Shown here: piece after piece, positions 1 to 64,000 of the stretch
Layout of the letters: every line of letters starts with the position of its first letter
How positions within the stretch are numbered: the stretch's first letter is position 1
IMG/VR virus record: IMGVR_UViG_3300030116_002442
Origin: an uncultured virus (IMG/VR IMGVR_UViG_3300030116_002442)
Lineage: Duplodnaviria; Heunggongvirae; Uroviricota; Caudoviricetes
Direction: 5' to 3' (one strand)
DNA length: 64,000 bases
Notes under the pieces: model-generated
Databases searched by the model: none
What the model was told of the DNA's origin: nothing
The model's input: only the letters and a program-made list of their open reading frames with translations
Program-made: the position numbers and the translations under genes

Positions 1-55
1 TAGCTTGTATAAATGTGTGGGTAATAGAATATTTAATGAATAATTGTAATTAATT

Positions 56-409
56 ATGGAATTAGTTTTTGTTTACGGAACTTTAAGAAGAGGACATGGC
101 AATCATGTGTTATTAGAAAAATCTAGATTAGTAGATGTAGGTTTTACTGAAAACAAATATGCTATGTATGCAACAGGTATCCCATTTGTAAATGATGAAG
201 AAGAGGTATCTCGTATATTCGGTGAGGTATATGAGGTATCTCCTTCAAGGTTAAAACTTTTAGATACACTAGAGGGTCACCCTAGTTGGTATCAAAGAAA
301 AAAAGTAACCATACTTGGTAATGTAAAAAACCACAAAGCTTGGTTGTATTTTAATAATGATAAGTCAGGTAGGCTTATAGAATCAGGCGACTACGAAGAG
401 AGGGTTTGA
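56..409 (+). CDS. gamma-glutamylcyclotransferase (GGCT/AIG2-like)
   Basis: VFVYGTLRRG N-terminal motif, GEVYEV and LDTLEG, typical of the GGCT family. Confidence 0.9.
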   Translation: MELVFVYGTLRRGHGNHVLLEKSRLVDVGFTENKYAMYATGIPFVNDEEEVSRIFGEVYEVSPSRLKLLDTLEGHPSWYQRKKVTILGNVKNHKAWLYFNNDKSGRLIESGDYEERV

Positions 410-651
410 AAAAACATGTTAAAATATACATGAAGCATTTTGATTATGCTTTAGATGATTTCATACCTTGCACTACATGTGGTACAAAAGCTGTTGACAT
501 CCATCATATTGAAAGGCGTGGAATTGGGGGTTCAAAAGACAAAGATTTTATAGAAAATTTAGCCGCACTTTGTAGAAGCTGTCATAATAAAGCAGAAAGA
601 AACAAAGAGTTTAATAAAATTGTAAAAGAAAAACATTTAAAATTATTATGA
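406..651 (+). CDS. small HNH endonuclease
   Basis: CxxC...DIHHI...NLAALCRSCHNKA. Confidence 0.85.
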   Translation: MKKHVKIYMKHFDYALDDFIPCTTCGTKAVDIHHIERRGIGGSKDKDFIENLAALCRSCHNKAERNKEFNKIVKEKHLKLL

Positions 652-1100
652 GTTTAAAAAGTAAATTAGAAAATAAAGACATTAATGGTTTAATATCATT
701 AGCTTGCCGTATAGGTAATATAAAGAAATCAGACTTGTTAAGTAGCTGTAGAACAGGTAAGGTTTCTGAAATAAGAATATGTTTAGGCAAGATACTTAGA
801 GAGTGTTATGATTTAACACAAATGGAAGTGGGGGAAATATTAAAAAGAGACCACGCTACTATTCATTTTTATGAAAAAGAACATCAAAATATGTTAGGAT
901 TATCCTATTATAATTCTATATATAGCGAACTGTTATTGTTTGCTAGAGATTCAGGTTATGATGTAGATGAAAAAAGACCAGGTAACACATCTAGGTTTTT
1001 AGCATTGAAACATGAAATAGCTGCTCTAAAATTTGAGAACAAAGAAATGAAAAGTAAATTAAAAAAGTATGACAAATTAAAGGAGCTGATATCTCTATAA
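648..1100 (+). CDS. DnaA C-terminal (domain IV)-like DNA-binding protein with coiled-coil tail
   Basis: LLSSCR...R...LTQMEVGEILKRDHATIH resembles the DnaA domain IV signature (RDHTTV). Confidence 0.7.
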   Translation: MSLKSKLENKDINGLISLACRIGNIKKSDLLSSCRTGKVSEIRICLGKILRECYDLTQMEVGEILKRDHATIHFYEKEHQNMLGLSYYNSIYSELLLFARDSGYDVDEKRPGNTSRFLALKHEIAALKFENKEMKSKLKKYDKLKELISL

Positions 1101-1123
1101 ACTATCCTAATGTATTTGTCATG

Positions 1124-1155
1124 AGGGAGGGTGTGTAATGCTCTCCCTTTTTTTT
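1124..1155 (+). terminator. intrinsic terminator between convergent gene blocks
   Basis: AGGGAGGG...CTCTCCCT stem followed by a T run. Confidence 0.7.
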
Positions 1156-2467
1156 ACCCTATAGGGACATTGTAATAAAACTCAGCTTGTAAACCATTGT
1201 TCTTGCTCCATACAAATCCGTGAGCCCTTTTAATATTACCCACATATCCTTTATCATCATGCCATTGGTCAGTGGCACACATACTACCTAAATTCCTTAC
1301 AGTTATTCCACTATACTCTTTAGTAGCGCCTATCTTATTATGATGCACTCCGTGTAAATGCCCTCTATGTAATTCTACATAATCAACATCACTCCACATC
1401 TCTTTAAATCTTTGTGGCAATATTTGTACAGCTTTTTCAGCTTTCATCTTATGGCCGTGGTCAAACGCAATAAGGTTTTTGCCGTATTTAAGGCCTTTCA
1501 TTAACGGCCTAGTGTTATCCACTAGAACATTATCGTTCTTCTCATAGTAAAGCTCTAACGCGTCTCCTAGGTACATTATACACTCTTCATCATGATTCCC
1601 AGGCATAACCACTACATGCACAGGGCATATCGAAGCTAACTCATCAATAGCCATAATCATTAATCTTCTAGCTTTTTTATACATTTCAATATGATGGTCA
1701 CTATTAAATTGAGGAGTTCCTTTGGTAGTGCGCGGTATTGGTTTATCGCCATCTGTATTTAATAAATCATTTCCCACTACAAAAAGTATTTTATCAATGG
1801 TAAAAGCAGATGCTCTCATTAATAAATGTTCAATAGCTTTCATTAATCTTTCTTCAGCTATATCCATACTATATTCATCACCAATAATACCTATCTTACC
1901 TATATGTAAGTCATACGCGCCAATCTCAAGTAAATGCGCGGTAGTGTCTTGCCCTTTGATAATTTTTTTATGTTTTGGTTTTCGCGCTGATAAGTATGAT
2001 AAGTCTTCCATTAAAGCCTTTCGCGTGGTCTGTAAGTTTTTGAACGGGTCTACTTTTTTTAACTTTGCTTTACAACGATACATTGTAATAGTAACTGGCT
2101 TTCTTTCGTTATCAAAACCTGTCTGTTCGTAAGTACCAATATCATACCAATCAACTTCCCATTCACTATCATCTACACTAAATGCTTTCAACAAATCATC
2201 TAACGACTTAACTCTTGTTGTATCTTCTGCAATTATAAACCTGCCCTCTGGACCTTCTTCCATAGATAACTTTTCTTTCTTTTTTGTTTTGTTATTTGAG
2301 TGCGCACCCCTTATTTTTCTCGCCACACTTCTTACTTGCTCGTAGTTTGTGCCAAACATTGCGGCGGTATTAGCATAGTCTCTATTTTGTTTGTCAGGGT
2401 TTTCTAATAAATACTTTATTATTTCTTTATTTCTGTTCATATGGTGGTATTTTAAATTCGTCCTCAC
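1154..2467 (-). CDS. calcineurin-like metallophosphoesterase with possible N-terminal HTH
   Basis: DLHIG, GNDLL, GNHD, DHGH and GHLH metal-binding motifs in canonical order. Confidence 0.85.
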   Translation of the reverse strand: MRTNLKYHHMNRNKEIIKYLLENPDKQNRDYANTAAMFGTNYEQVRSVARKIRGAHSNNKTKKKEKLSMEEGPEGRFIIAEDTTRVKSLDDLLKAFSVDDSEWEVDWYDIGTYEQTGFDNERKPVTITMYRCKAKLKKVDPFKNLQTTRKALMEDLSYLSARKPKHKKIIKGQDTTAHLLEIGAYDLHIGKIGIIGDEYSMDIAEERLMKAIEHLLMRASAFTIDKILFVVGNDLLNTDGDKPIPRTTKGTPQFNSDHHIEMYKKARRLMIMAIDELASICPVHVVVMPGNHDEECIMYLGDALELYYEKNDNVLVDNTRPLMKGLKYGKNLIAFDHGHKMKAEKAVQILPQRFKEMWSDVDYVELHRGHLHGVHHNKIGATKEYSGITVRNLGSMCATDQWHDDKGYVGNIKRAHGFVWSKNNGLQAEFYYNVPIG

Positions 2468-2864
2468 ATCTGTGTATTAAATTTCTTTTTGGTATATTTA
2501 TTTCTTCAGCTAAACTATCTAAATCAAAACCCATTTTATAATCAGTAAATATATTTACATCACATATATACAAAAAAGGATTCTTAAGTAACTTATAACG
2601 TATATAAGCTTCTATAGAATCCACTTGTTTGTAAGTTCTATTATCAACATCATTGTTTTTAAAAGATTTTACATAAGCTATTCTTATGAAATCATCTCCA
2701 TAAAAACAATCATTTTTATCAAATTTGTTAGATATAGTCGTGAGAGTACCGTCTAAATTAATAACATCCCACTTGCCAGGTAATTTAGATAATTGACTCG
2801 CTAAACTTGATTTTACATCATCAAGGTATATAGCGGCTAAGGTTAAATATTGAGGCCTTTTCAT
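2427..2864 (-). CDS. hypothetical protein
   Basis: 145-aa ORF co-oriented with neighbours. Confidence 0.6.
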   Translation of the reverse strand: MKRPQYLTLAAIYLDDVKSSLASQLSKLPGKWDVINLDGTLTTISNKFDKNDCFYGDDFIRIAYVKSFKNNDVDNRTYKQVDSIEAYIRYKLLKNPFLYICDVNIFTDYKMGFDLDSLAEEINIPKRNLIHRCEDEFKIPPYEQK

Positions 2865-2937
2865 AATATGGACCTTAATATCTTAATTTTTTTATAAAAA
2901 AACATATAAAATAAGTCATTTTATTAACAAATAGCTG

Positions 2938-3222
2938 TTAATTACGCTTTTTTCCCCTGTTTCTAGCTCTATTTTTACTTTGAGCCTCTAAAATAAGAGA
3001 ACCTCCACGTACATGTGACATATCTTTTTTATCACCTTTTTTGCTATTTTTATTCTTTTTGTTGGCTTTATTTAAGGCAGCTCTATATTTTTTTCTTAAA
3101 GCTGAACTGTGGTATTTTTTATCGTAAGTCTTTTTTTTGTTTCTAGATTTTTTATTTTTAGCATAAAACTTTGCCGTCTTAGACTTACCATTTCTTTTTC
3201 CCGCTAATGAATTTCTTGCCAT
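2938..3222 (-). CDS. small, highly basic protein
   Basis: Very Lys/Arg-rich; C-terminal DMSH...NRARN may be a degenerate HNH-like remnant. Confidence 0.65.
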   Translation of the reverse strand: MARNSLAGKRNGKSKTAKFYAKNKKSRNKKKTYDKKYHSSALRKKYRAALNKANKKNKNSKKGDKKDMSHVRGGSLILEAQSKNRARNRGKKRN

Positions 3223-3224
3223 AA

Positions 3225-3506
3225 CTAATCATGTTGTACTATACCTCCGTACATTCTTTTTACTTTTTTCTTTTTCTTTTTTTTGTATCTACTTACCCTA
3301 CCTTTAGATTTTTTTTCTTTTTTTGCAGCTGCTTTTTCTGATGGACTTAACTCACTCCATGTACTAGGTGTTTTTTTTGACACTTTTTTTGTAGGTCTAA
3401 ATGTACTTTCACCACCACTATAATCTTTTTTACCAGAAGGTGTTCTCCAGTCTTCTTTAAACCAACGCTTAAGAGCTAATCCTTTTTTTGTTTTACGTAC
3501 AGCCAT
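3225..3506 (-). CDS. small basic phage protein (LKRWFKEDW type); ends GGIVQHD
   Basis: Start moved to MAVRK at 3506, abutting the upstream stop codon. Confidence 0.7.
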   Translation of the reverse strand: MAVRKTKKGLALKRWFKEDWRTPSGKKDYSGGESTFRPTKKVSKKTPSTWSELSPSEKAAAKKEKKSKGRVSRYKKKKKKKVKRMYGGIVQHD

Positions 3507-3697
3507 TAATCCTTTTGATATTTCATTAAACAACAAATCTTACCACCATGTGCCATTTTCTTTTTCTTTTTTCCACCTGTACCCCAATTCTTAGCGCCTT
3601 TTTTTCTGCATTTTGCTAATGCACCACTTGCGTATGCAGATGGCCACACTTTATACCTTGCTTTAACCTTATGATAACATGCATCTTTTTTTGCCAT
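3506..3697 (-). CDS. small basic phage protein (WPSAYASG type); ends YQKD
   Basis: Start moved to MAKKD at 3697; tightly packed with neighbours. Confidence 0.7.
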   Translation of the reverse strand: MAKKDACYHKVKARYKVWPSAYASGALAKCRKKGAKNWGTGGKKKKKMAHGGKICCLMKYQKD

Positions 3698-3699
3698 AA

Positions 3700-4002
3700 T
3701 TAATCGTATTGTGTAGGTACAACGCAACCACTAGCGCAGTTCCATTTCCTAAGTGATTTATTTATTCTAGAATTAGGGTCTCTACGTTTTTTAGAACCTG
3801 TTAATTTTCTTTTCATACCTTTCATTCTAGCACAAAAAGATTTTCTTCTAGATTTTCTTTTTCCTTTTGGGTTTTTTTCTGTAACAGGAGCAGCTAGTTT
3901 ACTACCTGGATTAGCTTTTCTATATGAAGCTCTACCTTTAGCATTTAGACCACCTGATTTATTTTTTCCTTCTTTACGTTGCCAAGCTGGTGATTTAGCC
4001 AT
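3700..4002 (-). CDS. small basic phage protein (GGLNAKGR...SFCARM type); ends TQYD
   Basis: Motifs recalled from a widespread family of small basic phage proteins. Confidence 0.7.
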   Translation of the reverse strand: MAKSPAWQRKEGKNKSGGLNAKGRASYRKANPGSKLAAPVTEKNPKGKRKSRRKSFCARMKGMKRKLTGSKKRRDPNSRINKSLRKWNCASGCVVPTQYD

Positions 4003-4004
4003 AA

Positions 4005-4391
4005 CTATTTACTTTTACCATTTTTAAGTTTTTCGATGGACCTTCCACCAAAATAACTCCCCACGATTGTAATCAAAACAATTTGTAACAAATCAGTCCA
4101 TTTGTCTTCAACATGAAAATCTACCGCACCTGCATCTATAAAAATTAATATCATAGTGCAACCTAATACAAATATAAGAGTCATCGGCCTCACATTCTTA
4201 CTCAACCAGCTATCAGATGACATGTCTGCCTTCCACCTATCTGTTACATTCTTTTGTAGTTCTGCTTCTGAATTCAAAAGCATTTGTTTCATTTCATTTT
4301 TTAATCTTATTTTCTCTTCTTTTGTAGTTACAACATTATCTATAATGTTACCTGCATCACCTACTAATGATTTTAATACGTTCTTTAACAT
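4005..4391 (-). CDS. holin (3TM/GTA-type holin-like)
   Basis: SDSWLSKNVRP, two hydrophobic helices, YFGGRS; adjacent to endolysin. Confidence 0.75.
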   Translation of the reverse strand: MLKNVLKSLVGDAGNIIDNVVTTKEEKIRLKNEMKQMLLNSEAELQKNVTDRWKADMSSDSWLSKNVRPMTLIFVLGCTMILIFIDAGAVDFHVEDKWTDLLQIVLITIVGSYFGGRSIEKLKNGKSK

Positions 4392-4393
4392 AA

Positions 4394-5002
4394 TTATATA
4401 TTTAAATCTTTACTATCTAACAAAGTATATGTAAAACTATTACCCCATTTATCTCTAGCCACTCTACATATATCCATAAATTCATGCCAGTCATCGTTAG
4501 CTGCAATTACTTGACAACCTGCTGACCACTTATCTACTTGTTTAGACTTCTTTCCTCCCCATTTTGTAGCTCTATGTATGTTTATACCAAACAATCCAGT
4601 TTGTGTATTATCGTCGCTTAAATCAAACTTATCGTCCTTATTAGCGTCTCTATATACAGTTACAGGACCATTTTGCCCTAAAGCCTCATACCTACCTTGA
4701 TGTAATCTAATTTTATGAGAACCTCTGTATTGGCCTTCTTTTAAAACAGCAACACCTTCCTTTCTCATTATATTCTCAACCCAATACCTTCCTGGGTCTG
4801 TTGTGCAATCATAACAATAGAATTCCCATTGCCCATCACACTTAAATGATATTGTTATTTTATCATCAAATTTATTTGTCACTTCTGTGCCCGTATTTGA
4901 ATTACGAACACCTACTATATTAAGATTATAGTCACCTTTCTCAAACCATCTAAACCCCTTTGACTTCACACCTTGTTCTATTATATCTTTAGTTAATTTC
5001 AT
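4394..5002 (-). CDS. putative endolysin, L,D-transpeptidase (YkuD)-like catalytic motif
   Basis: GINIHRA...WSAGCQV (His...SxGC); next to holin. Confidence 0.7.
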   Translation of the reverse strand: MKLTKDIIEQGVKSKGFRWFEKGDYNLNIVGVRNSNTGTEVTNKFDDKITISFKCDGQWEFYCYDCTTDPGRYWVENIMRKEGVAVLKEGQYRGSHKIRLHQGRYEALGQNGPVTVYRDANKDDKFDLSDDNTQTGLFGINIHRATKWGGKKSKQVDKWSAGCQVIAANDDWHEFMDICRVARDKWGNSFTYTLLDSKDLNI

Positions 5003-5244
5003 TGCACTTCTATTGTTTTACTATTTAATTTTATTTCAATTTCTGAATTACTAGAAACTGATGTACTTTTTTTATTATTTAATATAACTGGATTGTTAGT
5101 GTCTACAGTTATACGAGGTTTATTGTTTTTTATTTCTATTTGCGCAGAACTATGCACAATTACGTTAGGGTTAGTGGGGTGTAAATTTATAGTAACCTCA
5201 CAAGTATTCGCATTTAATATATCAACCTCTTCATTATAAGCCAT
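4999..5244 (-). CDS. hypothetical protein
   Basis: Overlaps neighbours in the operon. Confidence 0.55.
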   Translation of the reverse strand: MAYNEEVDILNANTCEVTINLHPTNPNVIVHSSAQIEIKNNKPRITVDTNNPVILNNKKSTSVSSNSEIEIKLNSKTIEVQ

Positions 5245-5692
5245 AATTTGTTGCGTTTGTATAAGGCTGTATATCTTCTACAATAAAATCACCATACAAC
5301 CAAACGGTTTGAGCACCCGATTCATTGGCAGCTGCAGCAAGTTCTGATTTTTTAGATATTAAAGTATATTTATAACGACCAGCATCAACAGCAAATGGTT
5401 GTCCATAAGCTTGCCATTCTACAGTTATTTTACCATCTTCTACTGTACATTCAAGAGCGTTATTTGCTGGCACAGGGTTTCCCAGTTCCCAGTTTTGAAT
5501 CAAACCTTGTCCATCTGCTCCATACACTTCAAATTTTGCAAAATCTGGGTCCGTGTTATCATTAGGGTTACTAGTAAAATCATAATTAGTTCCATCAGCG
5601 TTTTTAATATTAACCACAAGTTTAAAATGACTACCTTTTATATGCTTAATTCTAAGCTTTTGTGCTGGATGTGAAACTAATGTATTTGCCAT
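5234..5692 (-). CDS. beta-rich hypothetical protein, possibly structural (BppU-N-like)
   Basis: KGSHFKLVVNIKNADGTNYDF...GRYKYTL...WLYGDFIV pattern. Confidence 0.5.
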   Translation of the reverse strand: MANTLVSHPAQKLRIKHIKGSHFKLVVNIKNADGTNYDFTSNPNDNTDPDFAKFEVYGADGQGLIQNWELGNPVPANNALECTVEDGKITVEWQAYGQPFAVDAGRYKYTLISKKSELAAAANESGAQTVWLYGDFIVEDIQPYTNATNYGL

Positions 5693-6093
5693 TATTGAAA
5701 TTTATTTAATGTCAATGTATCTACTGAATTCTGTATTGTTTTTTTATCTGCATCTAATTGGAACATTACGTTTGGTTTGAACCTTTCTTTTTCCTCACCG
5801 TTATCAAAAATAATAACAGTCGGAATGGCAGAGATATCATAATCCATTTGAATATCCATATGAGCAGAAATATCAATTCTATATACCACACAGTCTTTTA
5901 ATTTTACAAGCTCTTTAAATTCATTGTGAGCATTCCATCCTGCCCAAAATTCTACCACTACTATGTCTTTAGCTATTTTATTATTAAAATTATTAGAAGT
6001 AACAAAGTCTTGACTAAAAGTAGTTCCACAAATAAACATAAACACCATCAATAAGATGTATAAGTATGATGATATGTCTATTCTGTGAATCAT
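5692..6093 (-). CDS. exported/membrane-anchored thioredoxin-fold protein lacking CxxC
   Basis: VVVEFWAGWN at the WCxxC position; ISAIPTVIIFDNGEEKERF; N-terminal hydrophobic segment. Confidence 0.75.
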   Translation of the reverse strand: MIHRIDISSYLYILLMVFMFICGTTFSQDFVTSNNFNNKIAKDIVVVEFWAGWNAHNEFKELVKLKDCVVYRIDISAHMDIQMDYDISAIPTVIIFDNGEEKERFKPNVMFQLDADKKTIQNSVDTLTLNKFQ

Positions 6094-6434
6094 TTTTTAA
6101 GCTCTTTTATATCTTCTTTAAGTTCATCTAATTCTTTTATTATATTATCAATTTTCTGTCGAGCCATTTCATCTTTCATATTAAACTCCATTCTTGTTGG
6201 AGGCCAAGTCTGTGAAGCAGCGGGGTCACCCATATCTATTGTATATGTTCCTGTGCCTGGCTTTGGTTTTTCTAAAGCCTCTTCTACTTTATCTTCTAAT
6301 TCTACAAACTTAGAGTTTATACTACCCATTAAACCAAAGTATGCAGACACAACAGTAGCTATACCCACACCTATACCTATTAGTGTTTTAACACTAATTT
6401 GAAACTTGCTTTCTTCTGATAGTTCTTTAGCCAT
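6090..6434 (-). CDS. single-TM protein with coiled-coil C-terminus
   Basis: LIGIGVGIATVVSAYFGLM TM segment; heptad-like C-terminus. Confidence 0.65.
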   Translation of the reverse strand: MAKELSEESKFQISVKTLIGIGVGIATVVSAYFGLMGSINSKFVELEDKVEEALEKPKPGTGTYTIDMGDPAASQTWPPTRMEFNMKDEMARQKIDNIIKELDELKEDIKELKK

Positions 6435-6727
6435 TAATCGTATTGTATTATACCACCTTTTTTAAATCTACCAACCACACCGCCTTTTTTGTAACCAAAA
6501 GATTGTTTAAACATTTTGTCTACACCTTCTTTTTCTTCACCCTTAACTATTCTTTTTCCCTCAGGCCCTTTAAATTTGGTTCTTTTTTTACTTACAGTTA
6601 CCTCTGTTCCTGGACCTAATTCAGTGTCATTTATAACATAACTTTTTTTACCAAACAAACTTTTAATAGTTTGTTTTATAGCACGTCTTTTTAACTTTCT
6701 ATCTTGTTTTTTACTTAATTCACTCAT
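6434..6727 (-). CDS. small basic protein with KKGG motifs; ends GGIIQYD
   Basis: ORF in operon; YKKGG and FKKGG. Confidence 0.65.
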   Translation of the reverse strand: MSELSKKQDRKLKRRAIKQTIKSLFGKKSYVINDTELGPGTEVTVSKKRTKFKGPEGKRIVKGEEKEGVDKMFKQSFGYKKGGVVGRFKKGGIIQYD

Positions 6728-6963
6728 TATTTAGGGCAGTCTTTACATTTGCTTTTTCCAGAAAACTTTTCTATACCACTTATACCAAAGCATCCTAATA
6801 CAACCCACACAAATGAATCATAAACAAATTCGTTAATTACTAAATCTGAACCAGCAGCGCCAGTTACTAAATCAATTATCATTACGATAACCATAATAAG
6901 AAAAGCTATAAATCCTACTATAGACTTTTCGTTCCAGTCATTACTGTCTTTAAATATATTCAT
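6727..6963 (-). CDS. two-TM membrane protein (holin-like)
   Basis: Two hydrophobic helices, FGISGIEKF, charged C-tail. Confidence 0.6.
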   Translation of the reverse strand: MNIFKDSNDWNEKSIVGFIAFLIMVIVMIIDLVTGAAGSDLVINEFVYDSFVWVVLGCFGISGIEKFSGKSKCKDCPK

Positions 6964-6973
6964 ATTTTAAAAT

Positions 6974-7282
6974 TTAATCGTATTGTTGTGTAAAAGCATC
7001 TCTTACCTTTCCTCCGTACTTCATTTCTATTTTACCACCGTATGCTTTCTTTTTTGACTTTTTCTTTTTTTCACTAGGTTTTTCAAGACCAAACTTTTCG
7101 TAGTAATCTCTACCTAAAGATTGAGGATTTTCACCTGAATAAGTTTTTTTAGCTTTTTTTGTTTGAGGTATATACCCACCTTCATCATACATTTTCATTT
7201 TTCCGCCATAACCCATGTAACCCATTTTGTTTCTTACTTTTTCTGGTAACATTTTAAGACCTTTATTATTTGGTTTTTTCAT
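6974..7282 (-). CDS. small basic protein with four xxGG motifs; ends TQQYD
   Basis: MGYGGK, YDEGGY, AYGGK, MKYGGK. Confidence 0.65.
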   Translation of the reverse strand: MKKPNNKGLKMLPEKVRNKMGYMGYGGKMKMYDEGGYIPQTKKAKKTYSGENPQSLGRDYYEKFGLEKPSEKKKKSKKKAYGGKIEMKYGGKVRDAFTQQYD

Positions 7283-7285
7283 CTT

Positions 7286-8020
7286 TTAATTTATTTTATA
7301 TTTAACTACACCATCTTGGATATACAAACCCTCTGGCTCTTTTATTGCTTGCCCCAACAAATTAAAAATTCTGTTATCTGCTTTTGATTTATTTAATAAC
7401 TCAGGTATATTAGATGTACAAGGAAGTCCTGTGTCACAATCTAAATACTCTGTGTTTATAATTTCTACATACTCTATAATAGTATCTGTAGTAAAAAATT
7501 CTATGTATTCTGTTTCTATTTGCACTATGGTATCAAAAATAAACACATCTACATACTCTATAACATCTACAAATAAAGTGTCTAATACATCTTCATATAT
7601 AGTTAATGTATCTGTTATGTATATATATTCAGGAATAAATGTTTCTACTTCTACTGTATCTATTACAATTTGAGTTATATATTCTATATCATATATAGTG
7701 TCCGTTTGAAATATTGTTTCGTATATGTAAATAGGAATATCTACATAGACCGTATCACACTCCTCAAATGGTCCAGCGCACTCCTCAAGCGTTGTAGGTA
7801 CCGCGTCTTGCTCATCTGAAGCATCCACACAATCTTCCCACCCATCATTAAGGTAGTAAAGCCCATTAAGACCATTAGGAACGCAACCATTAGGACTATA
7901 CTGAGTCCAATTAGAAGTATCATCTCCACAATAAAATCCACCTTGTTCCACACATTCTTCACAATTCGTTTGACTAAATCCATAACCAAATACAAATAAT
8001 AATATTAATAATTTCTTCAT
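7286..8020 (-). CDS. secreted protein: Cys-rich LDLa-like head, DT-repeat stalk, T9SS CTD-like tail
   Basis: Signal peptide MKKLLILLFVFGYGFSQ; NDGWEDCVDASDE; repeated DT[VIL]; IFNLLGQ...GLYIQDG...K tail. Confidence 0.65.
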   Translation of the reverse strand: MKKLLILLFVFGYGFSQTNCEECVEQGGFYCGDDTSNWTQYSPNGCVPNGLNGLYYLNDGWEDCVDASDEQDAVPTTLEECAGPFEECDTVYVDIPIYIYETIFQTDTIYDIEYITQIVIDTVEVETFIPEYIYITDTLTIYEDVLDTLFVDVIEYVDVFIFDTIVQIETEYIEFFTTDTIIEYVEIINTEYLDCDTGLPCTSNIPELLNKSKADNRIFNLLGQAIKEPEGLYIQDGVVKYKIN

Positions 8021-8021
8021 A

Positions 8022-9095
8022 TTACAAAAATAAGTAATTTATTCCAACCTTAAATTCATAAACAGGTCTCATCCAAAATCTTTGATGAGTTCCTTCTAAA
8101 AACAAACCTAAGTTTTTTGAAAACTTAACACCAAAAACTAAACCAGCGTCCCATTCTACAGTGGCTGGTATGCTCTCCCCTTTCCATTGGCTATCACTAT
8201 AGTCAAAGCTATAATTATCGAGGCCCACGTGGTAGGGTAGAACATTCATCCAGCCATGTAACCACCAGTTTGAGTACCACTTATAATAAGCAACGCCTAA
8301 TACAGCAGATAGTTCTTTTTGCAATCCTAACTTGCGCAATTCACTATCATTATAATCATCTATAGCGTTACCAAAATGGTACCTCATAAACTCTCCTGTT
8401 GTGTGAGCTACTTGTATAGAATCTCCACTAGATATATCATACCAGTCATAATTCACATATCCAGCTTGACTCCATTGTTCACTTACATAACCAAAATCTT
8501 CTGCAATTTCAGAAAATGGTGTTACAGCTGGGTCCCAAAAATCATTTATAGGCAAATACCCATAAACTGGGTGCATTCTAAATGCAGCTCCTACAGAAAA
8601 ATCAAAATTTCCCATAGTTTTTCGCCATCTTACATCAGATAGCATATACTTTAAATCAAACTTTTGATTGTCTACAAATTGACCTTTAATAAGGTACGAA
8701 TCACTCAAATAACGTAAGAAATAATCCTGATTTATAAACTCATTCCCTCTATCTCGTACTAAAGAAATATTAGCAAGGTACTCAAAGCCTTTAGCGTTAC
8801 CTATAGGAGCTTTATTTGCTATTTGTGACTCTGTGCCATCATAAAAGGTTTTAACCTTATATTCATAATCAAAACGCGCCACCTTGCGTAAACCTATAGT
8901 ATAATTATAATCAAAAGGATTAACTTCAGTTATATCCAATAATACTTTATCTTCTATTTTATACATACCATCTTCTAAAGTAGAAGAGCTCATAGAGCTT
9001 GATACATAAAATGTAGAGTATTTAAAAAAGTTTTTAATTTCTTGAGCATTAACCACAGAACATAGCAATACTAATATAGCTAATAAACTTTTCAT
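8022..9095 (-). CDS. putative outer-membrane beta-barrel protein
   Basis: Signal peptide ending VNA-Q; alternating aromatic/hydrophobic strands; C-terminal YEFKVGINYLFL. Confidence 0.6.
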   Translation of the reverse strand: MKSLLAILVLLCSVVNAQEIKNFFKYSTFYVSSSMSSSTLEDGMYKIEDKVLLDITEVNPFDYNYTIGLRKVARFDYEYKVKTFYDGTESQIANKAPIGNAKGFEYLANISLVRDRGNEFINQDYFLRYLSDSYLIKGQFVDNQKFDLKYMLSDVRWRKTMGNFDFSVGAAFRMHPVYGYLPINDFWDPAVTPFSEIAEDFGYVSEQWSQAGYVNYDWYDISSGDSIQVAHTTGEFMRYHFGNAIDDYNDSELRKLGLQKELSAVLGVAYYKWYSNWWLHGWMNVLPYHVGLDNYSFDYSDSQWKGESIPATVEWDAGLVFGVKFSKNLGLFLEGTHQRFWMRPVYEFKVGINYLFL

Positions 9096-9097
9096 AT

Positions 9098-9487
9098 CTA
9101 TTGTCCTACTGGTTTAGCTTTTAAATAACAAATAATTGTACTGTTTCCTGTTTTATTAGTTACCTTTTTCCATCTACCCTCTATAGTAACACCAGCGGGA
9201 ACTTGTAAATCATCAAATTTTGTTCCTACACCCCCTGAATCTGCCCCAAAATCTGTTTCTGCAGAAGCAGCCCATGTTCCACCAGCTGGCGTTAAATTAC
9301 CAGTCCATCTAGTGTTTACAGGTGTTAATTCTAATTGAGAACCAGCACCACCACTTGCAGTTCCTAAAATTGTTATAGCTACCACTTCATGTGTAGCTGT
9401 TGCAGTAGATAAATCTAAACTTACATCTGAGCTATCTTTATGTAAAGCCACACTACCATCATATATACTTGTTTTTATTCCAGGCAT
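9098..9487 (-). CDS. hypothetical virion protein
   Basis: G/T/A-rich beta protein; VPAGVTIEGRW. Confidence 0.55.
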   Translation of the reverse strand: MPGIKTSIYDGSVALHKDSSDVSLDLSTATATHEVVAITILGTASGGAGSQLELTPVNTRWTGNLTPAGGTWAASAETDFGADSGGVGTKFDDLQVPAGVTIEGRWKKVTNKTGNSTIICYLKAKPVGQ

Positions 9488-9507
9488 AATTTTATTTTTT
9501 TATATTA

Positions 9508-9654
9508 TTATCTTCCTCCACCTCTTCTGCCAGCTCTTTTTACATAAGCCTTAGCAGTAACTTTACTAGCTTTTTTTGATTTACCAGCAGCCATTCTACT
9601 TTTACTTCTACTTGTTTTTCTTGAACCTCTTAGGTTTTCTAATAAACTACCCAT
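9508..9654 (-). CDS. 48-aa protamine-like basic protein (not in ORF track)
   Basis: MGSLLENLRGSRKTSRSKSRMAAGKSKKASKVTAKAYVKRAGRRGGGR*; fills the intergenic gap. Confidence 0.6.
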   Translation of the reverse strand: MGSLLENLRGSRKTSRSKSRMAAGKSKKASKVTAKAYVKRAGRRGGGR

Positions 9655-9672
9655 TATATTTTATTTTAATTA

Positions 9673-10098
9673 TTAATATGTTGTGTCCTCGTATACATGC
9701 AAGAACTCTATCTCTTGTGTAGCTCCAGCGCTTGCGCAAGTTATATTTACATCACTGTTTCCATCATAAGGAATAAATGCAAATGAACCTGGAGGAATAT
9801 TTCCTATACTTGTTGAGCCATATAAAACTATGCACTCTTCTCCTGCTGTTGTAGAAAGATTTTTTATATATATAAATCCATTTTTATCAGCAGTTACATT
9901 GTCAGCTTCAATAATTTTTGTTGCTCCAGTTTGTCCTGGTGAAAATCTTTGAACACCACTTGACACATCTAAACCTGTACTTCTACTTCCTCTTTTATAT
10001 AAAGCAGAATTACAATATATATTTATAGGAGAACTTGACAAATCATTACTTGTTATTGTCAATGTAGCAGATGTTGTTGATAAATCTTTATAAGCCAT
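9673..10098 (-). CDS. hypothetical virion protein (paralog of 10117-10602)
   Basis: ATLTITS...FIYIKN...GSFAFIP. Confidence 0.6.
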   Translation of the reverse strand: MAYKDLSTTSATLTITSNDLSSSPINIYCNSALYKRGSRSTGLDVSSGVQRFSPGQTGATKIIEADNVTADKNGFIYIKNLSTTAGEECIVLYGSTSIGNIPPGSFAFIPYDGNSDVNITCASAGATQEIEFLHVYEDTTY

Positions 10099-10116
10099 TT
10101 TATTTTTTTTTAATTA

Positions 10117-10602
10117 TTATAATTCTTGTCCTGGTATATAAGCCGCATCAGCACCTTCATATATTATCATATACTCTACTGGCCACGAATCATCTGTTGA
10201 TAAAACAGTTATATCACACCCATCATGAAGTGTTACAGGTAGAAACATAAAATCACCTTCAAACAATTCGCATAACAAGTTTTGGTCTTTATCTGTTTCA
10301 AAAACTTGAAATTTTCTTGTTCCCTTTGTAGTGGTGTTTGGGTTGTTAATATATAAGTAACCCCTACCTCTCGTTGTAGCAGCTGTTGCCGCAGAATAAG
10401 ATGAGCTATCAAATATTAAAATACCTGCTCCACTATTATTAGTACCATTAGCTCTTTTTAATCCTGTAGTTCTTTTACAACCTAACGTATGAGCTATATC
10501 GTGTAGATTCATAGTTTGGTTTATAGATGTGTCAGAAGACGACATCCCTGATGTAGTTAAAGTCAAAGTAGCTTTAGCTGTAGGTGTTGTTGAATACGCC
10601 AT
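10117..10602 (-). CDS. hypothetical virion protein (paralog of 9673-10098)
   Basis: ATLTLTT...YLYINN...GDFMFLP. Confidence 0.6.
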   Translation of the reverse strand: MAYSTTPTAKATLTLTTSGMSSSDTSINQTMNLHDIAHTLGCKRTTGLKRANGTNNSGAGILIFDSSSYSAATAATTRGRGYLYINNPNTTTKGTRKFQVFETDKDQNLLCELFEGDFMFLPVTLHDGCDITVLSTDDSWPVEYMIIYEGADAAYIPGQEL

Positions 10603-10625
10603 TATTATTTGGTTTAAATATTATA

Positions 10626-10633
10626 CAAATATA
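10626..10633 (-). promoter_or_regulatory. Bacteroidota sigma-A -7 element TATATTTG
   Basis: Exact TAnnTTTG in the intergenic gap upstream of 10602. Confidence 0.6.
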
Positions 10634-10654
10634 CTAAATTTTATTATATCAATT

Positions 10655-13600
10655 TTAATCTAATTCTCTTTGAAAGTATCTTCTTACTGGTTTAGGGAAC
10701 AATCTAGGTACCACCCCTTTAGCTTTACTTTCACCTTTCTTACCATATTTAGAGTCTCTTTGATATTTAGCTCCTGTTGTTACATGTTTTATTCCATGTA
10801 AAATATTAAGTCCTGTGTCTATAGAAGGCATACCCATTAAGTATTCAATTCTATCCACATTCATAAGTAAACACATGTCCCAGAACAAGTCTTGTAGTTC
10901 TTTGTGTGTTCCACTTTGCTCATCGTCATCTCCCGCTGCCATTGTCATTAAACCTAAAACTACCACCATACCTAAAGTTCCTCTATAAGCTCTTGCTATA
11001 GCCTCTTGTCTACCTTTAGGAAGGTTTTCAAATCTACCTCGCCATTTTCTTACATCTACCTCTCCGTCTTTAACAATATCTCTTATAAAAGAGAAAGTAG
11101 CTCTACTAGCACCTATCTGTCCTCTATTAAATCTATCTATCTTTTCACCTCCCCATCTGTCAGATATAAATGTAGGGAACCATCTCTTAAACTGTAATAT
11201 ATTAGTTAGTAAACTATAGTTTTGCATTAATCTTTGGTCTAAAGCTGTATAACCTCTACCTTGTACTCCATACACATCTGATTTATATTGGTCTGCATTT
11301 TTAGTTAATTGTTCATATACCTCAGAATCTATAACTACTATTTCCCCTTCTTCATTAACTGTAAATGAATTAAACTCTTCATTAGTTAACTGGCCTACAA
11401 AACCAACTCTTTGTATCCATTTTTCAGAAACAGACATAGGCATAAACATAATTTTACCAAAACCACCTTCAAATAAACCCTCTGTTGATTGGTCTACAGC
11501 ATCTGTAATTACTCCAAACTCTACAGCAATAGCGGTAGCTTTTCTTCTGGCCTCATTATTATATACACCACCCTGACCTATTCCAAAAAATCTAGATTCA
11601 CCTCTTGCCCATCCTTTTATACCACCTCTTCTAAATGAATTATATTTACCTATAGCAACGTTTCCAATAGCTGCAGTAACATTCATACCTAAACCAATTA
11701 ACATTGTCCATTTCTGTAAATTATCAAATATATTGTCACCCCAATGTCTTTTTCCGTCTTTAGTAAATATAGACTTTCTACCTTTCTGTAATATAAATTT
11801 GTCTTTTAACAACTCTCTTATCCATCGAGCGGCATATGGTTGGTCTTTAAATGAATTATAAGATATAGCAGCATCAATTAGTGGTAACTTTTCTTGGAAA
11901 CCCTTAAAGCTAAATCCTGATTGAGAATCTAGCCCATGCATCCATAAGTTTTTTCTTACATATTTATCTAAATTTCCATGTATATCAAATGATGCAGAAA
12001 ACTCTGCAGAAGTAGAACGAGCAGATAAAGACCTGTTAAATGTATGACCATTACTAATATCTACAATATCATCTGATAATATAACTGCATCTCCATTAGC
12101 ATCTACACCAGATTTAACATATCTATTTGCTTGATTCATTAATCTTTTAATCTCTCTTCTTGACCTAAAGTCTTGTGAACCTTTACCTTGTTCATATTGT
12201 TTTACCTTATAATGTTCTATAAAATGACCTAAGGGAGCAGTAGTTCTTACACCATCAATCATACCAACCACATGTATGTTTCGTAGTTTAGCATCATAGT
12301 TATGACCAATATAAGCTGCGGTCATATTTCTATTTATCATCATTTCAAATTTAGACGCAGGCATATTAGGTATATAAGTAGGGCCTCTACCATCTTCTAA
12401 TAAAGGTTTACCGTTTGGTCCCATTTTTTGAGCTAAATGATTTTCAAACATAGTAGTGGTTTCTACATACATTTTATAATATTCCATTTCTGCCTCTGTT
12501 AAACCAGCGTCTTTCATTTTTTGTACACTAACAGTTCCGTTTGTGCTAGTAAAGTCTCTTAACCTTATACTTCTATAGTACCTTCCTGTTTTAGAGTCTA
12601 CGCCCTCTACCTCTTCTATAAGATTACCAAAAACAAATTTGTTGTAAAATAATCTACCATAAGGGATGTAACCATGAATAAATTTATGTACAAACCAAGG
12701 TATTCCTTTAAAAAACTTTAATCTACTTTTTAAAAGTTTATCATAAGACTTGTTTATTTTTCTTCTAATTCTTCTTAACTCTTTATTATGATGCATCTCT
12801 GACTTATTAAGGTCGTTAAGAATAAAAGATATTTCCCCTCTTTGAGCTGAAGATATATTTGCATCTACCCACATTTGCACCCAACTAATATCATTACTAG
12901 ATAATTTATCACCAACCTGTAGTTTTTGTTGTATATCTAATAAAGCATCTACTTGTTGTTGAGTAAAACCTTGGTCTTTTGCTGCTTTTAGAACTTGTTG
13001 TATAGTAGCTAAATGCATTTTTGCTCCTAAAGCTCTACTCATTTTTTCTCTTATGTCTGCCGTGGCAACTGGGTCTAATAAATTGATTTCATTTTTTAAA
13101 ATAGACAACACATCATCAATAGAAAACTCAGAACTATCTATAGACACCACCCCTGTGTCATTTTTAGTAAAGTAAGTTTCTTCAAGAATAGCAATCTTAT
13201 CTACATCTTGTTGGTACTTTACAAAGCTTTCCATTAATTTATTGTAAGATTGTTTATCTTCTTCTTTAAGTTTGTTTAAGTTTACATGAGTTCCTACAAA
13301 CTGGTTTGCATACTCTTGTTCATTCAATATAGGTTTCTTAACATTATAGTATCTTTCTTCTTCTGATTGATACCTTTCGTCCATAGCGTATAAACCATCA
13401 TCATCTTTTATTTCTACACCATCTACTTCGCCTATAGTTTTATGATTTATCCTAGTTTCTACTTGAGAAAACACTTCGTCACCCACAATAGTTGTTTCAT
13501 CAGATTCTATTGACTTGTCTCTTTGTTGTTGAACATCTATTTTTGTAGGCATTCTTTTGTCTTTAGTAAAACTAGGTGCTATAGGTCTTAAAGTAACCTT

Positions 13601-16600
13601 GTCAGTTTCTTTATTTACCTCTGCTTTATATAAAACAGATATGTTTTTACCATTATTTGACAAAGCTTGTACAGAAACAATAGAATTGTGCGATACAGAA
13701 ATCCCCTCAGTATTATCTCTTACAATTTTATTACCTTCTACTTTAAAGCTTTCGTCTATAAAAACAGAATTGTTAATATTCTTATTATTAACCATAACAT
13801 ATTCTGCTATAGCATTTACATAAGGTTGTGTTAATTTACCCTTTAAACTTAATTGTCTTTCAGAAGATGTTAACTGTTGTTTAGTAGCATTACTTACTTT
13901 AGCAGCTTTGTTTCCTAAATAGGGTAGTAAAGCATTAGGACCGTGATGCCCATTCATAGCTAAATCATAAGCTAATAAAAAGTCTTGCGCAGATTTTGGT
14001 AATTTTTCAAAAGCTTTTCTTGCTTCTACTGGATTACTTATTGCTCTACTATTAGGACTAACTCTTTTATTTTGTTTTAAATCTTTTACTTTAATTCCCT
14101 TTGCTATAAGTTTACCATTTTTTATAGCAATAGAAGTTGCCTTACCTGTACTTTCTCTTACAGTTGCTGTATCTAAAGTTTTAATATCTAAAAAGTCTTG
14201 TATAAAAGAATATTGACCGCCATCAGCCATTTGTTCTAAATGACTTATACCAAAATGTAAAATGCTTTCATAACTAGTAGTGTCTTTAGTTAAAGCATCC
14301 ATTACTTTTTCATTTTTAGAATAAGCATCTTCAAAAACGCCTGTTAAATTAAAATTATACAATGTTTTTTCTTGCGCTAATCTTACTGCGCGCACAGTGT
14401 TTTCCATTTTAATTATTTCTTCTTCGCTTATAAAATTAAAATCTGATGAGTTGAATGGTATAATTTTTTCAATAATAGAAGACCACCCACCAGCATAAGC
14501 AGGGTCAGAGTTGGCTACATTGGCTTGTTTTAATAATATTTCAAAATTTCTTTGTAGTAAAGGGTGATTGAATTTTACATTATTTAAAATAGAGTTTACA
14601 TTACCTAATCTTAAGTCCTTTTCAAACTCTTGTAATTCTTTTTTAGATATTTTTTTGTTAAACAAATTACCCACATTAATTACAACCTCTTTGTTACCAT
14701 CATAACTTAACCCTATAGCCTTTCTTATAAGGTCTTTTACACCTGTTGATGTCTTAGGCAAACTACTATCTAAGTTAGATAAATCACCCAAAGTACGTAA
14801 GTTGTTTTGTAATTTTTTGTTACCTAGTGTGCTTATTAATTGCAACACACCTATTCTAGAGTTTTTATTATTTATGTTATTGAGACTTATAGGCGCTGCA
14901 CTTAACTTAAAGATAGGCTCAGTTATACCCATTTTCTTAAGAATAGTTCGTACAGCATCAAAGTTTTTCATGTTAGGATTGTTTTGTAACAACTCTACAT
15001 ATTCTTTTGCTACTGGGGCATTCATAATTATAGAAGCATCTGAGAAAGGAACACCTTTAGATAGTAACTGCGACCAAGAAGTAAAAGTATGCTCGTTCAT
15101 ATTTAACTCACTTGCATTTCCTTTATTAGCATCATCTAAAAAGATGTTTAATAAATAAGCTAAATTAAAACCTCTACCATCTTTACCTTGGTAGTTATTA
15201 TCTATTCTTAATCTAACTTGCTTACCATTTTTAACTTTTACTATTTGATTATTTACACTAGCATTACCCTTTGTGCTTACCCCATAAGAACTTAAAACTT
15301 TATATAAAGTATTAAATAAAGCAGCTTTACCTATATTTTTATTACCCTCTCTATTAGAACGAAACTTTTTGTTGTCATTAACTATACTTAAATCATTAAT
15401 ATCAGATTTAGTATACTCTACACCCTTCGTGTTATTTATTTCATTTTTAGCCTGTCTAACTACACCACCAAAATCTATAGACTTACTCATGTATGTATGA
15501 TACTTATCACTTAACATAAGGTTCATCATAGAGTTTATAGCTTTGTTATATTTTTGTTGAGAATCAGTTAGCTTATCTCCTTGATGTTCTGCTAAAACAT
15601 GTAAAGCATCACCGTCTAAATCAGAACCTATAATGTCAGACATCTGTGAAGGAATCATAACCATGCTACCAGATTTTCTAATAATTTGCGTAACCTTACC
15701 TACTACTGCATCACCTAACTTAGAGGCAGGTACTCTTTGTAAAACTAATCTTTTACCTATTAAAGTTTCTGCTTCTACCCCTGGTATTAAGTTTTCGTGT
15801 ATAGCTATTTCAGCTGGCTCATATTTGTTACCCACTTTTCTGTAAGGCTTTAACCCTAACTTTTCATTAGTAGAAACATTATTAAGATTTACATTAGTTC
15901 CTACACCAAAATCAGTTGACTGATAAGTAATACCACCTTTACCCCTCATTCTTAATCCTCTTTTCTTTAATAAAGATTGTGATAACTTTCTTCTTAATTC
16001 AATACTACCATTATCAAAACTACCTATAGCTAATAAATCTATAGCAGCTTGAGCAAATATATTTGTGTCAGCTTCTTTTGCTAATTTCTCTGAAACCTTT
16101 TTGATTTTTACATCTGTTAACTCTCCGCTTATAAAATGTTGATTTAAAACCTCGTCTACTTTAGATTTAAATGCTTCTACAAATAGCTGTTGTACATTAC
16201 TAGAGTTTTTAATATCAGCAGGTATAGAGTTTAAATGAAATAATATTTGTTTTGCTATAGTAGACGAAGTAGATTGTTTATCTAATTCTGTTTGTATACC
16301 AAAAAATGAACCATCTAATCCATAAGTATCTTCATCTTTAAATAAATTATCTTGATGTTTGTTAAGAAGTTCACCATTGTTTTCGTTAAAAGAAGCTAAC
16401 TTATCTACACTTATTAAACTATTAGATAAGCCTGTGCTTTGGTTTTTAATAGCAGAGTCAAACATTGCTATAGGCATTACATTACCAGGTGTTGCATTAT
16501 CTCTTAATTCTAAAGCGGTGTTTAAACTTTCAAACCCAGGGTTTTTTGCAAGAAAATCTTTGTTTAAAATAAAAACATTTGTCTTTCCATAAAAAGGAAA

Positions 16601-19600
16601 TCTTTCTCCAGCCGTCTTAGCAAAAGTTTTGTTGTCTAAATTTTGACCATTGTATACAAACTTATAATGCTTACCAACTTTTCTTATACCACCATACTTT
16701 TGCTCTACCATTCTTTTAGCCATAGACTCTGTAATAAATGTACAAGCATCTGTTTTGTTTACACCATCTACTTTAACATCTTTTAACATTATAGGCTCTA
16801 TTCTAGAATCTGAATCCCATTGCATATGCATAGCTACAGAGCCCGCTGCTCTTTTAATATAATCATTAGGTCCAGAAAAATGTTTAGCTGGCCCAATTAA
16901 AAGGTCTTTGGCATAGTGTTTGTTTACAGCATAGTTTAGGACTATAACAGATAAAAAGTTTAAGTAAGCGCTTCTATCACCATTCATTTTGGTTTTAATA
17001 TCATTGCTTATTAAATCTAAAGGTTGTGAAGCTATAAACTTTTCTAGTTTTAATACCTCTTGTTTTAATTTAGTTTTGTTTTTATCATACAAATCAAAAA
17101 CCTCTAAAGTCTCACCTTCTTTGTTCTTTAAAAACTTATCCCCTTTATTACTTATGTTTTCTGCTTCAGTCCAAGCTTCATTAAAAGATAGTATAGGTAC
17201 ATTGTTAATTCTTAACTGCATAGTTTTATCACTAAGTATAGAAACACTTTGACTATACGAGCCTCTCTGCTTACTTACTATTGCATTAGCTATCTCAGCT
17301 ATATCCATCATAGTTCTTTGATTAGATGTTTCAAATCCTGCGTTATAAGCGTTCCCATTTACAATACCACCTATCATTTGAACAACATCTTCTGGTTTTA
17401 TTTTACCATCTCTCATAGCTTGCGCTATTTTATTGTCTCCAAAAATAGCAAAGTCTTCTTGTGACATGTTTTCTATTTTTTCTAACAAAAAGTCTACTTG
17501 ATGTTTTTTAGATAATAAATTAGTTTTTTCTCCTGCTGGCATTCTAGTCTGTGAATCAAACTCGCCTAAAGATATAGTTGCTGAAATACTATTAACTATT
17601 TTTTTAACAGCTCCATATGGATGTACTTGTTTTTTTATTCTAGTTGACGCAAATTCTATATTACCATTTTTTAAACTTAAATTAACTCTAGGAAATATAT
17701 TTTTGTTTTCATAAGTATTATTTTCTTTAGAGTATTGAATTAAAGACTTTAAGTTTTTTATTTCAGTGTTTGTAAAATTTTCTTTACTTAGTTTAGTGGT
17801 CAAACCTTTAATAGCACTATTTATTTGTGCGTCTACATTTTTTGGTCGCCTTCCGTCAAAAATAAAAACACCTACATCTTTTATAAGCTCAGAAACTAAA
17901 CCAGGGTTTTCTTCTGTAGGAATAAACTCATCTACTATCTCCATAGTTTCTATTTCAGCTGGAGATATTGATTCTCTATAATTAGAAGGAACTAAATTAG
18001 AGTGTATAAAGTTTGCAATACCTTTTCTTTTTTCGGATAATGATTTATTAGAATTAACCAAAGTATTTAACCCACCTAGTCTTGATAAAAACTTTATTTT
18101 ATATCTTTCTTGACCACTATAAACATTATTAGAATTAGGTGTGTTATTAACTGGTATAGTTAAAAAGCCATTTATTCTATTTACAATATCATTTTGTATA
18201 ATGTTTTTAGAAGCAGCACCATGTCTTTTTATTTGTAACTTACCATTACTAAAATAAGATATGTGATAATCTATTCTTTTCATACCATTCAATTCATGGT
18301 GTAGGTCTTGAATAACATTATCTATCATATTTTTGTTAGGACCTTCGTATTTAGTGTCTGTATATATTTCAGTTAATAAGTTTATAAACCTACCAAAAAC
18401 CCTCATTTCATTTGACTGGTCTCTGTTAAACTTTAAATTTAATAAAGCTTCGTTTGCTTTTGTTTTAAAGTTTTTAAAATCTCTGTTGCCCCATCCAATA
18501 GTATAAAGTATTTTTCTAACTTCTTTAGAACCCATCTTCTTACCATCTATTTCCTCAAACATAGAGTATTCGTTTATAGCATTAGATAGCCCCTCCCCTT
18601 CACCACTTCTTTTGTTATCTATGTAAGCATCCATTGTGCCCATCTCAGTATCTGATTCAAACTCATCTTGTTGGTTTTCAGATAGTAATTCTACATTAGT
18701 AGATATTTGATTTCGTAATGATTGATTTAATAACGAAGTCCAATTATTATCTAAATGGTCTATAGCCTCTTGGTCCATAGATACCTGATAATAATTTTTT
18801 AATAAAGCTTTTAAAGTTCGTTGATTGTCTAATATAAATTGTTTAGCTTTTCTTTTACCAGCAGGGGTAGGCTTACCATCTTCCCTATAAGGACTTCTGT
18901 TTATCTCTTCTATGTAGTCCTCGCTTTTTAAACTATTAATTTCATTGTCTAATTGTTTTGAAACTCTACTGTTAATAGAAGGCGTTCTATCTAAATGCTC
19001 TAGGGTTTCATAGTTACTAGCAATATCACTAGCTCTGGTAGCTCTAGTAGAATAGTAATAACCATCTTTGTTTTTATAATCTTTAACTACATTTTCTACA
19101 GCACTATCTAAATCTTGAGAAAGTTTATCGTGTCCTGTTTTTTCTAAAATTTCTTTAGCTTCTTTTTTTGTAAATATATTTTTTAAGAAATCCCAAAATC
19201 TTCTTATAGCATTTTTAGTTTTCTCTTGTTCTTTTTTTACAATCTTTTTATCTAAATCTTGTTCGTCTAATTTTTTACCCATTAAATCAGCTAAAGCTTC
19301 TTCTTGTATATATCTTTGTTTTTCTACAGAAAGTTCTTTATAACCCTTCATTTGAGTTTTAGCCCACTTAAAGTATTGAGCTCTTGTTTTACCTTTGTTC
19401 TGCGCTCTATTTACCCACTCAGAATATGTAACTAGATTAGGTATACCCTCTCTTAATAACTGTGAAAATGTAAAAACTTTACCTTTTTTTGAAAACAATA
19501 CTTTTCCTAAATAATCATGTTTAATGTTTTCGTATAAAGGATTTATAAATTTTCCATCTTTATCTTTTTTTATTATTAAATCTACAAGGGCCTGTACAGC

Positions 19601-22600
19601 AGGTGTGTTCCAAAACTCACCTAAATATATGTGTGCGTTTTCATGGAAAAAAGTTTCTTGTGTAGCCGAACCAGCGTCTAAGAATATAGAAAGGCCGTGA
19701 ACAAAACCAAGTCTTCTTAAACCTTCTTCTGTTTGCATTAAACTGTCAAAGACCACAAGATTAATACCCTTCTTTTTAAGTTTATTACGAAAAGCTTTTT
19801 CAAAAGCAATATATCTTTTTGAATATTTAACAGGAGATGGCTTTACTTTATCTGTTTGGTCCATCGTGTCTTTCTCTTCTTTGCCTTTATTCCTTTCTTT
19901 TTCTTTCATAGCAGAATCTGCGGACCTTTCTGCTTGTTTTTGATTTACCCCTTGTTGTAACGCTACCTTTTCAGCATGAAGCTTTAACATTTTTTTTCTT
20001 GCAGCCTCTGCTTTTTTAGTATTTCCTTTTTCTGTTTCCTCTCTAAATTCTGTAGCTAAATTACTTATTTCTTTTTCTAAACTTTTAACTTTAGATTTCG
20101 AAGCTAACCTAGAACCCTTCTGTTTATTTTTAGCTATTGTTTCTGCGGCCTTCTTAGTTAACCCAGTAGCCTCAATTGCACCACCTGGACCTATTATATC
20201 ATAAGTACCTTTATTGTTCTTTACAGCCTTATATTTATAATATTGGTTTGGTTTAGTTTTGTCTTTAATTATTTTATTAGCTTCTTTTTTAGTGAGCGTA
20301 TTTATTTCAGAATCAGTGTAACCTAAATTATTTAAACTAGTTCTTAATTTACCTTTAGGCTTTTCTTTTAGTTGTTCTTTTTTAATTTTAGTAGCCTCTC
20401 TTTTTTCTTGTTCTTTTTTAACCTCAGCTTTTTTATTTTGTCTTTTTTGTTTATGTTCTTTTATTTTATTTTCGTAAAAAGTTTTAGAATCAGAATATAA
20501 CTGAGGTATAAGTTTTTCGTAATTTTGTATAGTTTCTTTATGAGCGTCTTCTGCAAGTTTGTATTCTCTATTAATAAAATCTATTTGTTGTTTTCTTGCT
20601 TTTGGGTCTTTTATAGTTTCGTTTACACTATCTATTTCAGCTTGTTTCCCTTCTTGTAACTCTAGTAACTGTCTTTCAGAAGAATCTTTATAATAAGCTA
20701 TTTCAGCTAATTGTTTTCTAGCTTGAGGTGTCAACTGTTTAAGAGTTTGGTTATCATGTTTCTTAAAAGTTTCTTCCATAGAATTTAAAGTATCTTTCCA
20801 TTGTTCTGCTTGTTCTTTATCTACTTTACCTTCTTTTACCATTTGGTCTAATTGAGCCACACCAGCCTCTGTGCCTCTTTCTGAAACTATGCCTAGTAAA
20901 AAAGATTCTTGAGCTAGTTCTTTTTCTATCATGGCCTTTTGTTCTGGCGTGTATTCATTTGGATTTAAACCCATTTCTTTTGCTTTAGCAGCTTGTCTAG
21001 CAAAAACCCTGTTATAATCATTAGAGTCTGTTAGACCAGAATTTTCTATTTTTTTATCTAACTCAGCGCTTCTTAATGCAGTCACATTAACTAACTCTTT
21101 AAACATATTAGCTGTTGGTTTTACCATAGCCAATGAACCAGGAGCTAAAGCTGCAGCTCCAGACAAAACTCTAGTTTCCATAGCATGCTCACTAGAATAA
21201 TAACCCCAATAATCATCTTGGTAGTTAACACCATCTATTATAAAATCTTTACCTACAGCTTGATGAGCTCTTCTTTGAGCAGACCAGTCTTGATAAGTTT
21301 CTTGAACTTGCTCCATTCTAAAGTCAGTATAAACAAGACCACTAGTTACAGCTAATTCTGTAAAGGATGGTAAAAAGGTTCCAGCAGAATTTGCTTTTAT
21401 TTTTGCACCTACACCTCCAACAACTTTTGACATTACTAACCACTTCATAGCATCAACATGTAAATAAGCTAAATTATCTACATATGTTCTAAAGCCCGCA
21501 GTTGCCGCCTGGTCTCTAGACGCTCCCATTTCTAAAGCATCTCTATGCGCTTGACCAGCTAACATAACTCCTTCTAGCATATTACCACCCATAGCACCAC
21601 CTGCTAACCCAGCAAAGTCTTTACCTTTCCAAATTATTTTAGGTGCTTTACCCATTCCTTTAGAGCCGAAAAATTTAGCGCTATTATTTATACCTTTAGT
21701 CGTTAAACCCGCAACATAATTTAATGGCTTAGCTACATTGACCGCTCCAAATGTAGTTGCAGCAGCTTTGGTTTTAGCAAACCTAGAAAACTTAGCACCC
21801 CCATATGCAAATGCTATTACGTTAGGTATAAGCCTTGCAACTTTAGTGTACCAAAATTGAAGGTTACCCATTTGTTTATAACTTATTTGTATTTTACCGT
21901 TTTCATCTTTAGTAAAAAACTTTTCTTCTAAGGCTTTATCATATTTTATATCTTCATCAAAACTACCATACCAATCTCCTATTTCCCAAAAAAAATCTGA
22001 CACATGCTGTGTAAGGTCTACACCTGTTAACATTTGAGTAAAACTTTCTGCGTTTTTAGCATTATTATTTACTTGTTCTCGTTTTTGTTTTCCCCATTCT
22101 TTTCCCATTCCTATCTCCCCTATATAAGTTAATCCATGAGCACCTAACCTACTTGCTTCTAGAAAAAGACTATCCCCCAAGCTAACTAAATCACCAAAAG
22201 TATTAAATAATAAATCTCCTAAAAATCCAGCTGTTAAACTTCGTATAGCTTGACCAGCTACAGTATATGTGTTCTTAGTTACATCAGAATTTAATGCAGC
22301 TGTCCAAACTTCAGGTCCAGCTGTTTCTGGTAAACCTAGTTTATCTGCTACGCTAATTCTTTCTTCTTGATATTGTTGCCCACTAAAAAAAGGAGAGTAT
22401 TGATAACCCAACTCTTGACCTTTCATTAATTCATCTTTAACTCTTTGAGGTCTATCAAACACATCTTGGTTTACAAAACCAAATTGACCATCTTGTGGTT
22501 GAGCTGTTTGCTCTAAATATGATGCAGGTATATCACGAACACTTATGTTCATTTTATTCTCAGGAGTAATCCTGCCCTTATCATATAACATAGCTTCTTG

Positions 22601-22660
22601 TTCTGGTGTTGCTACACCGCTACGAATTGACTCGTCAAATATTTTTTTTGTTGTTGACAT
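10655..22660 (-). CDS. giant virion RNA polymerase (crAss-type, double-psi beta-barrel) with zincin-like HExxH region
   Basis: 4001 aa; QRVPAS...GSDLDGDAL catalytic DxDGD (nt ~15605-15625); FFHENAH (~19630-19650); position after ejection proteins as in crAss-like phages. Confidence 0.85.
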   Translation of the reverse strand: MSTTKKIFDESIRSGVATPEQEAMLYDKGRITPENKMNISVRDIPASYLEQTAQPQDGQFGFVNQDVFDRPQRVKDELMKGQELGYQYSPFFSGQQYQEERISVADKLGLPETAGPEVWTAALNSDVTKNTYTVAGQAIRSLTAGFLGDLLFNTFGDLVSLGDSLFLEASRLGAHGLTYIGEIGMGKEWGKQKREQVNNNAKNAESFTQMLTGVDLTQHVSDFFWEIGDWYGSFDEDIKYDKALEEKFFTKDENGKIQISYKQMGNLQFWYTKVARLIPNVIAFAYGGAKFSRFAKTKAAATTFGAVNVAKPLNYVAGLTTKGINNSAKFFGSKGMGKAPKIIWKGKDFAGLAGGAMGGNMLEGVMLAGQAHRDALEMGASRDQAATAGFRTYVDNLAYLHVDAMKWLVMSKVVGGVGAKIKANSAGTFLPSFTELAVTSGLVYTDFRMEQVQETYQDWSAQRRAHQAVGKDFIIDGVNYQDDYWGYYSSEHAMETRVLSGAAALAPGSLAMVKPTANMFKELVNVTALRSAELDKKIENSGLTDSNDYNRVFARQAAKAKEMGLNPNEYTPEQKAMIEKELAQESFLLGIVSERGTEAGVAQLDQMVKEGKVDKEQAEQWKDTLNSMEETFKKHDNQTLKQLTPQARKQLAEIAYYKDSSERQLLELQEGKQAEIDSVNETIKDPKARKQQIDFINREYKLAEDAHKETIQNYEKLIPQLYSDSKTFYENKIKEHKQKRQNKKAEVKKEQEKREATKIKKEQLKEKPKGKLRTSLNNLGYTDSEINTLTKKEANKIIKDKTKPNQYYKYKAVKNNKGTYDIIGPGGAIEATGLTKKAAETIAKNKQKGSRLASKSKVKSLEKEISNLATEFREETEKGNTKKAEAARKKMLKLHAEKVALQQGVNQKQAERSADSAMKEKERNKGKEEKDTMDQTDKVKPSPVKYSKRYIAFEKAFRNKLKKKGINLVVFDSLMQTEEGLRRLGFVHGLSIFLDAGSATQETFFHENAHIYLGEFWNTPAVQALVDLIIKKDKDGKFINPLYENIKHDYLGKVLFSKKGKVFTFSQLLREGIPNLVTYSEWVNRAQNKGKTRAQYFKWAKTQMKGYKELSVEKQRYIQEEALADLMGKKLDEQDLDKKIVKKEQEKTKNAIRRFWDFLKNIFTKKEAKEILEKTGHDKLSQDLDSAVENVVKDYKNKDGYYYSTRATRASDIASNYETLEHLDRTPSINSRVSKQLDNEINSLKSEDYIEEINRSPYREDGKPTPAGKRKAKQFILDNQRTLKALLKNYYQVSMDQEAIDHLDNNWTSLLNQSLRNQISTNVELLSENQQDEFESDTEMGTMDAYIDNKRSGEGEGLSNAINEYSMFEEIDGKKMGSKEVRKILYTIGWGNRDFKNFKTKANEALLNLKFNRDQSNEMRVFGRFINLLTEIYTDTKYEGPNKNMIDNVIQDLHHELNGMKRIDYHISYFSNGKLQIKRHGAASKNIIQNDIVNRINGFLTIPVNNTPNSNNVYSGQERYKIKFLSRLGGLNTLVNSNKSLSEKRKGIANFIHSNLVPSNYRESISPAEIETMEIVDEFIPTEENPGLVSELIKDVGVFIFDGRRPKNVDAQINSAIKGLTTKLSKENFTNTEIKNLKSLIQYSKENNTYENKNIFPRVNLSLKNGNIEFASTRIKKQVHPYGAVKKIVNSISATISLGEFDSQTRMPAGEKTNLLSKKHQVDFLLEKIENMSQEDFAIFGDNKIAQAMRDGKIKPEDVVQMIGGIVNGNAYNAGFETSNQRTMMDIAEIANAIVSKQRGSYSQSVSILSDKTMQLRINNVPILSFNEAWTEAENISNKGDKFLKNKEGETLEVFDLYDKNKTKLKQEVLKLEKFIASQPLDLISNDIKTKMNGDRSAYLNFLSVIVLNYAVNKHYAKDLLIGPAKHFSGPNDYIKRAAGSVAMHMQWDSDSRIEPIMLKDVKVDGVNKTDACTFITESMAKRMVEQKYGGIRKVGKHYKFVYNGQNLDNKTFAKTAGERFPFYGKTNVFILNKDFLAKNPGFESLNTALELRDNATPGNVMPIAMFDSAIKNQSTGLSNSLISVDKLASFNENNGELLNKHQDNLFKDEDTYGLDGSFFGIQTELDKQSTSSTIAKQILFHLNSIPADIKNSSNVQQLFVEAFKSKVDEVLNQHFISGELTDVKIKKVSEKLAKEADTNIFAQAAIDLLAIGSFDNGSIELRRKLSQSLLKKRGLRMRGKGGITYQSTDFGVGTNVNLNNVSTNEKLGLKPYRKVGNKYEPAEIAIHENLIPGVEAETLIGKRLVLQRVPASKLGDAVVGKVTQIIRKSGSMVMIPSQMSDIIGSDLDGDALHVLAEHQGDKLTDSQQKYNKAINSMMNLMLSDKYHTYMSKSIDFGGVVRQAKNEINNTKGVEYTKSDINDLSIVNDNKKFRSNREGNKNIGKAALFNTLYKVLSSYGVSTKGNASVNNQIVKVKNGKQVRLRIDNNYQGKDGRGFNLAYLLNIFLDDANKGNASELNMNEHTFTSWSQLLSKGVPFSDASIIMNAPVAKEYVELLQNNPNMKNFDAVRTILKKMGITEPIFKLSAAPISLNNINNKNSRIGVLQLISTLGNKKLQNNLRTLGDLSNLDSSLPKTSTGVKDLIRKAIGLSYDGNKEVVINVGNLFNKKISKKELQEFEKDLRLGNVNSILNNVKFNHPLLQRNFEILLKQANVANSDPAYAGGWSSIIEKIIPFNSSDFNFISEEEIIKMENTVRAVRLAQEKTLYNFNLTGVFEDAYSKNEKVMDALTKDTTSYESILHFGISHLEQMADGGQYSFIQDFLDIKTLDTATVRESTGKATSIAIKNGKLIAKGIKVKDLKQNKRVSPNSRAISNPVEARKAFEKLPKSAQDFLLAYDLAMNGHHGPNALLPYLGNKAAKVSNATKQQLTSSERQLSLKGKLTQPYVNAIAEYVMVNNKNINNSVFIDESFKVEGNKIVRDNTEGISVSHNSIVSVQALSNNGKNISVLYKAEVNKETDKVTLRPIAPSFTKDKRMPTKIDVQQQRDKSIESDETTIVGDEVFSQVETRINHKTIGEVDGVEIKDDDGLYAMDERYQSEEERYYNVKKPILNEQEYANQFVGTHVNLNKLKEEDKQSYNKLMESFVKYQQDVDKIAILEETYFTKNDTGVVSIDSSEFSIDDVLSILKNEINLLDPVATADIREKMSRALGAKMHLATIQQVLKAAKDQGFTQQQVDALLDIQQKLQVGDKLSSNDISWVQMWVDANISSAQRGEISFILNDLNKSEMHHNKELRRIRRKINKSYDKLLKSRLKFFKGIPWFVHKFIHGYIPYGRLFYNKFVFGNLIEEVEGVDSKTGRYYRSIRLRDFTSTNGTVSVQKMKDAGLTEAEMEYYKMYVETTTMFENHLAQKMGPNGKPLLEDGRGPTYIPNMPASKFEMMINRNMTAAYIGHNYDAKLRNIHVVGMIDGVRTTAPLGHFIEHYKVKQYEQGKGSQDFRSRREIKRLMNQANRYVKSGVDANGDAVILSDDIVDISNGHTFNRSLSARSTSAEFSASFDIHGNLDKYVRKNLWMHGLDSQSGFSFKGFQEKLPLIDAAISYNSFKDQPYAARWIRELLKDKFILQKGRKSIFTKDGKRHWGDNIFDNLQKWTMLIGLGMNVTAAIGNVAIGKYNSFRRGGIKGWARGESRFFGIGQGGVYNNEARRKATAIAVEFGVITDAVDQSTEGLFEGGFGKIMFMPMSVSEKWIQRVGFVGQLTNEEFNSFTVNEEGEIVVIDSEVYEQLTKNADQYKSDVYGVQGRGYTALDQRLMQNYSLLTNILQFKRWFPTFISDRWGGEKIDRFNRGQIGASRATFSFIRDIVKDGEVDVRKWRGRFENLPKGRQEAIARAYRGTLGMVVVLGLMTMAAGDDDEQSGTHKELQDLFWDMCLLMNVDRIEYLMGMPSIDTGLNILHGIKHVTTGAKYQRDSKYGKKGESKAKGVVPRLFPKPVRRYFQRELD

Positions 22661-22663
22661 ATA

Positions 22664-24550
22664 TTAATCTTTTTGCTCTGCTTGACCATCTCCGTAAGTC
22701 ATATAGCTTGCGTATATTAATTCAGAGTGGTCCATAATACTCATAACCTCATCATCTGTTAAACCTGCTTTTCTTAATAAATCTAAATAACCTGAATAAT
22801 CACCTTTCTCTAAAGCTCTTATGTGTTCTTTATATTTTGTTTTACCCTCTTCACTACCTATATAACTTAAGCTTTCTGAAGGATTGTTATCCATAACATC
22901 TTCCATAACGGTTGATAACAGAAGTGCTCGAGCTTTAAAGTCTATATCATCATTAAAGTTATGATTTCTAAACACTGTATTTATTGAACTATCTAATGTT
23001 CCTACTAAATTACGAGTGTTTTCTACATTGTAAGCAAATGGCCTACCTTCTTGCCATTGATATATAGCAGCAGGACCTTCACCCCTTGGTGTTCTTTTCA
23101 TTCTAAAGTGTGACTCTCCTAGTTTTTTATCCATCTTAGACATAAGCACTTCATTGTCCATGTTAATTTCAACATATCTAAAATCGTCTTCACCTTTACC
23201 ACCTAACCATCCGTCATCATCTCTTAACACAATAGCCATAATTGGTATTTTTTTCAATTCAGCATCTTTTCCATCTTCTACCTGTTCTCTAGAAACAAGT
23301 TTATACTCTGGGTTACCTCTATTATCTTTTCTTCCCGTATCTACTTTAAACATCATTTGTACATCATAAAACTTCCAGTCATCAGAACCAAAGTGCAAAC
23401 CATAATCATTACTTCTCCATTCACCTGCATTTATAATTTTACCTTCATCTGTATAAACAGAAGCTAATCTACTACCTTGTAGCTCCATAACTTCTTCAAA
23501 AGTTAATTCTCCATCCCAATTATCTCCTTTATCCCCAAACAAAGTTTCTACTATTTCTTGATGTTTACTACCCATCATGCTGTGACCATATATTTTTTTG
23601 TTTTGAGTTTCTCTACTTGCTCCATCCATAGTCGGTTTAAACTCAAACCCAAGCTCTAGGTTTTCAATAGATTGCATATTGTCTTTCATGTTAAAGAAAT
23701 AAGAAGGGTCATTTAAAAAACCAGAATCAAGTGTACCAAAACCTCCCATGTTTCCAAAAGAGTTTTTAATTTGATATGTATGACTTTTATGATTAGCTAT
23801 ACTCCTAGCGTTTTCATCTGCTTGATGCCATCTAGTAGTCTCTCTTTTACCCATTCTACTTGACACATAATACAACAACTCATCTTGATATTCACCAGCG
23901 TCTTTTTCAAGATACTCCATACCATTATCTATTTGATAATCTTGTAAATATGCAAAATAATTTTTTGCTAAATAAGCCTCTTCAACACTACCATAGTTTT
24001 GTAATTCTGTATCTGAAGGGTCCAACTTATCTGTATAAGAACCAGCAAATTGAAAAGCTCCCATCTCTCCATTCATATACTTTTTAAAATTTTCCGCATC
24101 TCTTTTGGAAATTAAATGTGGATTCTCATCTAAATCTTTTAAATACTTTGCAACTTCTTCTTGATTAGACATTATGATTTGAGCTAAATCACTATTTAGT
24201 ATAGAATCTCTATATTCATTTATAGCTTGTCTACCTCCTGCCTGCATAAATTTAACAAAATCTCCACCAAAATAATTTAATTGATTTTTTAATTTATTTT
24301 CTGCGTCTTGAACAATATTTTGCATATCAGCTTTGTGACTAGGTATTGCATTTTGAACTAAAAATTGAGCTTGACTTTCTAAACTTTTCATTCTATTAGT
24401 GTAGTTCACTTCTAGTTGCTTCTCCTCCATAAAATTTTGCATTTGTGTTTGCAATAATTTAGATTGAGTTTCTATTTCTCGCCTAGCTCTTTCTCTGCCT
24501 TCTTGAGCAGAGGTACCCCAGTTACCTATAATATTTAAATAATTTGACAT
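22664..24550 (-). CDS. putative ejection/cargo protein
   Basis: 628 aa, helical N-terminus, directly upstream of the vRNAP; ends EQKD. Confidence 0.6.
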   Translation of the reverse strand: MSNYLNIIGNWGTSAQEGRERARREIETQSKLLQTQMQNFMEEKQLEVNYTNRMKSLESQAQFLVQNAIPSHKADMQNIVQDAENKLKNQLNYFGGDFVKFMQAGGRQAINEYRDSILNSDLAQIIMSNQEEVAKYLKDLDENPHLISKRDAENFKKYMNGEMGAFQFAGSYTDKLDPSDTELQNYGSVEEAYLAKNYFAYLQDYQIDNGMEYLEKDAGEYQDELLYYVSSRMGKRETTRWHQADENARSIANHKSHTYQIKNSFGNMGGFGTLDSGFLNDPSYFFNMKDNMQSIENLELGFEFKPTMDGASRETQNKKIYGHSMMGSKHQEIVETLFGDKGDNWDGELTFEEVMELQGSRLASVYTDEGKIINAGEWRSNDYGLHFGSDDWKFYDVQMMFKVDTGRKDNRGNPEYKLVSREQVEDGKDAELKKIPIMAIVLRDDDGWLGGKGEDDFRYVEINMDNEVLMSKMDKKLGESHFRMKRTPRGEGPAAIYQWQEGRPFAYNVENTRNLVGTLDSSINTVFRNHNFNDDIDFKARALLLSTVMEDVMDNNPSESLSYIGSEEGKTKYKEHIRALEKGDYSGYLDLLRKAGLTDDEVMSIMDHSELIYASYMTYGDGQAEQKD

Positions 24551-24562
24551 ATTCTTTATTTA

Positions 24563-27500
24563 TTAAGTGCCATCTTCTCCTGGAACTTCTTCATCTCCTC
24601 CAGGGTTAATCATATTGTCTGTTATAAATTGGTCTGCTTTAGATTCAAATTCATTAAACATATCTTCAAACTGAAGCCTCATACTTTGCAAGCCACTTTC
24701 TATTATGGGTTGCATGGTCTTCATGGTTTCTTTATGAGACATGTCTCCAAGAATTTTATTAATAATAGAACCCCCCATAGCTCCCCATACTTCAGACTTT
24801 CTTACTGCTTCTTGATACTTTTGATTGTTTTCTACAGTCTTACCTTTTAAAGCAAACTCTTCTGCAAAGTTAAGAACTTTTCCGTAATGCTCCATATTCT
24901 TTAATCTTTGTTGTGAATCCATAGCGCCCATTTTCAACAATCCCTCAACACGATTAGCATTTAACACACCTGCATTAGCTAAAAAAGTAGCTCTATTTCC
25001 ACCAGAAGCTCTTAATGCATTTTTAATACCTAAACTATACGCGTTAGTTAACTCGTTTCTCATAGCATATTTTGTCTTAGGGTCCATACCTGACTGAGCC
25101 ATTTCTTTAGACATTCTTTGAAAGGCTTGATACTCACCTGATAATTTAGGTCTTTCTTCTACAGGTATATCTTTTAATGCTTTACCTAACCCAATTAAAC
25201 CCACACCTGCTTGTAAAGCTGTTATAGCAGAGTCTCCGTGTTCAGTAAGGAAGCTAGTAATCTTTTCTTTAGCCTGCCCCCATGGGTCATATTGACCAAC
25301 ATCTACACCTTCTACGCTAGCTGATGTTTTAGATGAATCTTTTAAGTTTTCATAATAAGTATTCATCTGTGCCTCAGTCATCAAAGTTGGCGTGTATATA
25401 GCATCGTCACCTTCAGTGGCGCTAAAATTTTGTAGCACATAATAATTACCAGTATTTGTGTCCATCCATCTACCTTCTTCATCTTTTTCTGCACCTGGTG
25501 GTAACCATATAGTATGACTATACCTCTTGCTAGGGTCATCAGACCTGTAATCATCGGCGTCATAATGGTCAAATATATTAGTTTTAATTTCATCACCAGT
25601 ATAATTCGATAACATATCATCAGCTTCCACCCATCCATTTTCTGCATACCATTCTCTTTGTGCTTTAGTAGTATTAACACCCCAGGTTCTTAAATTAATA
25701 TCTCCACTATTTACCCAATTTAAATCTTCATATGTTACGCTTGTATCCCCTTCATTTTTATAATAACCATATTGAATCCTTCCATCTTTTATTTTTATAG
25801 CACTACTTCTAGAGCCACCTTCATCTCGATTTTTAACTTTAGTATTTCTTTCATTTGCAAAAAAATGTTGGTCGTGTTGGTCATCTATTTCATTACCTCG
25901 TTTTATTCGCAAATTTCCTTTTTTATCAACATATGTGCCAGGAGGAAAATAAGAATCTGCAGGTAGATTATCTATAACAACATCATTACCTTGATAATCT
26001 TTTAAAGTTTGAGTCCAACCTGTATTTTTCATTGACTCAGGTGTGTGTTGCCAACTCCATATAGCTTCACCATTTGAATAATAATCGCGATTTTGTTTAT
26101 ACACAAAACCTTGTTCATCTGTATAAAGACCATTAGCTCCTTTTGTTACACCAGGTTCAAACCACTTACTGTATTCAGGAGCCCAAGTGTAACCTTTTGA
26201 TGTTAACGTGTCTGCTTGTAATAGTTTAAAATTTCTTTGGGTTTCGGTATCAGATTCATTTAAAAGCCCAACATAAGTGTTTTCATCAGAATTTCCAGTA
26301 TATTTAATTCCATAACTTTGGTCTAATATAGAACCTTCTTCCATATTAGAATATGTATACTCGCCCATATCTTCCCAATCAAGAGTTACATTACTACCCT
26401 GAAATTTTCCTTTAGTTATAGGGACAGATATGGTTACTTGCGCACTATTTAAATTACCAACATGATAACCTTTGCCTTGAAATTGTGTATATATACTACT
26501 TTTTGAAGTATCATTATATCTATTTTCTACTAAATCAAACCTTTCATCTTCTGAGTAATTAGTTGAAACACTACTATTTATAGTTTTGTCTACATACCAA
26601 TTTCCATCAGCGCCTCTATAAGCATCGGGTGGCATCCAATAACCTTCTTTAGAATTCCATTTAAATCCTGATTTTTTATAAGTTTCGCTGTTTTTTATGT
26701 TTTTTGGCATATGAAGATGATAAACACTTTCATTATTTCTTTCATCTAACTCCACACGAAAACCATTAGGAGTAAACCATTCTCCATTTTTCTTATAATA
26801 ATTGCCTGGATAAAATGCATCTTGGTCAGAGTCATATTGATAACCTAGTTCTTTTATTTTTCTTAAACCTTTATTTGTAGGTTTCCAATAACCACTTTCT
26901 CCAGTAGAATCTGCAGGGTCAAGCACACCCTCATCAGACAATTTATATTCTATTCCTTTATTATCTATTTTTCTTAACCTACCTAAACTATCTCTAAATA
27001 CACCTGACTCAGAATACATAGTAGTAGTTTTAACATCCCAAAACCCACCATTTTCTATGGTTCGGATTTTATTCATAAAATCTTTACCCCTAGTTATATC
27101 ATCTTGATTAGAATCTATACCTCCTATAAAATCTTCATAAGTATATTTTTTATCTGTAAATTTAAACTCACCGTTAGAACCCCAATAATATGCGAGACCA
27201 TCTTTATTTACCCAAGCTCCATACTTATCTATATAAGAACCAGGAGGATATATCATCAAACCAGTACGACCATCAGGTGTAGTTATTTCTCCATATGTGG
27301 TATCTACAACATACCCATCTTCTTTTAACTCTATTAAGTTTTCAAAAGCAGTTATCATACCGCCTGGAGTTTTCATGGCTCCAAAACCTTGTTCCATAGA
27401 TGCTTGTAGTTCTCTAGGAACTATAATGTTTACATCTTCTGGACTTGTATATAAAGAATTAAATTGCTCTGGCGTGTATGCTAATCCTGTGTCAGGGTCA

Positions 27501-30247
27501 TGAGGAACTCCTCTAAAATATTTAGATTTAAATTTATCAGAGAACTTATAATTAGCATAAGGTATTTTATTGTAATCATCATAAGATGTAAATTGGTCTT
27601 CTTCCCAATCAGCCTGACCTTCAGCTTCCCTAACCTTATCCCACGTGTTAAATATAGCTTCTTCTTCTCCAGAATACACCTCTATAAATGTGTTTAAATC
27701 TTGGTCATTGTAAGTTATTATATCTGGTATATACCCGCCCGTATGATTTTTTAATTCATCAATATTGTTAAAAGCAATAATATTAACGTCTTCATTTCGA
27801 AATATTGCAGCCATATCACCTGGGTCATATACATCATCTATATCAGAAGCTGGCACAAAAAACACAGTGTCTCTACTAAAGTCTTGCACATGTAAAGAGG
27901 CGTCATAATTAAAGGCCATGTCTTGTAGTTTAAAATATCTTCCTGCAGGACCATTAAACATTTGCGGTTGGTTTTCTACTGTTGGTATACCCCTACTGCT
28001 TAACATTTCTCTTACATCTGCTTTAGTATGCATATTTTTGAATGTTCCCAAGTCTCCACCAAAATAACGCATAAACAAATCATTAGGAACCCCATTAGTC
28101 TCACCCTTCATCCAGTCTATAACCCCATCATATGAATTAAATTTTCTATATAATTTTTGAGAACTTTCTATCATACCAGGTATTAACCTGTTCAATAAGT
28201 CTTTAAATGTTTGGCGGTCTTCTTTTGTTACAGGAAACTCAGGGTCTTCTAAGATACCATCATCATCTGCTAAAGGGTCTTTTATATTTTCAAGATAATC
28301 TCTTTTTTCTTGGTCTTTAGGGGTAATTATTACATCTGGCCCGACATCTAAGGGTTTAGCCTCACTAGGCACTTCTTCTTCTTCTTCCCCCTCCATAACA
28401 TCATCTTCTCCATAAATAATTAACTCTTCATCTTCAAGCTCATTTTCTTCGTTAAACTCATCAAATATTAATAACTCTTCATCTGTGTAAGTTACCCATT
28501 CATCATCTTCATTTAAAACAGCGATTTTTGAATTTCCATTTTCATCTTCCCAATAAGCCACACCATCTTCAATTCTAGCATTATCAGGTAACTTAATAGG
28601 AGTACCTTTAGGTAGCGATTCAGCATCCTTTTTTTCTTTTCTTTTTTCTAATTCTTCGTTTTTTTCTTCTAATATTTTTATAACTTCTTCTTCATTTTCA
28701 GCATCTTCTATTTTTTCTAATAATTCTTCAGATTCTTTTATAGGGTCTGTTTTAATAATTTCAGTTTCATTTGTTTTATTTTTATAACCTTCTTGTAAAT
28801 CGCTTTCAGAAATAAAACTATTATTAAGTTTGTTTACCCTTTTAACAGCATTAGCTCTACTTTTATCAGCAGGCCTTTCAAAGTTTATCATAAAGCTGTA
28901 TGCAGAATCTTCTACAGAATTATAATCTTTCGATAAAAACTGCCTCATTCTAGAGTCTTTATTATCTTCTGCAAATATAAAATCTACTTGCCCCTTCCAA
29001 TCTGTCTTCCAATCATCTCCCACAAAATCTAACATATTTTGTCTTCTACCTCCAGATTTATTATATTGAAACAAACCATATGAAGAACCATTGTCACCAA
29101 TAGCAGAACTATCAAAAGAAGATTCAGCTGCTATATTTGCCATTATACCCATAGCATGATTATGAGATAAATTATGTTCATCTATTAAATAGTTATATAT
29201 ATCTTGTGGATTTACTTTAGTGCTAGTTGGTCTTTTCGAATCCTCACCAGGTCTCACATCATCACCAGGAGTAATAATAGGAGAAGAGCCTCCTGGTTGA
29301 GTTTCACCTGGGATGTTTAATATATCTCCTGTGTATATTTTATTTTTATCTTTTATATGTGGATTTGCATCCATTAATTCTTCTACAGTAGTATTATATT
29401 TAATAGCTATTTTAGATAATGAATCTCCTTTTTCTATTTCATATTGAAACTCTAAAGGCTTTTCTTTGTTTATTGGACCTTCTGTAATTTTTTCATCTGG
29501 AATATCAGTAGGTAATATGTTTCCAGATTTTATATTAGAATCATAAGATTTTATAACAGGAAGTATATTTTTTTGAAAATCACTTTTTGAAGAAAAGTCA
29601 TATACATAACCGTATTTATCATGTTTTACTTTACTTTTTTCTAATACTTTTAAAGTATTTTTATATTGTTCACTTTCACTATAATTAATTTCTTTTCCAT
29701 TTTCTATTATAACTTGTTCTTGATAACTTTTATATCTTGTTCCATAAACCCAAGAGCCACCTAAATAAGTACTATATGTACCATCATCTCCATAGAACTC
29801 ATAGCTTCTATTAGTTTCTGTAACGCCTGGCTTCATAAAATCTATATGAAAATGTGGAGCTCCGTCTCTACCCCTTTCATCTAAAACTCTAGCATTGTGT
29901 AACTTTAACCAATCTTCTGCTTCTAAAGATAATGTTAATTGATGTTTTTTACCATTACCATAATTTTCTAACTCTTCATCAGATAAATGCTTATAGTCTA
30001 TAAACATCCATTCTAAAAAAGCTTTATATTCTTCGTCTCTTACATTAATATCCAAAGCACTTGCCCTAGAGTGATTAGAGCCATGATTGTGTATTTTATG
30101 ACCTTCGTCTCTAAAAACGCTATTTAAGTACACCGCAGTACCTTTAGGTAACCTAGCTAATAAATCAAAAAACCCAACAGCAGCATGTTCTGCTAGATGC
30201 ATTTTACTATGTTTATGAGGCTTATGTGTTCCTTTTATAGTTGTCAT
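24563..30247 (-). CDS. large ejection protein with peptidase M15-like, LysM and phage tail-lysozyme-like domains
   Basis: SVFR...HSRASALDI...HFHI; YEIEKGDSLSKIA...N...IYTGDILNIP; AMGIMANIAAESS...YGLFQY...FERP. Confidence 0.8.
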   Translation of the reverse strand: MTTIKGTHKPHKHSKMHLAEHAAVGFFDLLARLPKGTAVYLNSVFRDEGHKIHNHGSNHSRASALDINVRDEEYKAFLEWMFIDYKHLSDEELENYGNGKKHQLTLSLEAEDWLKLHNARVLDERGRDGAPHFHIDFMKPGVTETNRSYEFYGDDGTYSTYLGGSWVYGTRYKSYQEQVIIENGKEINYSESEQYKNTLKVLEKSKVKHDKYGYVYDFSSKSDFQKNILPVIKSYDSNIKSGNILPTDIPDEKITEGPINKEKPLEFQYEIEKGDSLSKIAIKYNTTVEELMDANPHIKDKNKIYTGDILNIPGETQPGGSSPIITPGDDVRPGEDSKRPTSTKVNPQDIYNYLIDEHNLSHNHAMGIMANIAAESSFDSSAIGDNGSSYGLFQYNKSGGRRQNMLDFVGDDWKTDWKGQVDFIFAEDNKDSRMRQFLSKDYNSVEDSAYSFMINFERPADKSRANAVKRVNKLNNSFISESDLQEGYKNKTNETEIIKTDPIKESEELLEKIEDAENEEEVIKILEEKNEELEKRKEKKDAESLPKGTPIKLPDNARIEDGVAYWEDENGNSKIAVLNEDDEWVTYTDEELLIFDEFNEENELEDEELIIYGEDDVMEGEEEEEVPSEAKPLDVGPDVIITPKDQEKRDYLENIKDPLADDDGILEDPEFPVTKEDRQTFKDLLNRLIPGMIESSQKLYRKFNSYDGVIDWMKGETNGVPNDLFMRYFGGDLGTFKNMHTKADVREMLSSRGIPTVENQPQMFNGPAGRYFKLQDMAFNYDASLHVQDFSRDTVFFVPASDIDDVYDPGDMAAIFRNEDVNIIAFNNIDELKNHTGGYIPDIITYNDQDLNTFIEVYSGEEEAIFNTWDKVREAEGQADWEEDQFTSYDDYNKIPYANYKFSDKFKSKYFRGVPHDPDTGLAYTPEQFNSLYTSPEDVNIIVPRELQASMEQGFGAMKTPGGMITAFENLIELKEDGYVVDTTYGEITTPDGRTGLMIYPPGSYIDKYGAWVNKDGLAYYWGSNGEFKFTDKKYTYEDFIGGIDSNQDDITRGKDFMNKIRTIENGGFWDVKTTTMYSESGVFRDSLGRLRKIDNKGIEYKLSDEGVLDPADSTGESGYWKPTNKGLRKIKELGYQYDSDQDAFYPGNYYKKNGEWFTPNGFRVELDERNNESVYHLHMPKNIKNSETYKKSGFKWNSKEGYWMPPDAYRGADGNWYVDKTINSSVSTNYSEDERFDLVENRYNDTSKSSIYTQFQGKGYHVGNLNSAQVTISVPITKGKFQGSNVTLDWEDMGEYTYSNMEEGSILDQSYGIKYTGNSDENTYVGLLNESDTETQRNFKLLQADTLTSKGYTWAPEYSKWFEPGVTKGANGLYTDEQGFVYKQNRDYYSNGEAIWSWQHTPESMKNTGWTQTLKDYQGNDVVIDNLPADSYFPPGTYVDKKGNLRIKRGNEIDDQHDQHFFANERNTKVKNRDEGGSRSSAIKIKDGRIQYGYYKNEGDTSVTYEDLNWVNSGDINLRTWGVNTTKAQREWYAENGWVEADDMLSNYTGDEIKTNIFDHYDADDYRSDDPSKRYSHTIWLPPGAEKDEEGRWMDTNTGNYYVLQNFSATEGDDAIYTPTLMTEAQMNTYYENLKDSSKTSASVEGVDVGQYDPWGQAKEKITSFLTEHGDSAITALQAGVGLIGLGKALKDIPVEERPKLSGEYQAFQRMSKEMAQSGMDPKTKYAMRNELTNAYSLGIKNALRASGGNRATFLANAGVLNANRVEGLLKMGAMDSQQRLKNMEHYGKVLNFAEEFALKGKTVENNQKYQEAVRKSEVWGAMGGSIINKILGDMSHKETMKTMQPIIESGLQSMRLQFEDMFNEFESKADQFITDNMINPGGDEEVPGEDGT

Positions 30248-30259
30248 ATATTATATATT

Positions 30260-31843
30260 TTAATAGCCATCTGGCCAATTATCCATAGCTTGTGAAACAT
30301 ATTTTCCTAAAGCATTTACATCACCCCCTCTTTTTAATTTTTCTATTACATTAGAATCTTTTTTAGAAAATATCATTTCATTTCCCTCAAATTCTACCAT
30401 ACCGCCATCTTTAGTAAACCCTGGAATACCTCCATTAGCATGACTAGGTCCCACAGCTCTACCTCCTTTTTCTAACGGTTTTGTAAAAAAATGTTCTGGA
30501 CTTCTTTCACCTTCTGCTATATCTTTCATTTTAAAAAAATCTTTAATACTTTTTCCGCTTTTCAAAAACTTGTATAAAGCTCCAAAAGTTTGTATAGCTT
30601 TTGCGCCTCCTGGCATTCCGAAATCTACAGTGCCCCCCATTGGTTGTACGGGAGATGTAGAATGCTCAGTTAAAGCAGAATTTTCTTTTGATGCTCTATA
30701 TGCAGCATCTTTATTTTTATAATAATTAAATAAAGCTAAATCTTTAGAGTACTTAGTACCCCCTGTTTTTGTTGTATCTGTTTTTACATTTCCTCCAGTA
30801 TCATAAGAATACTTTAACATTTCTGGCCTTGTTCCTTCTAAATTTCCACCACCTCTAAAATTCATAGATAAAAACTTTTTATAATCTTCAGATAAATAAT
30901 CGTGTGATGCAGATTTTTTATTAGCTCCAACTTGAGCCCCTTCTTTAGCAAAAGTAGTATTAGCTGTATTTAACCCCATATCTTCCATGTATTTTAACTT
31001 TTGCTCTAAATCAGATTGATATCTACTAGTTTGACGCGACGTTTGTTCACCAGAAACATCAGCTAAAAGTTCATCAGACTTTTGGTCTTTTATAGCGCTT
31101 CTTGTTTTTTTTCTTGTTATTAAATCTTTAACTAAACCAGCAGGAGCAGAAACCATATCTATTATACCTTGCACTGGATTTAAAGGCATTGTAGCTAATC
31201 CTTTTGCAAACTGCAAACCTCTACCCATAACCTCTCTTCCTGTTACTGTAGTAGGGTCATCATCAGACATCCAATCTTGTGGTCTAACTAAAGCTAAAGC
31301 AGAAGATGCAGCAGTAACTTGAGCAGGACTCATTGTAGATGTTAACTCTTTACCTCTTTGTATTGCTAAATCTAATCCACTTTCTCCTCTAAATAAATTC
31401 CTTATACCAAGAACTCCTGGTTTACTTGCCGCTACATTTTGAACTGGAGATATGTTTTGTTCTATTAAATTTAAACCAGCTTCTGGCATACCTTCAAAAC
31501 CTATAGGTGAAAGTTTAGGAAGTGTTTGACCAGTCCCTTCTAGAACTACGGTTGGAGCAACTTCTGGTAATATACCTGAAACTACATCAGTAGCAGTAGA
31601 AGCAGTTTGGCCTTGTAATAAATTCATTAAAGTTCCTTCTTGACCTGGATAAGCTTTTTTAAATATTTCAAAATCTCTTATGAAATTAGGGTTAGTCATA
31701 AAGTCTGTTCCCTTATACATATCTATCATACCTTGAGCAGAATCAGTTATTCTAGTTGTCATATCTAAATTCTTACCCATATATGTTCCCCCAGCAACAT
31801 TTTGTAAACTATTGATATCAGTTGGATTATTTATTACTGCCAT
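30260..31843 (-). CDS. putative ejection/cargo protein
   Basis: C-terminal GPSHANGGI...VEFEGNE motif recalled from crAss-like virion proteins; several xxGG motifs. Confidence 0.6.
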   Translation of the reverse strand: MAVINNPTDINSLQNVAGGTYMGKNLDMTTRITDSAQGMIDMYKGTDFMTNPNFIRDFEIFKKAYPGQEGTLMNLLQGQTASTATDVVSGILPEVAPTVVLEGTGQTLPKLSPIGFEGMPEAGLNLIEQNISPVQNVAASKPGVLGIRNLFRGESGLDLAIQRGKELTSTMSPAQVTAASSALALVRPQDWMSDDDPTTVTGREVMGRGLQFAKGLATMPLNPVQGIIDMVSAPAGLVKDLITRKKTRSAIKDQKSDELLADVSGEQTSRQTSRYQSDLEQKLKYMEDMGLNTANTTFAKEGAQVGANKKSASHDYLSEDYKKFLSMNFRGGGNLEGTRPEMLKYSYDTGGNVKTDTTKTGGTKYSKDLALFNYYKNKDAAYRASKENSALTEHSTSPVQPMGGTVDFGMPGGAKAIQTFGALYKFLKSGKSIKDFFKMKDIAEGERSPEHFFTKPLEKGGRAVGPSHANGGIPGFTKDGGMVEFEGNEMIFSKKDSNVIEKLKRGGDVNALGKYVSQAMDNWPDGY

Positions 31844-31855
31844 GTTTTTTTAATT

Positions 31856-34800
31856 TTAAATTCTTGAATATCTGTAGAACGGCAAAACAGAAAATATATT
31901 AAACTTTTCACTTTTTATGCTTCCGTACTCATCTTCTCCATCTACAAAAACTCCATTTACTGGCCATCCTAATGTCATTTTTGCTTTTGCATAACTTCCC
32001 CTTACTGTATTCTCTCTATTCAATTCATTATTTGATGACTCTAATCTTCTCATGGGAGCATAATGTATAGCGTCTTTTACACTATACCATGTTTTTCTAC
32101 CATCAGCATTTACTGATGATAAATTGTTAGATGCAGAATAAAGAGGAGAGTCATCACCTCTATCAAATTCTACAATTTCTTTTTCATTTCCTGCTCCTTT
32201 GAATACAAATTTACGAAAATAATTATACTTGTATCCCTCATTAGTATCAGAGTTCATCATCATTTGAATTTTGTCAAATAATTTACTTTGAAAAGGCTCG
32301 TCATTGAAAACAATTTCTAATTCAAATGGTTCTTTATATATTTCAGATTCCACTATTTGATTAGAATCTTCTGGATAAACAAACTCACTATTTGTTATAT
32401 TGTTATAATCCCATATATAATAATCTATACCACCAAAATTTAAATATCTTTGTACTGAAGAACCATCAAAATTATCATAGTTTTCATATTCATTTTGATA
32501 TCCATTGGCTAAATATATTGCCGATAAAGGATTGTCTGCAGTATTATATGTAGAATACAACCTTCCTTTAAATTTAAAATAATCTGCAGCTCTTTTAGAA
32601 ACAAAAGAAGTAAATGTTCCTAATAACTCACTGAACACTATTGTTTCAGGTGGCCTACCTTCTGCTTTTAATGTTAATAAAATTTCATTATATTCTGGGT
32701 CATGACCAATAGATATACCCCCTTTTTGGTCTGATATATAATCATACATTTCTTCAAATGCTTGATTGTAATCATTACTAGGCTCTACATTAAACACTTC
32801 TATAGTTAAAGGGTTATCATTAATAATTAAATTTTTAAACTTATCAAAGTATGATTGCATTCCCGCTGAGTCACCTAATGAGTTAACAGAAAAACCTCCA
32901 CCTTGTTTTCCTTTTGTGCTTAATGATAAAAATTTAGAATTAGAATCATCATAAAAATAAACAGCATTATCACTTTCTGCTCTTCCAAAAAAATGTTGAC
33001 TTCCAAACTGTTGACTTACATAATCATATCTTTCTAAAGCAGAACCTGTACCTGTAGCAGCTTGTATATCTTGACCGTCTTCTGTTTTTATTAAAACTCT
33101 AGGATTTACACTTAATGAAGCTACACCTGAATTTTGTAAAGCAAATAAATTATCTTTTAAAAGAAACATTTGTGTTATAGGTCCTTTTACATAATCTAAG
33201 TCTCTAAATTGATTTATAGGAAAAACTGAATATGAATCTTGAAATTCTCCTGTTAATTTTTGGTCTGACCAAGCCACTGTAGAAGGCCAATTATATACTT
33301 CCCTTAATTCAGGTGGTCTAATTAAAAAATTTAATATACTTTGTTCCGCATTATAACTTTCATTATACCTGTAATCATCTTCTATAAACCTAGGTATTTT
33401 AGCATTGCTACTATTAAAAAACAAACCATGCCTTAAATCCAAGTTAACATCTGACTCTAAAGGAACTTGTGTAGCCAAACATACTACTCTATTACCTTCA
33501 GCAGTTTTAAAATTTTTCTTATGCTCAAAATAACCTATAAAGGTATCTCCCCCAAAAACTTCATTTCCATTATCCCCTGTGTCTTGTTGAGCTATACCAA
33601 ATACTTGATTAACAGGGTCTCCTACTGGAGTGTAATGACCAACAGCTTGAAATCTGTTTCTAGAAAAAGCCCCTTCTGAGTTACCACCATACATTCCATC
33701 AGCGTCCAATCTTCTATGTATTTGTGCTATTGTTAACTCAGGACTATACGTAGACTTGCCTTTATCTTTATTACCCAAACCCCCTACTACATATTCTGCT
33801 CCATTTTGACTCCAAATTTGTTGCCTTGTTATTGGTAGCTGACCCGCTTTATCAAGAGACATTATAATTCTTTTTGAACTTTGAGAGAGTTTTAAAGTAT
33901 CTAAATAACTGTTATTTCCAACACCCCCTTGACCTATAGATTTTACCCAACGATAATCTGGAATATCTAATTCATGAAAAACATTTAAATTAAGAAAGTT
34001 TTTAGGAGCATTAGTTTGGTCGTTATATATTTCCTCTCCTGCAGTAACCACTTTAGCAAAAGTTATATAAGATTCTGGAAAAGTTTCAGAAAGCTGAGAA
34101 CCATCTACCCAACTTGCACTAGGAGATGTGTTCATGTCAGCTGATTGTAAATTTTTAAAAGGTAAACCTTGTGTAAAATTTTCTTCTGCGTCCCCACTAA
34201 AATAAGTATCATATTGTGTTAGTGATGAGTTGGCAAAATTTGTAGAACATAAGCTATATTGAGGATAACAAGATATTCTTTTAGTATAATACTTAGAATA
34301 GTAACCTAAATTTATAATACTTCCATCTAATGCGAATGTTAAATTAGAATCTTGTCCATGTACCTCTTCATAATATGCTGCCTGGCTTGCCTCTAAAGAA
34401 GTATCTGCGTCTGTATCATTGAGCTGAATTATGGTATCACCATCCCAAAAATTAACAGAGGCACTAAGTTTAAACTCCCATTGTCCCGCCTCTATTTCGT
34501 CACCAAACACATCTATAGAGCCCCCTGATAATAAATCACCAGTTATTAAAGTTGCAAATTGATTCATAGAGCCATTAGCCAATATAGTGGCATTTTGTGA
34601 ATTTTGTGGTAAGTCACTAAAATTATAGCCTTGGTCTTCATCAGAACTTGTATTATATTTTTGGTCTGATAAATCTAAACATAACGAACCAAATCCACTT
34701 TCATTAAATGTGCCATCAGAGTTTTTATGTACTATATTTTGTTTCATACAATAAGCTGACTCTATAAGCTTTATTCTGTCAGCTGAGCTGTGTTCGTAAA

Positions 34801-37800
34801 AAAATGAATCATTTAATAATGCGTCTGGAGATTCCATAGCATAGATATTTGAAGAGTTTTCATCATATCCATAGTATCTTGTTTCTTCTGGCTCACTTGA
34901 CCAACCACCTACTACTGACGCACCTCCAGCTGTCTGTATAATAGGTGTCCATAAAGGAAATGAAGAATTTAATAAACTGTCTTTATTGTTAACAAGCTCT
35001 GTATTTTCACTATATAAATCTTCTGCTAAATATTCTGCCCTTGTTAAAACACCTGATGTTACTATAGTTTTAAAATTATCTTCTCTTGGAACCCTTACTA
35101 TAGAATAACCACTTATAATTTTTGCTGTTTTAGATGATATTTTTACTTCAAAATAAGGAAATAAAACATTAGCTACATGCCCAGCTCCATTATCAATGTT
35201 TACATATTGATTGTCTCCAGATTGTTTAAAGCCATGGTCTTTTTTGTCTCTAGATGTTTGATAATAATAAGGACTAGGTTGATAAAAACCTATAACATTA
35301 CCATCTTCATTGTATTTAGGAACTATATATTCCGTGCTATGCTCTGGCATTCTTATATCTCCTATTTTTTTTACAAACAACGGAGAACCTTTTTTATCAT
35401 AAAATAATATACCAAACCTATAAATCTCACCTCTTCTATATCCTACAAAATTAGAATTATATATAGGATTAGAATAGTTTTTATAAAAATTATTTGCATC
35501 AGATTGTAATGATAAGTCATTAAAAGGAGTTGTGCTTTTATTTACATTTATTGTAGAATTAGATAAAACTCCTTTTCTGTCTAACTGAACTGCTCTATTT
35601 TTTTCTAACATTCTAAAAGTTACCCTTACACCTTCTAATTCACCATCTTCATTAGGTGTATCAAAACCAAGACTTTGTGCTCCAAAAATTCCTCTAGCCG
35701 TATTATTAGGCGTATTAGGTCCAGTTGCATAAATGGCTCCATAATAATATGCAGCACCAGGTATTCCTTCTGGGCTTACACTATTTGGCCCTTTTATGTA
35801 TTTATAATGACCATCTCCATTATTATAATTTGGTTTATCAGTAGCATACGTAGTGCTATTACCTTCATAAAATTCTGCGTTTACTAAAGTCGTAGAAGCT
35901 TGATTAAATACAGTATTAAATTCTAAACCCCCTCTTGAATACATTAAGTCATGATATAAATTAGGATTTTGTGGCGTTTCATGACGAATGTTTTTATAGC
36001 TATAAGAATATACTGTAAAATCTGTATCTATTTTAACAGTCTTGTTACTTAAGTTTCCACAAAACAATCTATTATCTTTAGTTTCTAAAGCTTTACAGGT
36101 GTCCCAATTAATTTGATTTATATTAAACTCTATTATAGTTATTTCATCTATAGGGGTTTCTAATCCTGTATGTGTAAAATTAATAGTGTTGTTACCATCA
36201 ATAACATCGGGTATAGTATATTCATTAAATACTACAGGCGCGCCAGCAGGAACATTATCTATATAAGGAACTGCTATTAATTGAACTTTACTAAATCTAG
36301 TATCTAATCTTGTTATTTCTCCTTTTATAGATTTACCTGATGATGTGCCAACCTCAGCTCCTTGTGTCATATAACTTAAAGTTGATTTAGAAGTTTTAGG
36401 TAAGCTAGCAGGGTTTGATAATGGTGATATTTGAGAAACCCTACCATCTATAGTTTTATATCTAAAACAATATGAATAAGACACTGAGTCTAAACTACCA
36501 CCATCTTTAAAACCTGTAACTCTAGGAACGCTAAATACAGCTGGTGTAAATAAATTAAAATACTCAGGATTGTTTTGCCAAGGTGTGTATATACTTGACT
36601 CTGCCCCTACATTCATACTTCTTAAAGGGAATTCTGTGTCCGTAAAATATATTCTTCTTGTTATAGTACCCTCTTCTGAACCTACTACTTTTAGTTTTTT
36701 AAAAGGTTTAAAACCTAAATTACCCATATAAAAAACTAAATAATCATTTTCGTTAACATTATCAAAGCCTTCATATAATTCTTGTAAAGCAGGGTCTCCT
36801 ATTAAAGCTCCTGTTCCAAACAAATCTCCATCAGCTTGTTGCCTAACTTTAACCACCAAATCAGGCGTTCCTGCAATTACCCCCATAGCTGGCCAATGCA
36901 TTAACAAAACCATGTAATCAGAAAAAGGATACTGACCTAAAATTTGTGGACCCCAGTTTTCTAAAGTAAAACCTTCTTGTTGTAATTGATTATAATAAGA
37001 CCCACCTATCATATCTACTAGCAAAGGGTTTAACTGCTCTATAAACAATTCAGGCGTTATATCAAGGCCAGCAACATTATTTATATCACTTATACCCACT
37101 TGCTCGTTAGCCCAAGTTAAAGCATTTTGATAAATTAAACTATAAAAAGAATCCCAAACTTCATCTGGAAAATTTAAATAAGCATATTGTTCTTGTAATT
37201 CTTCTATATAAACATCAGCCGCCTGCTCAACTACTTGTTCTATTGGATAAACATATTCTACCGTTCCTGTAAATACAACGGAAAAATTAGTAACATAATC
37301 ATCTTCATTTTGATTATTAACAAAACTCCAAGTTACCAAATCTGTTTCAGTTGCAAATTCATAACCCTCATCATCAGATTGATGTACCACAAAAATTGTA
37401 ATAGGTATATCTGGGTTTGAGTTTATAGCAGTTGCTATAGCTAAATCTATATCTAAATAATCATCTAATATTTCTTCATCTAAAGATATAGTTTGTGTGT
37501 ACGACTGTCCTGATTGTGTAACTAAAATTACAACAGCATCTAAATATCCATCAGAATTCATGTAATTACCATTAGCTATAGTAGGCTCCATTGTTACACC
37601 ATCTAATATACTTCCTGGCGAACCACCAGGAAAAGTAAATGTTTGACTACCATAACCCCATGAACCCACGTAAGATAAAGCTGGCACATTTGTTTGGTAA
37701 GTCAACATGCTAGTAAAATCTATAGCTTTTTTATCACTAGGGTAGGGTTGTATACTAACATTATCTCCATCAAAACTTGTTAATCTTGCGTTTTTAGCAT

Positions 37801-37888
37801 ATCTATAAGTTTGCTTAGGTTGAAGAGACTCCTCGGCATCAGAGTTCATGCCTTTAAAAAAACTATTTGGTTTTCCTGGTTTTGCCAT
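31856..37888 (-). CDS. tail stabilization/nozzle ('muzzle') protein
   Basis: 2010 aa; FFKGMNSD...YRYAKNAR N-terminus, KDNRLFCGN, GYRRGEIYRFGI, FGGDTFI; synteny. Confidence 0.8.
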   Translation of the reverse strand: MAKPGKPNSFFKGMNSDAEESLQPKQTYRYAKNARLTSFDGDNVSIQPYPSDKKAIDFTSMLTYQTNVPALSYVGSWGYGSQTFTFPGGSPGSILDGVTMEPTIANGNYMNSDGYLDAVVILVTQSGQSYTQTISLDEEILDDYLDIDLAIATAINSNPDIPITIFVVHQSDDEGYEFATETDLVTWSFVNNQNEDDYVTNFSVVFTGTVEYVYPIEQVVEQAADVYIEELQEQYAYLNFPDEVWDSFYSLIYQNALTWANEQVGISDINNVAGLDITPELFIEQLNPLLVDMIGGSYYNQLQQEGFTLENWGPQILGQYPFSDYMVLLMHWPAMGVIAGTPDLVVKVRQQADGDLFGTGALIGDPALQELYEGFDNVNENDYLVFYMGNLGFKPFKKLKVVGSEEGTITRRIYFTDTEFPLRSMNVGAESSIYTPWQNNPEYFNLFTPAVFSVPRVTGFKDGGSLDSVSYSYCFRYKTIDGRVSQISPLSNPASLPKTSKSTLSYMTQGAEVGTSSGKSIKGEITRLDTRFSKVQLIAVPYIDNVPAGAPVVFNEYTIPDVIDGNNTINFTHTGLETPIDEITIIEFNINQINWDTCKALETKDNRLFCGNLSNKTVKIDTDFTVYSYSYKNIRHETPQNPNLYHDLMYSRGGLEFNTVFNQASTTLVNAEFYEGNSTTYATDKPNYNNGDGHYKYIKGPNSVSPEGIPGAAYYYGAIYATGPNTPNNTARGIFGAQSLGFDTPNEDGELEGVRVTFRMLEKNRAVQLDRKGVLSNSTINVNKSTTPFNDLSLQSDANNFYKNYSNPIYNSNFVGYRRGEIYRFGILFYDKKGSPLFVKKIGDIRMPEHSTEYIVPKYNEDGNVIGFYQPSPYYYQTSRDKKDHGFKQSGDNQYVNIDNGAGHVANVLFPYFEVKISSKTAKIISGYSIVRVPREDNFKTIVTSGVLTRAEYLAEDLYSENTELVNNKDSLLNSSFPLWTPIIQTAGGASVVGGWSSEPEETRYYGYDENSSNIYAMESPDALLNDSFFYEHSSADRIKLIESAYCMKQNIVHKNSDGTFNESGFGSLCLDLSDQKYNTSSDEDQGYNFSDLPQNSQNATILANGSMNQFATLITGDLLSGGSIDVFGDEIEAGQWEFKLSASVNFWDGDTIIQLNDTDADTSLEASQAAYYEEVHGQDSNLTFALDGSIINLGYYSKYYTKRISCYPQYSLCSTNFANSSLTQYDTYFSGDAEENFTQGLPFKNLQSADMNTSPSASWVDGSQLSETFPESYITFAKVVTAGEEIYNDQTNAPKNFLNLNVFHELDIPDYRWVKSIGQGGVGNNSYLDTLKLSQSSKRIIMSLDKAGQLPITRQQIWSQNGAEYVVGGLGNKDKGKSTYSPELTIAQIHRRLDADGMYGGNSEGAFSRNRFQAVGHYTPVGDPVNQVFGIAQQDTGDNGNEVFGGDTFIGYFEHKKNFKTAEGNRVVCLATQVPLESDVNLDLRHGLFFNSSNAKIPRFIEDDYRYNESYNAEQSILNFLIRPPELREVYNWPSTVAWSDQKLTGEFQDSYSVFPINQFRDLDYVKGPITQMFLLKDNLFALQNSGVASLSVNPRVLIKTEDGQDIQAATGTGSALERYDYVSQQFGSQHFFGRAESDNAVYFYDDSNSKFLSLSTKGKQGGGFSVNSLGDSAGMQSYFDKFKNLIINDNPLTIEVFNVEPSNDYNQAFEEMYDYISDQKGGISIGHDPEYNEILLTLKAEGRPPETIVFSELLGTFTSFVSKRAADYFKFKGRLYSTYNTADNPLSAIYLANGYQNEYENYDNFDGSSVQRYLNFGGIDYYIWDYNNITNSEFVYPEDSNQIVESEIYKEPFELEIVFNDEPFQSKLFDKIQMMMNSDTNEGYKYNYFRKFVFKGAGNEKEIVEFDRGDDSPLYSASNNLSSVNADGRKTWYSVKDAIHYAPMRRLESSNNELNRENTVRGSYAKAKMTLGWPVNGVFVDGEDEYGSIKSEKFNIFSVLPFYRYSRI

Positions 37889-38547
37889 TATACATTAAGT
37901 AATCCGTTAGAACTTTTTATAGGTACAAGAGTATTCCATATAGAAGCTGCTTTTTTCATTTCTATAGGACTAGGCATATTATCGTTACCTCTAGCTTGTG
38001 CGCATAATTTTGACCAATTTCTTTCCATATCTAAATATATTGCTCTATTTAGTTTTCCATTATAATAATCTCTAGCTTTATATTTCCACATTAAATAAGC
38101 AGATACAGCGTCTTCATGATTTGCTGCTATAGTAGGATAACCTTCATCATCAGTATCTATGGCATAATAAGCTATATCAATAGAACTTATGTCTCCCATT
38201 GATAAGTTTATTGTATCTTCAGTAAAATAAAATGTATGAGTTTTATCTACATCAGATGGAAATGTAGCAGATGTTTGCTCTAAGTAATTTGCAGAAGTAG
38301 GGTCTCCTGACCTTTTAACATCTATTAAGCTTAAAAAATCACTGGGCAAAGCAGCTTGTTTATTAGCCACTGTTAGTGTAGCTGTTTTTTTTACAAAAGT
38401 TTTGTAACTACCTATTTTTCTTTCTGCCTCAAAAGCCCACTCTACAAAAGAATGAAACATTCTAGCAGAATCAGTAACATCCATATTTCTTATTACGTTT
38501 GCTACAACCCTTTTTACACTAACACGTTTTCCAGCTTGTCCATTCAT
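37888..38547 (-). CDS. tail tubular/ring protein
   Basis: YYAIDTDDEGYPTI motif; upstream of the stabilization protein. Confidence 0.7.
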   Translation of the reverse strand: MNGQAGKRVSVKRVVANVIRNMDVTDSARMFHSFVEWAFEAERKIGSYKTFVKKTATLTVANKQAALPSDFLSLIDVKRSGDPTSANYLEQTSATFPSDVDKTHTFYFTEDTINLSMGDISSIDIAYYAIDTDDEGYPTIAANHEDAVSAYLMWKYKARDYYNGKLNRAIYLDMERNWSKLCAQARGNDNMPSPIEMKKAASIWNTLVPIKSSNGLLNV

Positions 38548-38548
38548 A

Positions 38549-38974
38549 TTAATATTCTTTTACTTCTTTAATAATATTTTTAAATCTAGATAGAGGAAGT
38601 ATTTTACATTTTTTAAATTTACTAGGCCTTAACCAAACCAATTTGTTATAGTAATCATAAAGTATAGGAACTTTATATTTAACTATCTCACCTCGTTTTT
38701 CGCTTTCAGCTATATCTAGTCTAACATGAAAAGGTCTTTTGTTTTTACATTTTTTAATATAAACAGTACCAAATCTATTAGGTAGTCTAGCTTTATTTCT
38801 ATTCCTAGCAACTTCTTCTATCAATATGTCAAAAAACTCACTTACAATGCCTCTAAACTCTTTGTAAGAAAGTTGTCTATATTTTGTTGTTCCCTTTACT
38901 TTTATTTCTTTTTTTATGTTTTCATATATATCTCTTAAGAAAACATACTTGTCTTTAAAGTTTCTTAAATTCAT
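38549..38974 (-). CDS. IHF/HU-like basic protein
   Basis: Helix then RLPNRFGTVYIKK beta-arm; position matches the crAss IHF-like gene. Confidence 0.55.
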   Translation of the reverse strand: MNLRNFKDKYVFLRDIYENIKKEIKVKGTTKYRQLSYKEFRGIVSEFFDILIEEVARNRNKARLPNRFGTVYIKKCKNKRPFHVRLDIAESEKRGEIVKYKVPILYDYYNKLVWLRPSKFKKCKILPLSRFKNIIKEVKEY

Positions 38975-39726
38975 TATCTAGTTCTTTTTGCTCTACTTTT
39001 TGCTTTTGCTTTTGGTTGCGCTGCAACTTTAGATGCTAATACAGAATGATAAGGTCCAGGTATTTTATCGTCTACACTATTATTACTTGGGTCATTACCT
39101 ACTGCAAGCATCATATTAAATTCTTTTTTAAGAATTATTTCTGTTAATGTGGGTATTAACTCATCAGGTAACGGGTAGTTAGAAGTTGCATCACTAAATC
39201 CACGCACACTTGATGGGTTAGACGCTATAAAAGTTACATAAACCGTCCAATCATTATCTATAAATAATTCACCATCATTATATATATGTATCATGTTTTC
39301 TGTCCCACTAACAGCTCCTGTTGGAACGGCTGCTGCATTATAACTTAATGTAGCATAATATTTATCTACCATACCAAATCTTGAAGCCTCATGATAACTT
39401 CTTTCAGATTCATTTACTAAAGGTATATTAATTTGTTGTTCAGATGGTATTAAAGCGCTATCTCTTAGCATAACTTCTATTATACCTCTATTATTTGGAA
39501 ATCCTACAAAAGAAGGCATTTCAAAAAAACCAACAGCTGGGCTAGAAATAGTTTGTTGTAAAGATTTAGATAAATATCTACCCATGTCAGTGTATTGTAA
39601 TAACAACTGAGCTCTATGATAATGCACCATAGCTTTTATTTGACGTATAGATATATTAGAATCTGTACCATGTATACCCCCTTCTACTATATTTTTAATA
39701 TTATATGCTATTTCGTTTAATGTCAT
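38974..39726 (-). CDS. ring/adaptor structural protein
   Basis: MTLNEIAYNI...RQIK...RAQLL; YPLPDELIP; synteny. Confidence 0.65.
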   Translation of the reverse strand: MTLNEIAYNIKNIVEGGIHGTDSNISIRQIKAMVHYHRAQLLLQYTDMGRYLSKSLQQTISSPAVGFFEMPSFVGFPNNRGIIEVMLRDSALIPSEQQINIPLVNESERSYHEASRFGMVDKYYATLSYNAAAVPTGAVSGTENMIHIYNDGELFIDNDWTVYVTFIASNPSSVRGFSDATSNYPLPDELIPTLTEIILKKEFNMMLAVGNDPSNNSVDDKIPGPYHSVLASKVAAQPKAKAKSRAKRTR

Positions 39727-39748
39727 TTTTTATAGTTTTACTACTAAA

Positions 39749-39783
39749 AGATAAAGGGCAGGGCGAACACTAACCCTTTATCA
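39749..39783 (-). terminator. stem-loop, probable terminator or processing site
   Basis: GATAAAGGG...CCCTTTATC inverted repeat, followed by TTTT on the - strand. Confidence 0.55.
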
Positions 39784-39801
39784 CAAAGCAGGGAGCAAAA
39801 A

Positions 39802-40728
39802 TTATTTATTATCTAACTGCTGTATCTCACTAGTTCCTACCGTATATCTTTCGTCAGCAGTTGTTCCTAATATTTTTCTAGCAGCTATTTGACAAATTTC
39901 TTCTTTAGCATGATATGGTAAATACATATGTTCTACACCACCATCATCTTCCCCCATCATACTTACTACATCAAATTCATCTATAACTACATCAAAAATT
40001 ATTTTATCTTGTTCAGAAACAGTTAACCCCTCTGTTGTTTCTGTAAACCAAAAATTATCTGGTAAAATATAATAAACATTAGATACCCTAACAGCTCTAT
40101 AATAATCATGCTCTGGTCTATTAAAAGGGTCATTACCTATAGCCTGAGCGTCATCTAAGCTTATTATTTTTACATTATAATGTTTTTGTATATCATTAGG
40201 GTAAGTTTCATTATCAGGAAATCCTAATGGACTATTTTCTAAAGTTTGATTGTCAATATACTCTCTAGTAATTAATTTAATTCCTAAAACGTAACCTACC
40301 TTTTTTGGTAACAAATCTAAATTACACCCCACTCTACTCCAATGGCCCCCAAAATCAAAACTATTTAAAGGTGTGGGCGTAGCTACACCAGTCGCAAGTT
40401 GCTGGTCAAAAGAATACTGAGCGTTTACAGGATAAGTGTTTACTGCAAATTCTTGTTGAGGAAAATCTGAAGGAAATGGTGGCGCCCCAAAAGATAATCC
40501 AGGTAAGCTTTCATTGTTACCAAAAACGTAGGTTCTAACATACTTACCTAAATCATCTCTTATACCTTGAGTAGCTCCGTATTTACCCACTCTTTCTCTA
40601 ATAAACTCATTTCCAGCCATGCTAAGAAAATCAGTTATTTCTATATCAGACATCCAAGGAGAATTTCCTCTATCTAATATAGTTCTAACCCTATTAATAG
40701 CATCGACTGAATTGAGTATATTTGGCAT
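39802..40728 (-). CDS. ring/head-tail connector protein
   Basis: LDRGNSPW...EITDFL...A; LPYHAKEEICQIAA; synteny. Confidence 0.65.
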   Translation of the reverse strand: MPNILNSVDAINRVRTILDRGNSPWMSDIEITDFLSMAGNEFIRERVGKYGATQGIRDDLGKYVRTYVFGNNESLPGLSFGAPPFPSDFPQQEFAVNTYPVNAQYSFDQQLATGVATPTPLNSFDFGGHWSRVGCNLDLLPKKVGYVLGIKLITREYIDNQTLENSPLGFPDNETYPNDIQKHYNVKIISLDDAQAIGNDPFNRPEHDYYRAVRVSNVYYILPDNFWFTETTEGLTVSEQDKIIFDVVIDEFDVVSMMGEDDGGVEHMYLPYHAKEEICQIAARKILGTTADERYTVGTSEIQQLDNK

Positions 40729-40731
40729 CTA

Positions 40732-41448
40732 TTATTTTGTTTTTTTAGTTGTTTTTTTATTAATAGCTTCCTCTTTTTGTTCAACTAAATCCATCTCTAC
40801 TTTACCCCCACCACTCATTTGTGATTTTAATAAAGCGAATATGTCTTTGTTGTCTTTTAACCATTTTATTACTTGGTCTTCAGAAACACCTACAACTTGT
40901 GTACCATACTTAAACACATCTTTTTCCCATTTAATAACACCAGCTTCTTGTGCTTCCATAACAAATAATCTATAATGCCTATCATCATCAAACCATAAAG
41001 CCATAAAGTTTTCTGGTTGTTCTGCAGCTATTTTTAAAACATGTGCTTTTAAGATATCATCTCTAGAGTCTAAGTTTAATCCTAGTAATCTAGATAAATC
41101 TCTTACTTCTTTCATATTTAATTTAGCAGCTTCCATTACAGCATTAGCAGAAGTCATTATTGCATTAGCTTCTTGCTCTTGTCTAACGATAGCATCATCT
41201 CTTAACCAAGAACCATTTTTAACTAAAGGATGATTAATTAAAAAATCATCTACTAGTTTGTGATGTTCTTGATTTATATCCAACCTAATTACAGGTCTTG
41301 TGTTTGGAAAACCTCTGTGAGCAACACCATTTACATCTGTATATGTATGTTGTTTACCAGTTTGGTCTTTATAGTTTCCAAAGAAAACATAACTCATTTT
41401 TGTAGGGCTTTTACTTCTGTAAAAAACCAAATGTTCATTTTTGCTCAT
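40732..41448 (-). CDS. conserved crAss-like protein downstream of the major capsid protein
   Basis: Synteny; AEQPENFM...GVIK...YGTQVVG...WLK pattern. Confidence 0.55.
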   Translation of the reverse strand: MSKNEHLVFYRSKSPTKMSYVFFGNYKDQTGKQHTYTDVNGVAHRGFPNTRPVIRLDINQEHHKLVDDFLINHPLVKNGSWLRDDAIVRQEQEANAIMTSANAVMEAAKLNMKEVRDLSRLLGLNLDSRDDILKAHVLKIAAEQPENFMALWFDDDRHYRLFVMEAQEAGVIKWEKDVFKYGTQVVGVSEDQVIKWLKDNKDIFALLKSQMSGGGKVEMDLVEQKEEAINKKTTKKTK

Positions 41449-41451
41449 AAC

Positions 41452-41604
41452 TTATTTTTTTAATTTTTGCCCATGTTTGTGTGTCCATTTCAAACCTGGC
41501 CCGCTTGTTTTTATTAATATATTACTCCCACCTTTAGGTGTGGACTCGGAGTGTTCCTCTACTTTCCCTGTCTTAGGGTTATATTTCAATATTATTTTTC
41601 CCAT
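41452..41604 (-). CDS. 50-aa hypothetical protein (not in ORF track)
   Basis: MGKIILKYNPKTGKVEE...GQKLKK*; fills the gap. Confidence 0.5.
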   Translation of the reverse strand: MGKIILKYNPKTGKVEEHSESTPKGGSNILIKTSGPGLKWTHKHGQKLKK

Positions 41605-41613
41605 ACTTTAATA

Positions 41614-41639
41614 CTCACCCCCTCCGAAGAGGGGATAAG
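41614..41639 (-). terminator. GC-rich hairpin with UUCG loop after the capsid cluster
   Basis: - strand CCCCTC-TTCG-GAGGGG. Confidence 0.65.
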
Positions 41640-41651
41640 CATATTAATTAA

Positions 41652-42128
41652 TTAGGCTTCGTGAGTCCAAGTTCCAGTACCTCCAACTACGTACCAATCT
41701 TCTCCGTCACAGCACAAAGAAATATAATTTCCTTTATGACCTGTAGCTTTAGTTAATTGAACGTATTTGCCATCAGCACCATCTAAAACAGAAACTAAAG
41801 TATCAGCAGTTGTAGCATCTGCATTTCCACCTTCATTTGCAGAAACATATCCTATAATTGACGCATTGTCATCAGGATTGATTCTGTAAGTAGAACCTGC
41901 ACTAGCATTTGACATAACAAAAGTAAAGTATAGCCCTTTAGCTTTTGTAGGTAAATTAACTACATAGTCATCACCGCCAGCAGCCATAAAGATAACACCT
42001 CCAGATTCAACATCCTCAATGCTCTCAGCGTCTGCTGTGATAGTTTTAGTTTTAACGAATTGCCCGTTTAGGCATTTTAAGACATCATCTGAATCAGCTG
42101 AACGTCTTACATTAAATACTTCATTCAT
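41652..42128 (-). CDS. putative capsid decoration/fibre protein
   Basis: ESGGVIFM...VNLP...GLYFTF...DGEDWYVVG pattern; downstream of MCP. Confidence 0.55.
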   Translation of the reverse strand: MNEVFNVRRSADSDDVLKCLNGQFVKTKTITADAESIEDVESGGVIFMAAGGDDYVVNLPTKAKGLYFTFVMSNASAGSTYRINPDDNASIIGYVSANEGGNADATTADTLVSVLDGADGKYVQLTKATGHKGNYISLCCDGEDWYVVGGTGTWTHEA

Positions 42129-42170
42129 TTTTATTTATTTTAAAAGTTAAACACTTATTTATATTATTTA

Positions 42171-42482
42171 TTAATTATCAAATTCTATTGTTGATATCTC
42201 AGTCAAGTGTTCGTGAATATAAGTTTTATCAATTTCGTTACCGATATTAACAAAAGAATTTCCACTAGCTCTTTGAGCATTAACAATAGCTTTCATAACT
42301 TCCAATGATTTTCCTGAGGTAATTCCACATATTACACTACCTGCAGCACCATCATCTCCTACGAATTGAATTTTCAAAGCTGTAGCGCCTGTTAGGTGCA
42401 TAGAGCGAATTCTATCGTAAGGAATACATATTATTGCATCATTAGCATCTGCTAAATGTCTTGCAAATAAAAAATTTTTCAT
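42171..42482 (-). CDS. small protein, paralog family A
   Basis: Similar to 42516-42821. Confidence 0.65.
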   Translation of the reverse strand: MKNFLFARHLADANDAIICIPYDRIRSMHLTGATALKIQFVGDDGAAGSVICGITSGKSLEVMKAIVNAQRASGNSFVNIGNEIDKTYIHEHLTEISTIEFDN

Positions 42483-42515
42483 ATTTTTTAATTTTAAATA
42501 TTATTACTCTATTAA

Positions 42516-42821
42516 TTACGCACTAACAACAGCTACATCTGAAATATTACTATTCACATGTTTTCCCGTGACTTTATCAGCAATGCTTATAAATAAAGCT
42601 CTACTTGAACGTCCCGCAGCTATTATAGATTTGATTATTTCTTCTGACTTTCCCTCTGTTATTGTTAATTCAATTTCAGCAGTTCCTGTAGCCCCCTCTA
42701 AAGGGTCTATTTGAATATTTAACAAAGTTGTGTCTGTCATATGAAAAGAACGAATGTTATCAACAGGAAATGCTATTGTTTCGTCTCCGTCTCTTCGTAC
42801 ATAAAAAAATTTTGTTGCCAT
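42516..42821 (-). CDS. small protein, paralog family A
   Basis: Similar to 42171-42482. Confidence 0.65.
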   Translation of the reverse strand: MATKFFYVRRDGDETIAFPVDNIRSFHMTDTTLLNIQIDPLEGATGTAEIELTITEGKSEEIIKSIIAAGRSSRALFISIADKVTGKHVNSNISDVAVVSA

Positions 42822-42844
42822 TTTATATTATTTTTAAAAGTTAA

Positions 42845-42881
42845 GATGGGCGGGGAGAGACTAAGCTCTCCCAAGACCATC
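42845..42881 (-). terminator. hairpin immediately after the MCP stop codon
   Basis: GATGG..GGGAGAG...CTCTCCC..CCATC inverted repeat. Confidence 0.6.
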
Positions 42882-42889
42882 AATTAAAT

Positions 42890-44332
42890 TTATGAATTAG
42901 ATAATATACCACAAGATAATGGGTTTCTTAAGATAATACCAGATTCAGAAAGAATTTGACATTCAAAGAAATCATCACCATTAGCAGCCATCATCGAATT
43001 GTAATCGTAAGGATTAACCATTCCAGGTACATATTTTTTAACAAAACTTCTGTTAAAACCTTCAGCACCTTTAGCAATTAACTCTACATTAGAAACACCA
43101 TTTTGCATTCCCATGTCTACAAATACCATTTTTCCTGATTCATTTGAAGTATCAAATGTAGAAGAAATAGAGTTATGTAAGTTAGGGTCATCAAATACTG
43201 GACAGTAAGCTAATATCATCTTGTTACCAAGAATATTGTATTCAGTGAAGTTTGCACCTAATGCAACATCACCTCCACCTTTACCAGCAAATACAGGAGT
43301 TCCAGAACCTAAAGTAACTAATAAGTCCTTCATAGCTCTATGGAAGTCAATTCTTCCTTGAGTTCCTGTAAACACAGTCCATACATTACCTTCAGCAGAT
43401 AAAGCATTTTTAGAAAGTGTTCCAATAAAGTTTACAATATCTTCTTCTGTTAATGCACCAGCAGTATAAGTAGCTTGGTTAGAAGAATCAATTTGTGCTA
43501 ATAGACCATCACCCATGATTGGTAATCCTGCAGTAAATGCACTAGGAGCGCCTATACCAGAGTCTCCAGGATAATCAGCTGCGTTAGCTGATGTTCCTAC
43601 AGATTTTTTACCATACCATCTTTGACATTCTAATTCGTACATAAATTGGTCAGTCATTTGTTGTTCTTTAGTAAAGTACCATAATCTATGACCATTAGAC
43701 TCAATCCAAGTAACATCAGTTAAATCAGTTCCCATAATTTTTGTTTTCTTACGAGATAGAGTTAACCAGTTCTTGTATGTATCTGGGTAAGCATAGTTTT
43801 GTCCTACCTCAGACGCTAATGAACCTTGATTAAAAGCATTACCAATAACACCAATAACATCACCAGCTGCTAATACGTCAGTTACAGAATCAATAGCTCT
43901 AAATGTAACAGTGTTAGACACGTCGCCAGTTCCAGCCCCTGGAGTTCCAGCGTCTGTTACCATTGCAGTTGCTCCCGAAGGAAATCTTACAACATCATTT
44001 ACATTTAAGTTATCTCCGTAAATTCCAGCAGCAGTACTGTGGTCTAAAATACAAGTAAATGTATCACCAGCATTTGTACCAGCCATTGTTTGAGTTTCGT
44101 TAGATAAAGATGGTTTTCTATATCTTCCCATCATTTTCCACTCAAAAGAGTAATCACCGATAATTTTTTCTGCAGCATTTCTACCTGCAGCTTCTAACAA
44201 ATATGTTAGAGAGAAACGTGGATATTGTTGAATAAGTTTTTTACCTATTTCTGGGTATTTTAGTAGGTTGGTCACTAACGCCGTTTCATCAGTAGTGTCT
44301 TTTCCATACGTACCCGTATAAACTTTTGCCAT
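42890..44332 (-). CDS. major capsid protein
   Basis: 480 aa after portal/scaffold; FEWKMMG, GDGLLAQI, VFTGTQG, FDDP motifs typical of crAss-like MCPs. Confidence 0.85.
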   Translation of the reverse strand: MAKVYTGTYGKDTTDETALVTNLLKYPEIGKKLIQQYPRFSLTYLLEAAGRNAAEKIIGDYSFEWKMMGRYRKPSLSNETQTMAGTNAGDTFTCILDHSTAAGIYGDNLNVNDVVRFPSGATAMVTDAGTPGAGTGDVSNTVTFRAIDSVTDVLAAGDVIGVIGNAFNQGSLASEVGQNYAYPDTYKNWLTLSRKKTKIMGTDLTDVTWIESNGHRLWYFTKEQQMTDQFMYELECQRWYGKKSVGTSANAADYPGDSGIGAPSAFTAGLPIMGDGLLAQIDSSNQATYTAGALTEEDIVNFIGTLSKNALSAEGNVWTVFTGTQGRIDFHRAMKDLLVTLGSGTPVFAGKGGGDVALGANFTEYNILGNKMILAYCPVFDDPNLHNSISSTFDTSNESGKMVFVDMGMQNGVSNVELIAKGAEGFNRSFVKKYVPGMVNPYDYNSMMAANGDDFFECQILSESGIILRNPLSCGILSNS

Positions 44333-44406
44333 TTTTTTAAAGTTTTAATTTGTTATACAATAATTTTATTTATTGCAACAAATAAAGTAGCATCGCTGTT
44401 TATTCA

Positions 44407-45414
44407 TTACTTCATGAACTCAGCAGGGTCAAAACCAGTTTTTGGTTTAAAATCTGCCTGCCGACTCCGTCTACCAAGGTCTGTGTTAGTAATCTTATTA
44501 ATTACAGAGGCTTTGCCTTTCTCCATCCCTTGACCATGTAGCATTTTAAAGATTTTGTCTTTGTATTTCCATAAAAAAGCAGCGTCGGCAACATTGGCCT
44601 CACTACTATATACGTCATCAGCAAAACCTCCTGATACTACATAGTTATATAATTCTCTTCTCTCTTTGTTTCCAATTTTTCCTCCAAAAAAGTCATCTTT
44701 ACTTTTTATATAATTTTGTAAAGTCTTTCTTGTGTTTAAATTTGCTTGTTCCCTTTCTTGTTTAGCTCTAGCTTGTTCGCTTTTAATTTTCTTTCTTTCT
44801 GTAGCAATATAACTTTGTAGATTTTTTCTAATCATCATAGCCTCTCTTTTTAAAAGACCAGAGTCTTGTAATCTTTCTACAGTATCATCTACTTCTTCTT
44901 TTGAAAGACCAGAGGCTTTTAAATCAGATGCAACTAAAGAAATGTCATTTTGTTTTAAAAACCCCTCTATATTCTCTATAGTATCATTACTAGGAGCGGG
45001 TGTTGACATTGCTTTTTTTACAGCACTTTTAAAGCTAGCTTCATCTTTAGCATCTAAATCTAATTCTTTTGCTAAAACTTGCCAATCAAAAGGAGTTTCA
45101 TTAGAAGACGTATCTTCTTTTTTATTAGGAACATAATCCCAATCTTCCTCTTCTTGTTTTGGCTCCTCTCCTTGTTCAGTTTCTACTTCTACGCTCCCCC
45201 AATCAAAATCTCCATCTTCATCTTCTTTTACTTCGTTTTGTTCTATTTCTGTATCATTTGAACTTATATTCTCGCTTTCTGAAAAAGCTTGTGGGTCAAA
45301 TGACGGAACCTCCTCTTCAGTAGAGGTTTCTTCCGATTTTACTTCTGTTTCTTGAACAACAGACTCCTCTGCTTGTTCTATTAGGCCTTCGCCTGATTTT
45401 TGTTCTTCATTCAT
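44407..45414 (-). CDS. scaffold-like protein
   Basis: Very acidic N-terminus, helical C-terminus, between portal and MCP. Confidence 0.65.
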   Translation of the reverse strand: MNEEQKSGEGLIEQAEESVVQETEVKSEETSTEEEVPSFDPQAFSESENISSNDTEIEQNEVKEDEDGDFDWGSVEVETEQGEEPKQEEEDWDYVPNKKEDTSSNETPFDWQVLAKELDLDAKDEASFKSAVKKAMSTPAPSNDTIENIEGFLKQNDISLVASDLKASGLSKEEVDDTVERLQDSGLLKREAMMIRKNLQSYIATERKKIKSEQARAKQEREQANLNTRKTLQNYIKSKDDFFGGKIGNKERRELYNYVVSGGFADDVYSSEANVADAAFLWKYKDKIFKMLHGQGMEKGKASVINKITNTDLGRRSRQADFKPKTGFDPAEFMK

Positions 45415-45442
45415 AATTTAAAATTTTGCTCTTTGCTTTGTA

Positions 45443-45450
45443 CAAAGATA
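45443..45450 (-). promoter_or_regulatory. Bacteroidota -7 element TATCTTTG upstream of scaffold/MCP
   Basis: Exact TAnnTTTG in the intergenic gap. Confidence 0.6.
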
Positions 45451-45454
45451 GTTA

Positions 45455-47809
45455 TTATTTTTTAGTTGTTTTCTGTTGATTTATTTTATTTCTTGTCGCA
45501 TCTCTTTCTTTCTTTTCTTTCTGTCTACGATTAGCATCAGACTCTTTACGCTTTTCTTCTCTATCTTTATTTGACTTATCTGTGTCGTGGTCTATTTTCA
45601 TTTTTTCTAGCTTTTCTTTATACTCAGATTGAACAGCCTCTCTTTGTATAGATGTTTTTAATTTATCACTAGAAATATTAGCCTCTAAGTCTGCTTGTAT
45701 TTGAGCAACTTCTATCTTACCTTTATTGCTTTCTTTAGCAACTTCTAGTCTAGATTGAGCATCCATTTGCTTCATACTAACCTCGTGTTGTCTAGCAACC
45801 TCAGCTTGTTCAGCCTGCATTTGCATAGCTTGTTGTTGCATTTGTTGAGTTTGTTGTGCTTGTTGTTGCATTTCTTTTAATCCATTTTCTAAAACATGTT
45901 CTGCTTCAGAAAGGCTATCAGATTTAAGTATTTTAATTACATCTAACAACCCAATATTTCCTCCTTGTAGCGCAGCTTGAGATAATTGTGTTATCGCTTG
46001 TTTTACAGCATCATCTTTAGCTCCTTCATTAACATATATACCATAATCATTTAATGCAATATCAGGGTTTATTTCTAATAATTTGTAACCACCATCTCCT
46101 AATATATATCCTGCTCTTTTTCCACCCACCCAAGATAGTTTCATTAAATTACAAACCTTTTCCATAACCCTTTTCTTTACTTCACTATGTTGAAAAAACC
46201 AACTTTCTGTAACTAAATTAGATTGCATTACAGTTCTTTGTACATTACCTACGGCTTCATATTGAGAAACAGCACCTTCTCTTTGTGGAGTAATACCACA
46301 AACTTGACCAGCTGTTTGTTCTAACATTAATTTAAGATTTATAAGTTGCTGTACAGAGTTTGATAAAGTAAAGTCTACTTGTCCAAATTGATTAAATCTA
46401 GCAGTATCAGCTCCTTCATCTCTAGAGTTTATAGGTATAATACCATCATTTTTTATATGATATAAAACTGTTTGCATATCCATACCTATATTAGAAGGCA
46501 TTTGTGATACATCATAAACTACTGCTTTACCACCCGCTCTTGATAATGTAAGTTCTATGTGATACATAACTACATTATATAAAGTTTGTATATGTTTTAA
46601 AACATCTACTAAACTATTTACTCTACCTGTAGACATATTATGCACGCATCCTACATAAGATAAAGAAGTTGGTCCTATATCGTCTACAGACCTTACTTGA
46701 TTTGGTCTTCTTCTACATCTAGTTACTATTCTACCACCTATCTTTGTTCCTTCCCAAATATCATCTACATATTTAGTTATAATCTCTTCATCTTTTCTTG
46801 CCTTATAATCATCTTTTACCATTTTTCTAAAAGGCGCATCTGGATTGTGTTTATTAGGAGAAACTTTGTATTTTACAGCTCTTATGGATTTCCATTCACC
46901 ATGTATAAGTCTTATTCTTACACCAGTAGAAGTATCATATTGCACCCACTCTATGTTTGTGTTGTAACTACCTAATTCAGTTCCAGAAGATATATGCCTC
47001 ATGTTTTCAAGCTCCATTACTTCTTTTTTACTTAACTCATCTCCATATTCGTCTAGTATTTCATTAACACTTAACCATCTTTGTTCTACAACCCATTGTG
47101 AGTTATCTAAATAGTCAGAGTCTATTGCTGTGTCAAAAGCAATGTTTCTAGGGTCTACTCTTCTAACATATGGGTCTCCATTTAATATTTCTGTTTTATA
47201 AAATACTTTACCTGTAACTAATAAATCTCTAAATCCACTTTTAAATAAATCTTTCCATCTATGTCTTTCCATTAAATAAGCTAAACCATCTTCTACAGAT
47301 TCTTCTACAGCCTCTTTATACGTATATCTCATGAAAGTCTCTATGTCATCAGGAATTTCTAAATCTGAATTATCTTGATTTATTTCCATTCCCATTACAT
47401 CATTTATCTCTTTCTTAATATCTACTAGCATTTTTTCCATTACCATAGATACTTTAGCGTCTTGTTTTCTATTAACTGCAGATTTATTAATAGAACTAAC
47501 TTTAGTCTCTAAAGGTCTTCTTAATTCTTCACTTGTCAACAAATCTATTTTAGGAGCAATTATATTGTAGTTTGTCATTCTAGCAGGAAAGGGCGTGCCA
47601 TATTGGTCAGTTACATATTCATAATCTTTTGGGTCAAAATGACCATGATAAGCTTGATAGTTTCTAATATCTTTATATCTATCGTTTATATATAAACTGT
47701 TATGGTGTTGAGCTATATATGGAGCCATAGCGTCCAAGTTTTGTTCACACCAATCTTTATTTTTCTTTTTGTCACTAAGCAATTGCCTAGGAAAATTTAC
47801 ATGCGGCAT
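45455..47809 (-). CDS. portal protein
   Basis: 784 aa after TerL; NYNIIAPKIDLL, FRDLLVTG, GITPQREG; Q-rich coiled-coil C-terminus. Confidence 0.9.
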   Translation of the reverse strand: MPHVNFPRQLLSDKKKNKDWCEQNLDAMAPYIAQHHNSLYINDRYKDIRNYQAYHGHFDPKDYEYVTDQYGTPFPARMTNYNIIAPKIDLLTSEELRRPLETKVSSINKSAVNRKQDAKVSMVMEKMLVDIKKEINDVMGMEINQDNSDLEIPDDIETFMRYTYKEAVEESVEDGLAYLMERHRWKDLFKSGFRDLLVTGKVFYKTEILNGDPYVRRVDPRNIAFDTAIDSDYLDNSQWVVEQRWLSVNEILDEYGDELSKKEVMELENMRHISSGTELGSYNTNIEWVQYDTSTGVRIRLIHGEWKSIRAVKYKVSPNKHNPDAPFRKMVKDDYKARKDEEIITKYVDDIWEGTKIGGRIVTRCRRRPNQVRSVDDIGPTSLSYVGCVHNMSTGRVNSLVDVLKHIQTLYNVVMYHIELTLSRAGGKAVVYDVSQMPSNIGMDMQTVLYHIKNDGIIPINSRDEGADTARFNQFGQVDFTLSNSVQQLINLKLMLEQTAGQVCGITPQREGAVSQYEAVGNVQRTVMQSNLVTESWFFQHSEVKKRVMEKVCNLMKLSWVGGKRAGYILGDGGYKLLEINPDIALNDYGIYVNEGAKDDAVKQAITQLSQAALQGGNIGLLDVIKILKSDSLSEAEHVLENGLKEMQQQAQQTQQMQQQAMQMQAEQAEVARQHEVSMKQMDAQSRLEVAKESNKGKIEVAQIQADLEANISSDKLKTSIQREAVQSEYKEKLEKMKIDHDTDKSNKDREEKRKESDANRRQKEKKERDATRNKINQQKTTKK

Positions 47810-47812
47810 ATC

Positions 47813-49633
47813 TTAATTTTTAAATGGAATTAATCTACCACCTTCCTTTTTGTAGTAAACAAATCCCAAAGTTTCACCCTTTGCTTCTTTTTCTCTTGCC
47901 TGTAATTGAAATACATCAATATTATGAATTAAACACAATCCAAAAGCTATAGCCCTATCCGTGTTTCTTGTTCCATAATCAGACAACTCATTTAACAATT
48001 CTATGAACCATATATCATCAACATTTGTTTTAATATAATCGTCCATGTACTGCTCCATAACGGCCTTGGTTTGTTTATTCATTTGTAAACCATATCTATT
48101 TCTAGTTAAGGTACCAGGCGCGTGTGCAGTTTTGGGTTTTTCTTTCATATATTTAAGAGCTTTATTTCTCTTAAAATAATCTATTATCCCAATTCTTGTA
48201 TACTCTATGAGCATTTTAGCATTATAATATACAGCTAATTTTAAACATCCATCCCAGAATTCTTCTGCTGTTTTAGGTCTTTCTGTATACTCAGCAATAA
48301 TATAATCACTTGGTATTTCAGTAGAAACAAATCTTCTGTATATCAAAGCGCTTCCCATAGAAGCTGTAGATTCTGCAGTATCTTGGTCATAAGAATCAAT
48401 ACCACCAATGTCTAAATTATCATATTCTAACATTGGATGTTCTAATATTTTATACGGACCATTTTTATCTGCTATCCATTCTACATTATCAGTAAATCCA
48501 TCTTCATCATCAAACACCCATTCCAATCTACCATGTTGTATTTGATTTTGAAATTTAGTGTGACTCATTATTCTGCCTCTTTGAGCGTTAATAAGTGATA
48601 AATCAAATCTACTTCCTTTAGTCTTTAAAAATGCTTCCTCTACTGTTAGAGGGTAGTTTTGTATATGTAAATTATAAGCTTTACTATTATCTCTACCTTC
48701 TAGCTTTTCTCTTTCTTTTAACAACTCTTTTCTTGCGCCCACTTCGTCACTTTCTCCAGTTTTTAAATCAAAAAAACCATAATAACATACAGAAGCAGGT
48801 ATAAATAAAGGAATTAAATTAAATGAATCTGCATTGTAATACATTTCCATAAAATCTTTAGATGAGGTTTCTATATCACCACCCGTTCCTCCAATTACAG
48901 GAACTCCAAATTGTATATTACCATCCATAAAACAAGCTTTTGATGACATATAAGCATTTAGCAACTCCTTGAACTCACCAGCTTCTTCAAATATCATTAC
49001 ACTTAAACGTTCACCTTTAAAAACTTCTGGATTAGACATTGTTCTACAATGTATAGCAGATTGATAACCTCCTATATTCCATTTACCATCTTTTGTTTTT
49101 TGTTTATATCCACTTTTAACCACATCCGAAGTATCTTTCAATACTGAATGTTTAAAGTTATTATGCTGTGCATTTAAACCTTTTTTCACTTTGTCAAAGA
49201 ACGAATCTGCAGTAACTTGTAATCCTGCAGCTATTCCTACCTCATTATAAGGATAGAATGTGTATTCGTGAGCACATAATGCAGAATTCATATAACTAAA
49301 ACCTTTATCTCTGGCTTTTATTACAATCATTCCCTTTTGCTCATCTTTACATTGCTCAAAGGTATCAAAATATAGTTTATCTAAATCTCTATACCACGGA
49401 GCAATTAAAGTTTTTCTGTTTCCAGATTCTTCTCCACTATTACCTAAAATTCTATAAAAATTTAAGTAATAATAATGCTTTCCTGTTATCTTATCCATTC
49501 CCTTTGGCTTGTAGCCATTCTTACACCTATGTATTTGCTCTTCCCAATACTCTTGATAAGAAACTGACTCTGGGTCTAAATCGGGTATACCCTCATAGAC
49601 TATAGGAGCATATTTCTTTATGTTCTTAGACAT
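47813..49633 (-). CDS. terL: terminase large subunit
   Basis: KARDKGFS Walker A, IFEEAG Walker B, GGTGG, GIDSYD nuclease motif, NTDRAIAFG. Confidence 0.92.
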   Translation of the reverse strand: MSKNIKKYAPIVYEGIPDLDPESVSYQEYWEEQIHRCKNGYKPKGMDKITGKHYYYLNFYRILGNSGEESGNRKTLIAPWYRDLDKLYFDTFEQCKDEQKGMIVIKARDKGFSYMNSALCAHEYTFYPYNEVGIAAGLQVTADSFFDKVKKGLNAQHNNFKHSVLKDTSDVVKSGYKQKTKDGKWNIGGYQSAIHCRTMSNPEVFKGERLSVMIFEEAGEFKELLNAYMSSKACFMDGNIQFGVPVIGGTGGDIETSSKDFMEMYYNADSFNLIPLFIPASVCYYGFFDLKTGESDEVGARKELLKEREKLEGRDNSKAYNLHIQNYPLTVEEAFLKTKGSRFDLSLINAQRGRIMSHTKFQNQIQHGRLEWVFDDEDGFTDNVEWIADKNGPYKILEHPMLEYDNLDIGGIDSYDQDTAESTASMGSALIYRRFVSTEIPSDYIIAEYTERPKTAEEFWDGCLKLAVYYNAKMLIEYTRIGIIDYFKRNKALKYMKEKPKTAHAPGTLTRNRYGLQMNKQTKAVMEQYMDDYIKTNVDDIWFIELLNELSDYGTRNTDRAIAFGLCLIHNIDVFQLQAREKEAKGETLGFVYYKKEGGRLIPFKN

Positions 49634-49635
49634 AT

Positions 49636-49812
49636 TTAATCTTTTTGTCCCTCTATTGCTTTTTTCTCTTCTGGTAACCTTGCTTCACTTAATTTACCAC
49701 CTACTTTAAAAAATGTTTCCATTCTTTTTTTATGTGCTTTTAACTTATCTTCTTCTATAAAATTATCTCCGTCTCTAACGTACTTAGTACCATTTATTTT
49801 TATCTTATTCAT
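49636..49812 (-). CDS. 58-aa protein (not in ORF track); FKVGGKL motif, ends GQKD
   Basis: MNKIKINGTKYVRDGDNFIEEDKLKAHKKRMETFFKVGGKLSEARLPEEKKAIEGQKD*; ATGA overlap with the upstream gene. Confidence 0.65.
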   Translation of the reverse strand: MNKIKINGTKYVRDGDNFIEEDKLKAHKKRMETFFKVGGKLSEARLPEEKKAIEGQKD

Positions 49813-50336
49813 ATCTTAGATTTTATATTCATTTGCTCTTCTAAGTAACTCATTTTAGCCTCTCCTTTTATTTTCTTTCTTTCTCCTCTTCTTTCTATTG
49901 CATCTAATAATTTTTGTCTAGTGTTTAATACTTTCTCTACACCTATCATTATTTTTTGCATACTTTCAGCATTATCTTCATTAATCTTCACATTCTTCAT
50001 TAGCTGAGTGTACTCATCTATCTTTTCATTAAAAGCTATTAGTTGAGCGTCTAATGGGTCAAACTGTAGCTCTTTATATTTTTTAATTGCGTTAGCAATT
50101 TTTTCGTTTCTAATACCTTTCCAATTATAAGTATCAAACACAGCTTTACTTACTGACTTTACTTGTTCTCTCTCTACAAAGTGCCTATAAGGAGAATCAT
50201 AATCACATACTAAAGCCACCCATAATATTCCTTTCAACCCAAATTCTTCTACTACCTCTCTAAACTCTTCAATAGCATACAAACCATCGTCTGTTTCTAT
50301 AATTTCCCCCCGCTTATCAATGTTTAGTAAATACAT
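49809..50336 (-). CDS. helical protein, candidate terminase small subunit
   Basis: Position upstream of TerL; DYDSPY motif; helical. Confidence 0.45.
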   Translation of the reverse strand: MYLLNIDKRGEIIETDDGLYAIEEFREVVEEFGLKGILWVALVCDYDSPYRHFVEREQVKSVSKAVFDTYNWKGIRNEKIANAIKKYKELQFDPLDAQLIAFNEKIDEYTQLMKNVKINEDNAESMQKIMIGVEKVLNTRQKLLDAIERRGERKKIKGEAKMSYLEEQMNIKSKI

Positions 50337-50337
50337 A

Positions 50338-50811
50338 CTATGTTGTTGTGTTTAACGCTACAAACAATTCTAATTTACAAGTAGCTGTATTAGCAAGTGC
50401 AGTAATAGTCTCTATATCTATTTGTGTAGCACTTGAGTCATGAGCGGCGTCACTTGTAAAAAATTGAGGGTGTTCTGTTGATGTATTTGGTGTTGCAAGT
50501 ATAAAGCTTCTACCAGCATCTAACCTAAAAGCGGCAACGGAAGCAGTTGAACTTTCTTTTTCTATACCTATTGTTATAAAATTTGTTGTATCTAAATTTG
50601 TTAATCTTACATATTCTACATCGTCTTGGTCTAAAGTTGATATACCAGCTGCGGCAGATGCAAATGTTAATAAGTTTATTTCAGAAGTTGGCACCTCTAC
50701 AATAGTTTTTAAACATTGAGTGATACCAGCAATAGACTTAGTTTGTGTGGAATTAAATTTTTGACCATTTAACGAAAGGGTCTCTGTAACTGTAGTTGTT
50801 AATGTAGCCAT
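50338..50811 (-). CDS. hypothetical virion protein (paralog of 50820-51278)
   Basis: LTTTVTE...VEYVRLTNLD...LELFVA. Confidence 0.6.
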   Translation of the reverse strand: MATLTTTVTETLSLNGQKFNSTQTKSIAGITQCLKTIVEVPTSEINLLTFASAAAGISTLDQDDVEYVRLTNLDTTNFITIGIEKESSTASVAAFRLDAGRSFILATPNTSTEHPQFFTSDAAHDSSATQIDIETITALANTATCKLELFVALNTTT

Positions 50812-50819
50812 ATGTTATA

Positions 50820-51278
50820 TTATTTTGCGTCAGTACTTGCTATAAACAATTCAACCTTTCCTTTACCTCTCACACAATATGCTTTAACAGAATCTATATC
50901 TTTCAAAGCAGTATAATCTGCAGCATCTATACTATCTCCTTCAGCAAATGTTGATAATGTATGAGAGTATATGTAATAAGATTCTCCTTGTGATAGTTCG
51001 TAAAGTTTACAAAGGTCGCCTTCGCTATTTACTTCTACAATCATAGGTTCAGCACCTAAGCTTGTTATTCTAACATATTTAACAGCTCCATCGTCAAACA
51101 CACCTCCGCTTACAGTATCTGCATGTGTAGTGTATAAAGTTGTTACAGTTCCTTGTTTAAAAGAAAATACTCTTTCGTGAACATCAGTAATGTTTGGTAT
51201 TTGTAGCGTCTTTACGTTTCCGTAACTTTTTCCTTGGACACGAACTTTTTCAGTATGGGTTATTGTAAGTATAGACAT
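50820..51278 (-). CDS. hypothetical virion protein (paralog of 50338-50811)
   Basis: LTITHTE...VKYVRITSL...VELFIA. Confidence 0.6.
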   Translation of the reverse strand: MSILTITHTEKVRVQGKSYGNVKTLQIPNITDVHERVFSFKQGTVTTLYTTHADTVSGGVFDDGAVKYVRITSLGAEPMIVEVNSEGDLCKLYELSQGESYYIYSHTLSTFAEGDSIDAADYTALKDIDSVKAYCVRGKGKVELFIASTDAK

Positions 51279-51571
51279 TATTTTTTTATTTTAAATTTTA
51301 GTTTCCATACACCATGTTCTACATATGTGTATGATTCATTAACATATTCTCCTGTGTCGTAATTTAAATAGGTTTCATAACCTTCATATACGCCTCCCCC
51401 TACATATGATATAGATTTATCGGCTATTTTATAACCTTTATCTATTAAATTCATTATTATATCATCTTCTTTTTTTACGATAGATGAAAACTCTTTAAAA
51501 AACGTGTTATGATACAATTCACCCTTAAGCGTCTTGTATATAGACCCGTATTTTGTTTTTTCTAAAAACAT
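51278..51571 (-). CDS. hypothetical protein
   Basis: 97-aa ORF with -7 element 4 nt upstream. Confidence 0.6.
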   Translation of the reverse strand: MFLEKTKYGSIYKTLKGELYHNTFFKEFSSIVKKEDDIIMNLIDKGYKIADKSISYVGGGVYEGYETYLNYDTGEYVNESYTYVEHGVWKLKFKIKK

Positions 51572-51575
51572 TACT

Positions 51576-51583
51576 CAAAGATA
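51576..51583 (-). promoter_or_regulatory. -7 element TATCTTTG, 4 nt before ATG
   Basis: Exact TAnnTTTG. Confidence 0.6.
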
Positions 51584-51601
51584 TGAAAATTTAATGACAT
51601 G

Positions 51602-52198
51602 TTAATTTCTGTTTGTAGAAATAGATGTTAACACTTTATCAACACCAACTACATAAGGTATATCTCTTGTGTTTTTACCTTCTGAGCTTAAAATTATGTC
51701 ATTGTTTTTTATCTCTCTAAACTCTTTATTTAAAAATATTAATACTGGTAAATGCTCTCCTTCGTCTATAGTTAACCTTACTTCGTCTATCATTCCAGCA
51801 GTTCTTTCAAAAAACAAAGATAATGTAGTGTTATTGTAAGCTGCTGAACCCACAAAAGTATTTATAGGATATGAATACACATAGTCTTCTGTTAATAAAG
51901 TTCTTTCTACAAATACATTATAAGGTTTTTTTTCAAAATCATTTACTACATCATCACTTATTGTGTTAGTTACTGTTACTCTAGTAGCAATAGTTGATGC
52001 AGATACAGTTCCTATAGTTTTTTTAGTTCCTTCATCATTAATATATTTTACAACATCTCCTAATTTTAATTTTTTTGTTGACCAATCCACATAACCTGGG
52101 TCAGTGTCTTCCCAATATTGATTAATAAGGTTGCTTGTAACTGTAGATTTACCTAATTTTATTATAGTGGAATTATATGAAAATATTATATGATACAT
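51602..52198 (-). CDS. protein with C-terminal paralog family A domain
   Basis: YSYPINTFVG...LSLFFE...VRLTIDEG. Confidence 0.6.
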   Translation of the reverse strand: MYHIIFSYNSTIIKLGKSTVTSNLINQYWEDTDPGYVDWSTKKLKLGDVVKYINDEGTKKTIGTVSASTIATRVTVTNTISDDVVNDFEKKPYNVFVERTLLTEDYVYSYPINTFVGSAAYNNTTLSLFFERTAGMIDEVRLTIDEGEHLPVLIFLNKEFREIKNNDIILSSEGKNTRDIPYVVGVDKVLTSISTNRN

Positions 52199-52500
52199 TA
52201 TTTTGTAACTATTTTAGTAAACGAACCTACAGCAGTCACATCTTGTACGTCATACCTTTCTTCTAAATCAGAAAATACTATTACTGATTCTGAAGATGTG
52301 TTAAATATCTCAGCAATAGATTTTATTACCCTTTCCCCTCTACCGCTAGTAACTGTTAAAGGTATTCTGTAAGAAAGTGGCGCTTTTTCAAAATACAAAT
52401 CTACTAGTATAGCTGAATTGTACTTGCCACCCATAAAATGCCTTACTGGTAATAGTAAATAATCTGATTCGGTGTTTACAAACAATACGTGTCTTTCCAT
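52198..52500 (-). CDS. small protein, paralog family A
   Basis: LLPVRHFMGG...LYFE...LTVTSGRGERVIKSI. Confidence 0.6.
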   Translation of the reverse strand: MERHVLFVNTESDYLLLPVRHFMGGKYNSAILVDLYFEKAPLSYRIPLTVTSGRGERVIKSIAEIFNTSSESVIVFSDLEERYDVQDVTAVGSFTKIVTK

Positions 52501-52504
52501 TATG

Positions 52505-52512
52505 CAAATATA
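52505..52512 (-). promoter_or_regulatory. -7 element TATATTTG, 4 nt before ATG
   Basis: Exact TAnnTTTG. Confidence 0.6.
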
Positions 52513-52514
52513 CT

Positions 52515-52543
52515 AAAAAAAACAGGAGGCCAGAAAGACCTCC
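52515..52543 (-). terminator. intrinsic terminator
   Basis: - strand GGAGGTC-TTTCT-GGCCTCC then TG and a T run. Confidence 0.7.
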
Positions 52544-52576
52544 CATCCCATGAAAACTGAACTAAGAAAAGAACTA

Positions 52577-52584
52577 CAAAGATA
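52577..52584 (-). promoter_or_regulatory. -7 element TATCTTTG
   Basis: Exact TAnnTTTG, no ORF before the next terminator. Confidence 0.5.
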
Positions 52585-52597
52585 TGAATTATTTTTT

Positions 52598-52954
52598 TTA
52601 TCGTTTTCCGCCAAAATATTCCTTTGCAAATCCTTCCTTAACTAATAAATCGTTTACGCTAATATACTCATTTTCTTTTTTTATGAATAATTCTCCTAAC
52701 ACCCTACCAAACTTACCCTTACCATGAGACTTCATAATTATATTATCTTCTTCTAACATTTCTATTAACCTTTCTTTAGAAGCAAGACCTCTAGCTTTTT
52801 CTTCTAAATCTCTTGTTCTACTTTCAGGAGCGTTTATTCCATACATTCTTATTCGCCTTTTAATGTGAGTGTTAAAACCTAAGTCAATCATAACATCTAA
52901 TGTATCACCATCAACTACCCTGTCTATCTTTACTCCATAATTGTATTTTTCCAT
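52598..52954 (-). CDS. thermonuclease (SNase-like)
   Basis: RVVDGDTLDV...IRMYGINAPE...GKFGRVLG. Confidence 0.9.
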   Translation of the reverse strand: MEKYNYGVKIDRVVDGDTLDVMIDLGFNTHIKRRIRMYGINAPESRTRDLEEKARGLASKERLIEMLEEDNIIMKSHGKGKFGRVLGELFIKKENEYISVNDLLVKEGFAKEYFGGKR

Positions 52955-52955
52955 A

Positions 52956-53045
52956 TCACAAGTTTATATCGTCGGGCGCCTGGTCTATAATGTGTTTCTT
53001 TAACCAAACGCGCAAGCGTTTTAAAAATTTTTTATACCAACCCAT
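52956..53045 (-). CDS. 29-aa basic amphipathic peptide (not in ORF track)
   Basis: MGWYKKFLKRLRVWLKKHIIDQAPDDINL*; exactly fills the gap between neighbours. Confidence 0.45.
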   Translation of the reverse strand: MGWYKKFLKRLRVWLKKHIIDQAPDDINL

Positions 53046-53783
53046 TTAATACACAGCTACTATAGTTACCCCTCCTCCGTATACCTCTTCTCCATTTGCT
53101 TGTGCTAATTCTATTAATAAATAATTTGTTTCATCCGCAGTAACATCTGTAATATCTATTGCTGTACCTATGTTACCTGTTCCTCTACTTGTAACTGTTT
53201 TGCTATTTATATCTGCTTCGTATACTGTAACTGCAGATGTTGCGCTACCATATATATTAACTACAGTAGCTTTAAAACCCTTTGGTATAGTTACAGAAGC
53301 ATATAGTGGGGCGGTAGAAAAAGACTCTACCCACCTATCACTACCAGTGTCATCTATCATTACAGGTCTACCTACATCATCTGCTATAAAGTCTCTTGGT
53401 AATATTTTTATAAGATTTCTACTTCCATGCCAGCCATTATCATGACTATTACCCGAACTATACGTCCAACTTAAATCTGATATATGTGATGATGGGAATG
53501 TTGAGGTAGCTGTATTAAATTCTATGTATATGTTGTCTCCTGTAGAAAATTCTTTAGTTATATCTTCTAATACCTCTTTATGTTTGTTATTAGTTATAGT
53601 AAGCGTAACAGCAAAATTATTCATACCTTTAGTATCTGTATTTTCTACTAAGGGTGTAAAATATAAATTTAACTCATTATCAGCATTAGGGTGAGCTCCT
53701 GTAAAATTATCTAATGGCACAAATACTTCACCTTCTGTTTGATTGTTTGTAGCACTTTTATTTAATAGTATAAATTTTCTCAT
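53046..53783 (-). CDS. two-domain protein: N-terminal family A domain plus beta-rich C-terminal domain
   Basis: VFVPLDNFTG...LNLYF...VTLTITNNKHKEVLEDI. Confidence 0.6.
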   Translation of the reverse strand: MRKFILLNKSATNNQTEGEVFVPLDNFTGAHPNADNELNLYFTPLVENTDTKGMNNFAVTLTITNNKHKEVLEDITKEFSTGDNIYIEFNTATSTFPSSHISDLSWTYSSGNSHDNGWHGSRNLIKILPRDFIADDVGRPVMIDDTGSDRWVESFSTAPLYASVTIPKGFKATVVNIYGSATSAVTVYEADINSKTVTSRGTGNIGTAIDITDVTADETNYLLIELAQANGEEVYGGGVTIVAVY

Positions 53784-54142
53784 TATGTATCTTGTATATT
53801 TACAGTTATAGAAAAAATACTAGTAACACCAGCAATAGAATACTTACCACTTACATCGTCACCTATTTCTATTAAATAATTTTCACCATTAGAAAACTCT
53901 TCCATAATAGCTCTAAATACAGTTCCAGATGACCCAGTTGATGTGTTTATCACTACATTATCAGTGGCAGTATTAGCAGTAGATTTAAACTCATGCATGC
54001 ATTTAAAGTTTAACATTACCATTGTAGAGTCTATAGTATAACCGCCTTCAAATCTACTCAAAGGATATAAACAAGAAGAAGTTTGGTCGTCGTCGTCAGC
54101 TACATTAGCTACATTTCTAAAGTATACATATTTATCATTCAT
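53783..54142 (-). CDS. small protein, paralog family A
   Basis: KYVYFR...LYPLSRFEGG...MLNF...VFRAIMEEF. Confidence 0.6.
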   Translation of the reverse strand: MNDKYVYFRNVANVADDDDQTSSCLYPLSRFEGGYTIDSTMVMLNFKCMHEFKSTANTATDNVVINTSTGSSGTVFRAIMEEFSNGENYLIEIGDDVSGKYSIAGVTSIFSITVNIQDT

Positions 54143-54146
54143 ACAT

Positions 54147-54154
54147 CAAATTTA
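54147..54154 (-). promoter_or_regulatory. -7 element TAAATTTG, 4 nt before ATG; first promoter of the late block
   Basis: Exact TAnnTTTG. Confidence 0.6.
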
Positions 54155-54297
54155 CAAAATTTTTATTTTTTTTATTTTTTTAGTGTAGGCACGTTTCTGT
54201 GAAGGTCTATATTGTTACGCCCCCACCGTCTCTCATTCTTCAAACCCCCGAGGCCTCAACATAACATCTGTCTATGTAACATAAAAAAGGATTGTTA

Positions 54298-54322
54298 GTT
54301 TTGCTGTTCTGTATTGTATTAA
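54298..54322 (+). promoter_or_regulatory. repeated early motif GTTT[TG]GC[TC]NTTC, copy 1
   Basis: 23/25 identical to the copy at 54879-54903. Confidence 0.5.
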
Positions 54323-54338
54323 CTAAAACTATATTACT

Positions 54339-54584
54339 ATGAACAAGTTATTTATTTATTTACCATTAGGTTATGTTATATTAGGATGGACTATATTCTT
54401 ATCATGTCTTGTCTTCACAGAACCTAACTACCAAGCGTTACTAATATTACTACTATGTATTATGTTAGTAAAGTATTACCTATTCTATGCTATCAAATAT
54501 GTTAGACAATCAGAGAAAGATGAGATAGAATGGAAAGAATATCTTAAAGAATTAAAAGAATTAAGAGAAAAGAGGGACATTTAG
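54339..54584 (+). CDS. small two-TM membrane protein
   Basis: Two hydrophobic helices, charged tail. Confidence 0.65.
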   Translation: MNKLFIYLPLGYVILGWTIFLSCLVFTEPNYQALLILLLCIMLVKYYLFYAIKYVRQSEKDEIEWKEYLKELKELREKRDI

Positions 54585-54596
54585 TCCCTTTTTTTT
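54573..54596 (+). terminator. intrinsic terminator
   Basis: AGGGAC-ATTTA-GTCCCT then T run. Confidence 0.7.
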
Positions 54597-54878
54597 ATAA
54601 AAGGTTGTACCTGCGGTACGATTTGTTTAATATTTGTTATAAAAACGAGTGTATGTGTACAAGTATGAACCACTATATTCTGCCATTATCACTACTATGT
54701 GTTACTCAGTGTGTTACATGCGTTATGTTGTTCTGTACTATTTAGGTAATTAGTATTGTTATGCTGTGCTTGTTGTCCCACACCCGCCCAAGTTACGAAA
54801 AAAAAATGACATTGTCAAGTCTATTCTTAAGTATTTATGCTACTTCATACTATTTAGATGTTCTGTCTGTTATGTATT

Positions 54879-54903
54879 GTTTTGCTTTTCTTTATTGTAT
54901 TAA
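54879..54903 (+). promoter_or_regulatory. repeated early motif, copy 2
   Basis: GTTTTGCTTTTCTTTATTGTATTAA. Confidence 0.5.
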
Positions 54904-54906
54904 TAC

Positions 54907-54987
54907 TGATAAACCTCTTCTATAGGTGCTAATTGATTGAAAGATATTAGCTATATAGTTTGTTCAGATGAGCAAAGGGGTTTATCA
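54907..54987 (+). ncRNA. candidate structured RNA (three-way junction)
   Basis: 13-bp closing stem TGATAAACCTCTT/AAGGGGTTTATCA, GAAA-capped arm, second hairpin; G-U pairs favour the + strand. Confidence 0.45.
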
Positions 54988-55117
54988 TATCATTCATAAG
55001 TAAGGATTAGTCAGTAGCCTAACTAACAACTGAAGACACCGAGATGTGGATAAACTATAATCTAAGGTTACGCCCTCTCACCTTAAGCAGAGGGCATTAT
55101 ATTTTAGCTATGAAAAT

Positions 55118-55264
55118 ATGAGTCTAAATAAATCAGTACTTGTAGTCATATTGTGGTTTGCAATGTGTCTATTTGTTTTAACATCACTATCATCATGCAG
55201 TACAAGTAAAATCAACTCATGTTGGGACAGTAATGGTAAAACTAAAAATGGTATATACAAATAA
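55118..55264 (+). CDS. 48-aa lipoprotein (not in ORF track)
   Basis: MSLNKSVLVVILWFAMCLFVLTSLSSC-STSK...; LSSC lipobox. Confidence 0.6.
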   Translation: MSLNKSVLVVILWFAMCLFVLTSLSSCSTSKINSCWDSNGKTKNGIYK

Positions 55265-55266
55265 TT

Positions 55267-55278
55267 GTTTTGCCGTTC
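55267..55278 (+). promoter_or_regulatory. repeated early motif, copy 3
   Basis: GTTTTGCCGTTC. Confidence 0.45.
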
Positions 55279-55338
55279 GTTATTATAGGTTTTGTTTGCT
55301 CGCCTTGAAGAGTAATATTAATTTAATTTTATTAAGCT

Positions 55339-55920
55339 ATGACAACATTAGCAAATTTTAAAAAGCTTGAAAATGTTTCAAGTGTACCTGTAGAGTATAT
55401 GGATAGAACTCCAGGTATTAAAACAGGGGTATTAGATACTCTTACACCATCATTTACATACAAAATGTACAATGGTATTGATAAAAATGGTAACATAAAA
55501 ACTACCGAGCCTAAGCCATATGATATGGCAGATATCGTTCTTATTGAAAGACGAAAAGATAAAACTGGCCAATGGTATGACAAAGAATTACCTACATTCT
55601 CAATGAACTTTAAATCTGTAGAACAATCTGACAACAGGGTTACATTTTATTCCATGTTATTCAGAAATTGTACATCTAAAGACATTGTTAATGAAATGTC
55701 CACAGGTAAATTAATCAAATCTAAAGCTTTCGTTAGTATTCTAAATGCTAATGATATACAACCTAATCAGTTTGTAGATATGGTTAAAAACCTAAAAACA
55801 CCTATCTCGTTTGCTCAATACAAGCGTGATAATGGACAACTAAACTTCGTTGATGTAGATTACTACAACGAAAACAAAGCACAATCTTCTAATGCTACTA
55901 CAGAAGAACCTGTGTTTTAA
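55339..55920 (+). CDS. hypothetical early protein
   Basis: 193 aa; acidic C-terminus EEPVF reminiscent of SSB tails; strong terminator follows. Confidence 0.75.
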   Translation: MTTLANFKKLENVSSVPVEYMDRTPGIKTGVLDTLTPSFTYKMYNGIDKNGNIKTTEPKPYDMADIVLIERRKDKTGQWYDKELPTFSMNFKSVEQSDNRVTFYSMLFRNCTSKDIVNEMSTGKLIKSKAFVSILNANDIQPNQFVDMVKNLKTPISFAQYKRDNGQLNFVDVDYYNENKAQSSNATTEEPVF

Positions 55921-55924
55921 TTCT

Positions 55925-55956
55925 AAGGGGGACTTCATCGTTCCCCTTATTTTTTT
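55925..55956 (+). terminator. intrinsic terminator
   Basis: AAGGGGGAC...GTTCCCCTT then T run. Confidence 0.75.
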
Positions 55957-56056
55957 AACCCCTGTCAGCACAGGGGAGCTTAGCCCTACCAATCGACGGC
56001 GTGGGCGCGCTTAGTCACTATCATGCACGGTAGTGTGCCAATAGGTACAATTATTT

Positions 56057-56068
56057 GTTTGGCTGTTC
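56057..56068 (+). promoter_or_regulatory. repeated early motif, copy 4
   Basis: GTTTGGCTGTTC. Confidence 0.45.
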
Positions 56069-56109
56069 TTTGCTTGTTGTTTTTTGTTTAACCTTTAATA
56101 CTTTATGCT

Positions 56110-56217
56110 ATGAATATAGAAATTAATTCTGAGGACATGATTATATTGTCCTTGTACAACGAAAATAATGTAAATGAAGATATGTTTGATACCTTTGTGT
56201 CAAGCTATATCTCATAA
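56110..56217 (+). CDS. 35-aa acidic peptide (not in ORF track)
   Basis: MNIEINSEDM...SYIS*; leader TTTAACCTTTAA..TTTATGCTATG shared with the 57083 ORF. Confidence 0.45.
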   Translation: MNIEINSEDMIILSLYNENNVNEDMFDTFVSSYIS

Positions 56218-56644
56218 TTAAATAAACGATAATCCATGGGTGATAATACATATTTAACAGAAAAGTGCTTGCACGAAGTAATTAACTATGTATATATGAT
56301 GGTAGGAGCGACCAAAGCGGTGGCGGTTGTTTGACGTTAGGTGCACACTTGTTAGGGCCAATATCACAAAGCTCTTTAGAAACTCTTAGGCAAGGGACAG
56401 AAAGCCCCCTACATTTATTTGTATGGGTAAGTAATTATCTTGAACGATTAGACTCAAGAATTGAGAAAAAAAACTGGGCCACTCCTATTAATCGACAGAC
56501 CACATTCTCCGTATCGTTTAACTTGTAAGATAAGACTATTAGGTTGCAGAACAAGATACTTGTTGGTAGTGTATACTACATTGGAGGATAAATATCCTTT
56601 TTCTGTAGCCAATGTCTTATTATTTTTTAATTAATACTTATAAC

Positions 56645-56974
56645 ATGAAAAAATTACTTAAATCAATTAATTTATTGATAGCTGATTATCTTTCAGGTAA
56701 AGATATGGCTATCATACCTAAATCAGAACTCACTTTATTTATTAAACAATGTGAAGATGATGTACATTCCTTAAAACATGAAGTTCAAAACATAACTATA
56801 GATGGCGAAAGTGTTACAAGAATGATACAAGATGAAGTTATAAATGCTTTAGAGTTTCGTTCTTATGACCTTGAACAATATATAGAAGGCTGTGGTTCGT
56901 GTGATGAGGTAATCACAGATTTAAAATCAAGAATAAATGAGTTTAAAACTAAAAACAATTTACGTAAAAATTAG
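56645..56974 (+). CDS. hypothetical early protein
   Basis: Start likely MKKLLK at 56645 (ORF track starts at 56612). Confidence 0.65.
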   Translation: MKKLLKSINLLIADYLSGKDMAIIPKSELTLFIKQCEDDVHSLKHEVQNITIDGESVTRMIQDEVINALEFRSYDLEQYIEGCGSCDEVITDLKSRINEFKTKNNLRKN

Positions 56975-56980
56975 TAATAT

Positions 56981-57057
56981 AGGGAGTGCTCGTCGTAAGT
57001 AGCGGTTATTCACTCAGACGTACGTGTAAGCTGCAGCTAAGCACGTGAGAGCTCCCT
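56981..57057 (+). ncRNA. candidate multi-stem structured element ending in a U tract
   Basis: AGGGAG/CTCCCT closing stem, CGTC/GACG arm, TACGTG/CACGTG arm. Confidence 0.35.
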
Positions 57058-57082
57058 TTTTTTTAACCTTTAAATTTATGCT

Positions 57083-57301
57083 ATGGAAATATTTGCAATT
57101 AATATGAAAACATATATGTTCAATAATTATACTGATGAAAGCTTTTTCAAAATAACTATTATTGATAATATGTTATACCAAACATTAGAAAGTGCTGTAA
57201 AGCAATTAGAATTATTATATGAAACTATTGATACAGATAATACAAATGTAGAGTATTACATAAGTACATACACATTACAATTACAAGATGATTATAATTA
57301 A
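57083..57301 (+). CDS. hypothetical early protein
   Basis: ORF with shared leader motif. Confidence 0.55.
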   Translation: MEIFAINMKTYMFNNYTDESFFKITIIDNMLYQTLESAVKQLELLYETIDTDNTNVEYYISTYTLQLQDDYN

Positions 57302-57506
57302 TAAACAAGAGGTTGATATCACCTCTTTAACAGTAGAAGATGTCAATAGATGTGACTTTCCGAAGTTCACTGATGCGTTCTTGTCAGCAGGTAAATACAC
57401 AAATGGTAACAACCTGAACGGCAAGGAGTTAGAACAGCTTGAAAAAGAATACCCAGACTTAGTAAACCAGTTAGCAGTTGAATCGTATTGGGATATAGGT
57501 CTATAA
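57288..57506 (+). CDS. hypothetical early protein
   Basis: VEDVNRCDFPKFTDAFLSA...ELEQL. Confidence 0.65.
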   Translation: MIIINKQEVDITSLTVEDVNRCDFPKFTDAFLSAGKYTNGNNLNGKELEQLEKEYPDLVNQLAVESYWDIGL

Positions 57507-57520
57507 TTTTTCATAGCGAG

Positions 57521-57596
57521 CCACAGGTAAGTGTGGTACTTTTATAGTAAAATTAATACGAAACCAACTGAAGAGTGCTTACCCACTCTTTTTTTT
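57521..57596 (+). ncRNA. candidate kissing-loop RNA element coupled to a terminator
   Basis: CCACA-GGTAAG-TGTGG and AAGAGTG-CTTACC-CACTCTT hairpins with perfectly complementary 6-nt loops. Confidence 0.5.
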
Positions 57597-57622
57597 ATTC
57601 ACTATCATTAATACTTACAACC

Positions 57623-57694
57623 ATGGAAGACTTAACCGACAATATATTTATAGGACTTATAGCAGTATTTATACTTTATATGATATTCGGGTAG
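57623..57694 (+). CDS. 23-aa single-TM peptide (not in ORF track)
   Basis: MEDLTDNIFIGLIAVFILYMIFG*; leader TTAATACTTA.AAC similar to that before 56645. Confidence 0.45.
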   Translation: MEDLTDNIFIGLIAVFILYMIFG

Positions 57695-57696
57695 CT

Positions 57697-57708
57697 GTTT
57701 GGCTATTC
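57697..57708 (+). promoter_or_regulatory. repeated early motif, copy 5
   Basis: GTTTGGCTATTC-GTTATT, matching the extension of copy 3. Confidence 0.45.
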
Positions 57709-57741
57709 GTTATTCCTTTTGTTTAACCTTAATTTATAACT

Positions 57742-58287
57742 ATGAAAGAAAAACTTCAAACCGAAACAATATACAATGCATTGATTAATTATCAAATGTC
57801 ATGCTCAAATGACCATAAAACTAAAAGCTTACAAGAAGCTATTTATCAATTAGAAGATATTAAAAACAACAAAGCTTTTATTAAAAACATTACTAAAGCA
57901 AAAGATATTAAAAATGAAGCATGTTTAACTATAGATAATGTAGTTCATTTCTTAGAAACTTTTATTAAAATGGAGCCAACAGTAATTTCATTTATAAAAG
58001 AAGATAATGGCACTACAGTGCATACTTTTATAAGGCATAACTCTATAGATTATCAAGAATGTGATAAATACAATCCTATTATGGGAGAAACAAATGCTAG
58101 AGTTGAGCATGTGTCTAGAAAAATGTTTTCATTCTTCTTAAATATAATAGAATTGATGTCAGATACTCAATTAACGTACATGAAAAAAATATTTCATAAC
58201 GAAATAAAAAGAAGAAAAGATATAGACAAAGTTGTTGATAAAGCTTCAAAAAAAATATTAAAAGATAATATAGATGAAAATAAATGA
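57742..58287 (+). CDS. hypothetical protein
   Basis: 181-aa ORF. Confidence 0.65.
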   Translation: MKEKLQTETIYNALINYQMSCSNDHKTKSLQEAIYQLEDIKNNKAFIKNITKAKDIKNEACLTIDNVVHFLETFIKMEPTVISFIKEDNGTTVHTFIRHNSIDYQECDKYNPIMGETNARVEHVSRKMFSFFLNIIELMSDTQLTYMKKIFHNEIKRRKDIDKVVDKASKKILKDNIDENK

Positions 58288-58468
58288 TGAAATGCGCAAT
58301 GGTATTCCTTGGGAAGCCATTGAAGATTACTATGATATGTTAGAGGAGCCTGAGTGGTTTTACTTCCATTGCTCTGATAATGTGTCGTATGAAATTACCA
58401 GTAAAGGAGAAACCTTTGCTGATGAAAAATTATTAACTAAAAAATTATATAAAAAATGTGTGGATTAG
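58274..58468 (+). CDS. hypothetical protein
   Basis: 64-aa ORF overlapping neighbours. Confidence 0.5.
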   Translation: MKINDEMRNGIPWEAIEDYYDMLEEPEWFYFHCSDNVSYEITSKGETFADEKLLTKKLYKKCVD

Positions 58469-59370
58469 TAGGATTTAGTGGTAAAGCTGATACAAGTGTA
58501 TTTAAAGCTTTACATTTATTAGCAGATAATGACAGTAGGGGCGGACACTCTTCAGGATTATTTGCAAATGGTAAAATATACAAGACTGTTGATGAGTCTA
58601 TGAATATATTACCTATGCTTAAAACTAGCGTAACTGGTAGTGTTCTTATTGGACACACTAGATATGCAACTCACGGTAAACATACTGTTGAGAACGCTCA
58701 CCCTTATCAATATAATAACATTGTAGGAGCACACAATGGTGTATTATCTAATTATGAAGAGGTGGGTAAAAAGTTTAATATTAAAAAGACCACCGTTGAC
58801 TCTCAAATGATATTTAAATTACTTGCACAAGAAAAAGACGACAACCATTTAGGTTTATTTAGTGGTGCTAAGAATGTTTTATTTACCAAAGGAGACAACA
58901 AGCTTTATGTATACCGTAGAGATAACCCATTGTTTTACTTAGAAACAGAGGAGGGTATATATGTAAGTTCTTTAGAAGAAGGTCTTAAAAATATTAAGAA
59001 AAAGAACGAAGTTGTAATAGAAGTTCCAGAAAATAAATTATTTACATTAGAAAATGGCAAGATTGTAAAAACAAAGAAAATTAAACATAAACCAATCGCA
59101 TCTAAATCTACTGTAAATACAGACTGGAGAAGCTATGGTGGATACACTCCAAGAAGTGAGCTCTATGGTAATTACACTTATGACAGTTATGGTGGTTATG
59201 ATTTTCAAGAAGAAGATGATAAGCTACAAGAACAAGAGTTTGAACAACTTGCAGATTTTGCTGACTTTGTGCATGAATTGTATTGTACTGACAGATTTAC
59301 TGATACAGAGCAACACAAGCTTATGGAATTGTATAACTTTTTAAACACTTATGCTTATGAGTACTATTAA
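58456..59370 (+). CDS. class II (Ntn) glutamine amidotransferase
   Basis: MCGLVG N-terminal Cys, SRGGHSSG, GHTRYAT, NAHPY, AHNG, VDSQ. Confidence 0.92.
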   Translation: MCGLVGFSGKADTSVFKALHLLADNDSRGGHSSGLFANGKIYKTVDESMNILPMLKTSVTGSVLIGHTRYATHGKHTVENAHPYQYNNIVGAHNGVLSNYEEVGKKFNIKKTTVDSQMIFKLLAQEKDDNHLGLFSGAKNVLFTKGDNKLYVYRRDNPLFYLETEEGIYVSSLEEGLKNIKKKNEVVIEVPENKLFTLENGKIVKTKKIKHKPIASKSTVNTDWRSYGGYTPRSELYGNYTYDSYGGYDFQEEDDKLQEQEFEQLADFADFVHELYCTDRFTDTEQHKLMELYNFLNTYAYEYY

Positions 59371-60709
59371 AGAAAAATTAGTTGAATGTGTATGTGGTAA
59401 TCATTTTCCTATTGAAGAGGTTGTAGACCTTTATGGTGGAGGTTATGTTCATAATGAAGAATTAGATGATTATGTACAATTAGATGAATCTTGTGGGGAA
59501 TCTCAACTTAGTAACGGTGGACTTTGGTGCCACATACACGATACTATAGAAGTTGATTGTGACAGCAGCTATTATCCTGCAGAAAACTATCATGACTTTG
59601 ACATTGACTGGTGTCATGCTAATGAAACCTATATGTATACAGATAATATGTACTGGGGGTATGTTAGTAGAAGAAATGAGGGTTGGTTCTGTAATGAAAG
59701 TACTGATTATGTTTATTCAGAACGTGATGATGTGTATTTTATGGACTGCGATATAGCTCGAGATAGAGACTATGAATATTGTGAATCATCAGATGATTAT
59801 CTGCATGTAGATGACATAGAAAACTCAGGAAGCGAGTGGGATAACACTAGCGACACAGCTAATCTATGTAAAAAGTATAGAAAAACTTTTGGTATGCCAT
59901 ATACTTTTGGTGTAGAAATAGAAACTAGCGATGGTTACTTAGAATTTGATAGCAGCCTAAATGTTAAAGCTGTATACGATGGTAGTATAAACGGTAAAGA
60001 ATATGTTACTGGTTGTATGTCAGGTGATGGAGGTGTTAATATGTTACAGAGAATATGCCAAAAAATTAGTCATACTTGTTATGTAGACTCTAGTTGTGGC
60101 GTTCATGTTCATATAGGTGGTGCTAACTTCAATAGAAGATTTAGTATATTATCTGTTATGTTAGGTGTAATGCTTGAGACGCAAATATTTTCTATGATGC
60201 CTCCATCAAGAATGAAGTCTAGTTATTGTTTGAAAATACCTGATAAGTTCTATAAGTTAAGAACTATTAACAAAAGACTATACCCAAGAACATACAAAAG
60301 AATGTTAAATTTATTAGCAGAGTATGTTCATGTTGAAGGGTCTGAGTTTTCTAAAAACAATAACAAAAAACTTTCTCATCCAGGTGGTAGGTACGCTAGT
60401 TCTAGATATAAGTGGTTAAATCTAAATAACTGTAGTTATAATAGAACTGGCCCTAATACCATTGAATTCAGGTGTCATAGTGGCTCTAAAGATTTCACTA
60501 AAATATATAATTGGTTATTAATATGTATGTGTTTTGTGAAGTATGTAGAGAATAATTCTAGAGACATTATAAATTCATACAATGATTGGATTAAGGGGCA
60601 TGTTAGTAAAAGAATAACACTGGATACAATTATAAAAGCTGGACTTGGTAAAAAATCTGATTTCTTGATACAATACATCAACAACAGAATGGAAAAGTTT
60701 TCAGGTTAA
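59351..60709 (+). CDS. putative amidoligase (COOH-NH2 ligase) with acidic Cys/His-rich N-terminus
   Basis: TFGVEIET, DGSI, KEYVT, SCGVHVHIG, RYKWLN, TIEFR. Confidence 0.85.
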   Translation: MLMSTIKEKLVECVCGNHFPIEEVVDLYGGGYVHNEELDDYVQLDESCGESQLSNGGLWCHIHDTIEVDCDSSYYPAENYHDFDIDWCHANETYMYTDNMYWGYVSRRNEGWFCNESTDYVYSERDDVYFMDCDIARDRDYEYCESSDDYLHVDDIENSGSEWDNTSDTANLCKKYRKTFGMPYTFGVEIETSDGYLEFDSSLNVKAVYDGSINGKEYVTGCMSGDGGVNMLQRICQKISHTCYVDSSCGVHVHIGGANFNRRFSILSVMLGVMLETQIFSMMPPSRMKSSYCLKIPDKFYKLRTINKRLYPRTYKRMLNLLAEYVHVEGSEFSKNNNKKLSHPGGRYASSRYKWLNLNNCSYNRTGPNTIEFRCHSGSKDFTKIYNWLLICMCFVKYVENNSRDIINSYNDWIKGHVSKRITLDTIIKAGLGKKSDFLIQYINNRMEKFSG

Positions 60710-60722
60710 TCGCTGCTCAATT

Positions 60723-60796
60723 AAGTGTGTGTAATAGTTATTTAAAATATATCTTGTCCGTAACTATGTGCGGCCCGTGATTCCGCGCACACACTT
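60723..60796 (+). ncRNA. candidate structured element (three-way junction)
   Basis: AAGTGTGTGT/GCACACACTT closing stem; ATAGTTA/TAACTAT and GCGG/CCGC arms. Confidence 0.35.
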
Positions 60797-60854
60797 TAAC
60801 ATAAGGTTTAGATTAGGCCTAGAGCTGAATACTCTATCAACCAATCTAATAATA

Positions 60855-60886
60855 CCCCTACTATTTGGCGTGTAGGGGTTCCTTTT
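60855..60886 (+). terminator. intrinsic terminator
   Basis: CCCCTAC...GTAGGGG then TTCCTTTT. Confidence 0.55.
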
Positions 60887-60923
60887 GTTGATAACTTTTT
60901 TTTATTATTAACAATTATTAATA

Positions 60924-60931
60924 TAAATTTG
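60924..60931 (+). promoter_or_regulatory. -7 element TAAATTTG for the replication operon
   Basis: Exact TAnnTTTG, 7 nt before ATG 60939. Confidence 0.6.
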
Positions 60932-60938
60932 CAACCTC

Positions 60939-61256
60939 ATGGATAAATTACAAAAACAATTATGGTTCGATACTTTCTGGAAAGAGTATCCCAAAAAGGT
61001 AGGTAAAAAACAATGTAAGACATACTGGTCTAAACTAAAAGTGTCAGCAGAGTTATTCACTATCATTATGGACAGTTTGGTTGCTCAAAACGTCCTACGT
61101 GCAAAATATGCGCAAAATAATGCGTGGTACCCTAATCCTCCCGACCCTATTCGTTGGCTTAAATACGAACGTTGGGAAGATGAATTACCACCAATGGAAA
61201 CTGAAGTTAAACAGGTTTATAAAAAACCACAATACAAAAATTATGATGAAAGATAA
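60939..61256 (+). CDS. replication initiator/helicase-loader-like protein
   Basis: FDTFWKEYPKKVGK...W...P.RWL...RWEDE, resembling phage replisome-organiser C-terminal domains; upstream of dnaB. Confidence 0.65.
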   Translation: MDKLQKQLWFDTFWKEYPKKVGKKQCKTYWSKLKVSAELFTIIMDSLVAQNVLRAKYAQNNAWYPNPPDPIRWLKYERWEDELPPMETEVKQVYKKPQYKNYDER

Positions 61257-61422
61257 TGTAATAGTAGATTACGATAAAGTGCAAGACGCTTTACAATACT
61301 TCCAAGAATTTAGAATGGAAGAATTAAAACAAGACGACGCTTATTATATTAAACATATGATAAGGTATATAGAATACCTAGAGTTTAAAATAGATGTTAA
61401 AAATAAAGCGTTAGGATTATGA
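61243..61422 (+). CDS. hypothetical protein
   Basis: Start moved to MMKDNV at 61243. Confidence 0.55.
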   Translation: MMKDNVIVDYDKVQDALQYFQEFRMEELKQDDAYYIKHMIRYIEYLEFKIDVKNKALGL

Positions 61423-62720
61423 ATAAAGATAAATTAAATTTTGAAAGAATATTACTTGGTAAACTTATTAATAACCCTGAAAATTATTATGAAAACCACT
61501 CTCTTTTAAATGTATCTTTATTTAGTAACCCAGACAATAGAAAATTGTTTTCAGTATTAGATAAACAATATCAAGAAACAGGTAAAATAGATTTGACACA
61601 ATTTTATATGTCTTTTTCTGACTCATCTACAGCTATAGATATAGCTCGTAAATGCACAGAAATGGCTTATGATGGCTCTACATGTCAATCTATTATACTT
61701 GTTTTAAATCAAATATCTAGAAAAGAAAGATTAAAAATGTTATGTTTAAAAACTATAGACAGAATTAATAATGACGATGATTTATTTGAAATAGTAGATT
61801 CTGTTGAAAAAGAAACAAACAATATAGGTAATGTAGATAACAATGAATTAGTTTCTATAAGCGAACAAATGCCAGGTATGCTTAAAGGTTTAGAAGATAA
61901 TATAAATTCTAACGGCATGACTGGTATACCTAGTGGCTTTCCTTCTATAGATAAATTTACAAGTGGTTGGCAAAAACAAGACTTAGTTATAATAGGTGGT
62001 GCCTCATCTATGGGTAAAACTAGTTTTGCTTTAAATGTAGCTGTTAATGCTTGTAATATGAATCACTCTATTGTTATATTTTCTTACGAAATGAGTGTAA
62101 ATCAAATGTTAATGCGTATGGTTAGTGGTGACACTAATATAAACAATAAACATTTACTTAAAGGCACTATATACCCAGAAGAGTTAACAAAAATACACCA
62201 AAGTGTTGGTCATTTTGAAAAACTCAATATGTATATAGACGAGTGTAGAAATACATCCTTAAAATATTTACTTAATAGAATAAGACAATATGTTATATCT
62301 AAAAAAGTAGAAATGGTAGTTGTAGATTATCTTCAATTAATTTCTTACAATGCAAAGGGTAGAACAAGAGAACAAGAAGTGTCTCATGTAGCAAGGGCAT
62401 TAAAAAACATAGCTAAAGAATTAGACATAACTGTAGTTGCTTTGTCTCAATTATCTAGAAATGTAAGTAAAAGAGATACGGGTAGGCCTACACTTGCTGA
62501 CTTAAGAGAATCAGGTGAAATAGAACAAGCTGCTGATGTTGTTGCTTTTGTTTATAGACCAGAATATTATGGTTTAAAAACAGATGATAATGGCAATAGT
62601 GTAGAGGGTATGGCTGAAATAATATTTGCTAAGGGTAGAAATATAGGTATAGGTAGTAAGTATTTAAAGTTTGTTGATTACTTAACTAAGTTTGAAGAGT
62701 TATCAACATTTAAATCTTAA
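61419..62720 (+). CDS. dnaB: replicative DNA helicase
   Basis: GASSMGKT Walker A, FSYEMS, VVDYLQL, LSQLSR, LRESGEIEQAAD, KGRN. Confidence 0.95.
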   Translation: MNKDKLNFERILLGKLINNPENYYENHSLLNVSLFSNPDNRKLFSVLDKQYQETGKIDLTQFYMSFSDSSTAIDIARKCTEMAYDGSTCQSIILVLNQISRKERLKMLCLKTIDRINNDDDLFEIVDSVEKETNNIGNVDNNELVSISEQMPGMLKGLEDNINSNGMTGIPSGFPSIDKFTSGWQKQDLVIIGGASSMGKTSFALNVAVNACNMNHSIVIFSYEMSVNQMLMRMVSGDTNINNKHLLKGTIYPEELTKIHQSVGHFEKLNMYIDECRNTSLKYLLNRIRQYVISKKVEMVVVDYLQLISYNAKGRTREQEVSHVARALKNIAKELDITVVALSQLSRNVSKRDTGRPTLADLRESGEIEQAADVVAFVYRPEYYGLKTDDNGNSVEGMAEIIFAKGRNIGIGSKYLKFVDYLTKFEELSTFKS

Positions 62721-62787
62721 TAAACTATCAAAATATTTTTGCTTTTCTTTTTTGTATATTTGTATTTATTAAGTACATTTGTATGAT

Positions 62788-63012
62788 ATGATTAGATTTG
62801 ATGATACATCTAAAAAGGTGTCTAAAAACCTTAATATTAAAAAAGATATTGTTAAAAAAGTTCTTAACAAAACCTTCGAGGAAATAGAAAAGAACTTAAA
62901 TAACAATAAAAATTTTATGTTTAAGGGTTACACTAAAATTGTCAAGTCTAATCAGAAAAGAAAACCGATAAATAAAATCGAATTGTTTAATTTAAAAACG
63001 AAAGAAAAATGA
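62788..63012 (+). CDS. HU/IHF-like small basic protein
   Basis: KKVSKNLNIKKDIVKKVL...FMFKGY; TACATTTG -7 element at 62774-62781 suggests ATG 62788. Confidence 0.5.
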   Translation: MIRFDDTSKKVSKNLNIKKDIVKKVLNKTFEEIEKNLNNNKNFMFKGYTKIVKSNQKRKPINKIELFNLKTKEK

Positions 63013-63692
63013 AACCGAATATAATTATTGTGGGACCCTCGGGGTCAGGTAAGTCGAGCTCTATGAGAAATCTTGACCCTAAGTCCACAGCTGTGATTAA
63101 CACAGAAAGAAAACAACTGCCATTTAGAAATGCTAATGAGTTTATGAATGTGCCAGTTAAAAGTGTGTCAGAATTTCACACAGCTTTAGACAAAGCTATT
63201 AAAAGTGATAAAATAAAAACTATTGTTGTAGAATCTTTTACCTCTCTTGTAGAAACTATATATAGAGAAGCCGAAATAAGATACAAAGGCTTTGATGTGT
63301 GGGGTTATTACAACAAAGAGATAGGTAATATACTAGACAAGTCTAAGAACTCTGATAAGTACGTTATATTTACTGCTATAGATGGTGTGTATGATGGAGA
63401 TAATGGAGTTGAAGAAAGGTATGTTGCTGTAGATGGTAATAGATGGAAGAAAAGAGTAGAGAAAGAGTTTGTTGTTAGTTTATTTACAGACACTTTATCT
63501 ACTGATGATGGTGTTCAGTATAGGTTTAGAACAAATACAACAGGTAGAGATTCTGCAAAGAGTCCTATGGATATGTTCAAAAGCCTTTACATAGATAACT
63601 GTTTAAGAAAAGTTATAAGAGCTTGTAAAGACTATTATACAGAGCCACAAACAGCTATTATGAATAGTACATTTGCAAAAGAAAAAGTTTAA
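63009..63692 (+). CDS. AAA_24/Sak4-like P-loop ATPase
   Basis: GPSGSGKS, INTERKQLPF, VVESFT, AKSPMDMF. Confidence 0.8.
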   Translation: MKPNIIIVGPSGSGKSSSMRNLDPKSTAVINTERKQLPFRNANEFMNVPVKSVSEFHTALDKAIKSDKIKTIVVESFTSLVETIYREAEIRYKGFDVWGYYNKEIGNILDKSKNSDKYVIFTAIDGVYDGDNGVEERYVAVDGNRWKKRVEKEFVVSLFTDTLSTDDGVQYRFRTNTTGRDSAKSPMDMFKSLYIDNCLRKVIRACKDYYTEPQTAIMNSTFAKEKV

Positions 63693-63708
63693 TTAAAATC
63701 GAATAAAA

Positions 63709-64000
63709 ATGTTTCCAAAATTGAATGAAACCAAATTAAAGACTCCTGAATCTAAGTCAGATTACTTAGGTGCAGGAGCACACACAGTAGAAATTAGAAA
63801 ATTTAAAACAAGTGATGAGGTACCAGGTTATCAAGGCACGCCATATACAGAATTTATGGTGGGTAATGACTCTGGTATTGCATTTCTAAAATTCACAGGT
63901 GTAGATAACTATACTAGTGAAGCTGCTGCTAGAGTAAGAACTGAGATATTTAAATCTTTCTTAACCGCCGCAGGTTGTTCTAATTTTACAGACGCTCACA
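63709..64000 (+). CDS. partial ORF, probable SSB-like protein
   Basis: MFPKLNE...YLGAGAHTVEI...; open to the window end; follows the AAA ATPase. Confidence 0.5.
   Translation, partial: MFPKLNETKLKTPESKSDYLGAGAHTVEIRKFKTSDEVPGYQGTPYTEFMVGNDSGIAFLKFTGVDNYTSEAAARVRTEIFKSFLTAAGCSNFTDAH

What the first reader, a model, noticed from the sequence alone, without database searches (positions are those of the whole stretch)
3225..7282. Shared C-terminal Q-x-D tag, usually after an x-x-G-G motif, on seven late proteins: candidate virion-cargo signal
Seen: otherwise dissimilar - strand proteins end in GGIVQHD (3225), GGKICCLMKYQKD (3506), SGCVVPTQYD (3700), GGIIQYD (6434) and GGKVRDAFTQQYD (6974). Outside this span, the unlisted ORF 49636-49812 has FKVGGKL and ends GQKD, and the ejection protein 22664-24550 ends EQKD. 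None of the complete + strand genes called here ends in QxD. Three copies share the same DNA (+ strand TTAATCGTATTGT at 3700, 6434, 6974). Inference: a C-terminal sorting or processing signal that loads basic proteins and an ejection protein into the head, analogous in purpose to the T4 capsid targeting sequence. A degron, or a nucleic-acid motif overlapping stop codons, are alternatives.
Basis: partly seen in the sequence, partly recalled or inferred. Interest (0 to 1): 0.8.

Follow-up and report, generated by a model that had tools for sequence, protein, structure and literature searches.

The report
C-terminal tag on crass-like phage proteins
A group of uncultured marine crAss-like phages attaches the same short end-piece (Gly-Gly, two greasy residues, then Gln-x-Asp) to dozens of unrelated small, positively charged late proteins, which looks like an address label for loading them into the virus particle, although that use has not been shown.

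Summary
Seven of 69 called ORFs in the window end in Q-x-D, against an expected rate of 0.0024 per ORF (p = 4e-10).

- **Real members:** six of the seven. These are the five small basic proteins at 3225-7282 and the 58-aa ORF at 49636-49812, whose tail is kept in five relatives.
- **Coincidence:** the 628-aa protein at 22664-24550. None of its 9 orthologues ends in QxD.
- **Peptide signal, not DNA:** synonymous codons and all three stop codons vary. The motif is strictly terminal, 22 terminal against 0 internal in 206,240 residues.
- **Spread:** 105 distinct ORFs in 35 unrelated core clusters carry it. All lie in one marine crAss-like clade and all on the structural strand.
- **Modularity:** the same cargo cores in other phage backbones lack the tail or carry a different Gly-Gly-hinged tail.

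My best reading, at confidence 0.45, is a portable docking tag read by a phage-encoded morphogenesis partner. It would work like the T4 capsid targeting sequence or an encapsulin cargo peptide. Virion loading itself is untested.

The parts
3225..3506 (-). 93-aa lysine-rich protein matching the C-terminal half of DUF5872. Tail ...RMYGGIVQHD; the tag codons are 3228-3248.
   Evidence: Pfam DUF5872, 46 bits against a cutoff of 27.5. The tail is seen. Orthologues in G001, G002, G009, G012 and G014 keep a GG..Q[HY]D tail. Synonymous codon differences outnumber non-synonymous ones, 26-31 against 9-20.
3506..3697 (-). 63-aa basic protein (phrog_727 positions 266-311). Tail ...HGGKICCLMKYQKD. Its stop overlaps the next gene's ATG (TAATG).
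   Evidence: PHROG hits; tail. Eleven distinct tagged members of this family were found. Synonymous differences 18-25 against 1-2 non-synonymous versus G009, G012 and G014.
3700..4002 (-). 100-aa DUF6321 protein. The tail ASGCVVPTQYD is added after the family's normal end, RKWNC.
   Evidence: Pfam DUF6321, 73.5 bits against a cutoff of 28.5. In alignment A6, 7 of 7 members from QxD-type phages carry a tail after W.C, and 6 of 6 members from other backbones stop at W.C. tblastn hits in 534 phage records mostly end near query residue 89. Residues 91-100 of the AF2 model have pLDDT below 50 and no secondary structure.
6434..6727 (-). 97-aa basic orphan protein. Tail ...YKKGGVVGRFKKGGIIQYD, with two Gly-Gly units.
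   Evidence: The family alignment A3 keeps the terminal Q and D in 7 of 7 sequences. No Pfam match; one weak PHROG match, phrog_1338, E = 0.0048.
6974..7282 (-). 102-aa basic orphan protein. Tail ...YGGKVRDAFTQQYD, with several internal Y/M-G-G units.
   Evidence: The RD.F[TS]QQYD tail variant recurs on other cores in L001, L002, L004, L005, L094, L095 and G011.
49636..49812 (-). Conserved 58-aa protein directly upstream of the large terminase gene. Ends FKVGGKL-(14 residues)-GQKD.
   Evidence: Homologues in G009, G011, G012, G013 and G014 sit in the same position and all end Q[KRN]D, with a Gly-Gly 18-19 residues upstream. No homologous ORF was called in G001.
42890..49633 (-). Head-assembly genes that are candidate receptors for the tag. 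This role is inferred, not shown. They are TerL 47813-49633, portal 45455-47809, scaffold-like 44407-45414 and major capsid protein 42890-44332.
   Evidence: PHROG and Pfam: TerL phrog_6681, portal phrog_6547, Crass_capsid PF23898. In relatives G006, G007, G008 and G010 the tagged genes lie at the head of this operon, just upstream of TerL.

Best explanation
The window is essentially the genome of an uncultured marine crAss-like podovirus.

Six of its late genes end in a portable C-terminal peptide. It has a basic or aromatic lead-in, a Gly-Gly hinge and two hydrophobic residues. A 1-14 residue insert sometimes follows. It ends in Gln-(His/Tyr/Lys)-Asp with a free carboxylate.

I read this as a docking tag. 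The flexible tail would bind a clade-specific, phage-encoded morphogenesis protein, such as the capsid inner face, the scaffold or the portal. Binding would load an interchangeable set of small lysine-rich proteins into the procapsid, from where they would travel with the DNA into the host.

Shown here:
- The tag exists and acts at the peptide level.
- It is strictly terminal.
- It is spread over unrelated cores.
- It is confined to late genes.
- Its type follows the phage backbone.

Inferred:
- That it binds a phage partner.
- That the result is virion loading.
- Whether the tail is later cut off at the Gly-Gly.
For: 1. **Enrichment.** Seven of 69 window ORFs end in QxD against 0.0024 expected. 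Across 12 tag-bearing genomes or contigs, 54 of 786 ORFs are tagged. Two phages of other backbones, G003 and G004, have 0 of 170.
2. **Peptide-level signal.** Among 44 distinct tail DNAs:
   - Asp codons: GAT 35, GAC 9.
   - His codons: CAC 10, CAT 6.
   - Tyr codons: TAC 9, TAT 7.
   - Stop codons: TAA 37, TAG 5, TGA 2.
3. **Strictly terminal.** GG-hydrophobic-hydrophobic-(K/R)?-Q[HYK]D occurs 22 times at C-termini and 0 times internally in 206,240 residues.
4. **Modular.**
   - 105 distinct tagged ORFs fall into 35 core clusters.
   - Only 2 of 30 cluster representatives hit a Pfam family, and 3 of 30 a PHROG.
5. **Tail type follows the backbone.**
   - Five of 5 further tag-bearing contigs have a portal 53-76% identical to the window's.
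   - The DUF5872-type core is 81-89% identical in L069, L041 and L057, yet there it ends ...GG.VQGCGCPYGMQ.GPNNVL. Those contigs have a portal only about 27% identical.
   - DUF6321: 7 of 7 members from QxD phages carry the tail, and 6 of 6 from other phages stop at W.C.
6. **Late, head-linked genes.**
   - 54 of 54 tagged genes lie on the structural strand, against 450 of 732 untagged.
   - In G006, G007, G008 and G010 they sit directly upstream of TerL, portal, scaffold and MCP.
   - DUF6321 genes sit next to capsid genes in a pelagiphage and a Prochlorococcus podophage.
7. **Cargo-like properties.**
   - Median length is 90 aa.
   - Median net charge is +0.21 per residue, against -0.007 for untagged small proteins on the same strand.
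   - The tail of the DUF6321 model is unstructured.
8. **Precedent.**
   - T4 internal proteins are diverse and share only a capsid targeting sequence (PMC3012670, passages read).
   - P1 DarB has an N-terminal capsid signal (PMC9024508, passages read).
   - crAss001 stores cargo proteins in its capsid, and one of them contacts the portal (PMC10172136, passages read).
9. **Not a host feature.** A scan of 185,579 bacterial and archaeal genomes gave 22 single scattered hits and no tagged gene arrays.
Against: - There is no virion proteomics for this uncultured clade, so presence in particles is unproven.
- No receptor has been identified.
- In the window, five of the six tagged genes lie among lysis and envelope genes (holin 4005-4391, endolysin-like 4394-5002), not among head genes. 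A lysis-related role is therefore not excluded.
- Thirty-nine small proteins on the structural strand with net charge above 0.15 per residue have no tag. One of them is 2938-3222.
- The DUF5872-type protein of G006 and G010 carries a different tail inside a QxD-type genome. The tag is therefore neither necessary for all basic proteins nor perfectly tied to the backbone.
- Counts across genomes include orthologues and are not independent.
- The scan selected for the canonical tag, which biases the consensus.
Confidence: 0.45

Rival explanations
1. The tail is a maturation or processing signal. A protease would cut at or after the Gly-Gly and remove the tail, and perhaps also cut at the internal Gly-Gly units, to activate or release the basic proteins. 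This could be a later step of the loading model or could stand alone.
For: - A Gly-Gly pair precedes nearly every tail. Gly occupies position -7 in 62 and position -6 in 52 of 105 tagged ORFs.
- Gly-Gly units are 18 times denser in tagged proteins: 1.62 against 0.089 per 100 aa.
- Three different tail types in three backbones all follow a basic-Gly-Gly hinge.
- From recall, not from a call: T4 removes its targeting sequence by proteolysis, and adenovirus protease cuts its basic core-protein precursors at sites containing Gly-Gly.
Against: - No protease family was found by Pfam or PHROGs among the 47 window proteins submitted.
- Cleavage alone does not explain the invariant terminal Gln and Asp.
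- It also does not explain why the motif must be at the very end.
Confidence: 0.15
2. The tail is a self-association or co-condensation motif. The short Gly-Gly-hydrophobic-Gln strand would let different tagged proteins stick to each other, for example on DNA, without a dedicated receptor.
For: - Tandem Gly-Gly-hydrophobic units occur in many tails, for example KKGGVVGRFKKGGIIQYD.
- Up to seven tagged proteins occur per genome.
- The proteins are strongly basic.
Against: - A strict need for the C-terminal position and a terminal Asp fits a pocket that reads a free carboxylate better than strand stacking.
- Some clade members have only one tagged protein: G008 has 1, and L094 and L095 show 1 each in the region examined.
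Confidence: 0.1
3. The tail serves a lysis or envelope function, a host-factor interaction, or stability. The cationic proteins might act at the envelope after the holin fires. Alternatively the polar or acidic end might protect disordered basic proteins from host proteases that read C-termini.
For: - In the window the tagged genes flank the holin, an endolysin-like gene, a thioredoxin-domain gene and other unassigned ORFs.
- From recall: the nature of the last residues affects protein stability in bacteria.
Against: - In G006, G007, G008 and G010 the tagged genes are in the head operon, not next to lysis genes.
- Phages sharing an endolysin 64-95% identical, and so probably infecting related hosts, use different tails. 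This argues against a host reader.
- A generic protective cap would not need an invariant Gln at -3 and the Gly-Gly-hydrophobic lead-in.
Confidence: 0.1
4. The signal is a nucleic-acid motif that overlaps the stop codons, for example for translational coupling, or it is plain chance.
For: - Three window copies share a 13-mer.
- Most tagged genes are followed within 0-10 nt by the next start codon.
Against: - Synonymous codons and all three stop codons vary while the peptide is kept.
- The conserved Gly-Gly-hydrophobic part lies at variable distance upstream of the end.
- Untagged genes in the window are packed just as tightly.
- The chance probability is 4e-10.
Confidence: 0.02

Closest known systems
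T4 capsid targeting sequence on internal proteins IPI, IPII and IPIII (PMC3012670, passages read; PMC9024508, passages read)
   Same: A short conserved terminal peptide is the only thing shared by a diverse, fast-changing set of small proteins that contact DNA through lysines. The review cited describes the T-even internal proteins as having only the targeting sequence conserved.
   Different: - The T4 signal is N-terminal, directs proteins to the scaffolding core, and is removed by the prohead protease.
- Here the tag is C-terminal and no protease gene was found.
- Loading is not shown, and the phage is a crAss-like podovirus.
Encapsulin cargo-loading peptides (search listing and abstracts only)
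   Same: A short C-terminal peptide attached to otherwise unrelated cargo, read by the inside of an HK97-fold shell. The window's capsid protein is of that fold class (Crass_capsid).
   Different: - I did not compare the sequence with encapsulin peptides.
- Encapsulins are cellular compartments without DNA.
- Binding to the capsid protein is not shown here.
P1 DarB N-terminal capsid signal, and the HK97 protease C-terminal targeting region (the HK97 case is recalled and was not read here)
   Same: Terminal peptides that suffice to put a protein into a phage head. The HK97 case, as I recall it, is C-terminal.
   Different: Each is known on one protein or one system, not on dozens of unrelated families. 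There is no sequence resemblance that I could test.
crAss001 cargo proteins (PMC10172136, passages read)
   Same: Same viral order. Proteins are stored with the DNA and ejected, and one cargo protein contacts the portal wing.
   Different: The crAss001 cargos named in the passages read (gp45, gp46, gp47, gp49, gp50) include three annotated as RNA polymerase-related. Those passages describe no shared terminal tag and no small basic proteins.
Pfam DUF6321 and DUF5872 small phage proteins
   Same: Two of the tagged cores are members of these families.
   Different: - Family members outside this clade lack the tail.
- The families have no known function. One literature search found one unrelated paper.

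Membership tests
Crassvirales (crAss-like phages) | Crassvirus-type major capsid, portal, muzzle and ring proteins | tested here: met
   - Pfam Crass_capsid: 109.7 bits against a cutoff of 27.
- crAss_MUZ: 419 bits.
- CrAss_Ring_1: 116 bits.
- CrAss_Ring_2: 60 bits (all).
- Portal: phrog_6547, E = 9e-122.
- The capsid protein is 25-27% identical to those of gut crAss-like phages.
Pfam DUF6321 | Score above the curated cutoff over the whole domain | tested here: met
   3700-4002 scores 73.5 bits against a cutoff of 28.5, covering profile positions 1-72 of 72.
Pfam DUF5872 | Score above the curated cutoff | tested here: met
   3225-3536 scores 46 bits against a cutoff of 27.5, but covers only profile positions 48-114 of 116. 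The neighbouring 3506-3697 protein gave no Pfam hit.
T4-type capsid targeting sequence system | A short terminal peptide shared by otherwise unrelated proteins | tested here: met
   35 core clusters share the tail.
T4-type capsid targeting sequence system | N-terminal position and removal by a prohead protease | tested here: not met
   The tag is strictly C-terminal. No protease family was found among the window proteins.
T4-type capsid targeting sequence system | Tagged proteins are present in the procapsid or virion, and the tag suffices to load a foreign protein | not testable with these tools
   The clade is uncultured. The nearest cultured phages share about 25-27% capsid identity.
Encapsulin-type cargo-loading peptide | C-terminal peptide on cargo | tested here: met
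Encapsulin-type cargo-loading peptide | The peptide binds the inner face of the HK97-fold shell protein | not testable with these tools
   Binding cannot be established with the tools available here. It needs a peptide-binding assay or a co-assembly experiment.
Protease sites at Gly-Gly (adenovirus or ubiquitin-like type; features recalled) | A cognate cysteine protease is encoded, and cleavage occurs after Gly-Gly | tested here: inconclusive
   The Gly-Gly is present. No protease domain was detected. Many window proteins have no family assignment.

The most novel reading that the evidence does not exclude
Marine crassviruses use Gly-Gly-hinged C-terminal address peptides that are specific to each phage backbone. 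In this clade the address is Gly-Gly-hydrophobic-hydrophobic-Gln-x-Asp. The peptide would load a rapidly exchanged arsenal of small basic proteins into the capsid for co-injection. This would be a phage counterpart of encapsulin cargo peptides. When a cargo gene moves between phages, its tail would be swapped to match the new capsid. The tag would then be a ready-made handle for packaging foreign proteins into crass-like particles.
Probability: 0.35. Interest if true: 0.8.

Novelty: new variant of a known kind. Interest (0 to 1): 0.65.

Why it matters
- **What loading would mean.** Crassviruses are among the most abundant phages, yet how they choose which proteins travel with the DNA is unknown. 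A short, transferable C-terminal label on at least 30 unrelated protein families would give a direct experimental handle. One could fuse it to a reporter, pull down its receptor, and list the injected proteins of uncultured phages from sequence alone.
- **Gene exchange between phages.** The tail swap on near-identical cargo cores in distantly related phages suggests that accessory genes move freely while their address label is re-fitted. That would be a simple rule for reading phage mosaicism.
- **If loading is not the function.** The tag still marks a large, undescribed class of phage small proteins that share one partner.

Tried and rejected
- **Complex prediction**. I submitted the capsid protein, the scaffold-like protein and the last 40 residues of 6434-6727. 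The verdict was no answer, score 0.00, and no controls were run. I draw nothing from it. The portal could not be tested because only one job was allowed.
- **Fold of the conserved 175-aa protein at 49809-50336**, which neighbours tagged genes. The model is all-helical with pLDDT 70, and Foldseek found no PDB match at E <= 0.001.
- **Fold search with the DUF6321 model** (pLDDT 65). No match.
- **Protein atlas look-up of 6974-7282.** It returned only unnamed viral clusters.
- **Promoter and terminator scan of 2400-10800.** Nothing above the shuffles: 39 promoter-like sites against a shuffle mean of 42.4.
- **Earlier-findings look-up.** Nothing on record.
- **Whole-genome file.** None is held for this window.
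- **Scan of bacterial and archaeal genomes for the tag.** It gave 22 scattered single hits. Ten lie in frame at an ORF end, eight of those ORFs are 36 aa or shorter, and none forms an array.
- **Literature.** No relevant paper holds the tail strings. DUF5872 and DUF6321 appear in one unrelated paper.

Readings rejected:
- Chance.
- A DNA-level motif.
- Membership of the 628-aa protein.
- The idea that 3506-3697 plus 3225-3506 is a split DUF5872 gene. Only the second half hits the Pfam model, so I do not claim this.

Full report
**What the window is.** The late genes run on the - strand. They include a crassvirus-type major capsid protein (42890-44332), portal (45455-47809), large terminase (47813-49633), ring proteins (37888-38547 and 38974-39726) and muzzle protein (31856-37888). 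All score well above the Pfam cutoffs or have strong PHROG hits. The capsid protein is only about 25-27% identical to those of gut crAss-like phages and Flavobacterium phage FpV4. A 62-kb IMG/VR contig (G001, estimated 94% complete) is collinear with the window and has a capsid protein 88% identical. The window is therefore close to a whole genome of an uncultured marine crAss-like phage.

**Checking the observation.** All seven tails are present as written. With ATG starts, the five clustered genes are 3225-3506, 3506-3697, 3700-4002, 6434-6727 and 6974-7282. The proteome composition gives an expected rate of 0.0024 for a Q-x-D end. Seven of 69 called ORFs gives p = 4e-10. None of the 19 + strand ORFs has such an end. 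The 13-mer shared by three genes is real, with 3 matches and none in 100 shuffles. It is simply the codons for QYD plus the stop.

**Which of the seven are real members.**
- The 628-aa protein at 22664-24550 has nine orthologues in related contigs, and none ends in Q-x-D. It is also one of only three Q-x-D ends, out of 108 distinct ones, that lack a Gly-Gly or Gly-Cys in the last 25 residues. I treat it as a coincidence.
- The 58-aa ORF at 49636-49812 has homologues in the same place, directly upstream of the terminase gene, in G009, G011, G012, G013 and G014. All of them end Q-[K/R/N]-D, with a Gly-Gly 18-19 residues upstream. I found no homologue in G001.
- The window therefore has six members.

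**Peptide or DNA signal.** Among 44 distinct tail-encoding DNAs from the window and its relatives:
- Asp is GAT 35 times and GAC 9 times.
- His is CAC 10 and CAT 6.
- Tyr is TAC 9 and TAT 7.
- The stop is TAA 37, TAG 5 and TGA 2.

The amino acids are kept while the bases vary, so the signal is in the peptide. The three family-assigned genes are under clear purifying selection. For example, 3506-3697 against G009 shows 25 synonymous and 1 non-synonymous codon differences.

**Shape of the tag.** I found 105 distinct tagged ORFs in the fetched DNA.
- Positions -3 and -1 are Gln and Asp by selection.
- Position -2 is His 56, Tyr 27, Lys 15 and Leu 5.
- Positions -7 and -6 are Gly in 62 and 52.
- Positions -5 and -4 are mostly Ile.
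- Position -10 is Tyr or Phe in 46.

Some tails carry an insert between the Gly-Gly-hydrophobic part and the end, for example ...GGKVRDAFTQQYD. The scan selected for the canonical form, so these frequencies are biased towards it.

In 206,240 residues of 12 tag-bearing genomes or contigs, the canonical motif occurs 22 times at C-termini and never internally. Gly-Gly-hydrophobic units are 18 times denser in tagged proteins. The AF2 model of the DUF6321 protein has a helical core, and its last ten residues have pLDDT below 50 and no secondary structure.

**How widely it occurs.**
- A search with the endolysin-like protein 4394-5002 gave 80 IMG/VR loci. Thirty-one of their 1300 + strand ORFs end in Q-x-D. 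Thirty of these lie in six loci (L001, L002, L004, L005, L006, L008) and one in L048.
- A search with 10117-10602 added four relatives. L093 has two tagged ORFs, L094 and L095 have one each, and L092 shows none in the short stretch examined.
- A pattern scan of IMG/VR for the canonical tag gave 37 stretches. I examined 26 new loci. Twenty-three are low-GC loci (0.31-0.37) with one to four small ORFs ending in the tag. L100 and L108 had none, and L124 is a high-GC chance hit.
- Five of five such contigs tested carry a portal 53-76% identical to the window's.
- Per genome or contig the count is 1 to 7.
- The same scan over one genome per bacterial and archaeal species gave 22 scattered single hits with no arrays.

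**Modularity.**
- With the tails stripped off, the 105 proteins fall into 35 blastp clusters.
- Of 30 cluster representatives, two hit a Pfam family (DUF6321 and DUF5872) and three hit a PHROG.
- DUF6321 is common in cyanophages and pelagiphages, with 534 records at up to 70% identity. Most alignments stop near residue 89 of the window protein, that is at RKWNC, before the tail.
- In alignment A6, 7 of 7 DUF6321 proteins from Q-x-D phages extend past W.C with a tail. Six of 6 from other phages stop there and instead have N-terminal extensions.
- The DUF5872-type core is 81-89% identical between the window and L069, L041 and L057. There it ends ...GG.VQGCGCPYGMQ.GPNNVL. Those contigs have a portal only about 27% identical to the window's.
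- A scan for that second tail found it in 25 contigs, on 20 distinct proteins with several different N-terminal cores. It always starts 16 residues from the end and occurs once per locus.
- A third tail...SYSYQDFLDL, follows a Gly-Gly on small basic proteins in G004-type phages, whose portal is 26% identical.
- In 13 of the 80 endolysin loci, arrays of small proteins instead share an N-terminal MAFKM-type start. No locus has both that start and Q-x-D ends.

**Context of the tagged genes.**
- All 54 tagged genes in the 12 genomes or contigs lie on the structural strand, against 450 of 732 untagged genes. These counts include orthologues.
- In G006, G007, G008 and G010 the tagged genes sit at the head of the operon that continues with terminase, portal, scaffold-like protein and capsid.
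- In the window, five tagged genes lie near the holin and the endolysin-like gene, and one lies upstream of the terminase.
- DUF6321 genes lie beside the capsid gene in Pelagibacter phage HTVC115P and Prochlorococcus phage P-SCSP1o. In cyanophage S-RIM8 the domain forms the C-terminal part of a 470-aa protein near the neck and terminase genes.

**Interpretation.** The pattern is:
- a free, flexible, strictly terminal peptide;
- on many unrelated, variable, lysine-rich late proteins;
- whose type follows the phage backbone and not the cargo or the lysis module.

That is what a docking tag read by a phage-encoded partner would look like. The closest documented parallel is the T4 capsid targeting sequence. 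[quoted passage not shown] P1 DarB has an N-terminal capsid signal (PMC9024508). crAss001 stores cargo in its capsid, and one cargo protein touches the portal wing (PMC10172136).

I put 0.45 on the loading reading, and about 0.6 on the broader claim that the tail docks to some phage-encoded partner.

**Evidence against, and exceptions.**
- There is no particle proteomics and no identified receptor.
- The window's tagged genes sit among lysis genes.
- Thirty-nine untagged small basic proteins lie on the structural strand.
- The DUF5872-type protein of G006 and G010 carries a different tail inside a Q-x-D genome.

**Novelty.** No relevant paper in the held library contains the tail strings. DUF5872 and DUF6321 appear in one unrelated paper. 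Terminal capsid-targeting peptides are a known kind. New here are a C-terminal tag spread over dozens of families in crassviruses, and parallel tail types in other backbones.

Noticed in passing
L003, L012, L016, L018, L019, L020 and other loci (for example L020:10612-17379): In phages of another backbone (G003 has no match to the window's capsid protein), arrays of small proteins start with a shared N-terminal motif, MAFKM.G[FW]S or MAY[IV]Q.NNPF. They include DUF5872 and DUF6321 homologues. There are up to 8 per locus, and they are never found together with Q-x-D tails. This may be an N-terminal counterpart of the tag.
   Followed up: partly
L199-L223; also L037, L040, L041, L056, L057, L069: A second C-terminal tail, GG.VQGCGCPYGM.MGPN..L, always starts 16 residues from the end. 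It occurs once per locus, on several different small basic cores. The contigs examined for portal have one about 27% identical to the window's, and several contigs are about 110-120 kb.
   Followed up: partly
L010, L014, L026 (G004:57193-57866): A third tail...GG[SA]N..SYSYQDFLDL, sits on one or two small basic proteins per locus in an 88-kb crAss-like phage type.
   Followed up: partly
Tagged ORFs in 12 genomes or contigs: Tagged proteins start with Met-Pro far more often than others: 16 of 54 against 31 of 732, Fisher p = 8e-9. The reason is unknown.
   Followed up: no
window 47813-49633 (C-terminus) and 44407-45414: The large terminase ends ...YYKKEGGRLIPFKN, a basic-Gly-Gly-hydrophobic end that resembles the tag's lead-in. 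It is kept in G006 but is Asn-Gly in G001 and G007. The scaffold-like protein has an invariant FFGGK. This may be a coincidence.
   Followed up: no
window 4394-5002: The endolysin-like protein is shared at 64-95% identity by phages of at least four different backbones. The lysis module therefore moves between phages far more freely than the head genes do.
   Followed up: partly
window 10655-22660: A 4001-aa ORF has no Pfam or PHROG hit. By its position after the muzzle and other large proteins it is probably an ejected giant protein. Homologous ORFs occur in G001 (3753 aa) and G002 (at least 3654 aa, cut by the contig end).
   Followed up: no
window 5692-6093, 7286-8020, 8022-9095: Next to the tagged genes lie a thioredoxin-domain protein with a hydrophobic N-terminus (Pfam) and two proteins with signal-peptide-like starts. 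One of these is 357 aa and ends ...YLFL like an outer-membrane barrel. The barrel reading is mine from the sequence and was not tested.
   Followed up: no
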